Origin: a virus
IMG/VR virus record: IMGVR_UViG_3300006754_000014
Span: 4,685-68,684 of that record
Reading direction: 5' to 3' (one strand)
DNA length: 64,000 nucleotides
In this document: positions 1-64,000 of the stretch, piece by piece
Numbering within the stretch: position 1 is the first letter of the stretch
How the letters are laid out: each line of letters begins with the position of its first letter
Program-made: the position numbers and the translations under genes
The notes under the pieces: generated by a model
The model's database searches: none
Told to the model about the DNA's origin: nothing
Seen by the model: only the letters and a program-made list of their open reading frames with translations

Positions 1-891
1 CGCGACGAAGGCAATTTGATACTGGTAACGAGCAAGAATAAGGACAGCAGAAGCCAAACCAGGCCCGTCCACGGCCATAGGAAGAGCATCGTATAAACGC
101 CGCATAAGAACAGAAGGATCATTATCCATGTTATCAGATACCCACTTCCTGACGGCAGTAAAGTCCTTCTCCTTAAGTTTTTTAACAAGCTCATTAATGG
201 ATACGTCCGAAAACGTTGCTAAAATACCAGTGTCTATTGTACCACCAGCCGAATACCTTTGGCACTCATTTAAGACCCTTCTCCAGTCTGGGAAGTGTTT
301 ATTAATAAGTTCTGCCAGAACCTTCTTGTCAGCTTCGCACCTCTCCTGGTCCAAGATAGTGTTAAGTCTGGTGAAGAAAGCAGCCGCAATCTCTTGTTTC
401 TCTTTTCCCCTAACCGAGAATTCAATAACAGAACACCGCGAGTGGAGGGGTTCGATGATTTTATTTTTATAATTACAGGTAAAGATGAATCTACAGTTTT
501 TGTAGAACGATTCAATATTCGCCCGTAAGAGTAATTGTACGTCATGGGTTGTATTGTCAGCCTCATCTATAATGATGACTTTATGTTTATCCGATGTAGT
601 AAGAGAAACTGTGGAAGCAAAATTCTTTGCAGTATTTCTTACCGTATCCAAAAATCTCCCTTCATCAGATCCATTGATAACATAAGAATCAACGCCAAGT
701 TCATTGCAGAGTGCCTTGGCAACAGTAGTTTTACCAATACCAGGTGGACCAGAAAGAAGAAGGTTTGGAATTTCTCCTTTATTTAGGAAATCTCTAAAGG
801 TTTTCTTTATATTCTCTGGAAGAATACAATCTTCAATCGTTTTGGGTCTATACTTTTCAACCCAAAGAAATTCATTACGAGTCGTGGTCAT
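1..891 (-). CDS. g44: Clamp loader large subunit (T4 gp44-like), 3' end runs off the window
   Basis: Not in the ORF track. Manual translation from ATG at 891 gives MTTTRNEFLWVEKYRPK, Walker A GPPGIGKT, IIIDEAD and SRC motifs of RFC-like clamp loaders; lies downstream of g45. Confidence 0.95.
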   Translation of the reverse strand, partial: MTTTRNEFLWVEKYRPKTIEDCILPENIKKTFRDFLNKGEIPNLLLSGPPGIGKTTVAKALCNELGVDSYVINGSDEGRFLDTVRNTAKNFASTVSLTTSDKHKVIIIDEADNTTHDVQLLLRANIESFYKNCRFIFTCNYKNKIIEPLHSRCSVIEFSVRGKEKQEIAAAFFTRLNTILDQERCEADKKVLAELINKHFPDWRRVLNECQRYSAGGTIDTGILATFSDVSINELVKKLKEKDFTAVRKWVSDNMDNDPSVLMRRLYDALPMAVDGPGLASAVLILARYQYQIAFVA

Positions 892-1126
892 GTTTTTTTA
901 TGCTAGCCTCCCATTCTTGTAGTGATGATTGACAATCTGGTGGTTCTGGATCCTTATAACCTTTGATCTTTTTCCAATCAACATGCATGGCACCAAGCAT
1001 CCATGATTGAGATAAAGACTTGGGACCTTTCTCTAAGAGTTCACACTGCATAAGCGAGAGTCTATGCCCTGCGAGATCAAGATACTCAGACCTCCAATTA
1101 GAATCGTCATAAGGTTTATTCTTCAT
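875..1126 (-). CDS. Hypothetical phage protein
   Basis: 83-aa ORF tightly overlapping its neighbours in the g45-g44 operon. Confidence 0.75.
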   Translation of the reverse strand: MKNKPYDDSNWRSEYLDLAGHRLSLMQCELLEKGPKSLSQSWMLGAMHVDWKKIKGYKDPEPPDCQSSLQEWEASIKKHDHDS

Positions 1127-1388
1127 AATTCCTCAATCTAACATAATAAGGTGCAAGAGAGTGAGTACTGAAATTAGGATCCGGCATAATCCCCCTCTCT
1201 AAATTCAATTCCTGTAACAAATACCATTGACCATCATCTTCAGCCCTTTCTAATATCTCCACATATTCTACGCCAGATTTCAACAGACGCACAGCCTCAT
1301 CCTGAGCATCTGTCCAGTCTTCATACTCCTTTTCTCCCACACGTTCATGAGAATATTCATTACTTAATTGACATACCTTATACATCAT
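1116..1388 (-). CDS. Hypothetical protein
   Basis: 90-aa acidic ORF overlapping the flanking genes. Confidence 0.7.
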   Translation of the reverse strand: MMYKVCQLSNEYSHERVGEKEYEDWTDAQDEAVRLLKSGVEYVEILERAEDDGQWYLLQELNLERGIMPDPNFSTHSLAPYYVRLRNYEE

Positions 1389-2070
1389 CCCATGAGATAT
1401 CAGGTTCTAAAGCAATATAGTAAGTCAAATCATAATTCTTACTAACAAACCTAGAAAGCAATTTCTTAGAAATTACTACTTCATAAGTTCCAGGAAGAAT
1501 CTTAATATTTTCTACCTTAAAATTAAGAACAAAAGTATTATCAGTCTCTCCTACAATTATTGAAAAATCATTCGATGTGTCACTCTTCTTATCCCTAACA
1601 ACTAATTTAACAACGCCATTCTCACCAACAACAGAAAGATCTGGAAGTTGATACACATAAGATGCTTTCAACAACTTATCTAATTGTTCAGTCTCAAGAA
1701 CAAAACTGATATCTTCACTTGGGAGGTGTAAAGATTTATCTGGAGGCGTTACAATAACAGTAGCATCCGCAAAGAAATATTTTGATCTAGACTTACCTTC
1801 CTTTATTACCACATAGGAATCGTTAGCAAAGTCTAGTTCCGGTTTCTTATGCAAGGAAAGTCCATTAAGAAACTGATTAAGATCATAGATACCAAAGTCT
1901 TTTGGAATCTCTTCTTCTATATGTACCTCAGCAAGAATATTCTTCATGACTGAAATAGTACGAAGTTTTGAACCAGCCTTAAAAAGAATTGACTGATTAA
2001 TAGTTGAAAAGTTTTTTAATAACGAAAGTGTTTTGTCAGAAAGTTTCATAACCACGGGTCGGAGTTTCAT
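1378..2070 (-). CDS. g45: DNA polymerase sliding clamp (gp45)
   Basis: MKLSDKTLSLLKNFSTINQSI N-terminus, FGIYDLNQFL and YYIALE C-terminus are typical of gp45. Alternative start at 2049. Confidence 0.95.
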   Translation of the reverse strand: MKLRPVVMKLSDKTLSLLKNFSTINQSILFKAGSKLRTISVMKNILAEVHIEEEIPKDFGIYDLNQFLNGLSLHKKPELDFANDSYVVIKEGKSRSKYFFADATVIVTPPDKSLHLPSEDISFVLETEQLDKLLKASYVYQLPDLSVVGENGVVKLVVRDKKSDTSNDFSIIVGETDNTFVLNFKVENIKILPGTYEVVISKKLLSRFVSKNYDLTYYIALEPDISWDDV

Positions 2071-2533
2071 TTTGTGTGTTGCCGCTGAAATAGTATAACA
2101 GAAGGCAGTAGTGCATTGCTTTTAGTATATCACGCTTTGCTTGTCCCTTCTTATCATACCTACTCAAATACTTAATGGCATTAGATCGACAGAAAGATTC
2201 CGCATCACCTACGGAATGAATAAGGTCAAGAGTTTGTACATTAGAACCATCATTAGTATAATGTCCTTGATATGTTGAAGAAATATAATCAGAAAGATCA
2301 CGCATACTTTTATCTTCTTGGTATTTCCTATAATCAGATTGTTCAAAATCGGCTACAGGTTTTTTTCCTATAACTTCTTTATAATTCTCTTCAGCCTTCA
2401 TTAAGTGATCAACAAGTTTAGCATAATCATCAGGTTCTTCTGGTTTCTCAGTCATCTTCTTCTCCTTTATAGGGTAAGTTTCATCCATAGTACCATTAAT
2501 TTCTTCCCATAATAAACTCCAAGCATTAACCAT
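2036..2533 (-). CDS. DUF3310-like protein
   Basis: TYQGHY...FCRSNAIKYLSRYDKKG...DILKAMHY motif. Confidence 0.7.
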   Translation of the reverse strand: MVNAWSLLWEEINGTMDETYPIKEKKMTEKPEEPDDYAKLVDHLMKAEENYKEVIGKKPVADFEQSDYRKYQEDKSMRDLSDYISSTYQGHYTNDGSNVQTLDLIHSVGDAESFCRSNAIKYLSRYDKKGQAKRDILKAMHYCLLLYYFSGNTQNETPTRGYETF

Positions 2534-2553
2534 AAGTACCTCATAGAATTATA

Positions 2554-3438
2554 TCAGTCTGTAAGTTGGAAGTCAATATCAACTTTATCATACAATTCCA
2601 AAAACGACTTTTTTGTTTCATCATCAAAACGATTCAAACAGAATCGAAGTGACTTTTCCTTATCTTTAAAAATTTTATAAGCATTAACAATATGAACCAA
2701 ACGACGAGTAGAGATAATCTCATCTACTCCGCCATCATAGAATGTTTTTCTAATGATGTCACCCCAATCCACAAGACGCTTACAAAACTTAGCGTCATCG
2801 AAATGTTTTGAAAGAATTCTTTGTTCTATGTTAGGGGTTGGATATTCTTGTTCAAAAGTTACAGGGAATCTTTCAAGGAATGCTTCATTAAGTACATTAG
2901 TACCAATGAACCTACCATCATCAGATCCTTTACCCTTTGTATTAGCAGTTGCGATAACATTAAAACCTGGAGAAGGTTTAATAAACCTACCAATTTTCTT
3001 CAGAAAAACTCCCTTACCTTCAAGGATAGATTGGAGACATAGAATCTTATTAGAAGCAAGATCAATCTCATCTAAAAGGAGTGTAGCTCCCCTTTCCAAT
3101 GCCTCGACAACTGGACCGTTATGCCATACAGTGTTACCATCAACAAGGCGAAACCCACCAATAAGGTCATCTTCGTCTGTTTCAATTGTTATGTTGACAC
3201 GGATTAACTCTTTATTTAGTTGAGCACACGCTTGTTCGATACTAAACGTTTTACCATTACCCGAAAGACCCGTAAGAAATATAGGGTAGAATAAACGGGA
3301 CTTAATAATGTTTTTAATATCGTTAAACGGACCAAACTTGACGAAGGTATCATCTTTTTCAGGGATAAGATTTTGTAACGGCGTTTCAATTGCAGATTTT
3401 TCTGAATGAGTTCGTTTTATAAGTTTGTGTTCGATCAT
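2554..3438 (-). CDS. cobS: CobS-like MoxR-family AAA+ ATPase
   Basis: Walker A GLSGNGKT, Walker B LLLDEID, ATANTKG, NEAFLERF and ISTRRL motifs. Confidence 0.9.
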   Translation of the reverse strand: MIEHKLIKRTHSEKSAIETPLQNLIPEKDDTFVKFGPFNDIKNIIKSRLFYPIFLTGLSGNGKTFSIEQACAQLNKELIRVNITIETDEDDLIGGFRLVDGNTVWHNGPVVEALERGATLLLDEIDLASNKILCLQSILEGKGVFLKKIGRFIKPSPGFNVIATANTKGKGSDDGRFIGTNVLNEAFLERFPVTFEQEYPTPNIEQRILSKHFDDAKFCKRLVDWGDIIRKTFYDGGVDEIISTRRLVHIVNAYKIFKDKEKSLRFCLNRFDDETKKSFLELYDKVDIDFQLTD

Positions 3439-3492
3439 TCATGTAACGAATCAATATAATTATAATAACCCAATTAAATTTAATTTACTATC

Positions 3493-3741
3493 TTAAGTAG
3501 ACACTTTCTTGGTTGTACCAGTACTTGGTCCAGTAACTGGAATAGGTCCTTTTGGTCGATTCGGTGGAATTGCCACTGGAGAACTATTAGATCCAGATAG
3601 TAATTGTAAAGCCTGAATACCACCATCCAACTTATAGAATTTCTCTTTCAATACCAATATAGTGGCTTCTCCTTCTTTAATTTGGGCAAGGACAGTTTGT
3701 TTTTGTTTCTGGAAATCAGCGAGTAATTCTTCTACAGTCAT
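3493..3741 (-). CDS. Hypothetical coiled-coil protein with Pro-rich tail, probably late-expressed
   Basis: 82-aa ORF with an ATAAATA late-promoter motif at 3762-3768 just upstream. Confidence 0.7.
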   Translation of the reverse strand: MTVEELLADFQKQKQTVLAQIKEGEATILVLKEKFYKLDGGIQALQLLSGSNSSPVAIPPNRPKGPIPVTGPSTGTTKKVST

Positions 3742-3767
3742 ATCAAAAAATTGAATCGTTTTATTTA

Positions 3768-5873
3768 TTATACCACCATTTCAATAAATTCGTCCAAAAC
3801 CCTTTTATTCATTTTTTTAGATTTAAGAGATTTTTTGAAAGCACTTCCTATTTGAACCTTAGTTGCATCTTCTCTAACTTCAAAAGAAGTATCATTATTC
3901 AAGACCTTTGAAGAGATAGCAATATAAGAATCGTAAAGATTATTTCTTACAGAAACAGATCTATTCTTTTTCCAATTCTCACGAATTTCCTCCTTATCTT
4001 TAACAAGAAGCATATCCATAAAACTTGTAAAATCACGTGTAGAATTAATCAATCTAATACCAACAAAATTAGTAAAAGGAAATCTATTCTTTAGTTGACG
4101 TAAAAAGGGTTTTGTTTGGTATGGAGAATTTACAAAAGAATAAACATATCCAGTCATACGATCTCTTAGATAACAACTACCCGTTCTAATAGAGGCAAAA
4201 CCAAGATAAAGTTCATCTTCCCAATTTCTTTGCACATTAACTCTACGTTTCACAGAAGTAGCTTCACCATCAGTTAAGATAATACAGTGAACTTTTTGTA
4301 GACTATATCTTTTCTTAAATTGTGGAATAATTTTATTAAGAGATATCAATGCCTCATTGAGAGGAGTTCCAGAAAGATTTACACGATCTGGTACACAATA
4401 AGTACAATTATACCTATTATTATAAGCATAAGAAATTCTATACAAGTTTTTAATCTGATTATCCAATTCCTTACCCTTACACTTACTAGTAAGAATATTC
4501 ATCAATGAAAAATTATTCGGAATATGAACTACATGATTCTTAGGTTCATAATGATCTGGCCCCTGTACTTTACCATTCCATTCATTGGTAAAAGCATATA
4601 CATCAAAGGGAAGTCCAACCTTCTTACAGAACCATACCAAATTAAAAAGTTGTTTACATGTATCATGAAGAACTTCATGCATAGATCCAGACCAATCCAA
4701 CAGAAAGATCAATCCATGACTCTTTCCATCTGGAACTACCGTAATCTTTTTAAAAATATCTTCATTCCATTTATAGGTATGAATGGAATTCATATCAAGA
4801 ACTCCAGTCTTAGAATTTAAAGATCTCTTATAACTATCGGCAGACTTACGACATTCAAATTCTTTTATAAGATAATTAACTTCACGCTGGGCAGATTTTT
4901 TAAACTGATTAAAATCTTCATCAACTTTTACAAAATTATTTGTTCCTACTCTATAAGTTTGTTCCTTAAAATTATTTTCAACATGATCACTAAATTCAAT
5001 ATTATCAATAATAATAGTATCTAGATTAACTGATGGAATTTCAAGATAAACATTTTCTCTATAATACCTATCACTAGAAAGGGTTTCTAATGCCTCATCA
5101 AAAGATTCTTGAGTCTCTACAACAGGTTTAGAAGGAGTATGAGAAACCACCCCACTATCAGCGCCGCCAGTATTGTTGCTCCTTTTAGGAGTAACAGGGC
5201 CATCACTATCAGTATTGGAGCAAACGTCGTTACTAGAAATATCGTCAGAGGAATCAGAACCAATGCTTGAAGAATCCAATTTTTCTTCCAAATCTTTCGG
5301 ATCCTTTTGAGGGGTTTCTTCTTTTTTGATTTCTTCGGTACAATAGTTGTGGAGGATTGTGGAGGCATGAATTACATCTTCAAAAGTTTCTACATCTAAT
5401 ACAGTATTTACAATATCCATTTCTCTCTTAGAAAAACGAATATCAATAAAAGGACCGATTTTAGTATTAAGATTAATTTTATCAGCAAGACTCATCTTAT
5501 TAACATCAGTGTCTTCTATACAGAAAAAATCTTGATCGGCTAATTCTTTGTATCCATTATAAAATGTTTTTTTGAGTCCAGGATATTTGCGACGCATCAA
5601 TTTCTCAATACGAACATCTTCCACTACATTAATAACAGATGGAAAAGTACCCATACACTCCTTTAAATCCGCTTCAGGAGTAAAGAGTGCATGACCTACT
5701 TCATGACCCACTAGAAGGTCATATACGACGTTTGAGGCAAGGTTCCATGAAGGAAGGGTCAGTACACGATTCACAACATCAAAAGAAGCTGTAGAAACAT
5801 CTCTGTGTTCTATAACCAAATCTTCTGTTGCTAGAAGACGTGCTAGATTTTCCTTAACCTCATTACGATTCAT
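3768..5873 (-). CDS. CobT-like metallopeptidase/VWA protein (MoxR partner)
   Basis: N-terminal HEVGH (HExxH) plus EDVRIE, acidic linker, VWA MIDAS motif LLDWSGSM...GTPL...LTDGE. Confidence 0.85.
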   Translation of the reverse strand: MNRNEVKENLARLLATEDLVIEHRDVSTASFDVVNRVLTLPSWNLASNVVYDLLVGHEVGHALFTPEADLKECMGTFPSVINVVEDVRIEKLMRRKYPGLKKTFYNGYKELADQDFFCIEDTDVNKMSLADKINLNTKIGPFIDIRFSKREMDIVNTVLDVETFEDVIHASTILHNYCTEEIKKEETPQKDPKDLEEKLDSSSIGSDSSDDISSNDVCSNTDSDGPVTPKRSNNTGGADSGVVSHTPSKPVVETQESFDEALETLSSDRYYRENVYLEIPSVNLDTIIIDNIEFSDHVENNFKEQTYRVGTNNFVKVDEDFNQFKKSAQREVNYLIKEFECRKSADSYKRSLNSKTGVLDMNSIHTYKWNEDIFKKITVVPDGKSHGLIFLLDWSGSMHEVLHDTCKQLFNLVWFCKKVGLPFDVYAFTNEWNGKVQGPDHYEPKNHVVHIPNNFSLMNILTSKCKGKELDNQIKNLYRISYAYNNRYNCTYCVPDRVNLSGTPLNEALISLNKIIPQFKKRYSLQKVHCIILTDGEATSVKRRVNVQRNWEDELYLGFASIRTGSCYLRDRMTGYVYSFVNSPYQTKPFLRQLKNRFPFTNFVGIRLINSTRDFTSFMDMLLVKDKEEIRENWKKNRSVSVRNNLYDSYIAISSKVLNNDTSFEVREDATKVQIGSAFKKSLKSKKMNKRVLDEFIEMVV

Positions 5874-6106
5874 TTGGATCTCAGTTCCTTAACGATACGA
5901 ATAGCCTCATTAATATCAAGATCCCATCCATAATCTGGATGAGGATCCACAAGCATTTTAACTATATCTTCATCAGTCTCACCTTTTGCATATAAAGCAG
6001 CAATTTTTGCTTCACAAATATAATCTTCATATGTCGCATTATCACCCAAATCAGCAGGCATGTGCATTGGTTCAGCTTTGTGAACCTTGCGAACAACGTT
6101 AGACAT
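5870..6106 (-). CDS. Hypothetical early protein
   Basis: 78-aa ORF directly downstream of an early-type promoter (6132-6190). Confidence 0.7.
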   Translation of the reverse strand: MSNVVRKVHKAEPMHMPADLGDNATYEDYICEAKIAALYAKGETDEDIVKMLVDPHPDYGWDLDINEAIRIVKELRSK

Positions 6107-6278
6107 GTGTACGGAGGTTTAGTACTTTCTCAATATACGACGAAACCCGCCTCTTGGGCGGGTTCAATAGACGGTTTAACAAGTGTCTACGTCTTTCTCT
6201 AGCACTTCGTAGTGCCTGTGGTTTAAGAGTCCTCTTCTGACTCTTCTTGCTGTGATGTTGCCAATTTGGAACGTTCAT
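6099..6278 (-). CDS. Small basic hypothetical protein (59 aa)
   Basis: Manual translation MNVPNWQHHSKKSQKRTLKPQALRSARERRRHLLNRLL...; below the ORF-track cutoff. Confidence 0.55.
   Translation of the reverse strand: MNVPNWQHHSKKSQKRTLKPQALRSARERRRHLLNRLLNPPKRRVSSYIEKVLNLRTHV
6132..6190 (-). promoter_or_regulatory. Early-type promoter: palindromic upstream element, hairpin and TATATT -10
   Basis: CGGTT-TAAC-AAGTG core (6172-6185) lies 34 nt from the minus-strand TATATT (6132-6137); same geometry as the sites at 57359 and 63556. Confidence 0.7.
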
Positions 6279-6381
6279 GGATCTGACTTAAATAACGATC
6301 ACTTCTGGGGTCTGTTATTAAGACCATTCCTGATTCGTGGAATGATTCAGCGTAATCGACGGGTCTTCTTATATTGGTCAT
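6223..6381 (-). CDS. Small hypothetical protein (52 aa)
   Basis: MTNIRRPVDYAESFHESGMVLITDPRSDRYL...; start overlaps the g46 stop (ATGA). Confidence 0.55.
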   Translation of the reverse strand: MTNIRRPVDYAESFHESGMVLITDPRSDRYLSQIHERSKLATSQQEESEEDS

Positions 6382-8090
6382 TCTACTATTCTACTAAATC
6401 CTTTGATTTTGTCAAACTTTATTACGTTAAGAAATTTATCAAGTAAATCTGACTTATGAGATATAACAAATATATTTGCGTTCTTAATAACGAATCTTAT
6501 AATCTTCAAAAACTCATCTGTTCCAAACCCATCAAGAGAAGAATCAAAAACCTCATCCATAATTAACAGATTGGTATTTGCTGAATTTTTATACCTAGCA
6601 ACCTCTCTCCAAGTGAACAGAAGGGCCAAATCAATTCTCATTTTTTCTCCTTCCGAAAAAGAAGAATAGGAGAAGTCTTCGTGAATTGGGGATTGGATAG
6701 TCTCGTTGAACTCTTCGTCTAATTGGAAGTTGATGTAAAAATCCATCATTTGAAGGTACTTATTAACCTGTTGATTAATGAATGGTAAGTACTTCTTAAT
6801 GATACTTGTTTTTACGCCTCCGTCCTTTAAAAGACTGTAAACGAAATCATATTCAGAGATCTTCTGTTTTAAATCGGTTAACTTTTCAAATACTCCAGAT
6901 AATTGTTTCTTAAACGAATTTAACTTCTCATGCTCAGTATTTCGGTTCTGTAATGTATTGGTAATGACTTGAATTTCATGTTCCAGATCCTTCGATTGAG
7001 TTCTGAAATCTTCAATCCGAGTATTGTTTTGAGAAATGCCATGCGTTAGGGAAATAACCTCCTTTGATACTTGATTAAATTGGCGCTCTAGTTGTTCGGT
7101 TTTACTAATTGCGTCCTTGAGTTCATTAAACCCAAGTTGCAACTCATTTATCTTATTTTGAGCGAGAACAATTCTATTTAAGCGAATGTTTTCTTCTATA
7201 TCCTGATCACATGTAGGGCATGTTACATTCTCTTCAAAAAATTTATGTTCCTTATCAATTGTTTGTATTTTATTCTCCAATTGACCTCTAATAGTACTTA
7301 ATTTCTTAAGTTTCTTTGGTGCTCCAATAAGAGTTTCTAATGTTTTTTGTTTAGATTCAATTGATTCTTGATTGTTTTTATTTTTAGATATTAGATCAGT
7401 AATTTCTCCATTAATATCAGTACATTTCTTTGTATACTTCTCAATATTATCTTGACCGCGAGTCTCAGCATCAGAAATAAAGTGTTCTTGCATTGTCACT
7501 TTATCTTTAATGGATTCTTTACTTAATTGTAAAGTTCTTATATCTTCCTTTATTACACGAATTTTATTCTTTACAATATCATTCATAGAAGAAAAGATCT
7601 TAATATCTAAAAGATCTTCAATCACTTCTCTACGATGAGAAGCTGTCAATTGCATAAACGGAACAAAGTTACTACTACCCAGAATTACAATCTGTGTAAA
7701 AGATTTGTAATTCATCTTCAATACATTCTGTTCTAACCACTTCTGTTGATCATTAGCATTAGAAAATTGATCCATCACAGAACCATTTCTATGAATCTCA
7801 AAGATGTTTGGTTTTATTCCTCGAACTACCTTCCATCCAGTATCTCCTATAGAAAACTCTATCTCTACCCTACAATCCTTCTCATTAGTAGTATTAACTA
7901 ACTGACCTTTATTAATTTTACGAAATGGTTTGCCAAATAAAGTAAACGTCAATGCATCCAGCACGGTACTCTTACCAGCACCATTAGTTCCAATAACTAA
8001 CGTAGTATCTGTTTCATTTAAAATAATCTCAGTCGGATGATTTCCAGTAGATAAAAAATTCTTCCAACGAATTTTCTCAAAAATGATCAT
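6378..8090 (-). CDS. g46: Recombination endonuclease ATPase subunit (gp46, Rad50/SbcC-like)
   Basis: WKNFLSTGN, Walker A GTNGAGKST, Zn-hook CPTC, signature FSEGEK, Walker B IMDEVFD. Confidence 0.97.
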   Translation of the reverse strand: MIIFEKIRWKNFLSTGNHPTEIILNETDTTLVIGTNGAGKSTVLDALTFTLFGKPFRKINKGQLVNTTNEKDCRVEIEFSIGDTGWKVVRGIKPNIFEIHRNGSVMDQFSNANDQQKWLEQNVLKMNYKSFTQIVILGSSNFVPFMQLTASHRREVIEDLLDIKIFSSMNDIVKNKIRVIKEDIRTLQLSKESIKDKVTMQEHFISDAETRGQDNIEKYTKKCTDINGEITDLISKNKNNQESIESKQKTLETLIGAPKKLKKLSTIRGQLENKIQTIDKEHKFFEENVTCPTCDQDIEENIRLNRIVLAQNKINELQLGFNELKDAISKTEQLERQFNQVSKEVISLTHGISQNNTRIEDFRTQSKDLEHEIQVITNTLQNRNTEHEKLNSFKKQLSGVFEKLTDLKQKISEYDFVYSLLKDGGVKTSIIKKYLPFINQQVNKYLQMMDFYINFQLDEEFNETIQSPIHEDFSYSSFSEGEKMRIDLALLFTWREVARYKNSANTNLLIMDEVFDSSLDGFGTDEFLKIIRFVIKNANIFVISHKSDLLDKFLNVIKFDKIKGFSRIVE

Positions 8091-8362
8091 GTATAATTTG
8101 GTGGTATGACAATATCATCAGGCGTGATCACAACATATTGATAATCATGAAATTCACAAACCTTTTTAACTAGATCACTTTCAACTTCAACAACCTTAAG
8201 TTTAGGATGTCTCCCATCAAGTTCCAATTGATATGAATATCTCTCAGCATCCTCTGACTCTTCAAACATAAAGATAGTCTCATTTCCCCCATCATCAATG
8301 ATGGAATAAGCACCGCCAGTACTTTCTTCCTCTTCAGGGTCATGAACACTGAGTATATACAC
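8087..8362 (-). CDS. Conserved hypothetical protein (DUF3110-like)
   Basis: FEESEDAERY...L and IVIPP pattern; sits between g47 and g46. Confidence 0.65.
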   Translation of the reverse strand: MYILSVHDPEEEESTGGAYSIIDDGGNETIFMFEESEDAERYSYQLELDGRHPKLKVVEVESDLVKKVCEFHDYQYVVITPDDIVIPPNYT

Positions 8363-9414
8363 TATTCTACCACCTCACACGCTTCTTTGTAAACCTCTTG
8401 AACCACATTCTTAATTGATTGACTATCAATATCAGTTTCCGATTCATCAATATATCTAGTCAGAATGGAAAGAGTATCTTCTGATTCTGTAGCTTCAAAT
8501 TGATCCTTCGAATACCAACCAGAAAAATCAACACTCTCAATAATTTTCAAATCAGCTACATTTGAAGAGAATAATTTATCGATAAACTTTTCAAATTTCT
8601 TCTGATCGGATTTTTTACGAACAATAAGTTTTACAATTTTATTTTCATACTCTCTAGTATCAAAAGTTTGATAATTGGTATCTTCATAATAAATTTTATA
8701 AAAAATATTATAAGGATTATTGATAGCAGTATACTCTAAAGTTTCCGTATCAAAAACATGAAATCCTCTTGTATCTCCATAATCATTCCAATAAATTTCA
8801 TATGGATTTCCTAAGTAATTAATATTACCTTCTATACTCCTAGTATGATAATGTCCAGATAATACCTTTTTAAAATTTTTATATACATTCTTATCAGCAC
8901 CATGTTCCATTATACAATGGAGATTGGCAGCAAAACCTTTAAGTTCAAGATGTCCCATAGCAACTGAACACTTTGATTTTGTTATTTTCTTATATGTACT
9001 TTCTTCGTTTTCAGAATTAATCCATGGAATAAATGCTATATCCAAACCACCGATATTTAATTCCTCATATTCACTGACAACATGAATATTATCGTACTCT
9101 CGTAATAATAATTCGCAAGTATTAACTCTGTTAGTATTCTTATAATAGGCGGTGTGATTACCGACAAGACATGTAAGATTAATCCCCCTATCGCGTAGTA
9201 GTTGGAAATAGTTGTCTTTAGCCCACCTGAGTGCAGAATAATTAATGCCTGTCCTGTTATCAAAAGTATCACCCATATCAATGCAAACGGAGATATTATT
9301 ATCATCCAGATACGGGAAAAAAACTTCATCATAGAACTTCTGAAAGAAGTCATGAAATAATTTAGAATTTTTACGGGCGCCAAAATGTTGATCGCTTATA
9401 ATGGCGATTTTCAT
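8362..9414 (-). CDS. g47: Recombination endonuclease nuclease subunit (gp47, Mre11/SbcD-like)
   Basis: Metallophosphoesterase motifs DQHFG, GDTFD, GNH, GHYH. Confidence 0.96.
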   Translation of the reverse strand: MKIAIISDQHFGARKNSKLFHDFFQKFYDEVFFPYLDDNNISVCIDMGDTFDNRTGINYSALRWAKDNYFQLLRDRGINLTCLVGNHTAYYKNTNRVNTCELLLREYDNIHVVSEYEELNIGGLDIAFIPWINSENEESTYKKITKSKCSVAMGHLELKGFAANLHCIMEHGADKNVYKNFKKVLSGHYHTRSIEGNINYLGNPYEIYWNDYGDTRGFHVFDTETLEYTAINNPYNIFYKIYYEDTNYQTFDTREYENKIVKLIVRKKSDQKKFEKFIDKLFSSNVADLKIIESVDFSGWYSKDQFEATESEDTLSILTRYIDESETDIDSQSIKNVVQEVYKEACEVVE

Positions 9415-9896
9415 CAGCGACTCATCTTCGATCGAACATTGTCCTTAATTGAATTGTACTCTGATCTCTCATTACTTGTCAACTCCCCATCAGATACAAA
9501 TACTTGTTCGAATCCCGTCTTTTCAATAATCTTCTCTTTAATCTCCAATTGTTTCTTTTCTTTCTGAATTCGTCTCAAGAAAGCATAATGAACAATTTGA
9601 GTAAAATAAGCAAATGGATTCTGAGATTTCTCTGGATTAAAATTGTTTATATATTGAACACAATTCTCAATACCATCACAAATCATATCATCCTTGAACA
9701 TATAGTTCACAAAATTTGGTTTATAGGATAAATGAGTTGCGATCTTTAAAAAACATTCCCCAATATAATTAGTAATCCTAGGTCTACCTATCCCCTTGGC
9801 ATCAGCAATAGCGACCTGATCTTTATAATCTATAATAGCAATCAAGAACTGCTTATTATTAACATAATGTTCTGACTTTTTTCTACGAGCAGCCAT
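9414..9896 (-). CDS. g55: Late-transcription sigma factor (gp55)
   Basis: HYVNNKQF, IGECFLKIA, NFNPEKS.NPFAYFTQI motifs. Confidence 0.96.
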   Translation of the reverse strand: MAARRKKSEHYVNNKQFLIAIIDYKDQVAIADAKGIGRPRITNYIGECFLKIATHLSYKPNFVNYMFKDDMICDGIENCVQYINNFNPEKSQNPFAYFTQIVHYAFLRRIQKEKKQLEIKEKIIEKTGFEQVFVSDGELTSNERSEYNSIKDNVRSKMSR

Positions 9897-9918
9897 ATAA
9901 TGCCTTCAAGATAAAGTA

Positions 9919-9947
9919 ATCCTATCAAATAAATCGATTCTTGACAA
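9919..9947 (-). promoter_or_regulatory. Candidate sigma70 promoter for g55
   Basis: Minus strand TTGTCA-17nt-TAGGAT, ending 22 nt upstream of the g55 start. Confidence 0.45.
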
Positions 9948-9975
9948 GTCTATGTAACTTGACAGGTCTATGTAA
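9940..9975. repeat. Tandem 18-bp duplication
   Basis: CTTGACAAGTCTATGTAA / CTTGACAGGTCTATGTAA (1 mismatch). Confidence 0.9.
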
Positions 9976-9987
9976 ACTCTGTATAAT
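9959..9987 (+). promoter_or_regulatory. Perfect-consensus sigma70 promoter pointing antisense into the uvsW operon
   Basis: TTGACA(9959-9964)-17nt-TATAAT(9982-9987); no credible plus-strand gene follows. Confidence 0.7.
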
Positions 9988-10017
9988 AACCTTTGTGGAG
10001 GTGCAAGGGAATTAAGC

Positions 10018-10461
10018 TTAAGCTTCTTCATTACTACTATTAGTCTTTTCATTTAACTTAAACATCTTTTCTAGATGACTTCTAGCTTCCTTTACAGAAG
10101 ATATATATCCCATATCTCTAGACATTTTAGCATCTTTATGTCTCTTTCTATGAAGAGTTTTCATATGATGGGTTCTAACGAAGTTTTCATATAGTTCAAT
10201 ACATTCTTCATCTTTTGATTCGGATATAGTTATAACTTTATCCATAGTAACCATGAATAGATCTTCTCTACCAAATTTCATCCATGGTTCCAATCTGAAT
10301 CCTATTGCTAAGTCAGTATTTGGTGCTTTAACAGTTGCTAGTATTACAGGGTTTGAAAGTAATAGAAGAGTACGTGTTTCCTCTTCACTTACGGATACTT
10401 TAGCGAATAGTTCTTCTCCGGTTATTAGTTTTATATGTGAATAAAAATCTTCTTCAATCAT
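10018..10461 (-). CDS. Conserved hypothetical protein downstream of uvsW (possible Sm-like fold)
   Basis: IKLITGEELFAKV...LSNPV...EPWM pattern; start overlaps the uvsW stop. Confidence 0.75.
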   Translation of the reverse strand: MIEEDFYSHIKLITGEELFAKVSVSEEETRTLLLLSNPVILATVKAPNTDLAIGFRLEPWMKFGREDLFMVTMDKVITISESKDEECIELYENFVRTHHMKTLHRKRHKDAKMSRDMGYISSVKEARSHLEKMFKLNEKTNSSNEEA

Positions 10462-11921
10462 TTCCTTAAATTTACAGTGATTATGTCATAATTAAAATTC
10501 TCTTGATTATAAATTTTAATTCTTTCTATTAGATGGTTCAATGTATAATTCTTTTTCGACTTATACGTGATATCATCACCTATGTCATAAAGAGTGGCTT
10601 CTTTTTTGTTGTTTCCTTTTCTGAGAACACGCCCGATGGATTGTAGGTTTCGGATTCGGGATTTGGAGGGGGAAGCAAACACAACATTATGAAGATTGCG
10701 AATATTAATACCCGTTGAAAAAGTCCCGTAAGATGCGACAATAATTGCGTTGAATTCATTTTCAGTTATAGACCGAACTTCTTCCCGTTCTTGGGCACCA
10801 ATGCCACCATGCACAAAAAATGATTTTCTATCGGTGGCTTTACGGCTATTTATTAAATTGTAAATTGGTTCCCCATGTGTAGAAACACGACTATAAAGAA
10901 CCAATGTATTACCAATTAAATCTAAAGTTAAGTTTGTAATAAAGTTATTTCTCTTCTCATGTGTGATAAGATATTGAACTTCATCTTCATATGTTTCAAG
11001 TTTTTGTGGATTGTGTTTTAAAACAATACATCTTATATCCAATTTTGAAAGGTATCCTTTCTCTTGAAGTTCTGTGGTTCTAATGATCTTATATGCTGGT
11101 CCAAACAGTCCCTCTAAGACCCACTTATGGGTCTGTGTGCCGTCTAAAGTTCCAGTGAATCCAAATCTATGTTTCGCATGATGCAACTTAGTCATGATCT
11201 GTATTAAAGATTTTGACTTGAATAGATGTGCTTCATCTCCAACTACAACCTCATATTTCTCAAACCACTTCCGAGAAAGTTTATAGATAGATTGCCACGT
11301 GGTTATAGTAATTGGACGATCATCATCCTTCTCGCGGCCTGCATAAATCCGGTGACAATACTTTTCCGCGTCCCAACCATACTCTTCAAAATCCTTGTGC
11401 ATCTGTTCTACTAGAGATGTCGTGGGAACAACTACAAGAATTTTTTTGTCTTGGGCTACATAATATCTGGCTAGAGAATAAATCATCAAAGATTTGCCAG
11501 AAGCAGTCGGTGATATCAGTAGCCTTCTATTATGTCTTAGTGCATCGTATACTCCCTCAATTTGGTATTCACGTGGATTATGACGGGATATAGATTTCAT
11601 ATAATCTTTAACCCCTTCTTTTGAAATACTTTCATTTACTTCAAAAGGAGATCCGAAATATTTGTTATCTAAAAACTTATACTCATATCCATATTGTTTA
11701 CAAAATTGAGCAACTTTGTCAAGCAATCCAACATAGATTTCTCCTGTAGCAGTAGAGAATAATCGTATCTTGCCATCCCAATACTTATTCCTATACTGAG
11801 GCATAAACTTAGCCCCAGGCACTTCAAAAGTGAAGTGATCAGATAATTCTTGATATATGTGAGGTTCTGCCTGTATTCTTAGAAAGACTTCATTCTTTTT
11901 TTCAATCTTAAGATCAACCAT
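10458..11921 (-). CDS. uvsW: SF2 DNA/RNA helicase UvsW
   Basis: SPTASGKS, DEAH, GFTGT and QSIGR motifs. Start placed at MVDLKIEKK (11921). Confidence 0.95.
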   Translation of the reverse strand: MVDLKIEKKNEVFLRIQAEPHIYQELSDHFTFEVPGAKFMPQYRNKYWDGKIRLFSTATGEIYVGLLDKVAQFCKQYGYEYKFLDNKYFGSPFEVNESISKEGVKDYMKSISRHNPREYQIEGVYDALRHNRRLLISPTASGKSLMIYSLARYYVAQDKKILVVVPTTSLVEQMHKDFEEYGWDAEKYCHRIYAGREKDDDRPITITTWQSIYKLSRKWFEKYEVVVGDEAHLFKSKSLIQIMTKLHHAKHRFGFTGTLDGTQTHKWVLEGLFGPAYKIIRTTELQEKGYLSKLDIRCIVLKHNPQKLETYEDEVQYLITHEKRNNFITNLTLDLIGNTLVLYSRVSTHGEPIYNLINSRKATDRKSFFVHGGIGAQEREEVRSITENEFNAIIVASYGTFSTGINIRNLHNVVFASPSKSRIRNLQSIGRVLRKGNNKKEATLYDIGDDITYKSKKNYTLNHLIERIKIYNQENFNYDIITVNLRK

Positions 11922-12345
11922 ATCCACTAATAAATTTCTGCCACTCGATAGCATTCTTAACCTGATATGTCCTGTTAGATATCTGTTTAAGAATACTCTC
12001 AATATAATTTATCATAGTTTCATAATACTCTATTTTCAGAGATATCTCTGACAATTTCTCATCAGCGTCAAGATATTTCTGCATAGTATCTTTATCCCTT
12101 ATCTTTTTAGGAAAGGGATCTTTTACATACACTTCTGGATTTGCTTTACCAGAAAAGTATTCATATCTTTCATGTCTAATATTTTTTCTTTGTTGTTCTG
12201 CTTTCTTCTTCAACAACAAGATATTATTAAACATTTCATGATATTTAGCATGTAACGAAGGAATTTTTAATGATTCATCGTGGAGATTGTCTTTATCTAT
12301 TAAAGAATCTTTCTCCCACATAGATTGAATCGTTTCAAGATTCAT
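11914..12345 (-). CDS. uvsY: Recombination mediator UvsY
   Basis: MWEKDS.ID, IPSLHAKY, KNAIEWQKF motifs; adjacent to uvsW. Confidence 0.9.
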   Translation of the reverse strand: MNLETIQSMWEKDSLIDKDNLHDESLKIPSLHAKYHEMFNNILLLKKKAEQQRKNIRHERYEYFSGKANPEVYVKDPFPKKIRDKDTMQKYLDADEKLSEISLKIEYYETMINYIESILKQISNRTYQVKNAIEWQKFISGYG

Positions 12346-12907
12346 ACAAAGGTTGGCCATACACATCAACTATTTCATAAAGAGTAAATTTAAATGTTAC
12401 TTGAGCGGTGAAATATGCGGTATCATCATCAGTAGCATCAAAATCCATACCAGTCATGGAAATTGGAAATAGATCATTAAATTTCACCATAAACTTAGCG
12501 TTTTGGGAACTATTCAAAATAGAAAGAGTTCCATCAGAAGTATTATAATCAGGATTGTCTGTCTCCTGATCTTCAAATTTCATTGCTCCAGAAGTAAGTT
12601 TTAATGCTTCTGCAACAGACTCTGGATAACCAAGTCCTCTCATCCATTTTTGAATCTCCATGAGATTCTCTAGATTTTCATCGATTAAAAATCTCAATGT
12701 AAAATCTTCAAAATCTAAACGATCACCAGGTCTGGGAATATCATTTAGATATGTTGGTTGGACTGCAACAGGAAGACTTAATCCAGGAACATTACAACTA
12801 TTAGAAAAGAAATCTACCTTTGGGCATTTAGCTAGATTGAACTTAAAACTGGTGGCAGATAAAAAATTTCTATTTGCAATCTGTTTATTATATGGACTTC
12901 TGGCCAT
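12335..12907 (-). CDS. g3: Tail completion / tube terminator protein (gp3)
   Basis: NRNFLS...FKF..., PG, FL.DENLEN.MEI.KW motifs; TATAAATA upstream. Confidence 0.88.
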   Translation of the reverse strand: MARSPYNKQIANRNFLSATSFKFNLAKCPKVDFFSNSCNVPGLSLPVAVQPTYLNDIPRPGDRLDFEDFTLRFLIDENLENLMEIQKWMRGLGYPESVAEALKLTSGAMKFEDQETDNPDYNTSDGTLSILNSSQNAKFMVKFNDLFPISMTGMDFDATDDDTAYFTAQVTFKFTLYEIVDVYGQPLYES

Positions 12908-12932
12908 GTTATAAATGTGGATCCATCAATTG

Positions 12933-12940
12933 TATTTATA
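12933..12940 (-). promoter_or_regulatory. T4-type late promoter TATAAATA (g3)
   Basis: Exact TATAAATA on the minus strand. Related NNTAAATA motifs precede the ORFs starting at 3741, 13208, 16036, 17515, 19165, 19817, 22053, 24510, 26032, 28288, 38146 and 55346. Confidence 0.8.
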
Positions 12941-12956
12941 ACCACTTAATGATCTT

Positions 12957-13208
12957 CTACTCTCCTCCGCCCCCGTTACCATTTCCACCGTTGCCGTTAC
13001 CACCATTACCGTTCCCATTGCTACCATTACCGTTCCCATTACCATTAGAGCCATTCTTTGAATCATCATCATGTTCTAAATAACCTCCTCTACCAATATG
13101 ATATCCTTGGGGAATTTTCTTACACTTTTTATCTTGATAACAATAATAAGATCCGGCAGGACAGGTCTTATGCATGTGACCTTCCATGAATTGTTTATAT
13201 GTTTTCAT
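12957..13208 (-). CDS. Putative internal head protein with a capsid-targeting N-terminus, Cys motif and Gly-Asn tail
   Basis: MKTYKQFME resembles the T4 capsid targeting sequence MKTYQEFIAE; late promoter CTAAATA at 13232-13238. Confidence 0.6.
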   Translation of the reverse strand: MKTYKQFMEGHMHKTCPAGSYYCYQDKKCKKIPQGYHIGRGGYLEHDDDSKNGSNGNGNGNGSNGNGNGGNGNGGNGNGGGGE

Positions 13209-13234
13209 TATTGAACGCAGGTCTCCTGATGTAT

Positions 13235-13387
13235 TTAGACCTCCCTAGACATTTGTTCTTCTAATTTTGCTTTAGCGGCTTTAATTCCAGCAAGTCTTTC
13301 TTCTAGAGATTCTTCAAAGAAATTATACATCTTTAGTTTCTTCTCACGGCGTTCCTCTAGAGTCATTTTAGAGAATTTGCAAAACAT
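13235..13387 (-). CDS. Small coiled-coil hypothetical protein (50 aa)
   Basis: MFCKFSKMTLEERREKKLKMYNFFEESLEERLAGIKAAKAKLEEQMSREV; fills an otherwise empty gap. Confidence 0.6.
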   Translation of the reverse strand: MFCKFSKMTLEERREKKLKMYNFFEESLEERLAGIKAAKAKLEEQMSREV

Positions 13388-13419
13388 TGTTCTTAGTAAA
13401 TCTTTACATAATTATGTAT

Positions 13420-13446
13420 AAAAAAAGACCCCTCGAAGGGGTCTTT
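13420..13446 (-). terminator. Rho-independent terminator after g23
   Basis: AAAGACCCC-TTCGA-GGGGTCTTT followed by a T run on the minus strand. Confidence 0.9.
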
Positions 13447-13473
13447 GTGAAAAAGGAAATATATCCTTTCTTT

Positions 13474-14883
13474 CTACATGAGGTTAGAAACCTTAACGCG
13501 ACGATAGTAACGGTTAGAGTTAACACGTAGGCGTCCCAGTCCTTGTTGAGTACCTTCAGCAAATGGGTTAGCGACAAGACCGTAACGAGTCTTAAAGCCA
13601 ATTTTTGGCTGGAAGGTGTTCTCTCCGACTGCACGTACCATCTGGAGGGGCACATATGGGCAGTAGAATAGACCTGCGTCATATGGGGAACCACCTTTAT
13701 AACCACAAACGTAGTACTGATCAGCAGCAACGTTAGCAGCATATGGGTCGATGTATACGCGATACTTACCGTTAAGAGTACCAGCAAATGTGTTGCCAGT
13801 ATCATCAACGTTGAGATTAGCGTTGAGGGCAGGTGTATAATCGAGTACACCAGCCATTGTTAGGGCACTTGCAACGTCTGCAGAGCAGAGGATGATGTTA
13901 CCCTTTCCGCGACGAGTCCTTTGTGCGATTGCGTTAGCGTCGCGCTCGATTTGGAAAATAAGACCTTTGAACTTCTCAACTGACCAACGACCGTTGCTAT
14001 CGATGTCTAGGTCGAAAGTACCAGCAGTTGAAGTGTTGACTGTAGCACCTTGCTCAGCAACCTTGTATACAGTACGGATAACTTCGCGGTTAATTTCTGC
14101 GAGGATCTCAGTACTAAGGATGTTAGCAAGTTCTGCTTCTGCGTTTAGACCGTGGATGGCCTTAAGGTCTTGAGCAAGCTCTAGTGAGTACTCAGCCTTC
14201 AGGGCGCGAGACTTGGCAGTAACGGTTACCTTTTCAATCGAGAATGCCATCTCGTTGAAATGATCGCCAGTACCGGAACCAAGGTTCTCAGAGTCACCTG
14301 TGACCATGCCTTGACCAACGTCATAGGCAGTAGATGTAGCAGTACCAACTGGGTTCAGGACTGATGGGTTAGTACCAGACTGTGAAGTCGTACCCAAACC
14401 AGCAGCAACATCGCTGAATCCAGCGGTTTCATTGAGGCCGTCATCCTGTCCAGAGAATGCAGTATCGGCTTCGTTGAATAGTGCCTCGGTTCCACTCTGT
14501 GAAGTGTAACGAGAGCGCATTGCAAAGATGAGTCCCGTAGGACCATTCATTGGTTGTACACCAGCAAGGTCATAAGCGACCAAGTTGGGCATGGAGCGTC
14601 TGATCAATGAGATCAGAACCGGGTCGAAACCAGCGGTAGGACCAGCAGCTGTTGAGTCAGCACCGAAACCACCCGAACCACCAGCAGCATTACCTGCATT
14701 GGTTGGGACGGCTTCCATTAAGTTGGTGCCTTGTGCAAAAGCTTGCTCCTCACGCAGGAATTTCTCCTGGTTTTCTAACAGGACAGCGGTTACAGCCCGA
14801 CGATGGTTATCCTTGATAGGATCCAAACCTTCATGGTCTAGAAGGGGCTTCCACTTTGCCTGCAGATGTTCTGATTGGAACAT
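13474..14883 (-). CDS. g23: Major capsid protein (gp23)
   Basis: KWKPLL, FDPVLISLIRR, GVQPMNGPTGLIFAMR, KSRALKAEYS.ELAQDL, FQPKIGFKTRYG. Confidence 0.99.
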   Translation of the reverse strand: MFQSEHLQAKWKPLLDHEGLDPIKDNHRRAVTAVLLENQEKFLREEQAFAQGTNLMEAVPTNAGNAAGGSGGFGADSTAAGPTAGFDPVLISLIRRSMPNLVAYDLAGVQPMNGPTGLIFAMRSRYTSQSGTEALFNEADTAFSGQDDGLNETAGFSDVAAGLGTTSQSGTNPSVLNPVGTATSTAYDVGQGMVTGDSENLGSGTGDHFNEMAFSIEKVTVTAKSRALKAEYSLELAQDLKAIHGLNAEAELANILSTEILAEINREVIRTVYKVAEQGATVNTSTAGTFDLDIDSNGRWSVEKFKGLIFQIERDANAIAQRTRRGKGNIILCSADVASALTMAGVLDYTPALNANLNVDDTGNTFAGTLNGKYRVYIDPYAANVAADQYYVCGYKGGSPYDAGLFYCPYVPLQMVRAVGENTFQPKIGFKTRYGLVANPFAEGTQQGLGRLRVNSNRYYRRVKVSNLM

Positions 14884-14917
14884 GTGCGTTTACCTAATAA
14901 GTGTTTACGTTTGAAAT

Positions 14918-16036
14918 TTACTTATTCACCTGTAGTGATAAGGCTTTAATGTAAGCGGACATAGAATCTGAAGAAGATTCAATGATTTCACTTTCATTAA
15001 GGGTCTTAGCCTCAGGAGAACTTTGTGTTACTGGCTTCTTGGAGAAATATGATTCCTTCAAGGTTTCCAGTTTTCCACGATAGTTTTCTTCACTTTCAAA
15101 CTCAACACCTTCAGCAAGAGAAGCGAGCTTATCTTTCTGGGAGACTGCAAGTCCCTCAGCGACTTCACTTAAAATTCCATCAGCAGTTGACTCAGCCAAT
15201 CTCTTGTTGAGAGAGATGTTCTTGTCGATTTGCTCGTTGAGTTTAGACTCCATTTCATCTAGTTTTTCTACCATACTCTCAAGTACATCATATTTGTCGT
15301 CAGGGATTGATACATAATGTTCTTCAAAAAGACTCTTCATTCCACCTAGGAATGATTCTGTTAGTTCAGTCTTAAGACCTTGTTCAACTGAAAGAGCATT
15401 TTCGTCTAACCATTCCTGAGAAACATACTCTAGATAAGAGTCGGTTCTTTCAGAAAGTTCCTGCTTGCAAACAGCAATTTGTTCGTTAAGTTCCTCATGG
15501 AATTGCTCTTCGAGTTTAACCTCGATTTCTTGAGACTTAGATGTAAGAGCTGCTTCAAAGATTGTTTTTGCTTTCTCTTTGAATTCTTCTGATAGCTCTT
15601 CACCTGCGAATAGTGCTTCAACGTCTTCCTCAACATTGAGGTTCTTTTCTACGGGAGCGTCGTCTGTGTGATTTTCAGTAGGGATTTTAACCTCTATCTG
15701 GTAATCTGCTTCTACTCCGTCTTCTGTAGTTGGAGTTTCTGAGATTACTTCCTCATCATTGGAAAGTTCTTTTTCCATAGCTTCTGCGGCTTTTGCGCCT
15801 TTGTTTACGACGTCTTTTACCTGTTTGATAGTTCGTCCAGGTGTTTTTAAAGCAGCTGAATTATCATCTGGCTTGTAGTTATCTGGAGTGGGACCTCCAA
15901 GATCTTCTACGTTTGCGAGTTGGGTTCCTGGGTCGGCCAACTTTTGCATTGGCTCGCCTGGTTTCGCATTAGCATTTACAGCCGTTTTAGACTGGGTGGT
16001 GCTGGCTTCCATTTCTTGTAAATCTCCACGCGACAT
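14918..16036 (-). CDS. g22: Prohead core scaffold protein (gp22)
   Basis: ALFAGEELSEEFK.KAKTIFEAA, YLEYV..EW, LKESYF; upstream of g23. Confidence 0.93.
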   Translation of the reverse strand: MSRGDLQEMEASTTQSKTAVNANAKPGEPMQKLADPGTQLANVEDLGGPTPDNYKPDDNSAALKTPGRTIKQVKDVVNKGAKAAEAMEKELSNDEEVISETPTTEDGVEADYQIEVKIPTENHTDDAPVEKNLNVEEDVEALFAGEELSEEFKEKAKTIFEAALTSKSQEIEVKLEEQFHEELNEQIAVCKQELSERTDSYLEYVSQEWLDENALSVEQGLKTELTESFLGGMKSLFEEHYVSIPDDKYDVLESMVEKLDEMESKLNEQIDKNISLNKRLAESTADGILSEVAEGLAVSQKDKLASLAEGVEFESEENYRGKLETLKESYFSKKPVTQSSPEAKTLNESEIIESSSDSMSAYIKALSLQVNK

Positions 16037-16073
16037 TGAAGTAACTCCGATTAACCTTGATTTAATCTATATT

Positions 16074-16081
16074 TATTTATA
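16074..16081 (-). promoter_or_regulatory. Late promoter TATAAATA (g22)
   Basis: Exact motif between g21 and g22. Confidence 0.8.
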
Positions 16082-16083
16082 AT

Positions 16084-16734
16084 TTAAAGATTTGTGAGGA
16101 AATCATTAAACAAGTTTAACTTGTTTTCCTCTAACCTTTTTTGATCAACTAAAGTGTTGATCTGTTTGTAAGTTTTCTCTGCTAAACGTTCACGGATAAC
16201 ACCATTATCCCATACCCAATCCTTGCCTTCCATGATGCCTTCTACAAAAGCATCAGGTGCAGACGGATCTGCAACAATATCCGCAGCAGTAGCTAACATG
16301 AAGTCATCACTGACTACATTGTATCCTTCTCTTGATGGTTTAAGAGTTCCTATTCCACGAGAAGATACGCCTAATTTTACTCCTTCGCTGATAAGATTAG
16401 TAGCAATCTTACCCATTGGTGTATTCAAAATCTTTGCTTTACCAACAAAATTTTGACCGTTTTCTTTTAAAGAAGTAATTTTATGTGAAACCCTATCAAG
16501 GTTCACAGTTGGACCATCAGGATGTCCAAGTTCACCTAAAGCACGGCCGGAATTGACAAAGCTTTCATTATAACGATTAACTTCTTTGCGAAGAGTCTCC
16601 ATGGGATACATTCTCCCATTCCTATTCGCAATATTTCCTTGCAGGAAAACGCCCTCGATATAAAGGGATTTTTTACCGCCACGATCTTCGACGATAAATT
16701 CTACCTGTTCAATTTCTTCCGTAATAAGTTTCAT
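16084..16734 (-). CDS. g21: Prohead protease (gp21)
   Basis: MKLITE, NRNGRMY, ALGELGHP, GVSSRG, DIVADPSAPDA. Confidence 0.97.
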   Translation of the reverse strand: MKLITEEIEQVEFIVEDRGGKKSLYIEGVFLQGNIANRNGRMYPMETLRKEVNRYNESFVNSGRALGELGHPDGPTVNLDRVSHKITSLKENGQNFVGKAKILNTPMGKIATNLISEGVKLGVSSRGIGTLKPSREGYNVVSDDFMLATAADIVADPSAPDAFVEGIMEGKDWVWDNGVIRERLAEKTYKQINTLVDQKRLEENKLNLFNDFLTNL

Positions 16735-17303
16735 TAGGCATCTCCGCTAACTTGAACTTGAACTAAATGAATTTCACTTCCAGTTCCAGAGCCTTTAGCA
16801 CTAAGTTTAAGTGAATTCCTCATTTCAGCACCATTGAATGTTGCTGTTGAAGCAGTAGCAATAGTAGATGTTCTACTATCTTTTGTTATTACTGCTCGTG
16901 TTGAATAATACCCAGAAACATCAGCAGATGTTTCAACACTTGCTACACTAACATGTGTACCATTTAAAGTTGTTGGTGTTAATCCAGTAATGGTAACCGT
17001 GTCACCAGCATTGAATGGACATCCAGTACCTTCTGGAAAATGATACGTAGTTGTAGACCCTGTTGTAATACCAATAACTGGTATCGACTTAGGGGTAAGA
17101 CCAAGAGTTGTACTGGTATCTGCAAGAAGAACGTAATCAGTTGAATCTGCAGTAGGAGCGGTTCCAAGTACAATATTAACATCAACAGATCCTTTTGAAG
17201 TAACTCGCAGTGTATCGGATTTCACCGAAAAAGCAGCACTAGCAGCAGTACCATTGGCACTGGTAAAATGTGTTCCGGTTCCAGCAATTGGATTGTGAGA
17301 CAT
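16734..17303 (-). CDS. Probable virion structural protein
   Basis: 189-aa Thr/Ser/Gly-rich beta-type ORF between g20 and g21. Confidence 0.7.
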   Translation of the reverse strand: MSHNPIAGTGTHFTSANGTAASAAFSVKSDTLRVTSKGSVDVNIVLGTAPTADSTDYVLLADTSTTLGLTPKSIPVIGITTGSTTTYHFPEGTGCPFNAGDTVTITGLTPTTLNGTHVSVASVETSADVSGYYSTRAVITKDSRTSTIATASTATFNGAEMRNSLKLSAKGSGTGSEIHLVQVQVSGDA

Positions 17304-17515
17304 TACTCCTCCTCAGTCGTTTCTTCTGGTTCACTGTCAATAACCTCAGTTTCAGCAGAGGTCTCTGTTTCTATGTCAGCAAATACACTATTAGCAACAC
17401 TAGGTTTTAAATTTGCAACATGTTCTGCAGATTTCACGTATAACAAATCCTTAATCCTATCACTAATTTGTGCAGGAGATTCATCTTTCACAATTAAATT
17501 CATTAACTCATCCAT
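17303..17515 (-). CDS. Small acidic prohead core protein (gp67-like position)
   Basis: 70-aa acidic ORF after g20, with TATAAATA at 17546-17553. Confidence 0.65.
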   Translation of the reverse strand: MDELMNLIVKDESPAQISDRIKDLLYVKSAEHVANLKPSVANSVFADIETETSAETEVIDSEPEETTEEE

Positions 17516-17560
17516 CTTTTACAACATAAAACAGTAATCTTAGATTATTTATAATATATA

Positions 17561-19165
17561 TTAGCTAACGATAACTTGATCTTGCGGAACTGTTCCTAAT
17601 GCCCCAGTAGGTTCTTGTTCGGGAGCAGTAGGATCAACTTGAAGTAAAGCTGGATCTGGTATAATACCATTAGCAATTTCAACTTCAATTTGTTCATCAA
17701 TTTCCATCATTTCTTCCTCAGTTTGATTGAGAATTTTTCTCCTTACATACTCAGCAGAGTAATATCTACCAACATAAGGATCAATAGTTGCAGCTAAACC
17801 AAGTCTTTCATTCATTAACTCAGCATTCTTCAATTCTGAGAAATGATTGTCATATAGGAAATCATACTGAATATGCTCACTCATAGTCTCCCAGTCTTCT
17901 GGGGTAACTACATTCTTCAATAATAGCTGAGTTTTCAGCATATCATTGAATAAATTAGAGAATCTCTTACGTAAACGACCTACAAACTTAGTGAATTTTA
18001 ACTCATCTCTTAGTATTTCTGAGGATCTTCCCATATTAAAACCACCGTCTCCAGCGATTCTTGATTGGGGAACATTCAAAGACTTATAAAGTTTTTCCTG
18101 GAAATACTTAATATCAGCAAGTTCACCAAGATTTTGTCCACCAGGTAATGTAGAAATCTCAGTACCTCTACCGCCTTCTCTTCTAGGTAACCAGAAGTCT
18201 TCCATCATGGACATGAACTTCTTGTCATCCCGAATTTCACCTGTAGATGCATCATAGACTAACTTATTACGATATCTTTGCATCACATCACGCAAATATT
18301 GTTCTGCTTTAACTTTTGGTAGATTACCAACATCAATATAGAAAATTCTACGTTCAGGAGCACGTGACAATCTATAAATCACAAGACTATCTTCAATCAT
18401 CCTAAGTTGATTGAGAGACTTAATAGCCTTATGCATGTAGGAAAGAACAGTCTGTTTATTCCTATCAACTAATCCAGAATAACAATAAGCAACTGCATCT
18501 TTTGCTAATTTAATTCCACCCTTATTGGCACCATAATTTCCTATACCATATCTGGTTTGTGGATTGAAAAGAAAATATTCTTCAATCTCTGTTGGGTCAA
18601 ACTTTACTTCATCCTCAGATTTATCTTGGGGAAGTATCTTGTCGGTATCTTTCTTTTTCTCTTGTCTAATAAACCTTATTTTTCCTGCATCCATATAACG
18701 GAGTTCTTGGATGCCATCCTGTGGTTTCTTTAAATCAATAATTTTGTGATAAAATATCCTTCCATCTACGTACCAATTTCTAAAAATTTCATGGCATTTT
18801 TTATCAAAATCCAATAAGTCTAAGATATATTTGAATTCATCTCTGACAATCTTTTTCATTGAATCACTTGCATTCAGATTATCAAGATCAATCTGAACTG
18901 GATGATCATTTGAATCCGAAACAATTGCTTCGTTTACAACATCTTCAATAGCATTATCGCATTCGGGATGTAAAGACATCTCCCGATATCTTTTGATTAG
19001 ATCGAATTCTGTCTTATAGACACCTTCGATATCAACATATTGTCCGAAAAATCCACTAGATAGAAAATAATCAACCCCGTCCTCCGAATTAGGAGGCACG
19101 GGGGACGTTGCAGACTTGGGAAGTCTTTGATTATCTTCTATCGAAAACCCAAATAGTTTTGCCAT
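17561..19165 (-). CDS. g20: Portal vertex protein (gp20)
   Basis: MAKLFGFSI, WYVDGR, RAPERRIFYIDVGNLPK.KAEQYL, EDFWLPRREGGRGTEI. Confidence 0.99.
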   Translation of the reverse strand: MAKLFGFSIEDNQRLPKSATSPVPPNSEDGVDYFLSSGFFGQYVDIEGVYKTEFDLIKRYREMSLHPECDNAIEDVVNEAIVSDSNDHPVQIDLDNLNASDSMKKIVRDEFKYILDLLDFDKKCHEIFRNWYVDGRIFYHKIIDLKKPQDGIQELRYMDAGKIRFIRQEKKKDTDKILPQDKSEDEVKFDPTEIEEYFLFNPQTRYGIGNYGANKGGIKLAKDAVAYCYSGLVDRNKQTVLSYMHKAIKSLNQLRMIEDSLVIYRLSRAPERRIFYIDVGNLPKVKAEQYLRDVMQRYRNKLVYDASTGEIRDDKKFMSMMEDFWLPRREGGRGTEISTLPGGQNLGELADIKYFQEKLYKSLNVPQSRIAGDGGFNMGRSSEILRDELKFTKFVGRLRKRFSNLFNDMLKTQLLLKNVVTPEDWETMSEHIQYDFLYDNHFSELKNAELMNERLGLAATIDPYVGRYYSAEYVRRKILNQTEEEMMEIDEQIEVEIANGIIPDPALLQVDPTAPEQEPTGALGTVPQDQVIVS

Positions 19166-19199
19166 TTTATAAAATAGACTGCTTATCCTAGTCTATTTA

Positions 19200-19817
19200 T
19201 CAGACTACGGCTCCACCATTTCCGATTGCGGTCCAGTACTGAACTTGAAGTTCTACTGTGAATTCCTCAATGGTATCGGTTGATTCATAAGAAACATCAA
19301 TCTGAGAAACATTTGTTGGGAAAACACCTTCAAATGCATATGACCTTAAGATAGGAATATTAGATGCAGAAGCATTGTTCTTACCTTGAGTATCAGATCT
19401 GCCTAGTTGATGGACTTTTGCAACCTGTTGATATTCAACAGGATTAACATTACCAGCGTTATCACTAACTTTGTTAATGAGGTTCATCCATCGTTCGAAT
19501 GCGCCACGTAGAACAAAGTCGGTATCGTTGATAATGGTAACAGTCCATGTATCGAAGGTACGATCGCCAGCAACCTTCAGAATACGACCTCTGAAGGGAA
19601 CATCGACTGGTGCAATGTTTGAAGCGGGTAAAGCGGCTGCCTTACATAGGAATCTTCCTTGATCAGCGAGCAACTTATCAGTTGCTCCGCTGGGAATAGC
19701 GTCTTCTGGCCACTCTAGTTCAACTTCGAATAGATTGGCCCTTACGCCACCACCATCGAGCCTAGAACGAAAATCAAAGATCGTTCTATTATTGGTGGGA
19801 ATTGGTTGTACTGCCAT
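19200..19817 (-). CDS. g19: Tail tube protein (gp19)
   Basis: GGVRANLFEV, PFRGRILKVAGDRTFDTWTVTIIND, IEEFTVELQVQYW. Confidence 0.96.
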   Translation of the reverse strand: MAVQPIPTNNRTIFDFRSRLDGGGVRANLFEVELEWPEDAIPSGATDKLLADQGRFLCKAAALPASNIAPVDVPFRGRILKVAGDRTFDTWTVTIINDTDFVLRGAFERWMNLINKVSDNAGNVNPVEYQQVAKVHQLGRSDTQGKNNASASNIPILRSYAFEGVFPTNVSQIDVSYESTDTIEEFTVELQVQYWTAIGNGGAVV

Positions 19818-19851
19818 TGGTTTTGGTCTCCTTGATTTTATTTAGATATGA

Positions 19852-22053
19852 TCAAACCCTACCAGCAACTTCCTCAAAACTAACTCCAGTGCGTGTAGCA
19901 ACGAAGGTTAGTGAGACGAAGTTAATGGACTTGGCAGGCTTCAAGAAGATGTCTGCCCTAAACTCATTATTATCGATGACGTCTGGTGTGTTATTTGTTT
20001 CGTCACAAATAACCAAGAAGTCGTAGAGACCTCTCTTAGATTGTACGTCACGTAGATAAGGTTCTACGATGTTAACGAAGTTAGCACGAGTAATCTCGTC
20101 GTTGAATTCAAATAGCTGTGACTTGGCAGCATTTTCCAAAGATTGTTCAATTGTAAGGAACAACCTTCTAACATTGATTCTATCGAATGCAGAAGAATAA
20201 CCAAGTGCAGTCTTATCACCGAATAGGAGAATTCCTTGACCTTTCTGGAATATAACTGGGTTAACTCTTGCCTTATACAGTTGATCCCTCTCAGCTTGAG
20301 TAGGATTGTATGCAAGTTTAACTGCATTATTAATAATACCGCGTTGCTGACCTGCAGGTGAGTACCAAGGATAGAAATTAACATTGGTCCTAACCATTAA
20401 TCCAGCAATATCACCATTGGTTGGGATATAACGGAATTCATTATTAAACCTATCATAGGTATACTTGTAACCACTATCAAATATTCCGTAGGAAGATGAG
20501 GATAGTGAATTAAAGAATCCAAGAGTGTTATTTGTTTGTGTTGTACTATCAGTTACACCAACAATATTCACCCTATGGTTACCGATACAAGCAACACAGT
20601 CCTTTCTTTCTCCGGCAATTGCAAGAAGTCTAGCAGCCTTAGCCTTAGATTCTCCTTCGTCGGTTAATCCTGGACCCATGATTAGGTAATCTACTTCTTC
20701 TTCATCTTTGTTCTTGAAGTAGTTGTATCCAGTAATAAGATTACCTAGAGTTGCGGTCATACCGTTAGTGGCACTGTAATCAACACCTCCACCGATGGTA
20801 TATGTCTTATTACCAATATTGTTAAAGGTATTACCTTGTGCTTTCCTGCCCCAGGAACCATTTGAAATGGTTACCTTGGTCCATGAAGTAGAGAATCCAG
20901 AAACTTGTGGTTCTACAGCCCAAATAGTATTACCTACACTGGATGGTTCTTTTCCAGCCCAAACATAATTAGAGAAATCTGCAACATAATTCTTATAGTA
21001 GATCTTCAAAGGAGCATTTGCAGAAGATTGTGCATCAAGTGCCTTGGATAGTGAGATATGCTTCTCAAGGATATTACCCTTGATGCCAGTTACATCTCCA
21101 TTATCATCAACAATTACAACGTGAAGTGCATCGTTCTTACCTTGTCTATCGGTAACGAAAGAGTTATCTGTTGGTTTCGAAGCAATCGAATTCCAATATA
21201 CAGTACCATTAGCCAACCCAAGGGTTTGCTGATCGTACCAATCTAAAGCACTAGCAGCTGTCCTAGCAATTACGGAATCTGCACCCGTTTGATTTGCTCC
21301 AGAATTATTTACTAAGTAGATAGTTCCCGACTTAGCATACGAATAAGTTCCACCCTTTTCATAAGATACCGCCGTTTCCGTACCAGCATAAGATACCCTA
21401 GATGTAACTCGTACATTAATTGAACTATTACTATTTGATGCATCCGTTGTAACACCAGTGATAATACCTTTTAGATATCCACTGAATGTTTCTACAGTAC
21501 CATCTGTATTTGGCAGAGAAACTGCTGCAAGAGCAGTCGTAACACCATAACCAATCGTAGCACCACATCCAGCAAGACTGGTTGTAGCAATACCAATGAT
21601 TTGGTCTGCCGCATTGTCAACCACACAGACTTTTAATCCATCTGACCAGGATCCTGGGTTCTTTCCAGCCCAGAACCAGGTACTATCTGTTTGATGGTTG
21701 TCAACGTAATCTTCATAATTTAGAACTTGTAAACTTGTTGTATTGGTTACAGCGACACCAGCATTCGCATTACTGAGTTCGGTGTCTCCAGCCCTAACAA
21801 CTTTAATAATACCGCCATAGCTTAAAAATGCGCTTGCGGTCATCCAGTACTCATACTGGGCATCGGTGCTAACTGGTTTACCAAAAGTATCAATGAGATC
21901 TTGCTCATTTTGAACTAAGATTGGTTCATTAACTGGACCCTGTGTAAAAGGGCCTGCAATAGCGCCAATATTGTCAAGGACATTTTCGGCTCTTCCTACA
22001 GTTAAATCAACCTCCCTGGTAAGTACACCTGGAGAAAGTAACGCTACCGCCAT
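19852..22053 (-). CDS. g18: Tail sheath protein (gp18)
   Basis: SPGVLTREVDLT, PWYSPAG, SAFDRINVRRLF, KPAKSINFVSL. Confidence 0.98.
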   Translation of the reverse strand: MAVALLSPGVLTREVDLTVGRAENVLDNIGAIAGPFTQGPVNEPILVQNEQDLIDTFGKPVSTDAQYEYWMTASAFLSYGGIIKVVRAGDTELSNANAGVAVTNTTSLQVLNYEDYVDNHQTDSTWFWAGKNPGSWSDGLKVCVVDNAADQIIGIATTSLAGCGATIGYGVTTALAAVSLPNTDGTVETFSGYLKGIITGVTTDASNSNSSINVRVTSRVSYAGTETAVSYEKGGTYSYAKSGTIYLVNNSGANQTGADSVIARTAASALDWYDQQTLGLANGTVYWNSIASKPTDNSFVTDRQGKNDALHVVIVDDNGDVTGIKGNILEKHISLSKALDAQSSANAPLKIYYKNYVADFSNYVWAGKEPSSVGNTIWAVEPQVSGFSTSWTKVTISNGSWGRKAQGNTFNNIGNKTYTIGGGVDYSATNGMTATLGNLITGYNYFKNKDEEEVDYLIMGPGLTDEGESKAKAARLLAIAGERKDCVACIGNHRVNIVGVTDSTTQTNNTLGFFNSLSSSSYGIFDSGYKYTYDRFNNEFRYIPTNGDIAGLMVRTNVNFYPWYSPAGQQRGIINNAVKLAYNPTQAERDQLYKARVNPVIFQKGQGILLFGDKTALGYSSAFDRINVRRLFLTIEQSLENAAKSQLFEFNDEITRANFVNIVEPYLRDVQSKRGLYDFLVICDETNNTPDVIDNNEFRADIFLKPAKSINFVSLTFVATRTGVSFEEVAGRV

Positions 22054-22132
22054 TGTAGTCTCCTCTGAGATTTATTTCCTAAAGATATTTAGAATTTATG
22101 ACTTTTTCGTTGGGGAAACAATACATGAACAA

Positions 22133-22360
22133 CTACCAGTCTGGATATATCCAATCACTAAATGTTCTACGTTCTTTTCTAGTTTTTACAATTCTTTTTA
22201 TGGTACACATCTTACATTCATACGAATAAGCAGAAGGATAATTCTTTCTATCTTTACGTGTTAAATAAAATCCATCAATCAGATCCTTTATTTCTCCACA
22301 AACTCTACATTTCCTTTCTGTAAGTAAATGTTCTAAATCAAATTGATCTTCTAAATTCAT
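22133..22360 (-). CDS. Small Zn-finger-like hypothetical protein
   Basis: CxxC...CxxC (CRVC, CKMC); between g17 and g18. Confidence 0.7.
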   Translation of the reverse strand: MNLEDQFDLEHLLTERKCRVCGEIKDLIDGFYLTRKDRKNYPSAYSYECKMCTIKRIVKTRKERRTFSDWIYPDW

Positions 22361-24007
22361 CTAGTAATACTCCCACATATAAGATCTATCACCATATTCA
22401 TCTACTGTCCATCTATCTCCATCTGCATCTACAAATGATTTATCTTCATTCAACCCATCAGATACAAATCCAAATGGTGCCATATCTTGTTCTATAGCAT
22501 TTTTCTGTTCATCATATAATCTCTTTCTTACATCTTGATCTGTCAATTCCTTAAAATAGTCTTGACATACTAACCAAGCATATATGACCAGACACATTGC
22601 AAGGTCATCATTACAACCTTCTTCTGCCTCAAAAGAATTACTCTTAGATATAAAAGTAGTTAATTCTGAAATACAGTCATAATCAGTAAATAACAACTTA
22701 TCAGACTCAATCATAGTCTTGAGATTCAATGATCCAACCTTTTTAACAGTTTTGGACATCTTAACTCCTAGTTGAGTCTTCTTACCAGAAAACCCTTGTC
22801 CAATAACTTGTCCAGCACGTCCTCTCATTGAAGACATCAAAAGATTAGAATATTCGAGATCATAATTTAAAATAGACGCAACTTGATCTCCAATATCATT
22901 TACTTCACATAAAATGAATGCATTATTATATGCTTTACATGTTTCCCATATAATGTTAGGGAATAACATTGGTTTAATATCATTTTTTCTATACTTACAA
23001 ACCAGTCTATGAGGAAAAGTAGTAATATCAATAACTACAAAAGCAGAATAATCTTCTCCAACACCACGAGCAACGTCTACTGTACAAAGATAATCATGAT
23101 CAGCTTCTGGTTCAACATAAACATCTATACCATTCCCACTCTTTAGGGGAGAATCATATACTAAAGATCTTAATTTTGATGGAGATATAAGAGTATCAAC
23201 AGATCCTAAGAATTCACATTCAAACTCAACTTTAAACTGCTGTTCTGAAGTGTTTGCAATGGTTTGTCTTCTCCATTCATCATCCCTACCAGGAACTTCA
23301 GACCAATGAACTTCAGTAGTCTGATACTCATTCCTATCTTCTTCTGCATCATGCCACATGCGATAAAAATGATTCATACCCTTAGGGGTAGAAACAATTA
23401 TAATCTTGGTTGATTTACCAGATGAAATTGTAGGATAAACTGAACTGAAGAAATCCTCCGCAATATGATTAGGAACGAATGCAAATTCGTCTAAGAATAT
23501 GATGTTAAAAGTCATACCCCGAACTGCAGCAGCAGATGTAGATGCTGCCATAATCTTAGAACCGTTCTCCAGTTCTAAACTACCTTTGTTCCATACAAGA
23601 ATACCCTGTTGCATCCACTTAGGTAAATTCTCATATGCAGTCTGCAATCTTGCTAACAAGTCTCTTGCAGTTGATGCCTTGTTTGCGAGAATACCAATAT
23701 TAACATTGTCATTAAACAAAGCATAATGAAGTAGATATGATACAGACGTAGTAGACTTACCAGTCTGACGAGGCATCATGCAAATATTAAATCTATTTGC
23801 GTGAAACTTTTTAATTAACTTTTCTTGGAATGGCCACATATCAAAAGGCACAAGACCTTCATCAACGTTTACAATCTTAATAAATTTTCTAGCGAAATAT
23901 ACGGGATCATCTTTGCACTTGATGAATTCCTTAATCTGTTCTTCGTGAAATTCAATTGGCGTATTCGCTTTCTTTAAAAGCGGATTACCAAGATATACAT
24001 CAGGCAT
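22361..24007 (-). CDS. g17: Terminase large subunit (gp17)
   Basis: YLGNPLLK, PRQTGKST, FLDEFAF, VSTPKG, VDVARG, NDDLAM; uninterrupted (no intein or intron seen). Confidence 0.98.
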   Translation of the reverse strand: MPDVYLGNPLLKKANTPIEFHEEQIKEFIKCKDDPVYFARKFIKIVNVDEGLVPFDMWPFQEKLIKKFHANRFNICMMPRQTGKSTTSVSYLLHYALFNDNVNIGILANKASTARDLLARLQTAYENLPKWMQQGILVWNKGSLELENGSKIMAASTSAAAVRGMTFNIIFLDEFAFVPNHIAEDFFSSVYPTISSGKSTKIIIVSTPKGMNHFYRMWHDAEEDRNEYQTTEVHWSEVPGRDDEWRRQTIANTSEQQFKVEFECEFLGSVDTLISPSKLRSLVYDSPLKSGNGIDVYVEPEADHDYLCTVDVARGVGEDYSAFVVIDITTFPHRLVCKYRKNDIKPMLFPNIIWETCKAYNNAFILCEVNDIGDQVASILNYDLEYSNLLMSSMRGRAGQVIGQGFSGKKTQLGVKMSKTVKKVGSLNLKTMIESDKLLFTDYDCISELTTFISKSNSFEAEEGCNDDLAMCLVIYAWLVCQDYFKELTDQDVRKRLYDEQKNAIEQDMAPFGFVSDGLNEDKSFVDADGDRWTVDEYGDRSYMWEYY

Positions 24008-24017
24008 AATAAAACTC

Positions 24018-24188
24018 CTACGTCATTTCATATTTACCAAAATTTAGATGTCCCTTTGGCTCTTTTAGTAGTTTCTTATTGTGTTCTATGGTCATATCAT
24101 ATAGTTTTTTTAAATTATCTGCGGTTTCTTTTAACTTCTGAATCTCTCTATCTACCTCCCCTTTGGTATGACTGGTTGAGATGGTCAT
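24018..24188 (-). CDS. Small hypothetical protein (56 aa)
   Basis: MTISTSHTKGEVDREIQKLKETADNLKKLYDMTIEHNKK...; fills the gap before g17. Confidence 0.55.
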   Translation of the reverse strand: MTISTSHTKGEVDREIQKLKETADNLKKLYDMTIEHNKKLLKEPKGHLNFGKYEMT

Positions 24189-24510
24189 TAGTCTGGCCCT
24201 TTGATTGTTTTTCTTCCGGCATCTGGATCAAAGGCATGTTCGGATTTAAATGCGAAACGGTTCTATTATAGAGAATAGCTCCTGGATATACTTTGCGTAC
24301 GGCATCAAGTACATCTTTTTTTGTTGGCATTCTTGTTTGAGGGAAAAACATTTGGCTTACATATGTTTTTGATCTCCAACCAAATACAACTGTTAGGATT
24401 TGCCCAGTCTTTGATTGAAGCCTATGTAATTCGTTAAGATCTACCTTTTTGTTTTTCTCTTCTTTAAATTGTTTTAGGAGTTCCTGTACCCACTTGGTTT
24501 TATCGGACAT
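24148..24510 (-). CDS. Hypothetical late protein (possible head protein)
   Basis: 120-aa ORF between g16 and g17 with TATAAATA at 24540-24547 and an LNE candidate gp21 cleavage site. Confidence 0.65.
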   Translation of the reverse strand: MSDKTKWVQELLKQFKEEKNKKVDLNELHRLQSKTGQILTVVFGWRSKTYVSQMFFPQTRMPTKKDVLDAVRKVYPGAILYNRTVSHLNPNMPLIQMPEEKQSKGQTNDHLNQSYQRGGR

Positions 24511-24542
24511 ATTGCATGACAGAGACAGATACCTACTTATAT

Positions 24543-24977
24543 TTATATTTTCTTATTATTGTCGGTTTGTTGTTTCAATAATTTCGATAATTCACTAGTG
24601 GACCCAACAAAAAGTGCATTAGTAACATTCGTTGGACCAGATTTGTCTTCATCCAAATCTTTCATTTTCTTATGCAAATCAGCAAGTTTATCCGTTGTGT
24701 CTGAGACGCTTTTAAGGATTTGACCTACTACTTCATAAGCTCTTGGAGAATCAGTTTCTTGAGCTAACTCTAAAACACCGTTTAATGCTTCTTGTCCCTT
24801 TTCAATTAACGAATATAAATTACCCCTAGTATAATCATAGTCCTTACCTATATCAATACCAGAAGATTTTATTTCATCAACTGTTTTTTTAAATTTAGTA
24901 ACTTCGGCTTCAATAATAGGTCCAGTAGTACTGGGAAGATTAAATTCACTATTTAAAGCATTATATTTTTCTTTCAT
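24543..24977 (-). CDS. g16: Terminase small subunit (gp16)
   Basis: DYDYTRGNLYSLIEKG, SPRAYEV, NALFVGSTSEL. Confidence 0.93.
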   Translation of the reverse strand: MKEKYNALNSEFNLPSTTGPIIEAEVTKFKKTVDEIKSSGIDIGKDYDYTRGNLYSLIEKGQEALNGVLELAQETDSPRAYEVVGQILKSVSDTTDKLADLHKKMKDLDEDKSGPTNVTNALFVGSTSELSKLLKQQTDNNKKI

Positions 24978-24979
24978 AA

Positions 24980-26032
24980 TTAAACGTCTTCATTTTGAGA
25001 TGGACTATACTGTTTGAAGTCTTGGAAGAATGAAGTGGTTTCATTGAATCCAAAATCATCACCCATTTCGATCAAATCATCATCAGCAGATGTGATAAGA
25101 TTTACGGGTTGACCAGCAACATGTTCTGCAACAGCTGTCTGATCTTGACCTCTCTTGACTTTAAGTGTATTACCAGTCTTAGATCTGACATATAGTTCCT
25201 CATCATTTATATTAATATAAGTTTCTTTACTGATACCACTAGCACTAACAACCTTAATGGTAGTATCCTCAAGACCTACATTCTCGGAGAGAGTAGTAAC
25301 AGCGTCATCGTTATAATCTGTTGTTGCCCTTGGAGTAACAGCATATCTCATCTCCCTTCTTGGATTCTTCGTATCCATATTGGTCATATAATCAATAGTA
25401 GACCTCTTGATAATACCACTGGAATCTGTAGGAATTGGTCCAAACAAATAAGTCTGAGCAGTAAAAGCTAAAGTATAAACAATAACTCTTCTACTAGAAT
25501 AATCACCTTCATAATCATCTTGCATTGAAATATTATCTAAGATAACTGGAATATCTCTTTTTTCTCCAATTTCTTTAATTAAATTAACTGTTAAAGTAAA
25601 ATGTGGTTGGAAATATGGTACAACCTGTTCTACAAGTTGAAGTGCATCTTCATTTGTTTTTGCCATAAGTGACAACTCAAATTTCACATCATATGGAACA
25701 GGCATATAAACTTTTCTAGTAGCAGTTTTTTCGCCTATAGGTACAGTTTTAAATGATTGAGTTGTTGAAGTCTTTCTTCTTGGAGCATACTCAATACCAG
25801 TCATCTCAAAAGATAACCTAGGTAAAGTAATCTGAACAGGTTTATTTAAATCTGCATCTTGTTGTTCAATACGTGCTAAAAATTTCTGTGTCGGTCCATA
25901 GGCCAAAGGAACCTTCATCCGGCTGATAGTCTTAGAATCGCCATCAACTTTCCGAATTTCTATTTTATTAAAGAGACTACCAAAACTAATAACAGTTTTT
26001 CTCAATATGGAGTGATAGAAATATTCAAACAC
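24980..26032 (-). CDS. g15: Tail sheath stabilizer/terminator (gp15)
   Basis: FEYFYH..LRK....FG.LFN, VPLAYGP..KF, LPRLSFE, EQVVPYFQP. Confidence 0.94.
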   Translation of the reverse strand: MFEYFYHSILRKTVISFGSLFNKIEIRKVDGDSKTISRMKVPLAYGPTQKFLARIEQQDADLNKPVQITLPRLSFEMTGIEYAPRRKTSTTQSFKTVPIGEKTATRKVYMPVPYDVKFELSLMAKTNEDALQLVEQVVPYFQPHFTLTVNLIKEIGEKRDIPVILDNISMQDDYEGDYSSRRVIVYTLAFTAQTYLFGPIPTDSSGIIKRSTIDYMTNMDTKNPRREMRYAVTPRATTDYNDDAVTTLSENVGLEDTTIKVVSASGISKETYININDEELYVRSKTGNTLKVKRGQDQTAVAEHVAGQPVNLITSADDDLIEMGDDFGFNETTSFFQDFKQYSPSQNEDV

Positions 26033-26067
26033 TTTTTTAGATCTTTCTAATAGTACTATTTAACAGT

Positions 26068-27438
26068 TTAAACTTCACCGAAAGGATTGCGTTCAGTAAA
26101 GTCCAAAATGCCATCTGCCGATGTTTGTATTGGAATGTTCTCAGCAAATGTATCATCTTGATCCTGCTGTTCTGATTGTTGAGACTTCAGTATATAAACA
26201 GCACCAGATTCAGCTCCTGTTATAGTTTCCCCTTTACTAAAGATACCAGTAGCTATTCCCACTCTAAGAACACCAGATCCATCCCACCACTTCTTAACCA
26301 AAGCAGTGGCACCAGTTGTTCCACCAGTTACTTTTTCATTGTAAACATAAGTTCCACCTGTAGCCGTAGTTGGTCCAGTGAGTGTAATTGTTGGTGCAAG
26401 AGTATATCCAGCACCTGCATTAGTAACATATATTGCAGTAACAATACCAGAAGTACTCATTGTTGCAATACCTGTTGCAGTTACCGTAACTCCTGTTCCA
26501 AGAGGAGCAGAGAATGTAACTGTTGGAGTACCAGAATAATTAGTTCCACCATTAGTAACAGTAACAACCCCAACAGCACCAGTCGTAGCAATTCCAACTG
26601 TGGCAGCAACTCCTACCCCATAACCATCACCAGTATTGAATATGACCGCAGGAGCAGATGAATATCCAGTACCTGGATTTGTAATATAAATCGCATCTAC
26701 AGAATTATCATCTAAAATTGCATATCCAGTTGCAGTTGTTCCAGATCCAGGAGCTGCAAATGTTACAGTAGGGGCAGTAATGAATCCATATCCCCCATCC
26801 AATAACGTAACATACTGGACACCACCATTTCTAACTGTAGTAATACCAGTAGCAGTAGTACCTGTAGAAGCTAGATTTAATCTTTCGGTATATCCAATTT
26901 CTATTATTTCATCATCAATTGCAGCAACTCCAGTGTCAACAACTTCATCTTCATAACGGAAGAGTTCACACTTAAGTTTATAAACGTAATTCTTTTTTAG
27001 TTGATAGAATGGATCTTCGTGTTCAACGAATTTGATCTCAAACAATCTATCACCTAATGGAAAATATATTAAATCTCCTTCTTTTGGTCTAGTGGAAAGT
27101 TTTATATTTGCCTCGTCTTTCATTAAGGGAGCGATATAAGTTTCAAATCTCTCTCTAGAAATAGTAAGAGTTAAATCATCTTCAATAGATAATCCAAACT
27201 TAGAGAATACATCTCCAGCTCCTTCATATCCAGCAAAAGTTTCAACATAAGCCTCTATAGGATAAGCATCATCAAATTTAGACTGAATAACTTCCTGTAT
27301 TACAGTGTTTGTTGTCATATATTTACGAGGAATATAATAACATTCGACACCATAAATTTTAATCTGTTCATTTACTAGACTCTGAACAAGATTTTGCTCT
27401 GTTTTTGAGCCTTGTAGAAAATATGGGTTAAGTACCAT
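26068..27438 (-). CDS. g14: Neck protein (gp14) with Gly/Thr-rich beta repeats
   Basis: LNPYF, YYIPR, SKFG, RPKEGDLIYFP, PFYQL, DFTERNPFG. Confidence 0.94.
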   Translation of the reverse strand: MVLNPYFLQGSKTEQNLVQSLVNEQIKIYGVECYYIPRKYMTTNTVIQEVIQSKFDDAYPIEAYVETFAGYEGAGDVFSKFGLSIEDDLTLTISRERFETYIAPLMKDEANIKLSTRPKEGDLIYFPLGDRLFEIKFVEHEDPFYQLKKNYVYKLKCELFRYEDEVVDTGVAAIDDEIIEIGYTERLNLASTGTTATGITTVRNGGVQYVTLLDGGYGFITAPTVTFAAPGSGTTATGYAILDDNSVDAIYITNPGTGYSSAPAVIFNTGDGYGVGVAATVGIATTGAVGVVTVTNGGTNYSGTPTVTFSAPLGTGVTVTATGIATMSTSGIVTAIYVTNAGAGYTLAPTITLTGPTTATGGTYVYNEKVTGGTTGATALVKKWWDGSGVLRVGIATGIFSKGETITGAESGAVYILKSQQSEQQDQDDTFAENIPIQTSADGILDFTERNPFGEV

Positions 27439-27445
27439 AACTTTT

Positions 27446-28288
27446 TTAACCTATCAGATCGAATGGTGGAGTCTCATAAGTATTAGACATTTTCTCCATT
27501 ATGGCGTCTAATTCCTTTTGTCCATCCTCATAAATCTCTCTACCATTAAGTTCTATTCCACCTGGAAGTTTAACGCCTTGAAATTTAATAAGATTTTGTC
27601 CCCATTGTTTCTTAAGAAGAGCAGTTACATATATTTTTAAGAATGAATCATTCCAAACCTTATAGAAATCATTAGGATCTAATGCCCTGTAACAATCAAC
27701 AACCAAATAATCATCCACACTAGCTTCTGTCCAGTCCATATCAATATACAATCTATCTTGACGTTGGTTAAACCTAACCATTTTCAATGGATTTAGAAGC
27801 CAATCAATATCTTCCATTTTAGTTTTCACCATATCATAAGATAACAATTCAATGGAATCAAAATAATAGATATCATTCAAGAAAATTTGATATTTGATAT
27901 TAAACAAACTAGATCCAATAGTAGAAGAACCACTAAGTCGGAAAAGTTTATTAATTCCTATAATTGAAGAAGGTATTTGAACATAATTAGCATTCTCATA
28001 CCAAGAGAAATTAGTCGAAACTCCAACAATTGAAGAACTGGCTGTTTCTGTTGATATGCCCGTTCCACCCGAACCTTGTGCCCTACCTCTATCAATCATT
28101 TCTTGTGTGACTTGGATTTTCAAATAAGTTTGAATAACCCCATCAAAATGCCGTTCCTGAAAATACTGAACAGCATCATCAATAATATCATCGACTTGTT
28201 CATCAGCAACATTAATCTCCAAGACAGGAGCGCCAAGTTTTCTCTTAGCGTAATCTATTAGTTCTGATCTTGAAGTTGGTTGCGCCAT
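27446..28288 (-). CDS. g13: Neck protein (gp13)
   Basis: RKLGAPVLEINV, K.QWGQNLIKF.GVKLPGGIELNG. Confidence 0.95.
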   Translation of the reverse strand: MAQPTSRSELIDYAKRKLGAPVLEINVADEQVDDIIDDAVQYFQERHFDGVIQTYLKIQVTQEMIDRGRAQGSGGTGISTETASSSIVGVSTNFSWYENANYVQIPSSIIGINKLFRLSGSSTIGSSLFNIKYQIFLNDIYYFDSIELLSYDMVKTKMEDIDWLLNPLKMVRFNQRQDRLYIDMDWTEASVDDYLVVDCYRALDPNDFYKVWNDSFLKIYVTALLKKQWGQNLIKFQGVKLPGGIELNGREIYEDGQKELDAIMEKMSNTYETPPFDLIG

Positions 28289-28307
28289 TTTTAGTCTTTC
28301 CCTGTTA

Positions 28308-28532
28308 TTATTTATTTTTTAATAATTCAGTTAGTAATGATTTAATTTCATCAATATCTGATTTTACTTCAGATAGATCCCTCTCCATCTGATGATTCTT
28401 CTCTTTCTCTTCATTTATCGTTTTAATACGACTAATGTAAGCATTGTAAGAAGTTGCATCAGTGTTAACAATTGCTTGGGTTTGATCATCTCGACACAAT
28501 TCAGGACGACCCTCTACTTTAATATAACTCAT
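28308..28532 (-). CDS. Conserved small coiled-coil protein
   Basis: MSYIKVEG..ELCRD..T.AIVN; sits between the large virion gene and g13. Confidence 0.75.
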   Translation of the reverse strand: MSYIKVEGRPELCRDDQTQAIVNTDATSYNAYISRIKTINEEKEKNHQMERDLSEVKSDIDEIKSLLTELLKNK

Positions 28533-28533
28533 A

Positions 28534-31500
28534 TTATGCGAGAGCAATTGACCTAAAATCTTTAATCCTAGGTGGAGTAGCTTGATTAGTTGAAGTCATA
28601 ATTATCTTAATATCAAAAGCAGTAAATGGTCTAAGATTACTTACATAGAATTCATGATCCCTAAATTCATCATTTTTAGTAGATGGAATAAGAGTATTTG
28701 AAGTTCCATTATTGTTGACAGGATTAACGGTAACACCATATGCGTCAACGTTGCCATATCCAGGGAATAACGTGTAAGTATTCTCAATATTAAAGTCATC
28801 CCCATCATAAGTTCTATAAAGAACTCTCACGTCAGATTGATCTGGCTTATTAATAGCCATTAGTGTTTTAATTGCAGTTGATGGATTCTCAAGAATAATC
28901 TTCTTAGAAACATAAATCGCAGAATGTGGATCACCAGATACTTTGTTAACAGAACCATCAGAAGCAAAGTTATTCACTGGATTGTTAACTCTATTTGATG
29001 TAAGAATCGCACTGATTCTATCAGTATCAATCATTGGCGAGATGTTAGGATCAAGAGTCTCAAGTTGTAATTGTATTGTCATTGATCTCTTGTCTGGAAG
29101 ATTTCCATTCCAAGCATTCTCATTTACCCTAGATCCAACCAATCTAGGTGCTAATAGTGTATTTGGTTCTCCAAGAGTTATGCCAACATATCCTAGATCA
29201 GTGAAATCAACTTCCGTACCATCAATACTCTGACCAGAAATAGATCTCAATTTCGCCTTAAGAATAGTATCTTTTGGTACAACAGTTTGGATATTTGGAG
29301 TAATTGTTTCATATTGAATGTTTTGAGAAGCAGTAACATTCTTACCTCCAGTAACCCTACGCTCATTAAAGAACAACTCAGGCATCGTAGAAGCTGAAGT
29401 TCTATTAACTCCAGAAGTATTCATCCCAACATTAATTACATAATCATCAAGAGTTATTGGTCTAGTTGAAGTTGCAGCTGGACTATAGAGATAATGTGTT
29501 TTATTAATCCTCCGCAAAGATACTCCAGAAACTTCATACTTATAAATCTTCGATCCAGATGGATGAGAAGTTATCCTACTCGCATCAACACCTCTAGATG
29601 ATATACCAGTTAATACGTTTCCAGTGACTCCAGTATAAGAAATAATTTCACCATCTATAGATGCATATCCTGGATTACTAGTAGCAACAGAAACATTTTC
29701 AAATGTCTTAAATTCTGTGGCATTGGTAACCGTAAGATTAGTTGTTGATACTTGAGTCATATCAACTAAAATATTCGTTGGTGCCTTATCTGATTGAACA
29801 TTCTCAACAACAACATAATTTTTAGTAGAATGCATAGAATGATTTCTATGATTCACCTTAAATTGAGTTCCATTATGTAAGGTGTCTACAGTAAGACTAG
29901 CAACACTATTTCCAACAATAGTACTTCCAATACCAGCAGTAACTTCATAACTCAATGTTGATCCTGCACCAGTGGTAAATGTTCCTTGTACTTGATCAAG
30001 AACAAGACTTTCAAATGCACTTAGAATACCAACAGATATTCTAGATCCTTTACCAAGATTGTTATTTCCAATAGAGGCAATACCAACAACATCACCAACA
30101 GAATAATTAGTACCACCATCAGTTATGGTAACAGTACTAATACTACCAGCAACAACACCAATTGTCGCTTTAGCTCCTGATCCATCACCTGTAACCGTTG
30201 TTAATGCGATGCCAGTGTATGCGTAACTACCAGAACTTGGAGTATACCCAACTCCACTGTTTACGATACTCACACCGGATGTCCCACTAAGGACAGAACC
30301 ATTAATTTCAGCAACTATTCCAGTAGCATCGGAATTTCCTTGAGAAATACTTGTTCCGGCTGAAATAATAGATGCATAAGAGGCAGAGAATGTAGAACCT
30401 AATCCTACAGTTGCCTTTTTAGAGAACGTCTCAATTGGATTATTTCTCAAATTAATAATTTGATCATTTCCAAGAGCAAGAACCGGACTTACAAAATCAA
30501 CAAGTGCTGGTGTATTTGTAACAAATTCTGCCTTATATACAGTCATCTTAAGATCTTCTAATTGACTTGGAGTCCATGTAGAAGCATTCTGGGATTTAAA
30601 TAATGATCCCAATAAAGGTTGTTGAGAAACAATTGTTTGATTTGTATTAGGTGATGATGCAGAATCAGTTAATGTTCCAGTTTGATCAGTTTCCCCCATT
30701 CTGGAAATCCAAACACCATACTTAGTGGAATTGGAAAGAAGAACAAATGCATATTCTTTATCTGGTTCCAAATAAACAGGTGAAGGGAATGTGAATGATG
30801 TAGGTATTGTAGCATCCTGAGAAATTTCAACATTACCTGGATCAAGTGTTACAGAACTAAATGGTAAGATAAGTTTTCCTGGAATTCCTTGATCCAGATT
30901 CCTGATCTCACATCTTACTGGAATGCCATTATCATCTTTATGTGCGAAGAATACATCAATATGAGTAAGAGTTACGCCATTTTCCTCTTCAACTATAAAG
31001 GATTGTGCTAAAGGATCACTTCCAGTATAACCACACTTCGCTTTCAAATAGTTAGTATCATATGCCTGGTGTGGATTAGATCTATGATATGAAGTATAAC
31101 TTCTATATCCTGCTGCAGATGCCACCTGTTCAGCCATGGCTCTTGCATTACTGGTCCTAGAACCACCTTGATTGCGGCTCCTACCACTATAACTATACCT
31201 ACCACCACTTCGACCCCGGCCACGACTACCGCTGCTTCCACGACCTCCAGCATAATTACTTAAGAATCCTCTATCATATGCATTATGTGATACTGCATTA
31301 TGGAATGCGGTATAACTTCTATATCCATTTGCTGAAGCAACACTTACAGCAAGAGACCTGATATCACGGCGACCACTATTACTACGACCACGACCACCAC
31401 CTCTACTTCTACGACCACGATTATAACTAGCACCTTGACAATTCTCAGCACCAGGTTGTTGTAGAAGGAAATTTAAATCATATGCACTATGTTGTACATC

Positions 31501-34500
31501 CCGATGATATGCAGTGTAACTACTATAACCAAGATGTTGAGCAACCGCTACCGCAATATTTCTACTAGAACATCCACTAGTATTTGGTTTTGGTTTAACT
31601 ACAGTTGGTTGATCTATCTGTTCATATGTTGATTGAACATCGGTATCAAAAGTTCTAGCAAAATCATTAGTTTCTTCATAAGATTTTTGCGTTATTTCTG
31701 CATTTCTTATAAGATTCTGATACCTATCTTTATTATGAAGAGTTCCAGCAGCTTCAAAGTTTGTTGTTGCCTTAGATACCAAAGATGATGGTGGATTTAA
31801 TCCATATGGATCACTAGTTACTACAAATGTTTTTATACCAGTAGTAAATGCTGGATTTCCTGTTCCAGTTGGAGTTGGTACAAACATTGTACCAGTAATT
31901 TGTCCATTTTCATCTGTGATTAATCTAATATCCTTGACTGTAGCCTCTGAACCACTACTAAGACCTTTTAAAGTCATACCAACTATCGCCTTACCATAAA
32001 AATCTGACATTCCAGCTTTGGAAAGTGATGCAGTATCAAGATTCAAGAAAGTACTTGTTGATGCATAAGTATCTGCAAGTTCTTGACTAGTATCATATGG
32101 ATTCATCGCATAAGTTGTTGCTGGATCTAAGAAATTACCACTTTTATGATTTAACTTAGCTAATCTAAACCTAATTGCTTGATCTCCACCATTAGCACTT
32201 GGGTTAATAAGAGCTGTTGTTCCATCTCCGGCTACAAATCCTTCTACAGTTTCTCCTGGGAAGAAAGCTCCAGAAGTCATGGTTATTTCCAAAAGTTTTG
32301 GAGTACACCATCTGGTCATTTCCTTCTTATCGAAGAAAATATGCATAACTGTATTTGGTCTTAAACTCTTACCAATAAATTCAATATTTCTAGATCTCAT
32401 ATAAGAGATAATTTCAGTATTAATTAATATCTCATTTGTAATAACAGTATCAAGTTTAACACTTACCTTATCAGCTACACCTGTTCTTGACTTACTACCT
32501 TGTTCATCTACCTTAGTTGATGTAGTTGTTTGTGTATAACTACCACTATTTGCAACATAGTTATTACCATCAGCAAGTAGACTAGATCCAGGCGCAATAC
32601 CAGACTTTGTTTCTGTAACGGTTTGGGGATCATGCTGTGTTCTACCAGTAACAATTTCCTCCCATATACCCCATTGAATTGGTCCTAAACCAGTTTGTTC
32701 ATCAATACCAAGTCTAGCAATAGTTGCAGCATAATCTCCTTCTAAATTGGTATTATGTGTTTCCAGAATCTTCACATCAATCCAAACATCCGAAGAAGGA
32801 TTAAGTTCTACTGTACCGATAAATTGTGTGATAAGGAAAGGAGTTACACCTTCGACTCTAGTAGCATATGGATTCTTGAAATATTCAACAGTACTATAAT
32901 TTAAAGTTATCAAATCCCCAGTTTTTTGGGTATTTGGATCATTCATATTATAGATATTTTCATCATCATATAAAGTTTCTCCAAGACTAGGAGACGAAAG
33001 TTGTAAATCAAGAGCAGTAGTATAATGAGGAGGCCTTAATTCATTATTAAATGTATCAATTGAACATCTTGAATCAAGAGCGTATGTATTCTGAGCTTTA
33101 TGATCTCCAAAGTTATCTACAAGGAATCCATTTTTATATCTCTCAAGTCCATTAGTATCCTTAATTTGCAGATTTGCAGTCTCATTCTCAAGAAGAGATA
33201 ACGCTGTATAATACTCTAGATTAGAAAGCCTTGTTTCCAACCTACCAATATCTTTCATCGTATAACGTCTATGCTGCGTTCGTTTGAATTTAATATCAGC
33301 AACATCATAAACGTAAGGTGGAAGAATTGCCGTTGCAACGTCTAATGCATTATCAATTTTGGGAGGAACACGAGGATTTAAAGAAGGAGCTCCTTTAGAT
33401 ACTTGAACAACCCCGTTTTTGCCCATAAAGATTCTATCAATCCTTCCAAGGAAGTAACTATAATCAAGTAAAAGATTTTCATCAGAAACTATGATATTAG
33501 TTGGGGAAGTTGATGTAACAGCAAATGATCTTGAATCAAAATCAAAAGGAGAATCTGTAGAAGATGTATTATAATCCGCTACTCTTGGTCGTATGTCAAT
33601 AAAATCACTGACCCTTCTTCCATCAAACTTAGCAACATCTTTCTTATATGACTGTCTACTATAACTATTACTTGTAAAGATATCCCCAGTATCTGAAGTC
33701 TCAACATACTCTGCCTGATAAACAAATGTTAACCTTCTACTTGGTTCAGCAACCCCATCCTTTCTAATTACCCTAGCATAATCATAATATTCACCCCTCT
33801 GTCCATTATCAAACAAGAAATAATTAGTAACATCATTTGCACCAGTATCAACTTGAGTTATTGATGCTTCTATTGCAGATTCATCACTGGTGATAATCTC
33901 TCCTGCGACGAATTTTTGGTCATTCGCATATACAAAATTAATTGTAGTACTAGATGCTTTCTTAATAATAGTAGCACAAGCTCTACTTGTAGAACCAGTA
34001 ATTTTTTCACCAATAATATAATCATTAGCACTACTTGATGGACTCAAAATAGAAGTTAATGTAAGTGTTGGAAGTGCTGCGTCAGCAGTATCAAAGGATT
34101 CAAATACTCCCAAAACTCTTGTTACATCAGCAGTATTCAAACATATTTCTCTATCATGAATTCTAGTTCCATAAACAGTATTATATGTCAATCCATCCTG
34201 TTTAACACCAACACCTGTTGCAGAAGATCCAGATTCAGCATACTTGGACCTATTGATTGTAAGAATACCAGCCCTTTGATTTCTTTTCTCTTTTTGGGTG
34301 ACATTCTGATTAATTTGAGTGGTAGTTAAAACAACAGGAGTAGCAGTTACTTTTGTTAATCCACTAAAAGTAATAAGACCAGTACTAGAATCTAATGCAA
34401 ACTGATCTGATGTTAACGTTTCTACAGATCCATCTTGATATGTAATTGCATATCTCTCTTCATCAAATCCAGTATAATTAAAATTAGCTTCTGGTGCAGG

Positions 34501-36609
34501 ACTGGTTAGTTGACTTGCTGCTACTGATAACCCATCATACTGTTTCCTTATAGTAACAGAAGAATCTCTTAGATTAACACTATCAACATTTGGATAATTT
34601 AAAGGAGCTAACAATCTATTCTCATTGTGAGAAGTAACTCTAGCTACTCCAACTTGAAGATTAGATACTTCAGTAGCACTAGTTGGCAATCCACCTTCAC
34701 AAACACCAGTAACTGTAGTTACACCAGTAAGAGTAACTGCGGATCCATCAGAATTTATAGTACTAACTTTAGCAAAACATTCAGTGTGAATACCAGTTCT
34801 ATTATAAACTACAACAGCATTAGCAGTTGAAATTCCAATAAATGTTCCTTTAGTCGATGTAATCGTTGAAATACCTGCATGGTGAGCAGTTATTGTTACT
34901 GGTTTACCAAATTCCTTTCTATCAGAAAGTACAACGTCACAGTTAAATGTTTTTCCCGTACCAACAGCTTGGTGTACAGATTTTACATTATCCGAACCAA
35001 AACTAGTTGTAAATGCAACAATCCTACTATCATTAACACCATTAACAGTAATCCTTTCTCCAGGTAAAAACTTACCTTTAACTTGTCCAATGGTAAGTTC
35101 TTTATTATTACTTAAGGCAGAAATCAAATATCCACTAGCTGAACTAGATTGTCCTTCAATAAGAGACGATTTAGCAAGACTTGGGAAATTTTCATTTACC
35201 TGAACTTGAGTATAATATTGAGTATCAAAAAGTCTTAATGAGAATTGACTAGAACTATCTACATATTCTTCTTCTGAATTAAAGTCATAAACCCTTGCCA
35301 CACCTACGGTTTGACCAGATGAAAGCGAATGAGATGCACCAACCCTAGTATCTTGTAATGTTACATAAGCAGTAGTAACAATACCAACTCCGGGCGAAGC
35401 AAAAACTCTATTAACTTTTACTTGATCACCAAAAGCAAGAGCAATATTTTCCCTTACACCATCAGTAGTTCTTGGTTTACTAATATCTACTAAAGTGTTT
35501 TCAAGTTTATCAACTTCAAATCCCCTAATATACGCCTTTCCTGGGGATATATCATAAACCATCAATCCTTCCGATGGAACATAACCATCACTGGTAGTCT
35601 CAGTACTTTGATATAATCCAGTATTTCCTTGATTTGAATTTAAAGATTCTCTTACATTAATTCTAAATGGACTAATATAATAATCTCCAGACTCATCATA
35701 AGTCCTTCTAGCAAGTTCTTCTGCAAAAATGTTATAATCAGTTCTTTGTGTAAAGAGTTTTAATTGACCATCTTGAACTCTAGCAAGTTCCACAAAACCC
35801 ACATCATCTGTATCATTAACAGATTTCTTCGCAAAATAAGCTTTTATTTCTAATCTATCTGCACCTGGAGCAGAAAAATTAGGGAATCCAGCAGCATTAT
35901 CTACTAAATCAGCATCAATATCAGAATTTACAATTGACTCAGAAACTTCTAAACCAACTCTATACGTTGGAAATGTTCCATACTGATCAAGAATAATGAG
36001 TTGTTCGTCAACTCTTACAAAATACCCTCTTAAATAATATACCCCTTCTGTAATGCCCATTGCAGAACCAATCTGCGAAGCATTTTCTGTAATTGTTCTA
36101 ACAACACCTTGATTTACTCCAATCGAAGTATTGGAATATGAAATGGTTGTTTTTGCTAAAAGATTCTCAGAATCAAAGAATGTAATAGACTGATTATCAG
36201 TAGTACCCGATTTAATATAGGAAACATAAAGTGTAATATTACCCTTGTCAGACTCAGATTCTTTTATAACTTTTTTTACTTCAGCCTGAACACCAGAATC
36301 TTCTCCAATAAGTACCTGGCCAACTAATTGATCTTGATATAATGATATTGGAACTCCTAGAAAATTATCTTCTACTTGAATACAATAAAAATTACTAAAA
36401 TAACTTAACTGTCCAGGAATTACATTAGCACCTTCTTTGAACATATGTTGTCCAAAAGAAGACACCTGATTCTGTAACATTGACTGGAGACCAGTCAACT
36501 CTCTAGCTTGAACAGGTTGTCCAGGCTTAAATAGAACTTTATAATAATCCTTTGCAGGATTAAAATCGTCGTAGTACGGAGCTACATTTAAATTTGTTTC
36601 CTGAGACAT
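28534..36609 (-). CDS. Large virion structural protein (DUF4815/VrlC-like, baseplate or fibre associated)
   Basis: 2691 aa; N-terminal PYYDDF..KDYYKVLFKPG.PVQARELT, YTMKDIGRLE.R..NLEYYT.LSLLE, DPLAQSF motifs; follows g8. Confidence 0.85.
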   Translation of the reverse strand: MSQETNLNVAPYYDDFNPAKDYYKVLFKPGQPVQARELTGLQSMLQNQVSSFGQHMFKEGANVIPGQLSYFSNFYCIQVEDNFLGVPISLYQDQLVGQVLIGEDSGVQAEVKKVIKESESDKGNITLYVSYIKSGTTDNQSITFFDSENLLAKTTISYSNTSIGVNQGVVRTITENASQIGSAMGITEGVYYLRGYFVRVDEQLIILDQYGTFPTYRVGLEVSESIVNSDIDADLVDNAAGFPNFSAPGADRLEIKAYFAKKSVNDTDDVGFVELARVQDGQLKLFTQRTDYNIFAEELARRTYDESGDYYISPFRINVRESLNSNQGNTGLYQSTETTSDGYVPSEGLMVYDISPGKAYIRGFEVDKLENTLVDISKPRTTDGVRENIALAFGDQVKVNRVFASPGVGIVTTAYVTLQDTRVGASHSLSSGQTVGVARVYDFNSEEEYVDSSSQFSLRLFDTQYYTQVQVNENFPSLAKSSLIEGQSSSASGYLISALSNNKELTIGQVKGKFLPGERITVNGVNDSRIVAFTTSFGSDNVKSVHQAVGTGKTFNCDVVLSDRKEFGKPVTITAHHAGISTITSTKGTFIGISTANAVVVYNRTGIHTECFAKVSTINSDGSAVTLTGVTTVTGVCEGGLPTSATEVSNLQVGVARVTSHNENRLLAPLNYPNVDSVNLRDSSVTIRKQYDGLSVAASQLTSPAPEANFNYTGFDEERYAITYQDGSVETLTSDQFALDSSTGLITFSGLTKVTATPVVLTTTQINQNVTQKEKRNQRAGILTINRSKYAESGSSATGVGVKQDGLTYNTVYGTRIHDREICLNTADVTRVLGVFESFDTADAALPTLTLTSILSPSSSANDYIIGEKITGSTSRACATIIKKASSTTINFVYANDQKFVAGEIITSDESAIEASITQVDTGANDVTNYFLFDNGQRGEYYDYARVIRKDGVAEPSRRLTFVYQAEYVETSDTGDIFTSNSYSRQSYKKDVAKFDGRRVSDFIDIRPRVADYNTSSTDSPFDFDSRSFAVTSTSPTNIIVSDENLLLDYSYFLGRIDRIFMGKNGVVQVSKGAPSLNPRVPPKIDNALDVATAILPPYVYDVADIKFKRTQHRRYTMKDIGRLETRLSNLEYYTALSLLENETANLQIKDTNGLERYKNGFLVDNFGDHKAQNTYALDSRCSIDTFNNELRPPHYTTALDLQLSSPSLGETLYDDENIYNMNDPNTQKTGDLITLNYSTVEYFKNPYATRVEGVTPFLITQFIGTVELNPSSDVWIDVKILETHNTNLEGDYAATIARLGIDEQTGLGPIQWGIWEEIVTGRTQHDPQTVTETKSGIAPGSSLLADGNNYVANSGSYTQTTTSTKVDEQGSKSRTGVADKVSVKLDTVITNEILINTEIISYMRSRNIEFIGKSLRPNTVMHIFFDKKEMTRWCTPKLLEITMTSGAFFPGETVEGFVAGDGTTALINPSANGGDQAIRFRLAKLNHKSGNFLDPATTYAMNPYDTSQELADTYASTSTFLNLDTASLSKAGMSDFYGKAIVGMTLKGLSSGSEATVKDIRLITDENGQITGTMFVPTPTGTGNPAFTTGIKTFVVTSDPYGLNPPSSLVSKATTNFEAAGTLHNKDRYQNLIRNAEITQKSYEETNDFARTFDTDVQSTYEQIDQPTVVKPKPNTSGCSSRNIAVAVAQHLGYSSYTAYHRDVQHSAYDLNFLLQQPGAENCQGASYNRGRRSRGGGRGRSNSGRRDIRSLAVSVASANGYRSYTAFHNAVSHNAYDRGFLSNYAGGRGSSGSRGRGRSGGRYSYSGRSRNQGGSRTSNARAMAEQVASAAGYRSYTSYHRSNPHQAYDTNYLKAKCGYTGSDPLAQSFIVEEENGVTLTHIDVFFAHKDDNGIPVRCEIRNLDQGIPGKLILPFSSVTLDPGNVEISQDATIPTSFTFPSPVYLEPDKEYAFVLLSNSTKYGVWISRMGETDQTGTLTDSASSPNTNQTIVSQQPLLGSLFKSQNASTWTPSQLEDLKMTVYKAEFVTNTPALVDFVSPVLALGNDQIINLRNNPIETFSKKATVGLGSTFSASYASIISAGTSISQGNSDATGIVAEINGSVLSGTSGVSIVNSGVGYTPSSGSYAYTGIALTTVTGDGSGAKATIGVVAGSISTVTITDGGTNYSVGDVVGIASIGNNNLGKGSRISVGILSAFESLVLDQVQGTFTTGAGSTLSYEVTAGIGSTIVGNSVASLTVDTLHNGTQFKVNHRNHSMHSTKNYVVVENVQSDKAPTNILVDMTQVSTTNLTVTNATEFKTFENVSVATSNPGYASIDGEIISYTGVTGNVLTGISSRGVDASRITSHPSGSKIYKYEVSGVSLRRINKTHYLYSPAATSTRPITLDDYVINVGMNTSGVNRTSASTMPELFFNERRVTGGKNVTASQNIQYETITPNIQTVVPKDTILKAKLRSISGQSIDGTEVDFTDLGYVGITLGEPNTLLAPRLVGSRVNENAWNGNLPDKRSMTIQLQLETLDPNISPMIDTDRISAILTSNRVNNPVNNFASDGSVNKVSGDPHSAIYVSKKIILENPSTAIKTLMAINKPDQSDVRVLYRTYDGDDFNIENTYTLFPGYGNVDAYGVTVNPVNNNGTSNTLIPSTKNDEFRDHEFYVSNLRPFTAFDIKIIMTSTNQATPPRIKDFRSIALA
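31045..31560 (-). repeat. Three ~32-aa repeats joined by Arg/Gly/Ser-rich linkers inside the 2691-aa protein
   Basis: IAVAVAQHLGYSSYTAYHRDVQHSAYDLNFL / LAVSVASANGYRSYTAFHNAVSHNAYDRGFL / MAEQVASAAGYRSYTSYHRSNPHQAYDTNYL. Confidence 0.9.
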
Positions 36610-36613
36610 AATT

Positions 36614-38146
36614 TTAGAACTCTAAAATAACCTTGATTTCTTCTTTTTGGCTGGATGATCTGGTGATGGATGGTCGATTATCGACGTAGATAATGTCTCC
36701 AGAATATTTTTTCACTTCGGGATTGGATACACCATCAGTAAATTCCTGCCCAAGGTAATATGTTTTATTATTTATTACGGTTGAGACACCGCTGTAAGTT
36801 GTATGGATACCTAAATTGGTAGATCCACCAACGATAGTTACAGATCCACCTGTTGGAGGACTAGATGTAAACTCTAATAGTTCATAACCAAATTTAGGAT
36901 CAACTCCAGTTGTTGCAGAAGTAGCAACTCTCTTATCTTGCCAATATTTTAGAACTCCGGTTGTTGCATCCCAAGATACAACTCTACCAACAGCTGTAGA
37001 ACCAACTCCTACAGTTTGTGTAATTGTGGTATTTGCAGTAAAAGTAACTCCAGATACAGAAGATATATCAAGTTTCAACGCAGAAAGAGTAGAAGCTTGA
37101 GAAGAAGTTAATTTATCAGTAGATCCATATACTTGAGGACCTTTTACTATACCAATTCTAGAGAAAACGTTGCCAGTAATAAAATCTGGATTAGTATCAC
37201 TATTCTCTAATTTACTATAAACCATAATTCTATTGGCGCCCAATTCATCATAAACATTTGCGCCATGTCCACCAGTTGGTGGAATGATTACATTAAACAC
37301 TGCGGGTGTAGTACCATTTAAACCAGCAGCTGCCATATCAACTGTACCATAAGTGTATCCAGTCCCACCATCAGAAACAGCTATGGACTGAACTTTACCA
37401 TCTGGATTTACAGTAACTGAAGCTTTTGCGCCATTTCCATCACCTTTAATAGAAATTCCTGTATAAGTTCCAGCAGTACCATAACCAACTCCTCTGTTAG
37501 TTATAGTAACAACTTTAAGTTGCCCACTAGTTGCTGCATTATCTCTTACTGTAGCAACATCAGTATTTGTTGACCAATCAACAGGAAGAGGGGTGAAATG
37601 ATCCGTTTGGAATTTAATAATATCATTTGGTTTGATAGTAAAAAGATACTTCCAAATATATCCATCAGATCCAGCAGCTCTAGGCTCTAAATCAACAAAT
37701 GTTGGTTCATTTAAAGACTGCCTGCCACTAATATTATCTGGATCTGTTCCATTATGTAAACAAATGTAAACACGATAATCTGAGTTTACAACAAAATACC
37801 TGGCCTCATATAAATGAGTAGAACCTGAGACATTAGATGGATTTGATCGACTGTAATCATGTCGATACATATCATACACAGTACCCGAAGTCCATGTATA
37901 TCGTCTCACAACTTGCGCAACATTGGCAGATTGCAATCTAGACATAGACAACATCGTATCCCAATAATCATTATCCTCCAAAAGATTATCTTTAGGAGCT
38001 GGGGGTGTGGTATTCCATGTTGATACCGTTTCTGTTGGTGTCGTCAAACCAACCCACACATAATATGAGTTCACATCAGAAGAAATTCCCGATATAAAGT
38101 TATTCGCGTTCAAAATACGAAGCTTATCAGTTATAATCGAAGCCAT
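36614..38146 (-). CDS. g8: Baseplate wedge subunit (gp8)
   Basis: MASIITDKLRILNA, W.SGTVYDMYRHDY, YRVYICL.N, DGYIWKYLFTI, YVDNR. Confidence 0.92.
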   Translation of the reverse strand: MASIITDKLRILNANNFISGISSDVNSYYVWVGLTTPTETVSTWNTTPPAPKDNLLEDNDYWDTMLSMSRLQSANVAQVVRRYTWTSGTVYDMYRHDYSRSNPSNVSGSTHLYEARYFVVNSDYRVYICLHNGTDPDNISGRQSLNEPTFVDLEPRAAGSDGYIWKYLFTIKPNDIIKFQTDHFTPLPVDWSTNTDVATVRDNAATSGQLKVVTITNRGVGYGTAGTYTGISIKGDGNGAKASVTVNPDGKVQSIAVSDGGTGYTYGTVDMAAAGLNGTTPAVFNVIIPPTGGHGANVYDELGANRIMVYSKLENSDTNPDFITGNVFSRIGIVKGPQVYGSTDKLTSSQASTLSALKLDISSVSGVTFTANTTITQTVGVGSTAVGRVVSWDATTGVLKYWQDKRVATSATTGVDPKFGYELLEFTSSPPTGGSVTIVGGSTNLGIHTTYSGVSTVINNKTYYLGQEFTDGVSNPEVKKYSGDIIYVDNRPSITRSSSQKEEIKVILEF

Positions 38147-38198
38147 CGATACTTAGCTTAAGGTACTATTCTCTTTATTTATCAGAGATTTATGTGTG

Positions 38199-41100
38199 TT
38201 ATGAATCATACCCAGTGAACTTAAGAATTTCCTTCCTTATAATCACTGGTGAAGATTGGAGTCCGGTTACTCCATCTGTCAATATTGGTGAGTATGTATT
38301 GGATCCTTGTCTCACGTAACTATGAATCATACCCCAAGAATAGTTACCCATATATTCACTATATCCCATTCCAGTTAGTCCATTAAAGGTATCAACTGCA
38401 ACAGTAACTTGAGTTACTGCTGTGGATCCCATGCCAAAGGCCTCAGTAGTAGCAGTAGCGACTGAGATAACTTCATAAACATTATCTACAAATGTTGTTC
38501 CAACACCAACCGTAGTGCCCGTAGAATCAACAGATGTTACTCCATAACCAATATTAGTATTAGAAACTGCGAGATATTGAGCAGATCCAATACCAGCTAC
38601 TGTTATTGCAGTTCCAACAATAGAAGCATTACGGAAAACAGAATCCATAGGAAGAACTAAATCAAGAACCAAAGCTTCCGTTGTTCCAATAGATGTTGTC
38701 TTAATTCCACTAATGATTCCAAAATCACCATCATAAGAGCAATTTTCAATTGTTTCATATGTTGGAGTAGGTGTAGTGAAGATTACTCCTGGTATAGCAG
38801 TATTTGTATAACCAGTTCCTGCATTGGTAATAGTAACAGACGTTACAACACCTGCGGTTATAGATGCTGTAGCAGTAGCTCTATTCTCTTCTGCTCTTGA
38901 AACCGGAGCACCATAAATCTGCCAAGATGTTCCACTAGTTGGTTCAAATGTATATGGATAATCATTAGTATTTCCATTAGTGGCACCAGAAGTTGTAGCA
39001 GTAGATATCGTAACAGTATTCAATTTAATAATGTTACTACCTCTATTCATCTCAAATTCATAAACTAATGGAGTTGCTCCTGCAGTAGAGCCATAATTAT
39101 AACCAGTAACCCTAGCTCTAAATCTAGCAGATAGTGACTCATAGAAGAGTCCGGTCATTCTTCTGTCACCAGCATTAATATGAACTCCTGGAAGTCCTGG
39201 ATTATCTGCAGTAATATTTTCATTTTCAGAAGATCCTCCACCAAATGTTATATAACCATTTGTACCAACATAAACCATATTGTAAGTATTACCAAAGAAA
39301 TCAATATTAAACTGCATCTGAATCGCATATGATGTATCATTTGCATCACCAGAGAATTCTGTTGTAAATCCTGTTGATCCGAATGATGTAGATGCAATTC
39401 CAATAGCAGAACCAGTTGGAATCCATGGATCTGTTGTTGATGGTATACCAATCACAACTGTTGGTGCAGATGTGTAACCAGAACCACCTTCATCAATAGT
39501 AATTGAAGTTACAGAAGATCCGGCAGAAACAGTAACTGTTCCAGCTGCAGAAACCAAATTAGTTCTATCAAGAATTAATAGATCCTGTTTATTTGAAACT
39601 AAGTCCTCTCTAGAGTTATTGAAGAATGGTCTACAATTTTCAACAAAAATTTGAGTAGATGCTGCTCCGATTGATTTAATAATAGGAGTTAGTGGATTAA
39701 TATTTGCTTCATAAAGAATTCTTGTTTTTGCAACTTCCTGTCCATTAATAATCAAATCATGCATCTGTTTGCATCTATCTACAGGTCTGATAAAGGAATT
39801 ATCAGAACTAATTCCAGCACCCCTGTAAGCCTGCGTGTATACAGTATCATCTGTCTTAATTCCAGTAACAACTCTCTTAGATTGATCCCATTCAATACCT
39901 TTTGTTGGAATATCAGCTCTTAATTGTAATTTGTCACCAGGTTCAACCTCTTCAAGAATATTGACTTCAACAACATCAGCATCTCCACTACCCTTATAGA
40001 AGATAAGTTTAGAAGTATCATCAACTTTAGGTGTTTCTGTAAATTCAAGGACATTACCACCATTAAACTTATAAGCAACTCCAGGTTGTTGTAAGATATC
40101 ATTAACAAAGATAAGAAGAGTGGACTCAAGATCAATATTAGATCCTTTCGCCTTTCTAATTGTCATATTAACACTATCTTGTTTGATACTATATGATTTG
40201 TCAATTCCATTAAAGACGAAACTATCTAATGGTAACAAGTATCCAGGAGACCAAGCAGCAAATTTATCGTTGAATATTTCATCAACAGTCATTGTAAATT
40301 CAGCGAAGGTTGTAGTTCCAATACCAACTTTAGTTGTTGGAATACCAGCTATACTATCACTTGGAATTGTTAAAATTTCACCTTTCTTATATCCATATCC
40401 AAAATTAGTAATTGTAAAGTCTGTAACACTAGATCCAGATCCAACAACAATATTCACTTTAGCTTCTGTACCAAGAGCACTTGGGCTAGAAGATGAATGC
40501 GTTAGAGGAATATTTTCATATGATAGTGGATCATCAAATTCGACTGAATATTTCTTAGAAACTGTTCCAGATCTTGCATAGAAATGATCACATGTGGAAA
40601 TACCAGTATTAACGACAAATGAGTTATCATCATTAACTTCTAAAACAAGTGAACCATTAGAACCTGGATCAATTCCACTTGAAGAATTATTATTTGCTCT
40701 AGGAGCAAGAATAGATCCTTGTACTGTTCCACCACCATGGAATATTGTATTTACAGTAGATGTACCAACATTAACAGTGAATTGAGTTGTATTAGCAACA
40801 CCAATCACTTGTACACCAGAATACTTAGGATCTGGTTTTCTTGGATACTTATGTTGAGTTGCCTTACTGTCCTTACTGCATGTAAATGTTAAAGATTCTG
40901 TCGCTATCTTAATACTTTGTCCTGCATGAATATTGTGAGAACCAATACTCATTGTCATGATTCCACTAGAAGCAGTATATGTTGCAGTTGTAATACTATA
41001 ATTTACAATAGTTGATACGCCAACATTAAGTGTAATAGTATTGGATCCGGTTCCAGCAATAGAAACTGAAGTCTGAGATATCGGATCTGTGGGTCTTGGA

Positions 41101-44100
41101 TAAGTATGTAAACTTATTCCAGAATCCATTGCACAATGGAATGTTAAAGCATTATCTGGTATTCTAACAGATTCGCCTGCCTTAACTAATCCATTACTTG
41201 CATGAGAAATAAAGGAGTGAATACCTGTGTTTGTAGATGGTATTGTATCTAATACTTGAACTTCAAATGTATTTGTAGTAACACCTGCAATTGCCATCCA
41301 AGTATTACTCTTAGGATCAGTTGATCTTGGATAAGTCTTACTAGCAGAAAAACTATCCTGAGCACACTTAAAGGTTAATGAATCATTAACAAATTTAACC
41401 CTATCTCCATTTTCAAATCCATGACCAACAACAGTACATGTCATTATACCTGTTGTTGGAGTATAATGAGCAGTAGAAATTGTATGCGCTGTGGTTCCAC
41501 GAAGTGTATGAACTCCAACCGTTAATACCAAATTTCCTGTTGAAGGCGCATATGTGGCGTTAGAAACATCATATTTGGTAAGAGGTGTTTTACCAACATT
41601 AACAGTAATTGTATTTGCACTTACTGCAGTAATTGATGTTGTTACACCAAGAATTGGATCAGTTGCTCTTGGATAAGCATGATTCGTTAAATCTTGATCC
41701 ATTAAGCAACTAAATGTTATCGCACCACTTGAGAATCCAACAGTATTACTTGTAGTATAACTGTGGTCACTAATAGTTAAGATTAAATCACCGCTTTCTG
41801 CGTTGTATGTTGCATTTGTAGGTGTTGTTGTACCAACTCCTGTTACAGTTACTCCACCATCTGTTGCACTTACAAAGGTATGCAGGTAGTTACCACCAGT
41901 AACTACGGAACCCTTAATTGCGGTTTCAAAGGTATGGACGTAATTACCACCGGAAATTATTGCATTAGAACTTGCACTTTCAAAATAATGTATTGATTGA
42001 TCATTTGGAGAAGAAACACCAGCATCAATTACAATCTCTCCATTCTGATAAGTAAGTCCACCAGCAACTGCTGCCTTAAACGTATGAGCAGTTACATTAG
42101 TAGAAGGTGTCCCCAATCCACTTGTACCAACCTTAGCTAAACAATCTATAGTAAATGTATTTGCAGTTGTGTTTGCAATTGATACCCATTTACCAGAAAT
42201 CGGATCTGTAGGTCTTGGATAACTATGCGATTCAGAATCACCATCCTTAGTACATGTAAAGAATAGAGAATTATCTGTTAATCTTATCTTATCTCCATTG
42301 GAGAATCCATGACTAGAAACAGTTAATGTAGTAATACCTGTATATGGATTGTATAATGCGTTAGAAATAGTGTGGGATGTTCCAGCACGTACAATACTAA
42401 CTGCAGTATCATATGTGGGATCCTCACCCCTAGGATAATAATGTTTTGCTGCACCGGAATCTAGACTGCAAGTAAATCCTAATCCACTGAAGATTACATC
42501 TTTATTTGCACTGAAATTATGAACATCGGATGTCGTAACCGTCATAATACCAGATGCATTATCATACGCTATTGTTGATATGCTAACTGGAGCAGAATAT
42601 TGACATGTTAATGCAATACCAGATAATAAAACATGTTCACCAACTGATAATCCATGAGCTTTATTAGTTGTTATAGTAGTAATACCAGATGCTGATGTAT
42701 AACCAACATTTCTAACACCTCTAGGTGCATAGAATCTGAATGGATTTGTAACAGCTACTCCAGTAATATATCCATCAGTAATAGAAGCAGTACCTATAGC
42801 AACTCTAAAATTATCATCTGGATTAACAACATGAACTTCTGGAATATATGGAATGTAGAATGATCCAGTTGTATTGATTCCTGGAATCTGAGATCTATAT
42901 CCAGATCCAGTATATCCAAGACCAATTGATGTAACAGTACCTGCAGCAGATACTATTGCAGTACCACCTGCAGCAACTAAAGGTTGATATCCATATCCCT
43001 GACTTGATCCAACTGAAACTATAACGCCACCAACAGGAATTGTTGCATTGTTTACATCAAATCCGGTTGCAATATCTCCTCTGAAGATAATTTTCGATGT
43101 TCCACTACTTTCACTAATTGTGTATGTCTTAGTAGCACCTGGGGCTTGGAAGATTTCATTTACAAGAACTACAGCACCATTAGTAGAGAATCCTGTTGTA
43201 TTCGCGTCCTCTTGAGTTAATGTAAAGGTCTTACCAATTCCATTAAATCCGGTATTAACGTTATCAAAGACATAGTTTTCATAGTATGCTGGATTAACAC
43301 CTGACGCTGCTCCAGATCTTAGGAATATTCTTCCTTGGAATGTATAACTTGTACTAATTCCATCATATCCACTACCAGCTGGAGGTGAAAGTCCAATAGG
43401 AGCACTAACGAAGTTAAGAGTATCGTCAATAATATTATAATCACCATCCCATCTCTCAATTATAGAACCTGATGCATGTGTTGTTAATCCACTTCCCATC
43501 CATGGTCGATTAACAATGAGTGAATTGGTACTACCAACACCAACACTATCAATCTTCATATATTCTGTGCCAATCTTAACAACGTCCCCACCAGCAAACT
43601 GACCAGGATCATCTACATACAAGATCGATTTAGCATTATCAAGATAATAAGATGTTAATGTTGTTACACCTGTTCCTACAATAGGCGCCTGAATATTATT
43701 ATCAATCGCAATTAAAGCCTTCGAATTTTGTTGTGAAGAGGTCAATGAGTGAGAAGTACCAATACCAACAGCAGTAATATCCAAAACAGTTGGAACCGTA
43801 GCCAAAGCATTAGTTGCACTATGAGCTAATTTAATCTTACTCTCATTAATTTTAACAGCATAAACTGTTTCTGGAAGTAAACTAGTTGTTCCGACACCCG
43901 CAATAGTTGTTGTATCAATACCAATATTCATGGTATTACCAATGCCAAGGTTGCCGTAGGTTAATTTTTCACCAGTAACAAAGAAATGATTTGGAATTTC
44001 AAGAATATTATTGGTTACATCAACAATAGTACTATCATTTCCACCAAAATCCTTCTTAAATACAGGATCTCCGCCATGTTTAATATCAAAGTTTCTCTTA

Positions 44101-47100
44101 ATAAAGGTCTTAGTACCTAGATATGCACCATCATAAGATCTAATCTGAGCATTATTGAAATTAATAACATCAGTTGTTGCCCCACCAACTGGGTGAGTCA
44201 TTGCATATTGAATAGAAGTAACAGTACATGCAACACCAGAAGAAGGAGTAAAGTTTAATACAACATCTGTTCCAGAGAAGGCAGCACCAACTGTTCCAAT
44301 ACCAAGATTACTATTAGTATCAATAGTTGGATATTGAGAACAGAATGTCTCAACAGGAGTACTACCAGACCGTATATGAACAACAGCTGCCTCTAACAAC
44401 TGTGTATGTCCGCCTAGGAATGAAGTTGTTGTATCTTGAACACCAACAATATAATAGGCAGCATTATATGTTCCTGTACTATACCTTGCAATTTCAACTG
44501 GAACAGGAGAAGTAGTCGATCCAATACCAGTACATGTGGTATCAATCCTACAAGTAGAAACACTAGTATTTCCAGTTCCAACATAACTTTCATGGAATGC
44601 AGTAACAAATGTATTAACAGTTGTTCCTAAATCTGCAGCAGCTGTAAATACTATGTTTACATCCGAACCACTATATACCGCACCAAATGTACCAATTCCA
44701 GAAGCGTCATAAGGAATTGATTGATTAGTTACAATACTTGCCATTTCATTGGTATAAATTTCACTTCCGTCATGAACATAATTAATCTCAGTAAAGAGAT
44801 ATTCGCCATCAGATGACTTGGCCATTGCAAGAACTTTACCTGCATAATAAGTTGAACCTATACCAACACACTTAGTTGCAGATGGACTTGAGGCTGCTGT
44901 AATTGTAGTACTTCCAGTAGACGTTTGAACTGAAGTACCAAGATCCAAATTAGATCCAGTTGTTGTAGTATCAGATAAAGATATTGAGAATTGATCAAGA
45001 GAATAGTTATTATATTCTGCTCTCTTTGGATAGAAATGTAATTCACCAGTAGTTCCATATATGGAGAAATCATAATGGTCTGCAAGTTCATAAGCTGTAT
45101 AAACAGAACCATATTGATTCAAATATGCACTTAAATTATCATGTAAGGAATTTACAATAGTTAATTCTTTCTCACCTTCAAATCTAGTATCTCTAGCAAA
45201 CACAAAGAACTTATTCGCTCTGAACGCATTAAGTGTGTGATCATCAATAACATCCCAATTTATTGCACTTGGTAAATGATTAAATTGAGGAGCAACATCA
45301 TCAATAGTAAGTACCCTATTTCCTCTAGATTCAAAATAATCAGTGAATATAGTATTCTTCAGCCGGATCTCTGATGATAGTGGTGGAACAAGATCAATAA
45401 AATTCTCATAACCGAGATCATAGTCACTATAACAGTTCACATCAATTGTAGTTTCTACAATTGCAGCAATATCCGCACTACTTGTACGTCCATAACCAAG
45501 AATAGGTGTTTCATTTGTAGAAATAATATCAAGATTAGAAAACTTCTTATAACCAGCAGTATGGTTTAATGCAGACACTGGATTATCCCAAGTATCTAAA
45601 TCAATTTGTGATTTTAAAGCATATGAGAAATATTGATAATAATCACTGTCATGGACTCTGTTTAAATCATCATTAAGAACTCCAACTGAATTATCCCAAC
45701 CTACTATTCTCTGAGATAGAGGTGCTATATCAAATCTAGATTCTGTAAGTATAGAAGTATCAACTTTAGCAAAAGTCTTCGATCCTTTACCTTTAATAGT
45801 ATCACCAGATTTATAAACAAAAGGAGATTCTATTCTTAATGTAGATGTTCTTTCATCCCAACCAACAACTATTCCTTTTTGTTTCTGTGTTTCTGAAGTA
45901 ACCTTATTAATATTTTCTCCAATATCAAATGATTTCTTCATTAAATTAGGAGAGAATTTTGCTATGTAACGTTCTGGAACAATCTTACCAAACGACTTAG
46001 CTGGTACATACGTACCTGGATCTGTAGTAAGTTTATAAGATACTGATCCAATTCCACCAATATTAGCATCAATTTCACTCAGTTCAAAGGAAACGTATCC
46101 AAAATCTTCTGAGTTAAATCCTTTATCTCCGGTATTAACACCAACATTCTCAATCCAAATCTTATCACCTACATCAAATGGGAACGTTCCAGCAGTACTG
46201 AATCCAACATCTAATTGTACAGTAACTAAACTACGAGTCGAGTTCCAAGAAATTGTAGTAATTCCCAGTGCATTAGAATTATTAATTGGTATAACTCTAG
46301 GAGCAACCTCATAAAGTTGATCGGGATTTTTAATAACTTCAACTTCCCCTACAGCACTACCTGTTAAAGTTGCCTCAATATCAACATCATTAACAACTAA
46401 ATCGGTATCTGAAGTAATAACAACTATATCAGGAGCAATATTATAATATTTTCCTCCAGTTAATATTCCAATGGAATCAAATATAGAAAGTCTACTTAAT
46501 TCAAGAATTTGAGGTAATCTAGCAGAAGGTCTTAATGTCGTGTCTATTGGGAAATCAAAACCAACATTTGCAACATCTACTTTTACAGTTTGTCCAATTG
46601 TTGAACTATACAGATTGAGATTAAATTCAGATCCTATACCTGTTGTAATTGTGGTTATTCCTGGCAATGAAATATAATTTCTTCCACTATTTCTAACTCT
46701 TACAGAAGAAATTGAACCTTCTGCTGTTTCTGAAGTTGTTGTATATTCAAATTCAGATTCTGCGCTTGTATAACTGGGTTGTTCTGGAATATCACGAAGA
46801 GATAATTTGAAGAAAGTAGATCCAATGCCAGTAACATTTCTTGGACCATTAAACTTACTTGGTCCAAAGAATAATGTATTATAATCAATAACTTCATCAT
46901 CACTGATTATTTGTAATTTAACATCAGTCAAATCTCCCTTATTTACAGGAGTCAGAGAATAATAAAGAATCTTAGGAACTCCACCACGAGTATCAAGAGT
47001 CACACTAGCATTACCATCAATACCAGGAACTCCAACACTAGTTACATTAAAGACTTCCGACTTTTTATTTGTATAGAATTTATCATAGAACCATTCATCT

Positions 47101-50100
47101 TCGAATTTAGGTTCTTCAAAGAAACTAAAGTCAAATGCTTGAATGGTTTGTCCAGCAGATACAATAGAAAGTGAAGGATCCGAAACATCAAACTTAACTC
47201 TACTTCCATTAACAAAAGTTAAAGGAGGATTAATTAAACTAACATGCTGATCACTAGAGGAAGTATTAGAACCAGTAGAAGTTACATCTACAATTATTGG
47301 AGGTTCCAATAAAGCATTTTTCTTACTAGATGCTAACTTAAAGTTATTAATATCAGATTTAATAACATAATAAAGAGTATTATCAACTAAACCACCTGGA
47401 ATTCCAGAAACTTTTGCAACAGAAGTAGCTGCAAACAGTACCTTATCACCAGTTATAAATCCATGACTAGGAATATTAAAGGAGTTTGTTGTTGTAGTAA
47501 CACCACTAGAAGCAATACCTTTAGGATTAATTAAAACCCTTCTATGATAATCATTATACTTAATTGTTACTGTTGTAGTAATACCAGGAGTAACATTAAG
47601 ATTTACTCTATCTCCGATTCTAAGTTGTGGATTTGTTTCTGTACTAACAACTACATCAATTTTCTTTGCGTTTCCAGTAACAACATCATATTGTGTCTTA
47701 AGACTATGTTCTATTCCAGCACCAACTGTATGGAAATATAATCTATATGCAGCAGAAGATCCAACACCAATATATCCAGTAGATCCAACACCAACCTTAG
47801 ATGTTGATAATCCTATTATGTTGTTATCATTAACAATTGCATAAACCGGAGTTGAATCAGTTAAAAGATAATTGGCTATACCATTTGTAGATACTCCTAA
47901 TGAAGTCCCTCCACCATTTGAATATATTAATTTTTGACCTGTTTTAAATCCATGACCCTTTAGATACATGGATTGGGTTGGAATAAACTTGTTTACGTTT
48001 GTTGTACCAATTCCAGCAACACTAACAGTGGATCCAATACCAACTCCCGCTGTCGTACCCAATCCTACAGTATTAAACGGGGCAAAATATAATTTTCTAT
48101 TATAAGTATATGATTTATCAGTAAAGATCCCAACAGAGAAACTGAACTTTCTAGATTTTTCAACAACCAAATCACCAGCAGTAGCAGCTATTCCTGTTGT
48201 AGAATTAAATTCCCTAAGAACCCGTACTTTCTTATTATCTTTATCTACATTTAAAACCCTAAGACACTCAAAATAATTTGCATTACTATCATGACCTATT
48301 TGCAATATATCATCTTCTCTAATAGCTTCTTTTTCTAAAGGACCATCCAAATACAAATAAGTGGATATTCCAGTAACACCAGTTGTTCCAATTCCAGCTT
48401 GAAGTTTCCATTCGTTAGTTACAACTCTAATAGGTTGTTGTCTTTCATCAACACCCCCAAAGAAATCAGTAGAAAGTCCTGATAGAGTGATGAGATCATA
48501 ATTTACATAATTATGTGGTGTTGAAGTATATACATTAACAAAACCAAACTTAGAAGAAAGTTCAATATCAACATCAGAGAAACTTCTCTCCGAAGATGAG
48601 ATGGATACTATCTTTTTACCAAGTATTTCAGAAACAACAACAGCAGCACCAGTACCGCCAGTACCTTCATTATCGAACTCTAGACTATCCCAAATTTTAT
48701 ACCCTGTACCACCAGTCAGAATACCTACAGAGTCTATAGAACCCCTGCCAGACGCCTTTAAGATACCTTTCTTCCTCTTAAGAACATCTGCAATTGGATT
48801 AATTAGTCCCTCATACAGATTTTCATCGGAATTGATCTTACTAAACTTAGTATTTCTAATTAACTTATTATCCGATACAGAGAATTTGTCTGTATTAGAA
48901 TCATTCCTAAAGTTAAAGGTTTCTGGTTTTGATCTATAAGTATCTCCAATAACATATGGGAATTGTGGTTCTCTATATCCAGCAAAAGGACCATCAGAGT
49001 TGACCTTCAAATTATTGATGGTCATAAAGTAAGCATATGTTCCATTCGGGAATTCTGGAGTTCTACAGAATCTACCATTATGTTCATCTAAATTACCATC
49101 AGCAGTGTAAGTATAATCTTCTACAAAGAATCCAGATGGCCAATCATTAACTGATGGTCTACCAGCCTTAAGATCTACACTATATCCAGACGTCATTGGA
49201 ATGATGTCGCCAGATTCCCTGTTAGTGGTGCCGTAAGGACCATATATGGGGTTTCCGTCATATGCCCACCCCAGAATTGGAGAATGGTACTGTGATAGTT
49301 GTTCCTCCCCACTGGCATAGACTAAATCAGTATTACCATAATATGGTTTCCCTTGAGGACTTAATTGATATACATTTCTTCTTAAAGATCTTGGTGCAGA
49401 GAAACAAGTGAATTGAATATGATCACCAGTAGGTATTGCAATACCATCATCATCTTTAATCGTTCCTTTGAACTTCTCAAATGAATTAACTTCCCATGTT
49501 TTAATAGAAGCTCTAAACGTAGCATTCTGTCCAGAATTAACAGCATCAATAGTTGTAGTTGCTGTTGAATATCCAACACCACCACTAATAACCGTAACAC
49601 TTGTTATTGAACCATTAGTGATAACAGGAACTAATTCTGCATAGGATCCTGTTTGCGATGATATTGATAAATCTGGAATTGAAGTATAACCAGCACCACC
49701 AAATTGAACTACAACTTCTTTTATTACTCCTTGATCAATAATTGGTTTAAACTGTGAGTTTTCTCCATTCCTAACCAATATTAACGGTTGCCTATCATAA
49801 TTAACAATAGATGATACACCATATCCAACACCACCACTAGTAACATGAACACTCTTTATAGGACCTCTTACAATAGGTTGTATTGTAGCACCAAAAATGG
49901 ATGATGCATTAGTTGTTGCAATTCCAATATTTCCTTCAACATTTACTGTAATTGGTGGATACTTAAATGTATGCGTACCTGCACCGATATCAGCAAATCT
50001 TACATAATCTTTACTGAGGTAATTAGAGTTTGATAATGTTGTTCCTATTCCTGCAGCTGCAAGTCTAAAGTCATCAACACCAGTTTTAATAACATAATAA

Positions 50101-53039
50101 TCTTGTGATACCGAAAGTCCAGATATTGCAGTATCACTTACAGAGTATCGAATAAGATCTCCACTAGAAAAACCATGATCTACAATCTTGATTTTATTAG
50201 TAGCAGTATTAATGCCTATTGTTCCTACACTTCTTTCTTTATTCTCATAACCACTTCCAGGATTTTGAACTACAATACCAGAAAGTCGTCTTTTCTTCTT
50301 AGTAGATTGTATTCTTTGAATATTCAATACTACAGCAGTAGATCCAACACCAACATTTTTAAGTGTAAATGGATTAATTCCAGAAAGAGCTTCTTCCTGA
50401 GTCTTATGTAACTTAACAGTAGTGAGATCAACAGTTGAAGTATAATATACCCCATTCTCAACCATTGAAGTACTAATGGAAACAAAGTTTGATGAAGATG
50501 CCCAATCAGAAAAAGTCTTATATGTTACTTCTTCACCATCTCTGAATTTATGATATGTACTAAATCCAATACTATTAGATGAAACTTCAGTAAATGGTTT
50601 AAAATCACTATAATGTTTTACTAACTGTGTTTCTGCTACAGCTTTAGCACCTTGACCATTACCACCACTAATAGTGACATTAATATCTCCAATATAATCA
50701 AATCCTGGATCTACAATATCAATTCTTTCAAATTTACCTTGAATATTCGGTCTAGCAGTAGCACCACTACCAACTGAATCAGTAATTAATATTTCTGGTA
50801 GGTTAATTACATCATAACCCGTTCCTCCAGATAATACATTAATCTTAGATAAATTACCATAATAGACAAAATCATTAGATTTGTAATTTAAAAGTTCAAC
50901 ACCATTAATAAAGACGCCTGTTGGTCCAGGATCTGTCTTAGTTTTATTAGATCTATCATCAACAACTGTTGGGATCTTTCTAATAATCTTTGTAGCATCA
51001 ATTATTTTATCTTTATAATCAACAGGTATAATTTTATGATCTTTAGCAGTACCAGATACATCAATAAACTCATTACTGAAAAGTTGATCTAATGTTGTTG
51101 AGAACTTAACAGAATTGTTATCAACTCTTGTAATGAAGTAATATCCTTGATCCAAACCAGAAAGAGTTGTAGTTTCTGTAGTTACTCCGACAACTTCTGA
51201 TGTATTTGTAGGATTATCATTACTATACTCATAAGTTGTTGTTGAAATACCAGCATAATAGACAGCATCACCAGTATAGAATCCATGATCAGCATTAGTT
51301 CCTACAATTTCAATATCTTCTCCATCAAAAGTTCCTGAAAATGTAATAGTTTTATCATTAAGACTAAGTTTTCGTTGATAATAAACTGGTAAGGAGTTTG
51401 AAACGATATAAACATTATCCTGACTATCATCATAATAAGAATTTAAGACATTACCAGTATATTTTTGAAGATCAGTATAAGAATCAGATCTTACCTTAAG
51501 AATATTTCTTCTAAGATGGAATACAGTATCATTATTGAATGTTGGAAGAGAACCATAAATGGTCATCTTTGTGGCATCAAGAATATCAGTAACTGTTAAA
51601 CTAGTGTAAGTAGTACCATTATAAACAGAAACTTCATCACCCAAATTTACTAAATGATCTTCCCAAGTAGCCAATTCATATGAATTATTGCCTAATGATG
51701 TTACAGACTTTACTCTACATTTGCTAAGATTATTATTGAGTAAACTATCAGAAATCTTAAGTTGAGAATCTGCTCCCAACTTTGATGCGTAAATGGGATC
51801 ATTCTGTCTAAATGATTGTCCCAAACCATCTGTACTTATCCCCGAAATAACATTAGATACACGGAAATTAATTTGTTCACCGGCATCATCATATCCATAG
51901 GCATAAGAACTATCGTAAATAGACGTTCCAACATCAATAACCTTGGTAAGATCAGAAACACCAGTAAATTGAGTGGTGGTCTTATCTAGATAATCACAAA
52001 ATATCTCATTATCGCCTGTACCAATTCTTAATGTACCTGTAGTACCAAATCCAACAGTTGAGTCAACGTCTACAAAAGTTGATCCAATAGAAATGCCATT
52101 TGTAGCTTTACTCTTTGGATGAGATACAAATTCACCAAAAATACTTCCTACAGTATCAATATCAGAATTCTTTACACCAGCATCAAGTGATAATTGATAA
52201 TATGTAGTATTACCAAATACAATTGGTTCAACTTTTGTTACTGTGCCATAAGAAGACCCTTGATAAATGGTCTTCCCTTCAAGATCCATTGGATCTCCAT
52301 CAATGGCTTCAACAACCATCTGTTTTTCACTAACCCAATTAGCAAAAGACGGTCGTATTAAGTAATCTTGTGGTTTTATAACATCAACATTCTTTCCAAA
52401 TAACGATCTAAACAGAATTTCAAAAGATTCGGTAGTTCCTTTACCTCTATAGAAATCTGTTGACCTGTTTATAAAATTAGATACATTAAGTTTCTCAGCA
52501 AATGCCCTATCTTCAAATCCAGGAACATAAGAATATTTTAATTTAGAGAAAAGTTCGTTTAAAAATCTTGAGGTAATATTATGTACTTCAGATCCGTTCT
52601 CATGTGTATCTACAGCATTAGATTCAAAAATTAACGAATCTGGTTCATCTGCATTATAATAACTAGTAATTCCACTAAATCCCCTCTTACATCCATGGAA
52701 TTTCGTGGAATCTTTTGAAGTATATGTTATAATTTCATCGTCAATTTTAACAATACCATACTTAATGGGGAATCCATCAGTAGATTTGACTGAAATTATA
52801 TTTGTAGTATAACCAACAGCACCACTTGTAGTAGTAAATTCAATTAATGATTCTGTTGTAAATGTACCAACTCTAGAATATTGGTCAATATTCTCAAGAA
52901 TATTAATAGGCCCACCAATATGTTCCTGACTCAGGTAATATTGCTTTAAAAATTCCCCTAAAAGGGGTGATTCGGTTTGAACAAATTCTGGTAATTGTTC
53001 AGCAACTAGTGCATTAATCTGTGCGCGAGTTTCAATCAT
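38199..53039 (-). CDS. g7: Giant baseplate wedge initiator (gp7-like) with long fibre-like repeat arrays
   Basis: 4946 aa between g6 and g8; QLPEFV...FLKQYY, FYRGKGT..SF..LFR, HSPILGWAYDGNPIYGPYG (YHYH-like) and HDSDYYQYFSY..KS motifs. Confidence 0.85.
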   Translation of the reverse strand: MIETRAQINALVAEQLPEFVQTESPLLGEFLKQYYLSQEHIGGPINILENIDQYSRVGTFTTESLIEFTTTSGAVGYTTNIISVKSTDGFPIKYGIVKIDDEIITYTSKDSTKFHGCKRGFSGITSYYNADEPDSLIFESNAVDTHENGSEVHNITSRFLNELFSKLKYSYVPGFEDRAFAEKLNVSNFINRSTDFYRGKGTTESFEILFRSLFGKNVDVIKPQDYLIRPSFANWVSEKQMVVEAIDGDPMDLEGKTIYQGSSYGTVTKVEPIVFGNTTYYQLSLDAGVKNSDIDTVGSIFGEFVSHPKSKATNGISIGSTFVDVDSTVGFGTTGTLRIGTGDNEIFCDYLDKTTTQFTGVSDLTKVIDVGTSIYDSSYAYGYDDAGEQINFRVSNVISGISTDGLGQSFRQNDPIYASKLGADSQLKISDSLLNNNLSKCRVKSVTSLGNNSYELATWEDHLVNLGDEVSVYNGTTYTSLTVTDILDATKMTIYGSLPTFNNDTVFHLRRNILKVRSDSYTDLQKYTGNVLNSYYDDSQDNVYIVSNSLPVYYQRKLSLNDKTITFSGTFDGEDIEIVGTNADHGFYTGDAVYYAGISTTTYEYSNDNPTNTSEVVGVTTETTTLSGLDQGYYFITRVDNNSVKFSTTLDQLFSNEFIDVSGTAKDHKIIPVDYKDKIIDATKIIRKIPTVVDDRSNKTKTDPGPTGVFINGVELLNYKSNDFVYYGNLSKINVLSGGTGYDVINLPEILITDSVGSGATARPNIQGKFERIDIVDPGFDYIGDINVTISGGNGQGAKAVAETQLVKHYSDFKPFTEVSSNSIGFSTYHKFRDGEEVTYKTFSDWASSSNFVSISTSMVENGVYYTSTVDLTTVKLHKTQEEALSGINPFTLKNVGVGSTAVVLNIQRIQSTKKKRRLSGIVVQNPGSGYENKERSVGTIGINTATNKIKIVDHGFSSGDLIRYSVSDTAISGLSVSQDYYVIKTGVDDFRLAAAGIGTTLSNSNYLSKDYVRFADIGAGTHTFKYPPITVNVEGNIGIATTNASSIFGATIQPIVRGPIKSVHVTSGGVGYGVSSIVNYDRQPLILVRNGENSQFKPIIDQGVIKEVVVQFGGAGYTSIPDLSISSQTGSYAELVPVITNGSITSVTVISGGVGYSTATTTIDAVNSGQNATFRASIKTWEVNSFEKFKGTIKDDDGIAIPTGDHIQFTCFSAPRSLRRNVYQLSPQGKPYYGNTDLVYASGEEQLSQYHSPILGWAYDGNPIYGPYGTTNRESGDIIPMTSGYSVDLKAGRPSVNDWPSGFFVEDYTYTADGNLDEHNGRFCRTPEFPNGTYAYFMTINNLKVNSDGPFAGYREPQFPYVIGDTYRSKPETFNFRNDSNTDKFSVSDNKLIRNTKFSKINSDENLYEGLINPIADVLKRKKGILKASGRGSIDSVGILTGGTGYKIWDSLEFDNEGTGGTGAAVVVSEILGKKIVSISSSERSFSDVDIELSSKFGFVNVYTSTPHNYVNYDLITLSGLSTDFFGGVDERQQPIRVVTNEWKLQAGIGTTGVTGISTYLYLDGPLEKEAIREDDILQIGHDSNANYFECLRVLNVDKDNKKVRVLREFNSTTGIAATAGDLVVEKSRKFSFSVGIFTDKSYTYNRKLYFAPFNTVGLGTTAGVGIGSTVSVAGIGTTNVNKFIPTQSMYLKGHGFKTGQKLIYSNGGGTSLGVSTNGIANYLLTDSTPVYAIVNDNNIIGLSTSKVGVGSTGYIGVGSSAAYRLYFHTVGAGIEHSLKTQYDVVTGNAKKIDVVVSTETNPQLRIGDRVNLNVTPGITTTVTIKYNDYHRRVLINPKGIASSGVTTTTNSFNIPSHGFITGDKVLFAATSVAKVSGIPGGLVDNTLYYVIKSDINNFKLASSKKNALLEPPIIVDVTSTGSNTSSSDQHVSLINPPLTFVNGSRVKFDVSDPSLSIVSAGQTIQAFDFSFFEEPKFEDEWFYDKFYTNKKSEVFNVTSVGVPGIDGNASVTLDTRGGVPKILYYSLTPVNKGDLTDVKLQIISDDEVIDYNTLFFGPSKFNGPRNVTGIGSTFFKLSLRDIPEQPSYTSAESEFEYTTTSETAEGSISSVRVRNSGRNYISLPGITTITTGIGSEFNLNLYSSTIGQTVKVDVANVGFDFPIDTTLRPSARLPQILELSRLSIFDSIGILTGGKYYNIAPDIVVITSDTDLVVNDVDIEATLTGSAVGEVEVIKNPDQLYEVAPRVIPINNSNALGITTISWNSTRSLVTVQLDVGFSTAGTFPFDVGDKIWIENVGVNTGDKGFNSEDFGYVSFELSEIDANIGGIGSVSYKLTTDPGTYVPAKSFGKIVPERYIAKFSPNLMKKSFDIGENINKVTSETQKQKGIVVGWDERTSTLRIESPFVYKSGDTIKGKGSKTFAKVDTSILTESRFDIAPLSQRIVGWDNSVGVLNDDLNRVHDSDYYQYFSYALKSQIDLDTWDNPVSALNHTAGYKKFSNLDIISTNETPILGYGRTSSADIAAIVETTIDVNCYSDYDLGYENFIDLVPPLSSEIRLKNTIFTDYFESRGNRVLTIDDVAPQFNHLPSAINWDVIDDHTLNAFRANKFFVFARDTRFEGEKELTIVNSLHDNLSAYLNQYGSVYTAYELADHYDFSIYGTTGELHFYPKRAEYNNYSLDQFSISLSDTTTTGSNLDLGTSVQTSTGSTTITAASSPSATKCVGIGSTYYAGKVLAMAKSSDGEYLFTEINYVHDGSEIYTNEMASIVTNQSIPYDASGIGTFGAVYSGSDVNIVFTAAADLGTTVNTFVTAFHESYVGTGNTSVSTCRIDTTCTGIGSTTSPVPVEIARYSTGTYNAAYYIVGVQDTTTSFLGGHTQLLEAAVVHIRSGSTPVETFCSQYPTIDTNSNLGIGTVGAAFSGTDVVLNFTPSSGVACTVTSIQYAMTHPVGGATTDVINFNNAQIRSYDGAYLGTKTFIKRNFDIKHGGDPVFKKDFGGNDSTIVDVTNNILEIPNHFFVTGEKLTYGNLGIGNTMNIGIDTTTIAGVGTTSLLPETVYAVKINESKIKLAHSATNALATVPTVLDITAVGIGTSHSLTSSQQNSKALIAIDNNIQAPIVGTGVTTLTSYYLDNAKSILYVDDPGQFAGGDVVKIGTEYMKIDSVGVGSTNSLIVNRPWMGSGLTTHASGSIIERWDGDYNIIDDTLNFVSAPIGLSPPAGSGYDGISTSYTFQGRIFLRSGAASGVNPAYYENYVFDNVNTGFNGIGKTFTLTQEDANTTGFSTNGAVVLVNEIFQAPGATKTYTISESSGTSKIIFRGDIATGFDVNNATIPVGGVIVSVGSSQGYGYQPLVAAGGTAIVSAAGTVTSIGLGYTGSGYRSQIPGINTTGSFYIPYIPEVHVVNPDDNFRVAIGTASITDGYITGVAVTNPFRFYAPRGVRNVGYTSASGITTITTNKAHGLSVGEHVLLSGIALTCQYSAPVSISTIAYDNASGIMTVTTSDVHNFSANKDVIFSGLGFTCSLDSGAAKHYYPRGEDPTYDTAVSIVRAGTSHTISNALYNPYTGITTLTVSSHGFSNGDKIRLTDNSLFFTCTKDGDSESHSYPRPTDPISGKWVSIANTTANTFTIDCLAKVGTSGLGTPSTNVTAHTFKAAVAGGLTYQNGEIVIDAGVSSPNDQSIHYFESASSNAIISGGNYVHTFETAIKGSVVTGGNYLHTFVSATDGGVTVTGVGTTTPTNATYNAESGDLILTISDHSYTTSNTVGFSSGAITFSCLMDQDLTNHAYPRATDPILGVTTSITAVSANTITVNVGKTPLTKYDVSNATYAPSTGNLVLTVGVHTLRGTTAHTISTAHYTPTTGIMTCTVVGHGFENGDRVKFVNDSLTFKCAQDSFSASKTYPRSTDPKSNTWMAIAGVTTNTFEVQVLDTIPSTNTGIHSFISHASNGLVKAGESVRIPDNALTFHCAMDSGISLHTYPRPTDPISQTSVSIAGTGSNTITLNVGVSTIVNYSITTATYTASSGIMTMSIGSHNIHAGQSIKIATESLTFTCSKDSKATQHKYPRKPDPKYSGVQVIGVANTTQFTVNVGTSTVNTIFHGGGTVQGSILAPRANNNSSSGIDPGSNGSLVLEVNDDNSFVVNTGISTCDHFYARSGTVSKKYSVEFDDPLSYENIPLTHSSSSPSALGTEAKVNIVVGSGSSVTDFTITNFGYGYKKGEILTIPSDSIAGIPTTKVGIGTTTFAEFTMTVDEIFNDKFAAWSPGYLLPLDSFVFNGIDKSYSIKQDSVNMTIRKAKGSNIDLESTLLIFVNDILQQPGVAYKFNGGNVLEFTETPKVDDTSKLIFYKGSGDADVVEVNILEEVEPGDKLQLRADIPTKGIEWDQSKRVVTGIKTDDTVYTQAYRGAGISSDNSFIRPVDRCKQMHDLIINGQEVAKTRILYEANINPLTPIIKSIGAASTQIFVENCRPFFNNSREDLVSNKQDLLILDRTNLVSAAGTVTVSAGSSVTSITIDEGGSGYTSAPTVVIGIPSTTDPWIPTGSAIGIASTSFGSTGFTTEFSGDANDTSYAIQMQFNIDFFGNTYNMVYVGTNGYITFGGGSSENENITADNPGLPGVHINAGDRRMTGLFYESLSARFRARVTGYNYGSTAGATPLVYEFEMNRGSNIIKLNTVTISTATTSGATNGNTNDYPYTFEPTSGTSWQIYGAPVSRAEENRATATASITAGVVTSVTITNAGTGYTNTAIPGVIFTTPTPTYETIENCSYDGDFGIISGIKTTSIGTTEALVLDLVLPMDSVFRNASIVGTAITVAGIGSAQYLAVSNTNIGYGVTSVDSTGTTVGVGTTFVDNVYEVISVATATTEAFGMGSTAVTQVTVAVDTFNGLTGMGYSEYMGNYSWGMIHSYVRQGSNTYSPILTDGVTGLQSSPVIIRKEILKFTGYDS
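40580..42730 (-). repeat. Array of beta-domain repeats (Y.P.TG...H....G...L.F.C..D....YPR.TDP) within gp7
   Basis: Six YPR.(T/E/P)DP motifs near 40845, 41095, 41325, 41670, 42215 and 42430, plus a tandem GGNY.HTF pair at about 41870-41955. Confidence 0.85.
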
Positions 53040-53040
53040 A

Positions 53041-54945
53041 TTACCTAGTTAACTTGCCGTTAGAGAAACTTGATGTTGTTGTATACCTTGTTCCAGAAAT
53101 ATCGGATCCAGAACTTATAAGGTCACTAACCATAGAAACAGAGCTATTACTAATATCTAATTGCAAATACAAATCTTGTTTGCCAATAACATCAAAAGAT
53201 TCTGGAACAAGTTGTATTTCAATAATAGGACTATCGCTCTTAGTTATTGCCGTATTTGAAATATTTATGGGTTTTAAAAGGATCTCTCCTTTAACATAAT
53301 CAATTGTACCTACACTACTCTTAATAATTTTCTTCTCAGTCTCAGATAATTTCTTAAAGAGGAATACTGTACCAGTTTTCATGCATGCATTTGGTTCATC
53401 ACCCAAATATACTGTTCCTGGGTAGCCAGAAATGGTAAATCCAGATGATTTGATGTTCATTTGGTCTTTATCAACATGAACTTGGTTTCCATAACAAATT
53501 TCATAGTCAGCAAACGCATTTATTGTACATCTGAGGTCTCTTCTCATCGTAATAGTTGTAATATTCGATGTAATTGACCGATCAACACCATCAATTATGG
53601 AAAGAACCTTACTGTATTTGAATCTAGACCCAAATTTATTCATTTCATTGGAATTTGCATAATTTGTAAGCGCTGAAACGATACTTGTCTTCAAATTTGT
53701 CGAAGCATTCGTTTTATTTGCATTAAAATATGCACTCGTGTTCAATTCAATATAAAGATACTTAAGATCAACCAATTCTGTTACAATTCCAGCAACAGAA
53801 TACTTTTTCAACTTATCAATAATGTTATTTTTGATTGCTCTAGAGAGAAATCGACCATTTTCAGGTTTAACACTAATATAAACACGTCCATATTGAGGTG
53901 GAGTGAGATCTTCACCACCAAATGCACTAACTGATTCAGCATTTGGATAAACAGTAGGTATCAAAGACTCAAAATCACTAGCTGTAACCGCTCTATACTG
54001 TGTAGAAAACACTTTTGGTGCATATTTCCTTACAGAAGAGACAGATTCTATTGCCTGATGTCCACTAACAGTGTCATTTACAGAAATTCCTGATATTGTA
54101 CCGTTGGTTGGACCATTAGTATCAGGATTAATCACTCTACCAGAAAAAGTAAAGTTACTAATGTTAGTAGAATCGTCGCCAGACGCTGCAAGATAGTTAA
54201 CAACGATCTGTTCACCCTCTACAACCTTCCTGCCGAAGATGCCATCACCAAAAACCAACTCATATCGTTCATCTTCTATCTCATTAACCATATAAATCTT
54301 TCGAGTGGCGTCCAAACTCAAGAGAGTCTCAACTTTCTCATACGCATCTCCTACTTGAGACTCAGAATATGGTTTAACTGTGACGCTTATTGACCTTGTA
54401 TCGATGTATGGGTTCTCAAGAATGAATCTTTGAGTCTTTTCACTCCCATAAACAGTAAAATTCTTAGTTAAAAGGTTGCCTTCATAGATTGTTACATCTT
54501 CAAATGTAGCAATTTCGTCAATTACAGAGACTGTATAGTCTTCAATCGTCGAAAAAGCGAAATTTACGTTATTAAAACTCTCAGATGTAGCAAATAATCC
54601 CTTTTTTAACGTTAAAGTTCTTGGTACACTCGATACAGACGTTAAATCTACTGTAAAATTGACTGTTGTTGACCCAGATCGATGAGATCTTGGTACATAT
54701 CCTATATTTCTTGCTAATCCAATGACATTTTCACGAAGAGTGGCGCTATCAAGGAACACTTCGTTCGCCACCATATTGGAATTATATGATGTGATGTAAC
54801 TATTGTATGCTAAAATGTCAAGTAACATTGACATGTTAGATCCTTCAAAATCAAAATCAGTAAAATTACTGTTTGATCTTACATAATCCTTAATTTCGGT
54901 CTTAATCTGGTCAAAATCCAGATTTGTAAATTTAGTTAATGCCAT
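53041..54945 (-). CDS. g6: Baseplate wedge subunit (gp6)
   Basis: LDFDQIK, FTDFDFEGS, ANEVFLDSATLRENV, RAVTA.DFE. Confidence 0.96.
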   Translation of the reverse strand: MALTKFTNLDFDQIKTEIKDYVRSNSNFTDFDFEGSNMSMLLDILAYNSYITSYNSNMVANEVFLDSATLRENVIGLARNIGYVPRSHRSGSTTVNFTVDLTSVSSVPRTLTLKKGLFATSESFNNVNFAFSTIEDYTVSVIDEIATFEDVTIYEGNLLTKNFTVYGSEKTQRFILENPYIDTRSISVTVKPYSESQVGDAYEKVETLLSLDATRKIYMVNEIEDERYELVFGDGIFGRKVVEGEQIVVNYLAASGDDSTNISNFTFSGRVINPDTNGPTNGTISGISVNDTVSGHQAIESVSSVRKYAPKVFSTQYRAVTASDFESLIPTVYPNAESVSAFGGEDLTPPQYGRVYISVKPENGRFLSRAIKNNIIDKLKKYSVAGIVTELVDLKYLYIELNTSAYFNANKTNASTNLKTSIVSALTNYANSNEMNKFGSRFKYSKVLSIIDGVDRSITSNITTITMRRDLRCTINAFADYEICYGNQVHVDKDQMNIKSSGFTISGYPGTVYLGDEPNACMKTGTVFLFKKLSETEKKIIKSSVGTIDYVKGEILLKPINISNTAITKSDSPIIEIQLVPESFDVIGKQDLYLQLDISNSSVSMVSDLISSGSDISGTRYTTTSSFSNGKLTR

Positions 54946-54947
54946 TC

Positions 54948-55346
54948 CTAGTTAGCAGATTCCAGTACGAATGTTACATGTTGTCTGCCAACAGCAAGAC
55001 CAACAATATCATAGACAATAGTTACATCAAAAGCATTACTATCTACGTTGGCAGCAACGTCAACATTGGTTACATTAACTCTAGGTTCATATTGTTCTAC
55101 TGTGTCACGAATTCTTTGTGACATCATACTTGCTGCAGCAGGACCAACGTTTTCAAAAAGCATTCCGGCAACATCTGATCCAAATGTTGGTTCAAATGGC
55201 CGTTCACCAAATTGAGTTGATACTATATTTCGTACAGATCTACTAACTGCAGTCTCATTTTTAATTACACTAAGGTCTCCTGTTATAGGATGGCGTGTAA
55301 AACTGGTAGAAATATCTTTAAAGGACCGAGAAATAGTGAGAGGCAC
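54948..55346 (-). CDS. g25: Baseplate wedge subunit (gp25)
   Basis: SF..HPITGD, VRNIV.T..GERPFEP.FG, YEPRV; TATAAATA at 55370-55377. Confidence 0.94.
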   Translation of the reverse strand: MPLTISRSFKDISTSFTRHPITGDLSVIKNETAVSRSVRNIVSTQFGERPFEPTFGSDVAGMLFENVGPAAASMMSQRIRDTVEQYEPRVNVTNVDVAANVDSNAFDVTIVYDIVGLAVGRQHVTFVLESAN

Positions 55347-55404
55347 GTAATTTCAACATATTTTTTTTCTATTTATACACTATCCCTACCAGTTCTCTTT
55401 ATTT

Positions 55405-55551
55405 TTACCCTTTTCCTTGTCCCCGATACCTTTTTCGAGCCGAGTTACGCGATGTTGAAACATATTTTGTATGCTTCCCGTTTCCTTGACAAGTTTTTTT
55501 CGGTGTCGTTTCCACATAAGAAAGACCCGTCAGACTTTGCTTTAATTTCAT
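55405..55551 (-). CDS. Small basic hypothetical protein (48 aa)
   Basis: MKLKQSLTGLSYVETTPKKTCQGNGKHTKYVSTSRNSARKRYRGQGKG; start overlaps the upstream stop. Confidence 0.65.
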   Translation of the reverse strand: MKLKQSLTGLSYVETTPKKTCQGNGKHTKYVSTSRNSARKRYRGQGKG

Positions 55552-55721
55552 AGTTCTTCCATTGATACTTCATCAGGACTTGGTGTCCCATTCTCATAGT
55601 AATCTTGAGCTAGGTCCGCAAGTTTAGTTGCGGCCTCTCCCATGTCATTCGTAAGAAATACTATTTCACCACGAACTTTAATTTGATACTGTGGTTCGTC
55701 AAATGATTCTTGTTTTTTCAT
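55548..55721 (-). CDS. Small acidic hypothetical protein (57 aa)
   Basis: MKKQESFDEPQYQIKVRGEIVFLTNDMGEAATKLADLAQDYYENGTPSPDEVSMEEL. Confidence 0.65.
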   Translation of the reverse strand: MKKQESFDEPQYQIKVRGEIVFLTNDMGEAATKLADLAQDYYENGTPSPDEVSMEEL

Positions 55722-56469
55722 GTCCTACACGTATACGAGGGTCGCACCAGATTTCAAATCCTTCCTCCTTCGCATCTAGACAGAATGAAACGTCCTCGCC
55801 ACACATGTCTTGTACTTTACCAGATTCAAAGACTTGCATCTTAGGAGCAAACCATGGATATTCAAGACTTTCGAAAACACCTTTCTTAATTAATACCCAT
55901 CCAAACCCTGTGTAATCGACAGTAAATGGTTTGCGACGTTTGTCCATTGACTCTACAGTCTCGTGATTCATTACTCCACCGTTCTTGCGGAAGTCGTCTT
56001 CCTCTAACCAGTGAGCAACTGAGGTAGTATGCCCATCTTCTGTTGCATACCATCCGGCAGTGATCTCTCTTTCCTCACCTTCTGCTGGGACAGCAAGATC
56101 GCATAATTCCCAAAACTTATTTGGATTGAAAATAATATCACTATCAATCCATAGTTGATAATCATATTCTAGTTTTCCATCCCATGGAATCTGTTTTGGC
56201 CCTCTTAGTACATTTGCACCAAGTACTTTACACCTGGCAAAGTTTACCATTGATGAATAATCTTGACTGATTTGAATACTCATTCCGTTCTGAACCATAT
56301 CAAAACAGAGTTGTACAAAATTCTTCAAGAAAATATAAGAACATCCCCTTCCTGGTAAACAGAAGATGATACTCTTACCTCTCATCCTTTCTTTAATAGC
56401 TGGGATATCCCACTGTTCTTCTTTTTTCTTAACAGGAGATTTCGCTTTAACTGTAAATCCTTTAGCCAT
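55699..56469 (-). CDS. GT-A fold glycosyltransferase-like protein
   Basis: WIDSD (DxD), YTGFG.VLIKKGVFE, GEDV.FC, GHEK motifs. Confidence 0.8.
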   Translation of the reverse strand: MAKGFTVKAKSPVKKKEEQWDIPAIKERMRGKSIIFCLPGRGCSYIFLKNFVQLCFDMVQNGMSIQISQDYSSMVNFARCKVLGANVLRGPKQIPWDGKLEYDYQLWIDSDIIFNPNKFWELCDLAVPAEGEEREITAGWYATEDGHTTSVAHWLEEDDFRKNGGVMNHETVESMDKRRKPFTVDYTGFGWVLIKKGVFESLEYPWFAPKMQVFESGKVQDMCGEDVSFCLDAKEEGFEIWCDPRIRVGHEKTRII

Positions 56470-56492
56470 AAAATAAATGCTCTAATCAATAC

Positions 56493-56521
56493 ATTTTAAC
56501 CCATTATATATTAACCGTCAA
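56493..56521 (-). promoter_or_regulatory. Sigma70-type promoter for the glycosyltransferase
   Basis: TTGACG-17nt-TAAAAT. Confidence 0.65.
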
Positions 56522-56691
56522 CAACTATGATCTTCATCTGTTGGTAGGGATGTTACTACTAATATTTCATGGAGGTCTGGGCGTATTTTTTTCTTCGCGA
56601 TTTTTTTCTCTAGTTCTTCGTAATTAAGATTACAATATAATACATTATTGTTATGATATACATGGAAGTTTATTTCAGGACTCTTAATCAT
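56518..56691 (-). CDS. Small hypothetical protein (57 aa)
   Basis: MIKSPEINFHVYHNNNVLYCNLNYEELEKKIAKKK...; fills the gap between ORFs. Confidence 0.55.
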   Translation of the reverse strand: MIKSPEINFHVYHNNNVLYCNLNYEELEKKIAKKKIRPDLHEILVVTSLPTDEDHSC

Positions 56692-56711
56692 TTTTTCCTA
56701 CGAAAATTTTT

Positions 56712-56864
56712 TTACAGTTTATGAATAACTAATCCATCATTCTTTATCTGCCATTCTAACATATCTCCTTCTTCCCAAAAAAGATCTTCCAACATTTCTT
56801 CGCTTAATCTTATATAATACTCGTCGGTCTTTTCATTATATTCAATCTCCAACTCATCAAACAT
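56712..56864 (-). CDS. AbrB/MazE/SpoVT-like small DNA-binding protein
   Basis: YYIRLSEEMLEDLFWEEGDMLEWQI matches the swapped-hairpin I.LP...L..LG...GD.LE pattern. Start placed at MFDELE. Confidence 0.55.
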   Translation of the reverse strand: MFDELEIEYNEKTDEYYIRLSEEMLEDLFWEEGDMLEWQIKNDGLVIHKL

Positions 56865-57065
56865 AGTAAGATTCCAACTGATCTTATATATGATTCTCGG
56901 CCCTGGCAATTTTTTTTATTTCAATATATTTCTCTCGCGCTTTTGGTTCGTTGTAGGTTAGGGTAGTGAGCGGTTTTACTTATCGTATCGCGAATCGTCA
57001 TATACCGTAACACCCCCGGCGCACTGCTCATATGTTATAACTCTTAATAATTAATACAAAATACA

Positions 57066-57092
57066 TAAAAACCCTCTACCATGGAGGGGCAG
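57066..57092 (-). terminator. Probable terminator after the 61-aa ORF
   Basis: Minus strand CCCTC-CATGGTA-GAGGG followed by TTTTT. Confidence 0.55.
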
Positions 57093-57106
57093 AGGGAGAG
57101 GGGTGC

Positions 57107-57292
57107 TCAGGTCAGGCGGGTCGCATGGGGATGCTCTCTGCCTTGTCTGTTCGTGTTGGTCCTGAGTCCTTTGGTCATGCTCATAATGAGGTCTGACCGG
57201 CGGGGTTTCGAGGCGGGAAGCACGGTGTACTTGATCTCGCCACGTGCGTCTGCTCGCTGGAGGTCGGAGCGGGAGACGTTTGAAAAATCCAT
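57107..57292 (-). CDS. Small basic early protein
   Basis: 61-aa ORF directly downstream of the leftward TATAAT of the divergent promoter and followed by a terminator. Confidence 0.65.
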   Translation of the reverse strand: MDFSNVSRSDLQRADARGEIKYTVLPASKPRRSDLIMSMTKGLRTNTNRQGREHPHATRLT

Positions 57293-57318
57293 GAGGAATT
57301 TCTCTTGACTACCCTCCT

Positions 57319-57412
57319 ATTATACCCCCCGGGCAGACCCATGGCATGAAAGAGTGTGCACTTTGCGAACTGTCCCCTAGCACCCCACAAGGGGGTTTTT
57401 TGCGTGTATAAT
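57319..57412. promoter_or_regulatory. Symmetric bidirectional early promoter around one palindromic element
   Basis: Core CACTT-TGCG-AACTG (57359-57372), with TATAAT exactly 34 nt away on each side (57319-57324 minus, 57407-57412 plus). Confidence 0.8.
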
Positions 57413-57437
57413 ACAGGGGTACACACGACAAGACTCC

Positions 57438-57674
57438 ATGAACGGTTGGGAAAACTACGAAACTTGGAACGCTTCTCTTTGGATTGGCAACGACGAGTTT
57501 TTGTACAACACCGCTAAGGCATGCGTCAAGTTTTGTCCCGAAGACGAGACCCCATACGTCAAGTTCATCAGATGCATGACGAACGGTGGAATGCCCATCA
57601 CTGGCGACGGGGTTAAGTGGGATGATCCTACTATCAACCATGATGAAATGGTTGAGATGATGGTTGAGTTATGA
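57438..57674 (+). CDS. Hypothetical acidic protein, first gene of the plus-strand operon
   Basis: MNGWENYETWNASLWIGNDEFLY; follows TATAAT; its stop overlaps the next start (ATGA). Confidence 0.8.
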   Translation: MNGWENYETWNASLWIGNDEFLYNTAKACVKFCPEDETPYVKFIRCMTNGGMPITGDGVKWDDPTINHDEMVEMMVEL

Positions 57675-57844
57675 CCAGTAAGCAACTTACCAAATTTGCT
57701 AGGTCGTTGGGTTGGGTGCTTGCCCGTCATGGTAGCAAGCACCACATTTTCAAACATGAAAATGCCATCAAACTGGTCACCATACCATATCACACCCGCG
57801 ATCGCGTAGGCAAGCAAATCAAGAGACAGTTACAGAGCGTCTAG
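57671..57844 (+). CDS. hicA: HicA/YcfA-family RNase toxin-like protein (57 aa)
   Basis: Manual translation MTSKQLTKFARSLGWVLARHGSKHHIFKHENAIKLVTIPYHTRDRVGKQIKRQLQSV shows G-W...GSxH, VTIPxH and K.I.RQL, with HicA size and basic charge. Translationally coupled to the upstream gene and followed by a terminator. Confidence 0.75.
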   Translation: MTSKQLTKFARSLGWVLARHGSKHHIFKHENAIKLVTIPYHTRDRVGKQIKRQLQSV

Positions 57845-57863
57845 ACGATCTTCGAACTGTCAC

Positions 57864-57888
57864 AAGCACCCTCGAGGGTGCTTTTTTT
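57864..57888 (+). terminator. Rho-independent terminator after the hicA-like gene
   Basis: AAGCACCC-TCGA-GGGTGCTT followed by a T run. Confidence 0.88.
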
Positions 57889-58096
57889 ATGTGAGGGTGT
57901 ATTTGTTGGTTGCAATTCTTTACACCCTCTAGGAGCATAATTTTTATGCCACAGTTCTCACCATAAGAGAAGTGCTGCAAGTTTTCCACAGCACTGCCCT
58001 ATAGCGTATATACTGATACCCTGTGGAAAACTTTTTTTCCACAGCATGGACTGCGCTAGTACATAAAAACTCTTCTCTTACCCCTCGCAATCTTAT
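57864..58096 (-). ncRNA. Candidate structured non-coding RNA (~230 nt)
   Basis: Downstream of a perfect TTGACA-17-TATAAT promoter; no credible ORF; at least five adjacent hairpins. Confidence 0.45.
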
Positions 58097-58102
58097 GAGT
58101 TA

Positions 58103-58131
58103 ATTATATACTTTTTCCACAGGATTGTCAA
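58103..58131 (-). promoter_or_regulatory. Perfect sigma70 promoter with a DnaA box in its spacer
   Basis: TTGACA-atccTGTGGAAAAagta-TATAAT (17-nt spacer). Confidence 0.8.
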
Positions 58132-58134
58132 GCG

Positions 58135-58299
58135 TTAAATGTAATAAATCTCATCAGTATTAAAGTCTTCTACTGCTACATTTACCTTGTCAAATTCTTC
58201 TAGAGATAATACTTTGTACCAGTCAATTTCTCGTGGGTTTATATCACCAATTACATCAAGATCTAGCGTAATTCTATACTTTTGTTGTGTGACGTACAT
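58135..58299 (-). CDS. Small acidic hypothetical protein (54 aa)
   Basis: MYVTQQKYRITLDLDVIGDINPREIDWYKVLSLEEFDKVNVAVEDF...; GGAGG ribosome binding site and promoter upstream. Confidence 0.7.
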   Translation of the reverse strand: MYVTQQKYRITLDLDVIGDINPREIDWYKVLSLEEFDKVNVAVEDFNTDEIYYI

Positions 58300-58325
58300 G
58301 AAAAGAACCTCCAGAAGACTTTTGT

Positions 58326-58354
58326 ATCATAGTTGTTAACAACTGTTTTGTCAA
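58326..58354 (-). promoter_or_regulatory. Sigma70 promoter for the 54-aa ORF
   Basis: TTGACA-17nt-TATGAT; the spacer overlaps the palindrome AGTTGTTAACAACT. Confidence 0.75.
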
Positions 58355-58386
58355 GTACTTATATGTTACAAAATATAATCGCGGAT

Positions 58387-58415
58387 TTGACTTATAAGGA
58401 AAGTCATGATAGAAT
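58387..58415 (+). promoter_or_regulatory. Sigma70 promoter reading into a non-coding repeat segment
   Basis: TTGACT-17nt-TAGAAT with an extended -10 TG. Confidence 0.6.
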
Positions 58416-58622
58416 GCGCGCCAAGATCACAACAACTCCAAGGATTAACACCCTATTTGAGCACTTTATCTCTGGAGGATTAACAGATCTTTTTAGTACA
58501 TTTGTTTGCCATATATTTATGCTCAAATTCCACATAATTACCCCACTTATTAACACCCCTGTGGAAAACTATACAACACGCTGTTATATTAATTAAAGCA
58601 TTAATAAATGATTTAGGTATAA

Positions 58623-58844
58623 CTACGTTTCTTTAATTTTCTTGTAAATATGTTCTACTTTGGGGCATTTTGTCTCAGCGAGTATATCTAAATTATCCAT
58701 AAATTCAAGCAATTCAGTATATAATTTGAACCCTACTTCTTGTTCATTACATTCTCTATCAGAGAGGAAATTCTTATTTCTACCGAGCGAACAATAGTAA
58801 TCATATTTCGTATGTACGTATTCACGTAGTCTCTTATCTTTCAT
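58623..58844 (-). CDS. Hypothetical protein
   Basis: 73-aa ORF ending a tightly packed operon. Confidence 0.65.
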   Translation of the reverse strand: MKDKRLREYVHTKYDYYCSLGRNKNFLSDRECNEQEVGFKLYTELLEFMDNLDILAETKCPKVEHIYKKIKET

Positions 58845-58846
58845 GA

Positions 58847-59134
58847 CTAATGTCCTCCGTAGGGGTCGTTCATTTCATCGAATGTTGAATTATCGTAAGA
58901 TTCCTGTTCAATTGGTTTATGATCTGCCATGCCTCCATGATTACCATCTTGAGGCATTTTTCCATAACAGAGATATTCTACTGTTTGAATTGATCCTTTT
59001 AACCTATCAAGATCTCTATCCAATTTCATATACTCTTGATAATCATCTTCTAATTCTTCTAGTCTATCTTCTAATTGAGTTGTTCTTTTATAAAATCTTT
59101 CAAGAAGTTGTTCATATGATTCAGTTTGTTTCAT
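58847..59134 (-). CDS. Hypothetical coiled-coil protein
   Basis: 95-aa ORF with heptad pattern; overlaps the upstream gene. Confidence 0.7.
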   Translation of the reverse strand: MKQTESYEQLLERFYKRTTQLEDRLEELEDDYQEYMKLDRDLDRLKGSIQTVEYLCYGKMPQDGNHGGMADHKPIEQESYDNSTFDEMNDPYGGH

Positions 59135-59450
59135 TTTCCTCTGTAATAGCGTTATCTAAATTAATTGCAATATGATCTGTTGATATACCTAATCCATAAG
59201 AACTATCATCAACAATGTCAAAATTTGGGTTATGTAAATCTACATCATATCCATCAATCATTTCTAGCATTGTTGATGCTTTCTTTTTATTCTTTTCATG
59301 ATATGCTACCCAATTAGCAGTTTCTTCCTTTAGATCATTATAAAAAACTGTAGCAGTACTATGTGATAGATAATCACCGATAATTTCCTTTAGTTGTTCT
59401 CTTCTAGGCAAAGAATCATTTGGATCATCATTGAAATCAAGATAATTCAC
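59121..59450 (-). CDS. Hypothetical protein
   Basis: 109-aa ORF (GTG start) preceded by a TTGACA-17-TAGACT promoter. Confidence 0.7.
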   Translation of the reverse strand: MNYLDFNDDPNDSLPRREQLKEIIGDYLSHSTATVFYNDLKEETANWVAYHEKNKKKASTMLEMIDGYDVDLHNPNFDIVDDSSYGLGISTDHIAINLDNAITEENETN

Positions 59451-59473
59451 TTTGGTTTGCGTTAACTTTAGTA

Positions 59474-59502
59474 AGTCTAATCTGTTGACGGATTATTGTC
59501 AA
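59474..59502 (-). promoter_or_regulatory. Sigma70-type promoter
   Basis: TTGACA-17nt-TAGACT. Confidence 0.65.
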
Positions 59503-59629
59503 GTTCGTGTTTTTCTTTCTTAATACGTTTCTTGACCATCTTTGCATACTTGATATCACTCTCTGTATACCAATTTGGATGTTTCTTCGCTCGTTTGATG
59601 ATCTTTTTTGCTGCTTTAATGTCCTTCAA
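59477..59629 (-). CDS. Small Lys-rich hypothetical protein (50 aa)
   Basis: TTG start; MKDIKAAKKIIKRAKKHPNWYTESDIKYAKMVKKRIKKEK... Confidence 0.6.
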   Translation of the reverse strand: MKDIKAAKKIIKRAKKHPNWYTESDIKYAKMVKKRIKKEKHELDNNPSTD

Positions 59630-60236
59630 TGTGTTCTTTTTGTTCCTTAGGCGTGTAACTGACTTTACGATTACCTGTTAGTTCTACATTAAAACTTATA
59701 CATATTCTTCTCTCATTTGAGCGATTTGGTGTTGTCGCATGTATGAGCAATGCTGGGAAAAATATTAACATCCCTTCTTCTAAGTTTGGCGTATAACTTA
59801 ATTGTCCGCCTGATACTGGATCGTGAAAGGGTGCTATAAAATTAATAGGGTCGTGTTCATATTTATCATAATTTACATAACATACTGCCACAAATCCTGT
59901 TGTGCCATGTGTATGCATTCCATGATATTGACCCTTATCCGCTATCTCATACCATGGCAATCCTTGTGTATACCATCCTTCACAACATTCACGTTTCATT
60001 AATTCATCTAATTCTGGGCGAAATAACTCAGGCAAACTTTCGTATTTGGGTGCATATGCATCCTTACTCCAGTAATTAGTGTTTATTGTCTCTGTTGTTA
60101 AATCAAATTCTACTGGTTTACATTCTTTATCACTAGGAAGTAATTCCATAATATATTTCTTTTTCTCTTCCCAATCATCTAACCTAAATTCATGAATGGG
60201 TAAAGTAAAATCAAATACTGAATAACATTTACTCAT
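59616..60236 (-). CDS. 2OG-Fe(II) oxygenase family protein (TIGR02466-like)
   Basis: HxH (HTH), ...CYV..., EEGMLIFFPALLIH...PN.S..RRICISFN. Confidence 0.8.
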   Translation of the reverse strand: MSKCYSVFDFTLPIHEFRLDDWEEKKKYIMELLPSDKECKPVEFDLTTETINTNYWSKDAYAPKYESLPELFRPELDELMKRECCEGWYTQGLPWYEIADKGQYHGMHTHGTTGFVAVCYVNYDKYEHDPINFIAPFHDPVSGGQLSYTPNLEEGMLIFFPALLIHATTPNRSNERRICISFNVELTGNRKVSYTPKEQKEHIEGH

Positions 60237-60507
60237 TAGTAATACCCATTTCTCCTAATGTTTCTGCTGGTAATTGTTCTCGCAAATCATTTAATTTAGC
60301 AAAACTTAAATATTGATCGTGAGTCAATGGGCGAGTGAATACTGATACTTCTATTGTATCATCACCAATTAATTCTTGCGCCAAATATGTCGCTAATCGC
60401 AATGTTGGAGCAATTAGAAATCCCCTAATTGGTATATCTAAATTTTCAGTCTGATAAACCCAGACTCTACCTAGTTCACATTGTTCCTCGAATGTATCAA
60501 CTCTCAT
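60229..60507 (-). CDS. Hypothetical protein
   Basis: 92-aa ORF overlapping its neighbours. Confidence 0.65.
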   Translation of the reverse strand: MRVDTFEEQCELGRVWVYQTENLDIPIRGFLIAPTLRLATYLAQELIGDDTIEVSVFTRPLTHDQYLSFAKLNDLREQLPAETLGEMGITNE

Positions 60508-60700
60508 CGACTATTTCTCCGCTTTTGATCTTTACAAATAGATATTTATCTGGTTCATCACCATCAATGACGAATTCTTCAAATAATGAATGTGCATCGC
60601 CATATTCTTCATGTTCTACTAACTCTGTTAATCTCTCAACATAATTTTGCTCAATGAGATCAATTGAATGTTGCATTTGTTCCTCTCTCATAGAAAACAT
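60497..60700 (-). CDS. Hypothetical acidic protein
   Basis: 67-aa ORF overlapping its neighbours. Confidence 0.65.
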   Translation of the reverse strand: MFSMREEQMQHSIDLIEQNYVERLTELVEHEEYGDAHSLFEEFVIDGDEPDKYLFVKIKSGEIVDES

Positions 60701-60969
60701 TTCTCCAATGGGGTTAATTCAATTTGCATAGATGAATACGCTGTAGTATTATTTACATCTATCGAATTTCCCTTCCTGGTGGAGTTAATAGGCGCAAAGT
60801 ACTTTTTGGTGTTGATATCATAGAATCCCCAGATTGTTGCCACAGTATTACCCCCGTTATACACGTAAGTGCTATGACTCCGTAACCAAATACTAAGCAC
60901 ATTAGTGCGGAATAATTGCGTTTCATAAGAGTATCCAGGCGGTGGGTCATGTGGAAAATCAGGTGGCAT
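60688..60969 (-). CDS. Hypothetical phage protein
   Basis: 93-aa ORF (PPPGYSYE...IWL...IWGFY); coupled to its neighbours. Confidence 0.75.
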   Translation of the reverse strand: MPPDFPHDPPPGYSYETQLFRTNVLSIWLRSHSTYVYNGGNTVATIWGFYDINTKKYFAPINSTRKGNSIDVNNTTAYSSMQIELTPLEKCFL

Positions 60970-61130
60970 TACTGTTGATAAACACCTTGCAAGAAAATGC
61001 GTTCAGCAGGGTAACGTTCCTCTATGAGGTCTTCTATGTAGTTACGGTCATTGGTGTCTGATTCGACTTCAAACCTGTGTGACCGTCCCTTATAGTCCTC
61101 ATAGCGTCCCCTGACAACATAATAGGTCAT
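60969..61130 (-). CDS. Small hypothetical protein (53 aa)
   Basis: MTYYVVRGRYEDYKGRSHRFEVESDTNDRNYIEDLIEERYPAERIFLQGVYQQ; TAATG and ATGA overlaps on either side. Confidence 0.7.
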   Translation of the reverse strand: MTYYVVRGRYEDYKGRSHRFEVESDTNDRNYIEDLIEERYPAERIFLQGVYQQ

Positions 61131-61300
61131 AATGCCTCAGAAATCAAGTCTCTGATGCTTTCGTCATCGAGGCAGAATTCTTCCAATAGGTAATCTACAG
61201 TGACTTCATACTTTGAGGCAACTTCCTCTAGCACACGGTCACCCAAATCCTTTTTGGACATCTCATGCTCAATGAATAGGTCTAGTGTTGAATCATGCAT
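61127..61300 (-). CDS. Small acidic hypothetical protein (57 aa)
   Basis: MHDSTLDLFIEHEMSKKDLGDRVLEEVASKYEVTVDYLLEEFCLDDESIRDLISEAL. Confidence 0.7.
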   Translation of the reverse strand: MHDSTLDLFIEHEMSKKDLGDRVLEEVASKYEVTVDYLLEEFCLDDESIRDLISEAL

Positions 61301-61316
61301 AGGGGCAAAAAGAGAG

Positions 61317-61350
61317 AAAAAAAAGGGAAGGACTATGAACCCCTTCCCTT
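61317..61350 (-). terminator. Rho-independent terminator/attenuator
   Basis: Minus strand AAGGGAAGG-loop-CCTTCCCTT followed by a T run. Confidence 0.75.
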
Positions 61351-61376
61351 GAGAATAAACAAAGTAAAGAGTATGG

Positions 61377-61700
61377 TCAACTTAGAACCATACCGGACTC
61401 AAATGGAATGATGTCTGAGAAGTCAAGACTTCTCTTATAGAACCAATTCCAGTTTTTTTGAAATACGCCTGCAGCAGGCATAATGAATTCGGCGATGATG
61501 GCATTCAAACGTGATTTGGTTGTGTTTGTTTGCCAACCACCGTCGAAAATTTGAACCTGATCGTCAATAACGGCAATCAGGTGGTTGTGAAGATAAACAA
61601 ATGCTTTGTTGTCTTCACTGATCTCAACCCTTGTGTTGTCCTTCCTCCAGTCCTGACGGGATCTGATGGCGCGGTTCATTTGGGTTTCAATCTTGCGCAT
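61377..61700 (-). CDS. Hypothetical early protein
   Basis: Start placed at MRKIETQMN (61700), just after a TATAAT; VYLH...IA, DGGWQT.TTKSRLNA motif. Confidence 0.8.
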   Translation of the reverse strand: MRKIETQMNRAIRSRQDWRKDNTRVEISEDNKAFVYLHNHLIAVIDDQVQIFDGGWQTNTTKSRLNAIIAEFIMPAAGVFQKNWNWFYKRSLDFSDIIPFESGMVLS

Positions 61701-61727
61701 GTAGGTAAAATGCGTTTGTACTCTCTT

Positions 61728-61789
61728 ATTATACTGTCTTATGACCTGCTTCGGACCGTTTGACCTCCGATCTGTAACAATACGTAACA
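61728..61789 (-). promoter_or_regulatory. Early promoter, class B (HLR1-like direct repeat upstream)
   Basis: GTTACGTA-TT-GTTACAGA; TATAAT lies 39 nt after the second GTTACA. Confidence 0.7.
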
Positions 61790-61790
61790 C

Positions 61791-61868
61791 TCATCCTAGG
61801 TGAGGAAACGCGAGCGTAAACATCAAACCTAGGAAAGTGCAACAAATTATGAAGAATATCCAACCCAT
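61791..61868 (-). CDS. 25-aa hydrophobic peptide (single transmembrane helix)
   Basis: MGWIFFIICCTFLGLMFTLAFPHLG with purine-rich AGAAGG upstream. Confidence 0.45.
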   Translation of the reverse strand: MGWIFFIICCTFLGLMFTLAFPHLG

Positions 61869-61892
61869 CTACCTTCTACCCTATATCGTGTA

Positions 61893-62027
61893 TTATTCTA
61901 CTTCGTTAACTGATCCTTCTACATATGCGTCAATGAACTCTAGGAGTTCGGCACCTGTTGTTGACTCTTCAAGGGAAACAAGAAGATCATTTAATGCAGT
62001 GGTCATGGTGAATCGGTTTAGTAACAT
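61893..62027 (-). CDS. Small acidic hypothetical protein
   Basis: MLLNRFTMTTALNDLLVSLEESTTGAELLEFIDAYVEGSVNEVE; follows the promoter at 62068-62118. Alternative start at 62006. Confidence 0.55.
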   Translation of the reverse strand: MLLNRFTMTTALNDLLVSLEESTTGAELLEFIDAYVEGSVNEVE

Positions 62028-62067
62028 GGAAAATAGAGTAGTTTAGAGTCGTGCTCAGGACTTATCT

Positions 62068-62118
62068 AATATACAGGATTTTGATCCGTTTGGGTCATTC
62101 CTGTAACAATCTGTTACC
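62068..62118 (-). promoter_or_regulatory. Early promoter, class B
   Basis: GTAACAGA-TT-GTTACAGG; TATATT lies 28 nt after GTTACA; core nearly identical to the 63270 promoter. Confidence 0.7.
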
Positions 62119-62521
62119 TTAGATAAAGATAACCGCCTGCCCAATCAGCATTGCTCAGGCATCTCTCACGGTCTTCAATAGACCGTAGATCATACCGCAC
62201 ACCCTTGGCAGGTGACTTGTAACTGGCAGGTTTATAGACCTCGCCAGTGTTCTTATCTACGAAGGCATGAACACCGCCTTCCAGTTCCTCGATCTTATAG
62301 TATTTGCGACCCTCTTCAATCGTGAACCTCTTCTGCCCTTTTCTGTCTGGAAATTGGTCATCATATGATGACTCTAGGGCATCACGTAGCATCCTAGTCC
62401 ATCGGTTCACAATAACAGATAATGGCGGAATACCCGCTGTTACTTGTGTTGTGAGATTAGGATTGATCTCGAGCAATTGTTTGTCAAGATCTTGGATGTT
62501 TTCAAGTGATGATGTAGTCAT
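62114..62521 (-). CDS. Hypothetical early protein
   Basis: 135-aa ORF with GRKYYKI...VHAFVDK.TG.VYKPAS.K.PAK.VRY...ADWAGGYLY. Confidence 0.8.
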   Translation of the reverse strand: MTTSSLENIQDLDKQLLEINPNLTTQVTAGIPPLSVIVNRWTRMLRDALESSYDDQFPDRKGQKRFTIEEGRKYYKIEELEGGVHAFVDKNTGEVYKPASYKSPAKGVRYDLRSIEDRERCLSNADWAGGYLYLR

Positions 62522-62718
62522 AAATCACCCTTCAATTCTTTTCTAGCATACTCTTGTAATTCTTCAAACCGTTTATCATCTAACATATACACATATTCAT
62601 CAATTATTTCCTCTCTAATTGAACTATCTTCCCTAACCAAATATTCAAGATCTTGGCACAATTCACGGCGTACATAAAGATCATGTACTGCTTGCGCTAC
62701 TTCTGCGGGTGTTTTCAT
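62518..62718 (-). CDS. Hypothetical protein
   Basis: 66-aa ORF with ATGA overlaps. Confidence 0.7.
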   Translation of the reverse strand: MKTPAEVAQAVHDLYVRRELCQDLEYLVREDSSIREEIIDEYVYMLDDKRFEELQEYARKELKGDL

Positions 62719-62966
62719 GAAATTTGTTCTCCTGTTTGATTTGGGTTAGCATATTGTGGTAAATCATTATTTCCAACAACTTCAAAAGATTTCTTCATAT
62801 ATTCATCAACCTGCTCGTTTTTACTGTTCTTATCCCATACTTGGCGTTCAGCAGTCTTGCCATTCTCAGTAACAATCTTAACGAAATAACCTTCCTCAAT
62901 TTGATGCGAAATGAAAGATTTTAACGGATAGTAATCAACAACTGTGGTTCCTTTTTGTAGTTTCAT
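62715..62966 (-). CDS. Hypothetical protein
   Basis: Start placed at MKLQKGTTVVDYYP; overlaps the downstream gene. Confidence 0.7.
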   Translation of the reverse strand: MKLQKGTTVVDYYPLKSFISHQIEEGYFVKIVTENGKTAERQVWDKNSKNEQVDEYMKKSFEVVGNNDLPQYANPNQTGEQIS

Positions 62967-62985
62967 TGTTGAAAAGATAAGGGAC

Positions 62986-63014
62986 AAAAAAAGAAGGGGG
63001 GGTTAATCCCCTTC
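62986..63014 (-). terminator. Rho-independent terminator/attenuator
   Basis: Minus strand GAAGGGG-ATTAACCC-CCCCTTC followed by TTTTTTT. Confidence 0.7.
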
Positions 63015-63170
63015 GAAAAGTCTTGAGATCTTACGTAGAACTGAATTGGTGTCTTCGGTAACCTCATCAGTGTCAGCGCAATAACCTTCTTGTGTTACAG
63101 CATCATAAATGGTGTCCCACTCCTTTTCAGTGAAAAACTCTTTAATCGCTGTTAGGTCCTGAACTGTCAT
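63003..63170 (-). CDS. Small acidic early protein (55 aa)
   Basis: Start placed at MTVQDLTAIKEFF; the longer ORF-track start overlaps the -10 box. Confidence 0.7.
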   Translation of the reverse strand: MTVQDLTAIKEFFTEKEWDTIYDAVTQEGYCADTDEVTEDTNSVLRKISRLFEGD

Positions 63171-63269
63171 AAAACGAAAAGTGAATTGAAAATTGGATGG
63201 GAGCGACGTGTTACCACGAAAGCGACTTGCTGGGACAACCCCTTTTGGGGACTTTCCCTCCCATGACCT

Positions 63270-63330
63270 AATATACACGGTTTTGACCCGTTTAGGTCGG
63301 TTGACCCCAGATCTGTAACAATACGTTACA
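63270..63330 (-). promoter_or_regulatory. Early promoter, class B
   Basis: GTAACGTA-TT-GTTACAGA; TATATT lies 38 nt after GTTACA. Confidence 0.7.
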
Positions 63331-63463
63331 TGGGGTCAGGTTTGAATGCTGTTGCTGGTGGTCCAGTCAGAACGGTTTCAAGGCGTGAGAGGTCGAAACG
63401 ACCCGTCTTGAATTGTCTGTAGCAGATGGACCAGTGACCTTTAAACTTGCGAATGTGGCGCAT
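63326..63463 (-). CDS. Small basic early protein (45 aa)
   Basis: MRHIRKFKGHWSICYRQFKTGRFDLSRLETVLTGPPATAFKPDPM; directly follows a promoter and leader hairpin. Confidence 0.55.
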   Translation of the reverse strand: MRHIRKFKGHWSICYRQFKTGRFDLSRLETVLTGPPATAFKPDPM

Positions 63464-63516
63464 AGTAGTGAAGGGGGTCGGAGGTGTCGGAGGGTCCGTG
63501 ACCCCCTCATGTCCTT

Positions 63517-63574
63517 AATATACATGGTTATGCCCCCTTCTGGGCAAATGTGTACCAGTTTAAGAACTGTCTAC
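63517..63574 (-). promoter_or_regulatory. Early promoter, class A (palindrome, hairpin and TATATT)
   Basis: Perfect CAGTT-TAAG-AACTG core (63556-63569), 33 nt from TATATT (63517-63522). Confidence 0.75.
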
Positions 63575-63774
63575 TATTTGACGATTTCCCAGTTCGGATC
63601 GTCTAGTTTTTTCATCTGGAAATTGTACCGACCGCTGATCGATGATAGGTAGAAATGAACAGAGTCTTCGCTGTCAACCCGGCAAGAGTGCAGGTTATGC
63701 ATGACACTATTGAATCTGTCCTTAGCATCATCGGTCTTAGGTTCAACGCAAATCAGTTTGCTTTTAGTCTTCAT
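63574..63774 (-). CDS. Hypothetical phage protein
   Basis: MKTKSKLICVEPKTDDAKDRF...LHSC.V...L.SI...Y.F...DPNW. Confidence 0.7.
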   Translation of the reverse strand: MKTKSKLICVEPKTDDAKDRFNSVMHNLHSCRVDSEDSVHFYLSSISGRYNFQMKKLDDPNWEIVK

Positions 63775-63816
63775 GGTGTGGAGTGAGTACAGAAAAAAGG
63801 AGGTCCTAGTCAACCG

Positions 63817-63990
63817 TCATGATGTAGCATAGGTTTGTTTGATTGCATCGGACTTGAATCGTCTGCATAACTTAAACAAGAGTTTTAAGTCATCATCAAT
63901 CACATATCTGAATGAAGGTGATTCAATAACAAACTTGTCATCTTCAATCCAGATTTGTGGTAGTTTCTTCTTGTAGATAATGTCGATCAT
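63817..63990 (-). CDS. Small hypothetical protein (57 aa or longer)
   Basis: MIDIIYKKKLPQIWIEDDKFVIESPSFRYVIDDDLKLLFKLCRRFKS...; the true start may lie beyond the window edge. Confidence 0.55.
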   Translation of the reverse strand: MIDIIYKKKLPQIWIEDDKFVIESPSFRYVIDDDLKLLFKLCRRFKSDAIKQTYATS

Positions 63991-64000
63991 GATGGTGAAA

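What the first reader, a model, noticed from the sequence alone, without database searches (positions are those of the whole stretch)
57438..57888. Unannotated orphan HicA-like RNase in the only plus-strand operon of a lytic-type phage, coupled to a non-HicB partner
Seen: a 57-aa ORF (57671-57844) missed by the ORF track is translationally coupled (ATGA) to a 78-aa acidic ORF. The pair has its own early promoter and terminator and looks more GC-rich than the structural genes. Known: HicA toxins are ~60-aa basic dsRBD-fold RNases with a catalytic His in a G-S-x-H/G-S-H motif and a later PxH; here GSKH (His24) and VTIPYH match. HicA is normally paired with HicB, and no HicB-like ORF is visible. 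Inference: it could be an early host-mRNA shutoff nuclease, a new toxin-antitoxin pair with the acidic protein as antitoxin, or a decoy that binds host HicB.
Basis: partly seen in the sequence, partly recalled or inferred. Interest (0 to 1): 0.8.

Follow-up and report, generated by a model that had tools for sequence, protein, structure and literature searches.

The report
Orphan HicA RNase gene in cyanophage
A marine T4-like cyanophage carries a small mobile gene cassette holding a genuine HicA-type RNA-cutting toxin gene with no HicB antidote, joined to a widespread phage gene of unknown function that is probably a neighbour, not its antidote.

Summary
ORFs 57438-57674 (78 aa) and 57671-57844 (57 aa) overlap by ATGA on the plus strand of an almost wholly minus-strand T4-like cyanomyovirus fragment. 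They sit in a GC-richer island and end at a clear terminator.

The 57-aa protein is a true HicA:
- Pfam PF07927 scores 41 bits (cut-off 27).
- The AlphaFold model (pLDDT 90.5) is alpha-beta-beta-beta-alpha, and its six best PDB matches are all HicA.
- His24 is invariant and aligns with the catalytic His.
- dN/dS is 0.08-0.21.

The upstream protein is DUF7249 (PF23907). It is an acidic four-helix phage family of 678 clusters, has no PDB match, and usually occurs without HicA.

No HicB gene was found in this fragment or in three complete cyanophage genomes that carry the same pair.

HicA lies near DUF7249 in 47 of 65 metagenomic loci. But each gene's nearest relatives occur without the other, and the gene just upstream of HicA varies: ORFx 21, DUF7249 16, other 12, a 42-aa ORF 7.

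The pair is bounded by repeated GAACTGTC-hairpin-T-run elements, the upstream one followed by TATAAT. These resemble PeSL terminator/promoter motifs.

Best reading: a mobile early-gene cassette carrying an orphan phage RNase. An antitoxin role for DUF7249 is unproven and unlikely.

The parts
57367..57412 (+). Upstream boundary element. It consists of the GAACTGTC motif, a G+C hairpin (57382-57396), a T-run and a perfect -10 box TATAAT (57407-57412). It is a composite terminator/promoter of PeSL type.
   Evidence: Sequence. The hairpin plus T-run is called by the scan. The GAACTGTC-plus-hairpin form is found on the plus strand only here and at 57854 (which also listed one-mismatch or hairpin-less motif hits at 48144 and 63564). 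The same element precedes or follows DUF7249 or HicA in L005/L085, L006 and L087.
57438..57674 (+). DUF7249 gene (78 aa, acidic, four helices). It is a widespread phage protein of unknown function and the first gene of the cassette.
   Evidence: Pfam PF23907, E 2.6e-29. phrog_871. 678 clusters. AF2 pLDDT 97.1 with four helices. No PDB match.
57671..57844 (+). HicA-family gene (57 aa, basic, catalytic His24). Its start overlaps the DUF7249 stop in ATGA.
   Evidence: Pfam PF07927 41 bits against a cut-off of 27. phrog_353 'toxin'. Profile hits to HicA chains 5yrz_B, 4c26_A and 6g26_E. AF2 pLDDT 90.5, alpha-beta-beta-beta-alpha. The six best Foldseek matches are all HicA; 6g26_E has TM 0.84 and rmsd 1.5. 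dN/dS 0.08-0.21.
57854..57888 (+). Downstream boundary element. It consists of the GAACTGTC motif, an 8-bp hairpin (57864-57883) and a T-run, and serves as an intrinsic terminator. It is the second copy of the boundary motif.
   Evidence: Terminator scan. Motif search. In the 98.6%-identical contig L005/L085 this element also carries a TATAAT box.

Best explanation
The locus is a roughly 520-bp laterally mobile early-gene cassette in the hyperplastic region next to the baseplate genes of a marine T4-like cyanomyovirus. It is inserted against the direction of all neighbouring genes.

The cassette is bounded by two copies of a GAACTGTC-hairpin-T-run element. The upstream copy is followed by a TATAAT box. 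This is the composite terminator/promoter (PeSL-type) architecture known to shuffle small genes among T4-like phages.

It carries two genes:
- DUF7249, a widespread acidic four-helix phage protein with a function of its own.
- A genuine HicA-family endoribonuclease with its catalytic histidine intact and under purifying selection.

The HicA is an orphan, with no HicB anywhere in view. Its link to DUF7249 is best explained as co-transcription and translational coupling in a shared early operon, at a preferred landing site for small accessory genes. It is not best explained as a dedicated toxin-antitoxin pair.

The most likely role of HicA (inferred, not shown) is as a phage-made mRNA interferase. 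It would be expressed early from a host-type promoter and would cut host, and perhaps early phage, transcripts during lytic infection, as RegB does in T4. A lytic phage does not need to neutralise such an enzyme.

Shown: gene identity, fold, conserved His, selection, absence of HicB, cassette structure, variable neighbours. Inferred: RNase activity, early timing, target RNAs.
For: HicA identity:
- PF07927 scores 41 bits against a cut-off of 27.
- A profile of 32 homologues hits three solved HicA chains. His24 is aligned to the His of the GSH motif of 5yrz_B, and to the Ala in 4c26_A. I recall that 4c26_A is the H24A mutant.
- The AF2 model has pLDDT 90.5 and is alpha-beta-beta-beta-alpha.
- Foldseek ranks 1-6 are all HicA, with TM up to 0.84.
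- His24 and Arg19 are invariant.
- dN/dS is 0.08-0.21 against 9 of 9 relatives compared.

Orphan status:
- HicB models PF15919 and PF05534 give no hit in 3 of 3 complete cyanophage genomes that carry the pair.
- PF15919 gives no hit in the window's own record.

DUF7249 is independent of HicA:
- 252 phage records hold DUF7249, against 5 cyanophage records (3 phages) with a detectable HicA.
- Only 15 of 80 metagenomic DUF7249 loci have a HicA within 1.5 kb.
- 3 of 3 complete DUF7249-bearing genomes tested (S-PM2, PBECO4, phiITL-1) have no HicA. The two positive controls rang.
- A 95%-identical DUF7249 stands alone between two boundary elements in L006.

Variable neighbours of HicA: of 56 loci with 250 nt or more upstream, the gene just upstream is ORFx in 21, DUF7249 in 16, other in 12 and a 42-52-aa ORF in 7. 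The nearest HicA relatives (L086, L088-L094) follow that 42-52-aa ORF.

Cassette structure:
- The boundary elements lie only at 57367 and 57854 and recur in related loci.
- GC is 0.47, against 0.36 for the window and a median of 0.47 for DUF7249 loci elsewhere.
- The closest relative by the flanking gene (L151) has neither gene.
- PeSL precedent: Comeau et al. 2014, PMC4122927 (passages read).

RNA libraries: contigs from RNA-library runs of two studies bridge the DUF7249/HicA junction. These are X16 record 8, X17 records 14-15 and X18 record 17. This is only weak support for transcription.
Against: - No assay shows RNase activity or toxicity.
- An orphan HicA-like gene of mycobacteriophage LeBron (gp82) was not toxic on overexpression (PMC13148394, passage read), so orphan HicAs can be inactive.
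- HicA lies within 2.5 kb of DUF7249 on the same strand in 47 of 65 loci. It directly follows DUF7249, often with overlapping stop and start, in 16 of 56 loci. The two proteins also have opposite charges. All of this would equally fit a neutralising partner.
- Only about 35% of the genome is in view, so a trans-encoded antitoxin cannot be excluded.
- The -35 region of the presumed promoter is poor, and the scan did not call it.
- Presence in RNA libraries does not prove transcription, as the tool itself warns.
- PeSLs have not been documented in cyanophages in the passages I read. Puxty et al. 2015 found few candidates in S-PM2.
Confidence: 0.5

Rival explanations
1. DUF7249 and HicA form a new two-gene toxin-antitoxin (or toxin-inhibitor) pair. 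The acidic four-helix DUF7249 binds and masks the basic HicA until it is needed or degraded. Solitary DUF7249 genes would then be orphan antitoxins or anti-toxin counter-defence genes.
For: - The stop and start overlap in ATGA.
- The same direct adjacency is seen in S-B43 (gap -1), S-RSM4 (gap 21) and S-H9-1 (gap 31), and in 16 of 56 metagenomic HicA loci.
- DUF7249 lies within 2.5 kb on the same strand in 47 of 65 HicA loci.
- The two proteins have complementary charges, -9.4 and +9.9.
- The asymmetry, with the antitoxin often alone and the toxin seldom far from it, is what TA logic predicts.
Against: - A 95%-identical DUF7249 occurs alone.
- The closest HicA relatives sit after a different ORF, and no DUF7249 is present on 5 of 5 of those fragments, which are only 4-13% complete.
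- DUF7249 is in complete genomes without any HicA, 3 of 3.
- Acidity is a trait of the whole family, 68 of 74.
- The fold is all-helical, unlike the beta-beta-beta-alpha-beta HicB fold described by Gerdes.
- In 21 of 56 loci another small ORF (ORFx) sits between the two genes.
Confidence: 0.12
2. HicA is neutralised or controlled by a partner that is not in view. Candidates are a small DBD-less HicB-like protein (ORFx or the 42-52-aa ORF are candidates in other phages) that this phage encodes elsewhere or has lost, or the host's own HicB.
For: - In 28 of 56 loci HicA is directly preceded by ORFx or by the 42-52-aa ORF, often with overlapping stop and start.
- Gerdes' survey describes compact hicBA modules whose 57-94-aa HicB lacks a DNA-binding domain and lies upstream of hicA (bioRxiv 10.1101/2023.12.08.570793, section 6 read).
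- Only 35% of the genome is seen.
Against: - ORFx and the small ORF have no Pfam or PHROG match.
- Neither has a PDB sequence match at E up to 10 other than chance-level rows.
- The window's cassette has no room for such an ORF.
- Three complete genomes with the direct DUF7249-HicA arrangement have no HicB model hit.
Confidence: 0.15
3. The HicA homologue is not a working toxin. It would be an RNA-binding dsRBD-like protein, a weak RNase with a regulatory role, or a passenger gene.
For: - The orphan HicA-like gp82 of mycobacteriophage LeBron was non-toxic.
Against: - His24 and Arg19 are invariant across homologues down to 27% identity.
- dN/dS is 0.08-0.21.
- The model superposes on active HicA toxins at rmsd 1.5 A.
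Confidence: 0.13
4. The phage HicA acts as a decoy that titrates host HicB, or otherwise interferes with a host HicAB defence system.
For: None beyond family membership. HicA rings in the Synechococcus elongatus control genome, so cyanobacteria can carry the system.
Against: - Titrating HicB would free the host toxin and harm the infection.
- No close cellular relative was found: 0 and 1 distant hit in two scans of 185,579 species genomes, by a pattern-limited method.
Confidence: 0.04

Closest known systems
HicA toxins of type II HicAB systems (Pfam PF07927; solved examples 6g26, 4c26, 5yrz, 4p78, 6hpb, 1whz)
   Same: Size (57 aa), basic charge, the alpha-beta-beta-beta-alpha dsRBD-like fold, and the catalytic His at the start of strand 2, aligned with the known catalytic position.
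   Different: - No HicB gene of either Pfam model beside it or in related complete genomes.
- Encoded by a lytic T4-like cyanophage.
- The motif reads G-S-K-H, with a Lys inserted relative to the usual G-S-H.
Phage-borne HicA genes already on record: phrog_353 'toxin', the RefSeq 'toxin' annotation in Synechococcus phage S-H9-1, the class 1 hicAB of Planktothrix phage PaV-LD (Gerdes preprint), and HicA-like genes of mycobacteriophages
   Same: A HicA-family gene in a phage genome. The S-H9-1 gene is a homologue in the same DUF7249-HicA arrangement.
   Different: PaV-LD and most mycobacteriophage examples have a cognate HicB. This one, like LeBron gp82, is an orphan. The recurrent placement beside DUF7249 in marine cyanomyoviruses was not found in print: 0 papers hold 'DUF7249', and none of the 12 listed titles and abstracts holding 'HicA' and 'cyanophage' concerns it.
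PeSL composite terminator/promoter motifs of T4-like phages (Arbiol et al. 2010; Comeau et al. 2014)
   Same: A short conserved hairpin plus a host-type promoter box flanking small accessory ORFs in hyperplastic regions, with related phages differing by whole cassettes.
   Different: - The sequence is different (GAACTGTC plus a C/G-rich hairpin).
- Only two copies occur in 64 kb, not a dense array.
- No good -35 hexamer.
- Recombination at these elements is inferred, not shown.
- In the PeSL paper, searches for 'cyanophage' and 'S-PM2' found no occurrence.
T4 RegB (recalled, not tested here): an early phage endoribonuclease with a toxin-like fold that inactivates early mRNAs
   Same: The concept only: a small toxin-fold RNase made early by a T4-type phage with no antitoxin.
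   Different: A different fold family (RelE/YoeB-like, not HicA). No homology was tested. The analogy is from memory.

Membership tests
HicA toxin family (PF07927) | Sequence match to the family model above the curated cut-off | tested here: met
   41 bits against a cut-off of 27, E 2.1e-10. 40.4 bits in the genome scan.
HicA toxin family (PF07927) | [quoted passage not shown] | tested here: met
   The AF2 model (pLDDT 90.5) has H3-12, E16-20, E24-28, E36-39 and H44-55. Foldseek ranks 1-6 are HicA chains, TM 0.64-0.84.
HicA toxin family (PF07927) | Catalytic histidine at the start of strand 2 (G-S-H motif) | tested here: met
   His24 is invariant in 14 of 14 and 32 of 32 homologues. It is aligned with the His of the GSH motif in 5yrz_B and with the mutated position in 4c26_A (the mutant's identity is recalled).
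HicA toxin family (PF07927) | Endoribonuclease activity and toxicity | not testable with these tools
   Needs expression and cleavage assays.
HicAB type II toxin-antitoxin system | An adjacent HicB antitoxin (partial RNase H fold, with or without a DNA-binding domain) | tested here: not met
   PF15919 gives no hit in the window's own record. PF15919 and PF05534 give no hit in 3 of 3 complete genomes with the pair. The neighbour DUF7249 is modelled as four helices and no strands of 3 or more residues.
HicAB type II toxin-antitoxin system | Physical neutralisation of HicA by the neighbouring gene product | not testable with these tools
   Needs co-expression rescue and binding assays.
DUF7249 (PF23907) | Sequence match above the curated cut-off | tested here: met
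   102.5 bits against a cut-off of 27, E 2.6e-29. The conserved N-terminal Trp/Asn-rich block is shared with 73 representatives.
PeSL-type mobile regulatory cassette | A conserved stem-loop plus promoter motif repeated at both ends of small accessory ORFs | tested here: met
   Two copies at 57367 and 57854, and nowhere else on that strand. The same element is at cassette ends in L005/L085, L006 and L087.
PeSL-type mobile regulatory cassette | A near-consensus sigma-70 promoter (-35 and -10) within the motif | tested here: inconclusive
   A perfect -10 lies at 57407-57412, but the -35 is 3 of 6 and is not called by the scan. The downstream copy in the window lacks TATAAT, whereas the copy in L085 has it.
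PeSL-type mobile regulatory cassette | Indels between close relatives that begin and end at the motifs | tested here: inconclusive
   L006 shares only 57383-57663 with the window (93%), from the upstream element to just before the end of DUF7249. The nearest relative by flanking gene, L151, lacks the cassette but is too divergent (about 80% nt) to map exact breakpoints.

The most novel reading that the evidence does not exclude
DUF7249 is a new, non-HicB class of inhibitor of HicA-type RNases, perhaps together with the other small ORFs found just upstream of cyanophage HicA genes. Phages would carry it widely, on its own, to disarm host HicA-like defence toxins. Some cyanophages would then have captured a HicA beside it to make a self-contained, mobile toxin-inhibitor cassette. 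This would explain three things: why DUF7249 is so common alone, why phage HicA genes keep settling next to it, and why the two proteins have opposite charges.
Probability: 0.1. Interest if true: 0.75.

Novelty: new member of a known kind. Interest (0 to 1): 0.42.

Why it matters
HicA toxins are usually studied as bacterial defence or persistence modules held in check by HicB. Here a strictly lytic marine cyanophage lineage keeps an intact HicA under purifying selection with no HicB. This suggests that phages can use a toxin-antitoxin nuclease as an offensive tool for host take-over.

Three cultured phages carry the same pair (S-RSM4, S-B43, S-H9-1), so the idea can be tested directly.

The work also gives a first context for DUF7249, a large phage family with a confidently modelled fold that matches no solved structure.

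Finally, it points to PeSL-like terminator/promoter elements as cassette boundaries in cyanomyoviruses, where I found no such elements described in the passages I read.

Tried and rejected
- Complex prediction of DUF7249 with HicA, both given as alignments: no answer (score 0.00, mark 0.32).
- Foldseek of the DUF7249 model against the PDB: best E 2.6. VIA-align against 48,161 chains: best Z 4.0, no Z of 5 or more. BFVD returned only uncharacterised phage proteins. ESM Atlas features gave hits at 0.80 only, in the chance range. No functional lead came from any of these.
- ORFx: no Pfam or PHROG hit for 2 members scanned. A profile search against PDB sequences gave only chance-level rows. ESM Atlas gave no usable hit and holds no model.
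- Rfam scan of 56000-59000 at E up to 1: 0 matches.
- megablast of 57000-58100 against 50,697 phage records: no match.
- Cellular origin of the HicA: a scan of species genomes with the alignment found 0 relatives. With the single protein it found 1, a Parcubacteria MAG at 43% over 44 residues. The method depends on exact peptide patterns, so it says little.
- The first alignment for the search for related loci was too diverse and was replaced by a narrower one.
- The 81-nt upstream element does not fold better than shuffles (z -0.55).
- RNA-library contigs gave no cover over 57060-57374.
- I first took the whole GC-rich kilobase (57070-58070) as one island flanked by a 14-nt repeat (family D4). 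I rejected this because the 61-aa minus-strand gene inside it has a protein-level homologue in L151, which lacks the cassette.
Full report
**What is there.** The two plus-strand ORFs are real. ORF 57438-57674 encodes 78 aa and ORF 57671-57844 encodes 57 aa, and the stop of the first overlaps the start of the second in ATGA. The window is part of a 68.7-kb IMG/VR virus record judged 35% complete. It is a T4-like cyanomyovirus. Its only megablast relatives are Synechococcus myoviruses such as S-SM2 and Bellamy. Genes next to the locus include baseplate wedge subunits at 53041-55346 and a 2OG-Fe(II) oxygenase at 59616-60236. Coding is almost entirely on the minus strand: 40 ORFs of 100 aa or more (18,733 aa) against 7 on the plus strand (915 aa). 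The pair therefore does run against the grain.

**The 57-aa protein is a HicA.**
- It matches Pfam HicA_toxin at 41 bits (cut-off 27) and phrog_353 'toxin'.
- A profile of 32 homologues finds three solved HicA chains. His24 falls on the His of the GSH motif of the S. pneumoniae toxin, and on the Ala of entry 4c26. I recall, but did not verify, that 4c26 is the H24A mutant of the B. pseudomallei toxin.
- The AlphaFold model (pLDDT 90.5) is alpha-beta-beta-beta-alpha.
- Its six best Foldseek matches in the PDB are all HicA, the best with TM 0.84 and rmsd 1.5 A over 57 columns.
- His24 and Arg19 are invariant in alignments of 14 and 32 homologues that go down to 27% identity.
- Against 9 of 9 relatives compared, dN/dS is 0.08-0.21.

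It is a functional protein-coding gene.

**The 78-aa protein is DUF7249.**
- It matches PF23907 at E 2.6e-29 and phrog_871.
- An exhaustive search finds 678 clusters at 50% identity with E up to 0.001. Most are stand-alone proteins of 70-120 aa. Ten longer forms were scanned and carry no second informative domain.
- With 74 sequences the model is very confident (pLDDT 97.1) and consists of four helices.
- It matches nothing solved: Foldseek best E 2.6, VIA-align best Z 4.0 over 48,161 chains.
- Among viral models it matches only uncharacterised phage proteins.
- No paper in the library holds the word DUF7249.
- It is acidic (pI 4.17), but so is the family: 68 of 74 representatives are negatively charged.

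**Is there a HicB?** The HicB model PF15919 gives no hit in the window's own record. Neither PF15919 nor PF05534 hits in the complete genomes of S-RSM4, S-B43 and S-H9-1, which carry the same DUF7249-HicA arrangement. In these phages HicA is an orphan with respect to canonical HicB.

**How tightly are the two genes linked?**

*From the DUF7249 side.*
- tblastn finds DUF7249 in 252 phage records. These are mostly cyanophages, but also Ralstonia, Escherichia, Salmonella, Klebsiella and Campylobacter phages.
- The window's HicA is detectable in only 18 records, 5 of them cyanophage records representing 3 phages.
- Among the best 80 of 216 IMG/VR DUF7249 loci, my iterated HicA profile finds a HicA within 1.5 kb, always on the same strand, in 15 (14 downstream, 1 upstream). 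The gaps range from -4 to 512 nt. Three of the 65 negative loci have less than 300 nt downstream.
- Complete genomes of S-PM2, PBECO4 and phiITL-1 hold DUF7249 but no HicA, while S-RSM4 and S-B43 rang as positive controls.

*From the HicA side.*
- 47 of 65 IMG/VR HicA loci have DUF7249 within 2.5 kb on the same strand. Ten of the 18 negative loci have less than 300 nt upstream.
- That is far more than chance. But the gene immediately upstream of HicA varies. Of 56 loci with 250 nt or more upstream, it is a 55-75-aa family I call ORFx in 21, DUF7249 in 16, other ORFs in 12, and a 42-52-aa ORF in 7.
- Most telling, each gene's closest relatives occur without the other. A DUF7249 that is 95% identical at the protein level (93% in DNA over 57383-57663 only) stands alone in L006.
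- The closest HicA relatives other than the near-identical contig L005/L085 and L087 (namely L086 and L088-L094, 60-86% identity) follow the 42-52-aa ORF. That ORF is itself preceded by a DUF3574 protein, with no DUF7249 on those short fragments.

Partner type therefore switches within a single HicA clade. This argues against a co-evolving toxin-antitoxin pair and for a shared landing zone and shared transcription unit.

**The cassette.**
- Upstream of DUF7249 lies GAACTGTC, a hairpin (57382-57396), a T-run and a perfect TATAAT (57407-57412).
- Downstream of HicA lies GAACTGTC again, an 8-bp hairpin (57864-57883) and a T-run.
- On the plus strand of the 64-kb window this motif-plus-hairpin form occurs only at these two places.
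- The same element, with TATAAT, follows HicA in L085 and L087, and brackets the DUF7249-only unit of L006 on both sides.
- The cassette has GC 0.47 in a 0.36 genome. DUF7249 loci elsewhere have a median GC of 0.47, so it probably came from a GC-richer cyanophage.
- In 24 of 80 relatives recovered through the flanking phrog_1574 gene, a more distant DUF7249 lies at the same place but co-directionally. None of the 80 has a HicA.
- The closest of them, L151, has neither gene.
- The architecture is that of PeSL composite terminator/promoter motifs, which mediate cassette shuffling in T4-like phages (Comeau et al. 2014, PMC4122927, passages read; Arbiol et al. 2010, search listing only). Puxty et al. 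2015 saw few such motifs in cyanophage S-PM2 (PMC4503421, passages read).
- The promoter is only half convincing. The -35 region overlaps the hairpin and matches 3 of 6, and the scan did not call it.

**Expression.** Contigs assembled from RNA libraries of two studies lie on the cassette at 90% likeness or more. Several bridge the DUF7249/HicA junction: X16 record 8 (57625-57861), X17 records 14-15, and X18 record 17 (57573-57796). One X17 contig shows the DUF7249-only variant continuing into a GAACTGTC hairpin. The tool warns that this does not prove transcription, so I treat it as a weak hint.

**Mechanism.** I think the most likely reading (about 0.5) is an orphan phage endoribonuclease. 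It would be delivered on a mobile early cassette and used during lytic infection to cut host, and perhaps early phage, mRNA. T4 RegB is a conceptual precedent, recalled and not tested. A lytic phage need not neutralise such an enzyme.

Evidence against this, told fully:
- The strong neighbourhood link to DUF7249, the overlapping stop and start, and the opposite charges would also fit an inhibitor.
- An orphan HicA-like gene of mycobacteriophage LeBron was non-toxic (PMC13148394, passage read).
- Gerdes' survey describes compact hicBA modules with small DBD-less HicB proteins upstream of hicA (bioRxiv 10.1101/2023.12.08.570793, section 6 read). ORFx or the 42-52-aa ORF could be such proteins in other phages.
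- The supplementary tables of that survey were not available to me and may list cyanophage cases.

**Novelty.** HicA genes in phages are on record: phrog_353, the RefSeq 'toxin' label in S-H9-1, and PaV-LD in the Gerdes preprint. This is therefore a new member of a known kind. Three points I did not find in print (by titles, abstracts and the passages read):
- the orphan state of HicA in a marine cyanomyovirus lineage;
- its recurrent seat beside DUF7249;
- the PeSL-like boundaries.

The finding is solid but moderate in interest. It would rise sharply only if DUF7249, or the other small upstream ORFs, proved to be new HicA inhibitors.

Noticed in passing
window 57960-58131 (minus strand): A perfect sigma-70-type promoter (TTGACA-17-TATAAT, 58131-58103) lies upstream. 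The 137-nt stretch 58096-57960 folds into three hairpins (MFE -46.7, z -4.55) and contains a terminator-like hairpin at 57995-57971. It carries three direct copies and inverted copies of TTTTCCACAG. RNA-library contigs lie on 57923-58072. No Rfam match. This is a candidate small RNA next to the cassette.
   Followed up: partly
window 57107-57292 (minus strand): A 61-aa, very GC-rich (0.58), basic ORF with its own promoter-like site (57347-57319) and terminator (57096-57072). A 67-aa protein-level homologue exists in L151 (1750-1953), which lacks the cassette. It is therefore a native gene and accounts for part of the GC island. No Pfam or PHROG match.
   Followed up: partly
loci L032, L047-L049, L065, L078, L080, L082, L083, L095-L149 (various): A small ORF family (ORFx, 55-90 aa, ending in a conserved ...LPTF motif) sits between DUF7249 and HicA in many cyanophage fragments. 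In L049 all three genes overlap by ATGA. Longer relatives of about 100 aa follow DUF7249 in 14 loci without HicA. Its function is unknown, and it is possibly a compact antitoxin.
   Followed up: partly
loci L086, L088-L094: The closest HicA relatives form a different three-gene unit: a DUF3574 protein (about 120 aa), a 42-52-aa ORF and HicA. The last two overlap by ATGA in 6 of the 7 loci classed.
   Followed up: partly
loci L084, L107-L111: Here HicA lies roughly 650-800 nt upstream of DUF7249. In L084 it is followed, with overlapping stop and start, by a 76-aa phrog_6036 protein. This is the canonical toxin-first gene order.
   Followed up: no
window 38199-53039 (minus strand): A single open reading frame of 4,946 aa directly downstream of the baseplate wedge genes. 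I did not scan it.
   Followed up: no
L233 (S-PM2 record 23768-24102) and L001 (S-RSM4 record 136802-136969): In the S-PM2 record the DUF7249 gene is not annotated, while an ORF on the opposite strand (S-PM2p070) is. In the S-RSM4 record the HicA homologue is not annotated at all.
   Followed up: no
L231 (Ralstonia phage phiITL-1): In this T7-like podovirus the DUF7249 gene is a lone gene on the strand opposite to all its neighbours, like the inverted cassette in the window.
   Followed up: no
window 14001-15000, 61001-62000, 63001-64000: Further stretches with raised GC (0.42-0.48) in the 0.36 background. Small plus-strand ORFs at 61837-62046 and 63413-63652 survive a non-overlap filter but have no Pfam or PHROG match.
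   Followed up: partly
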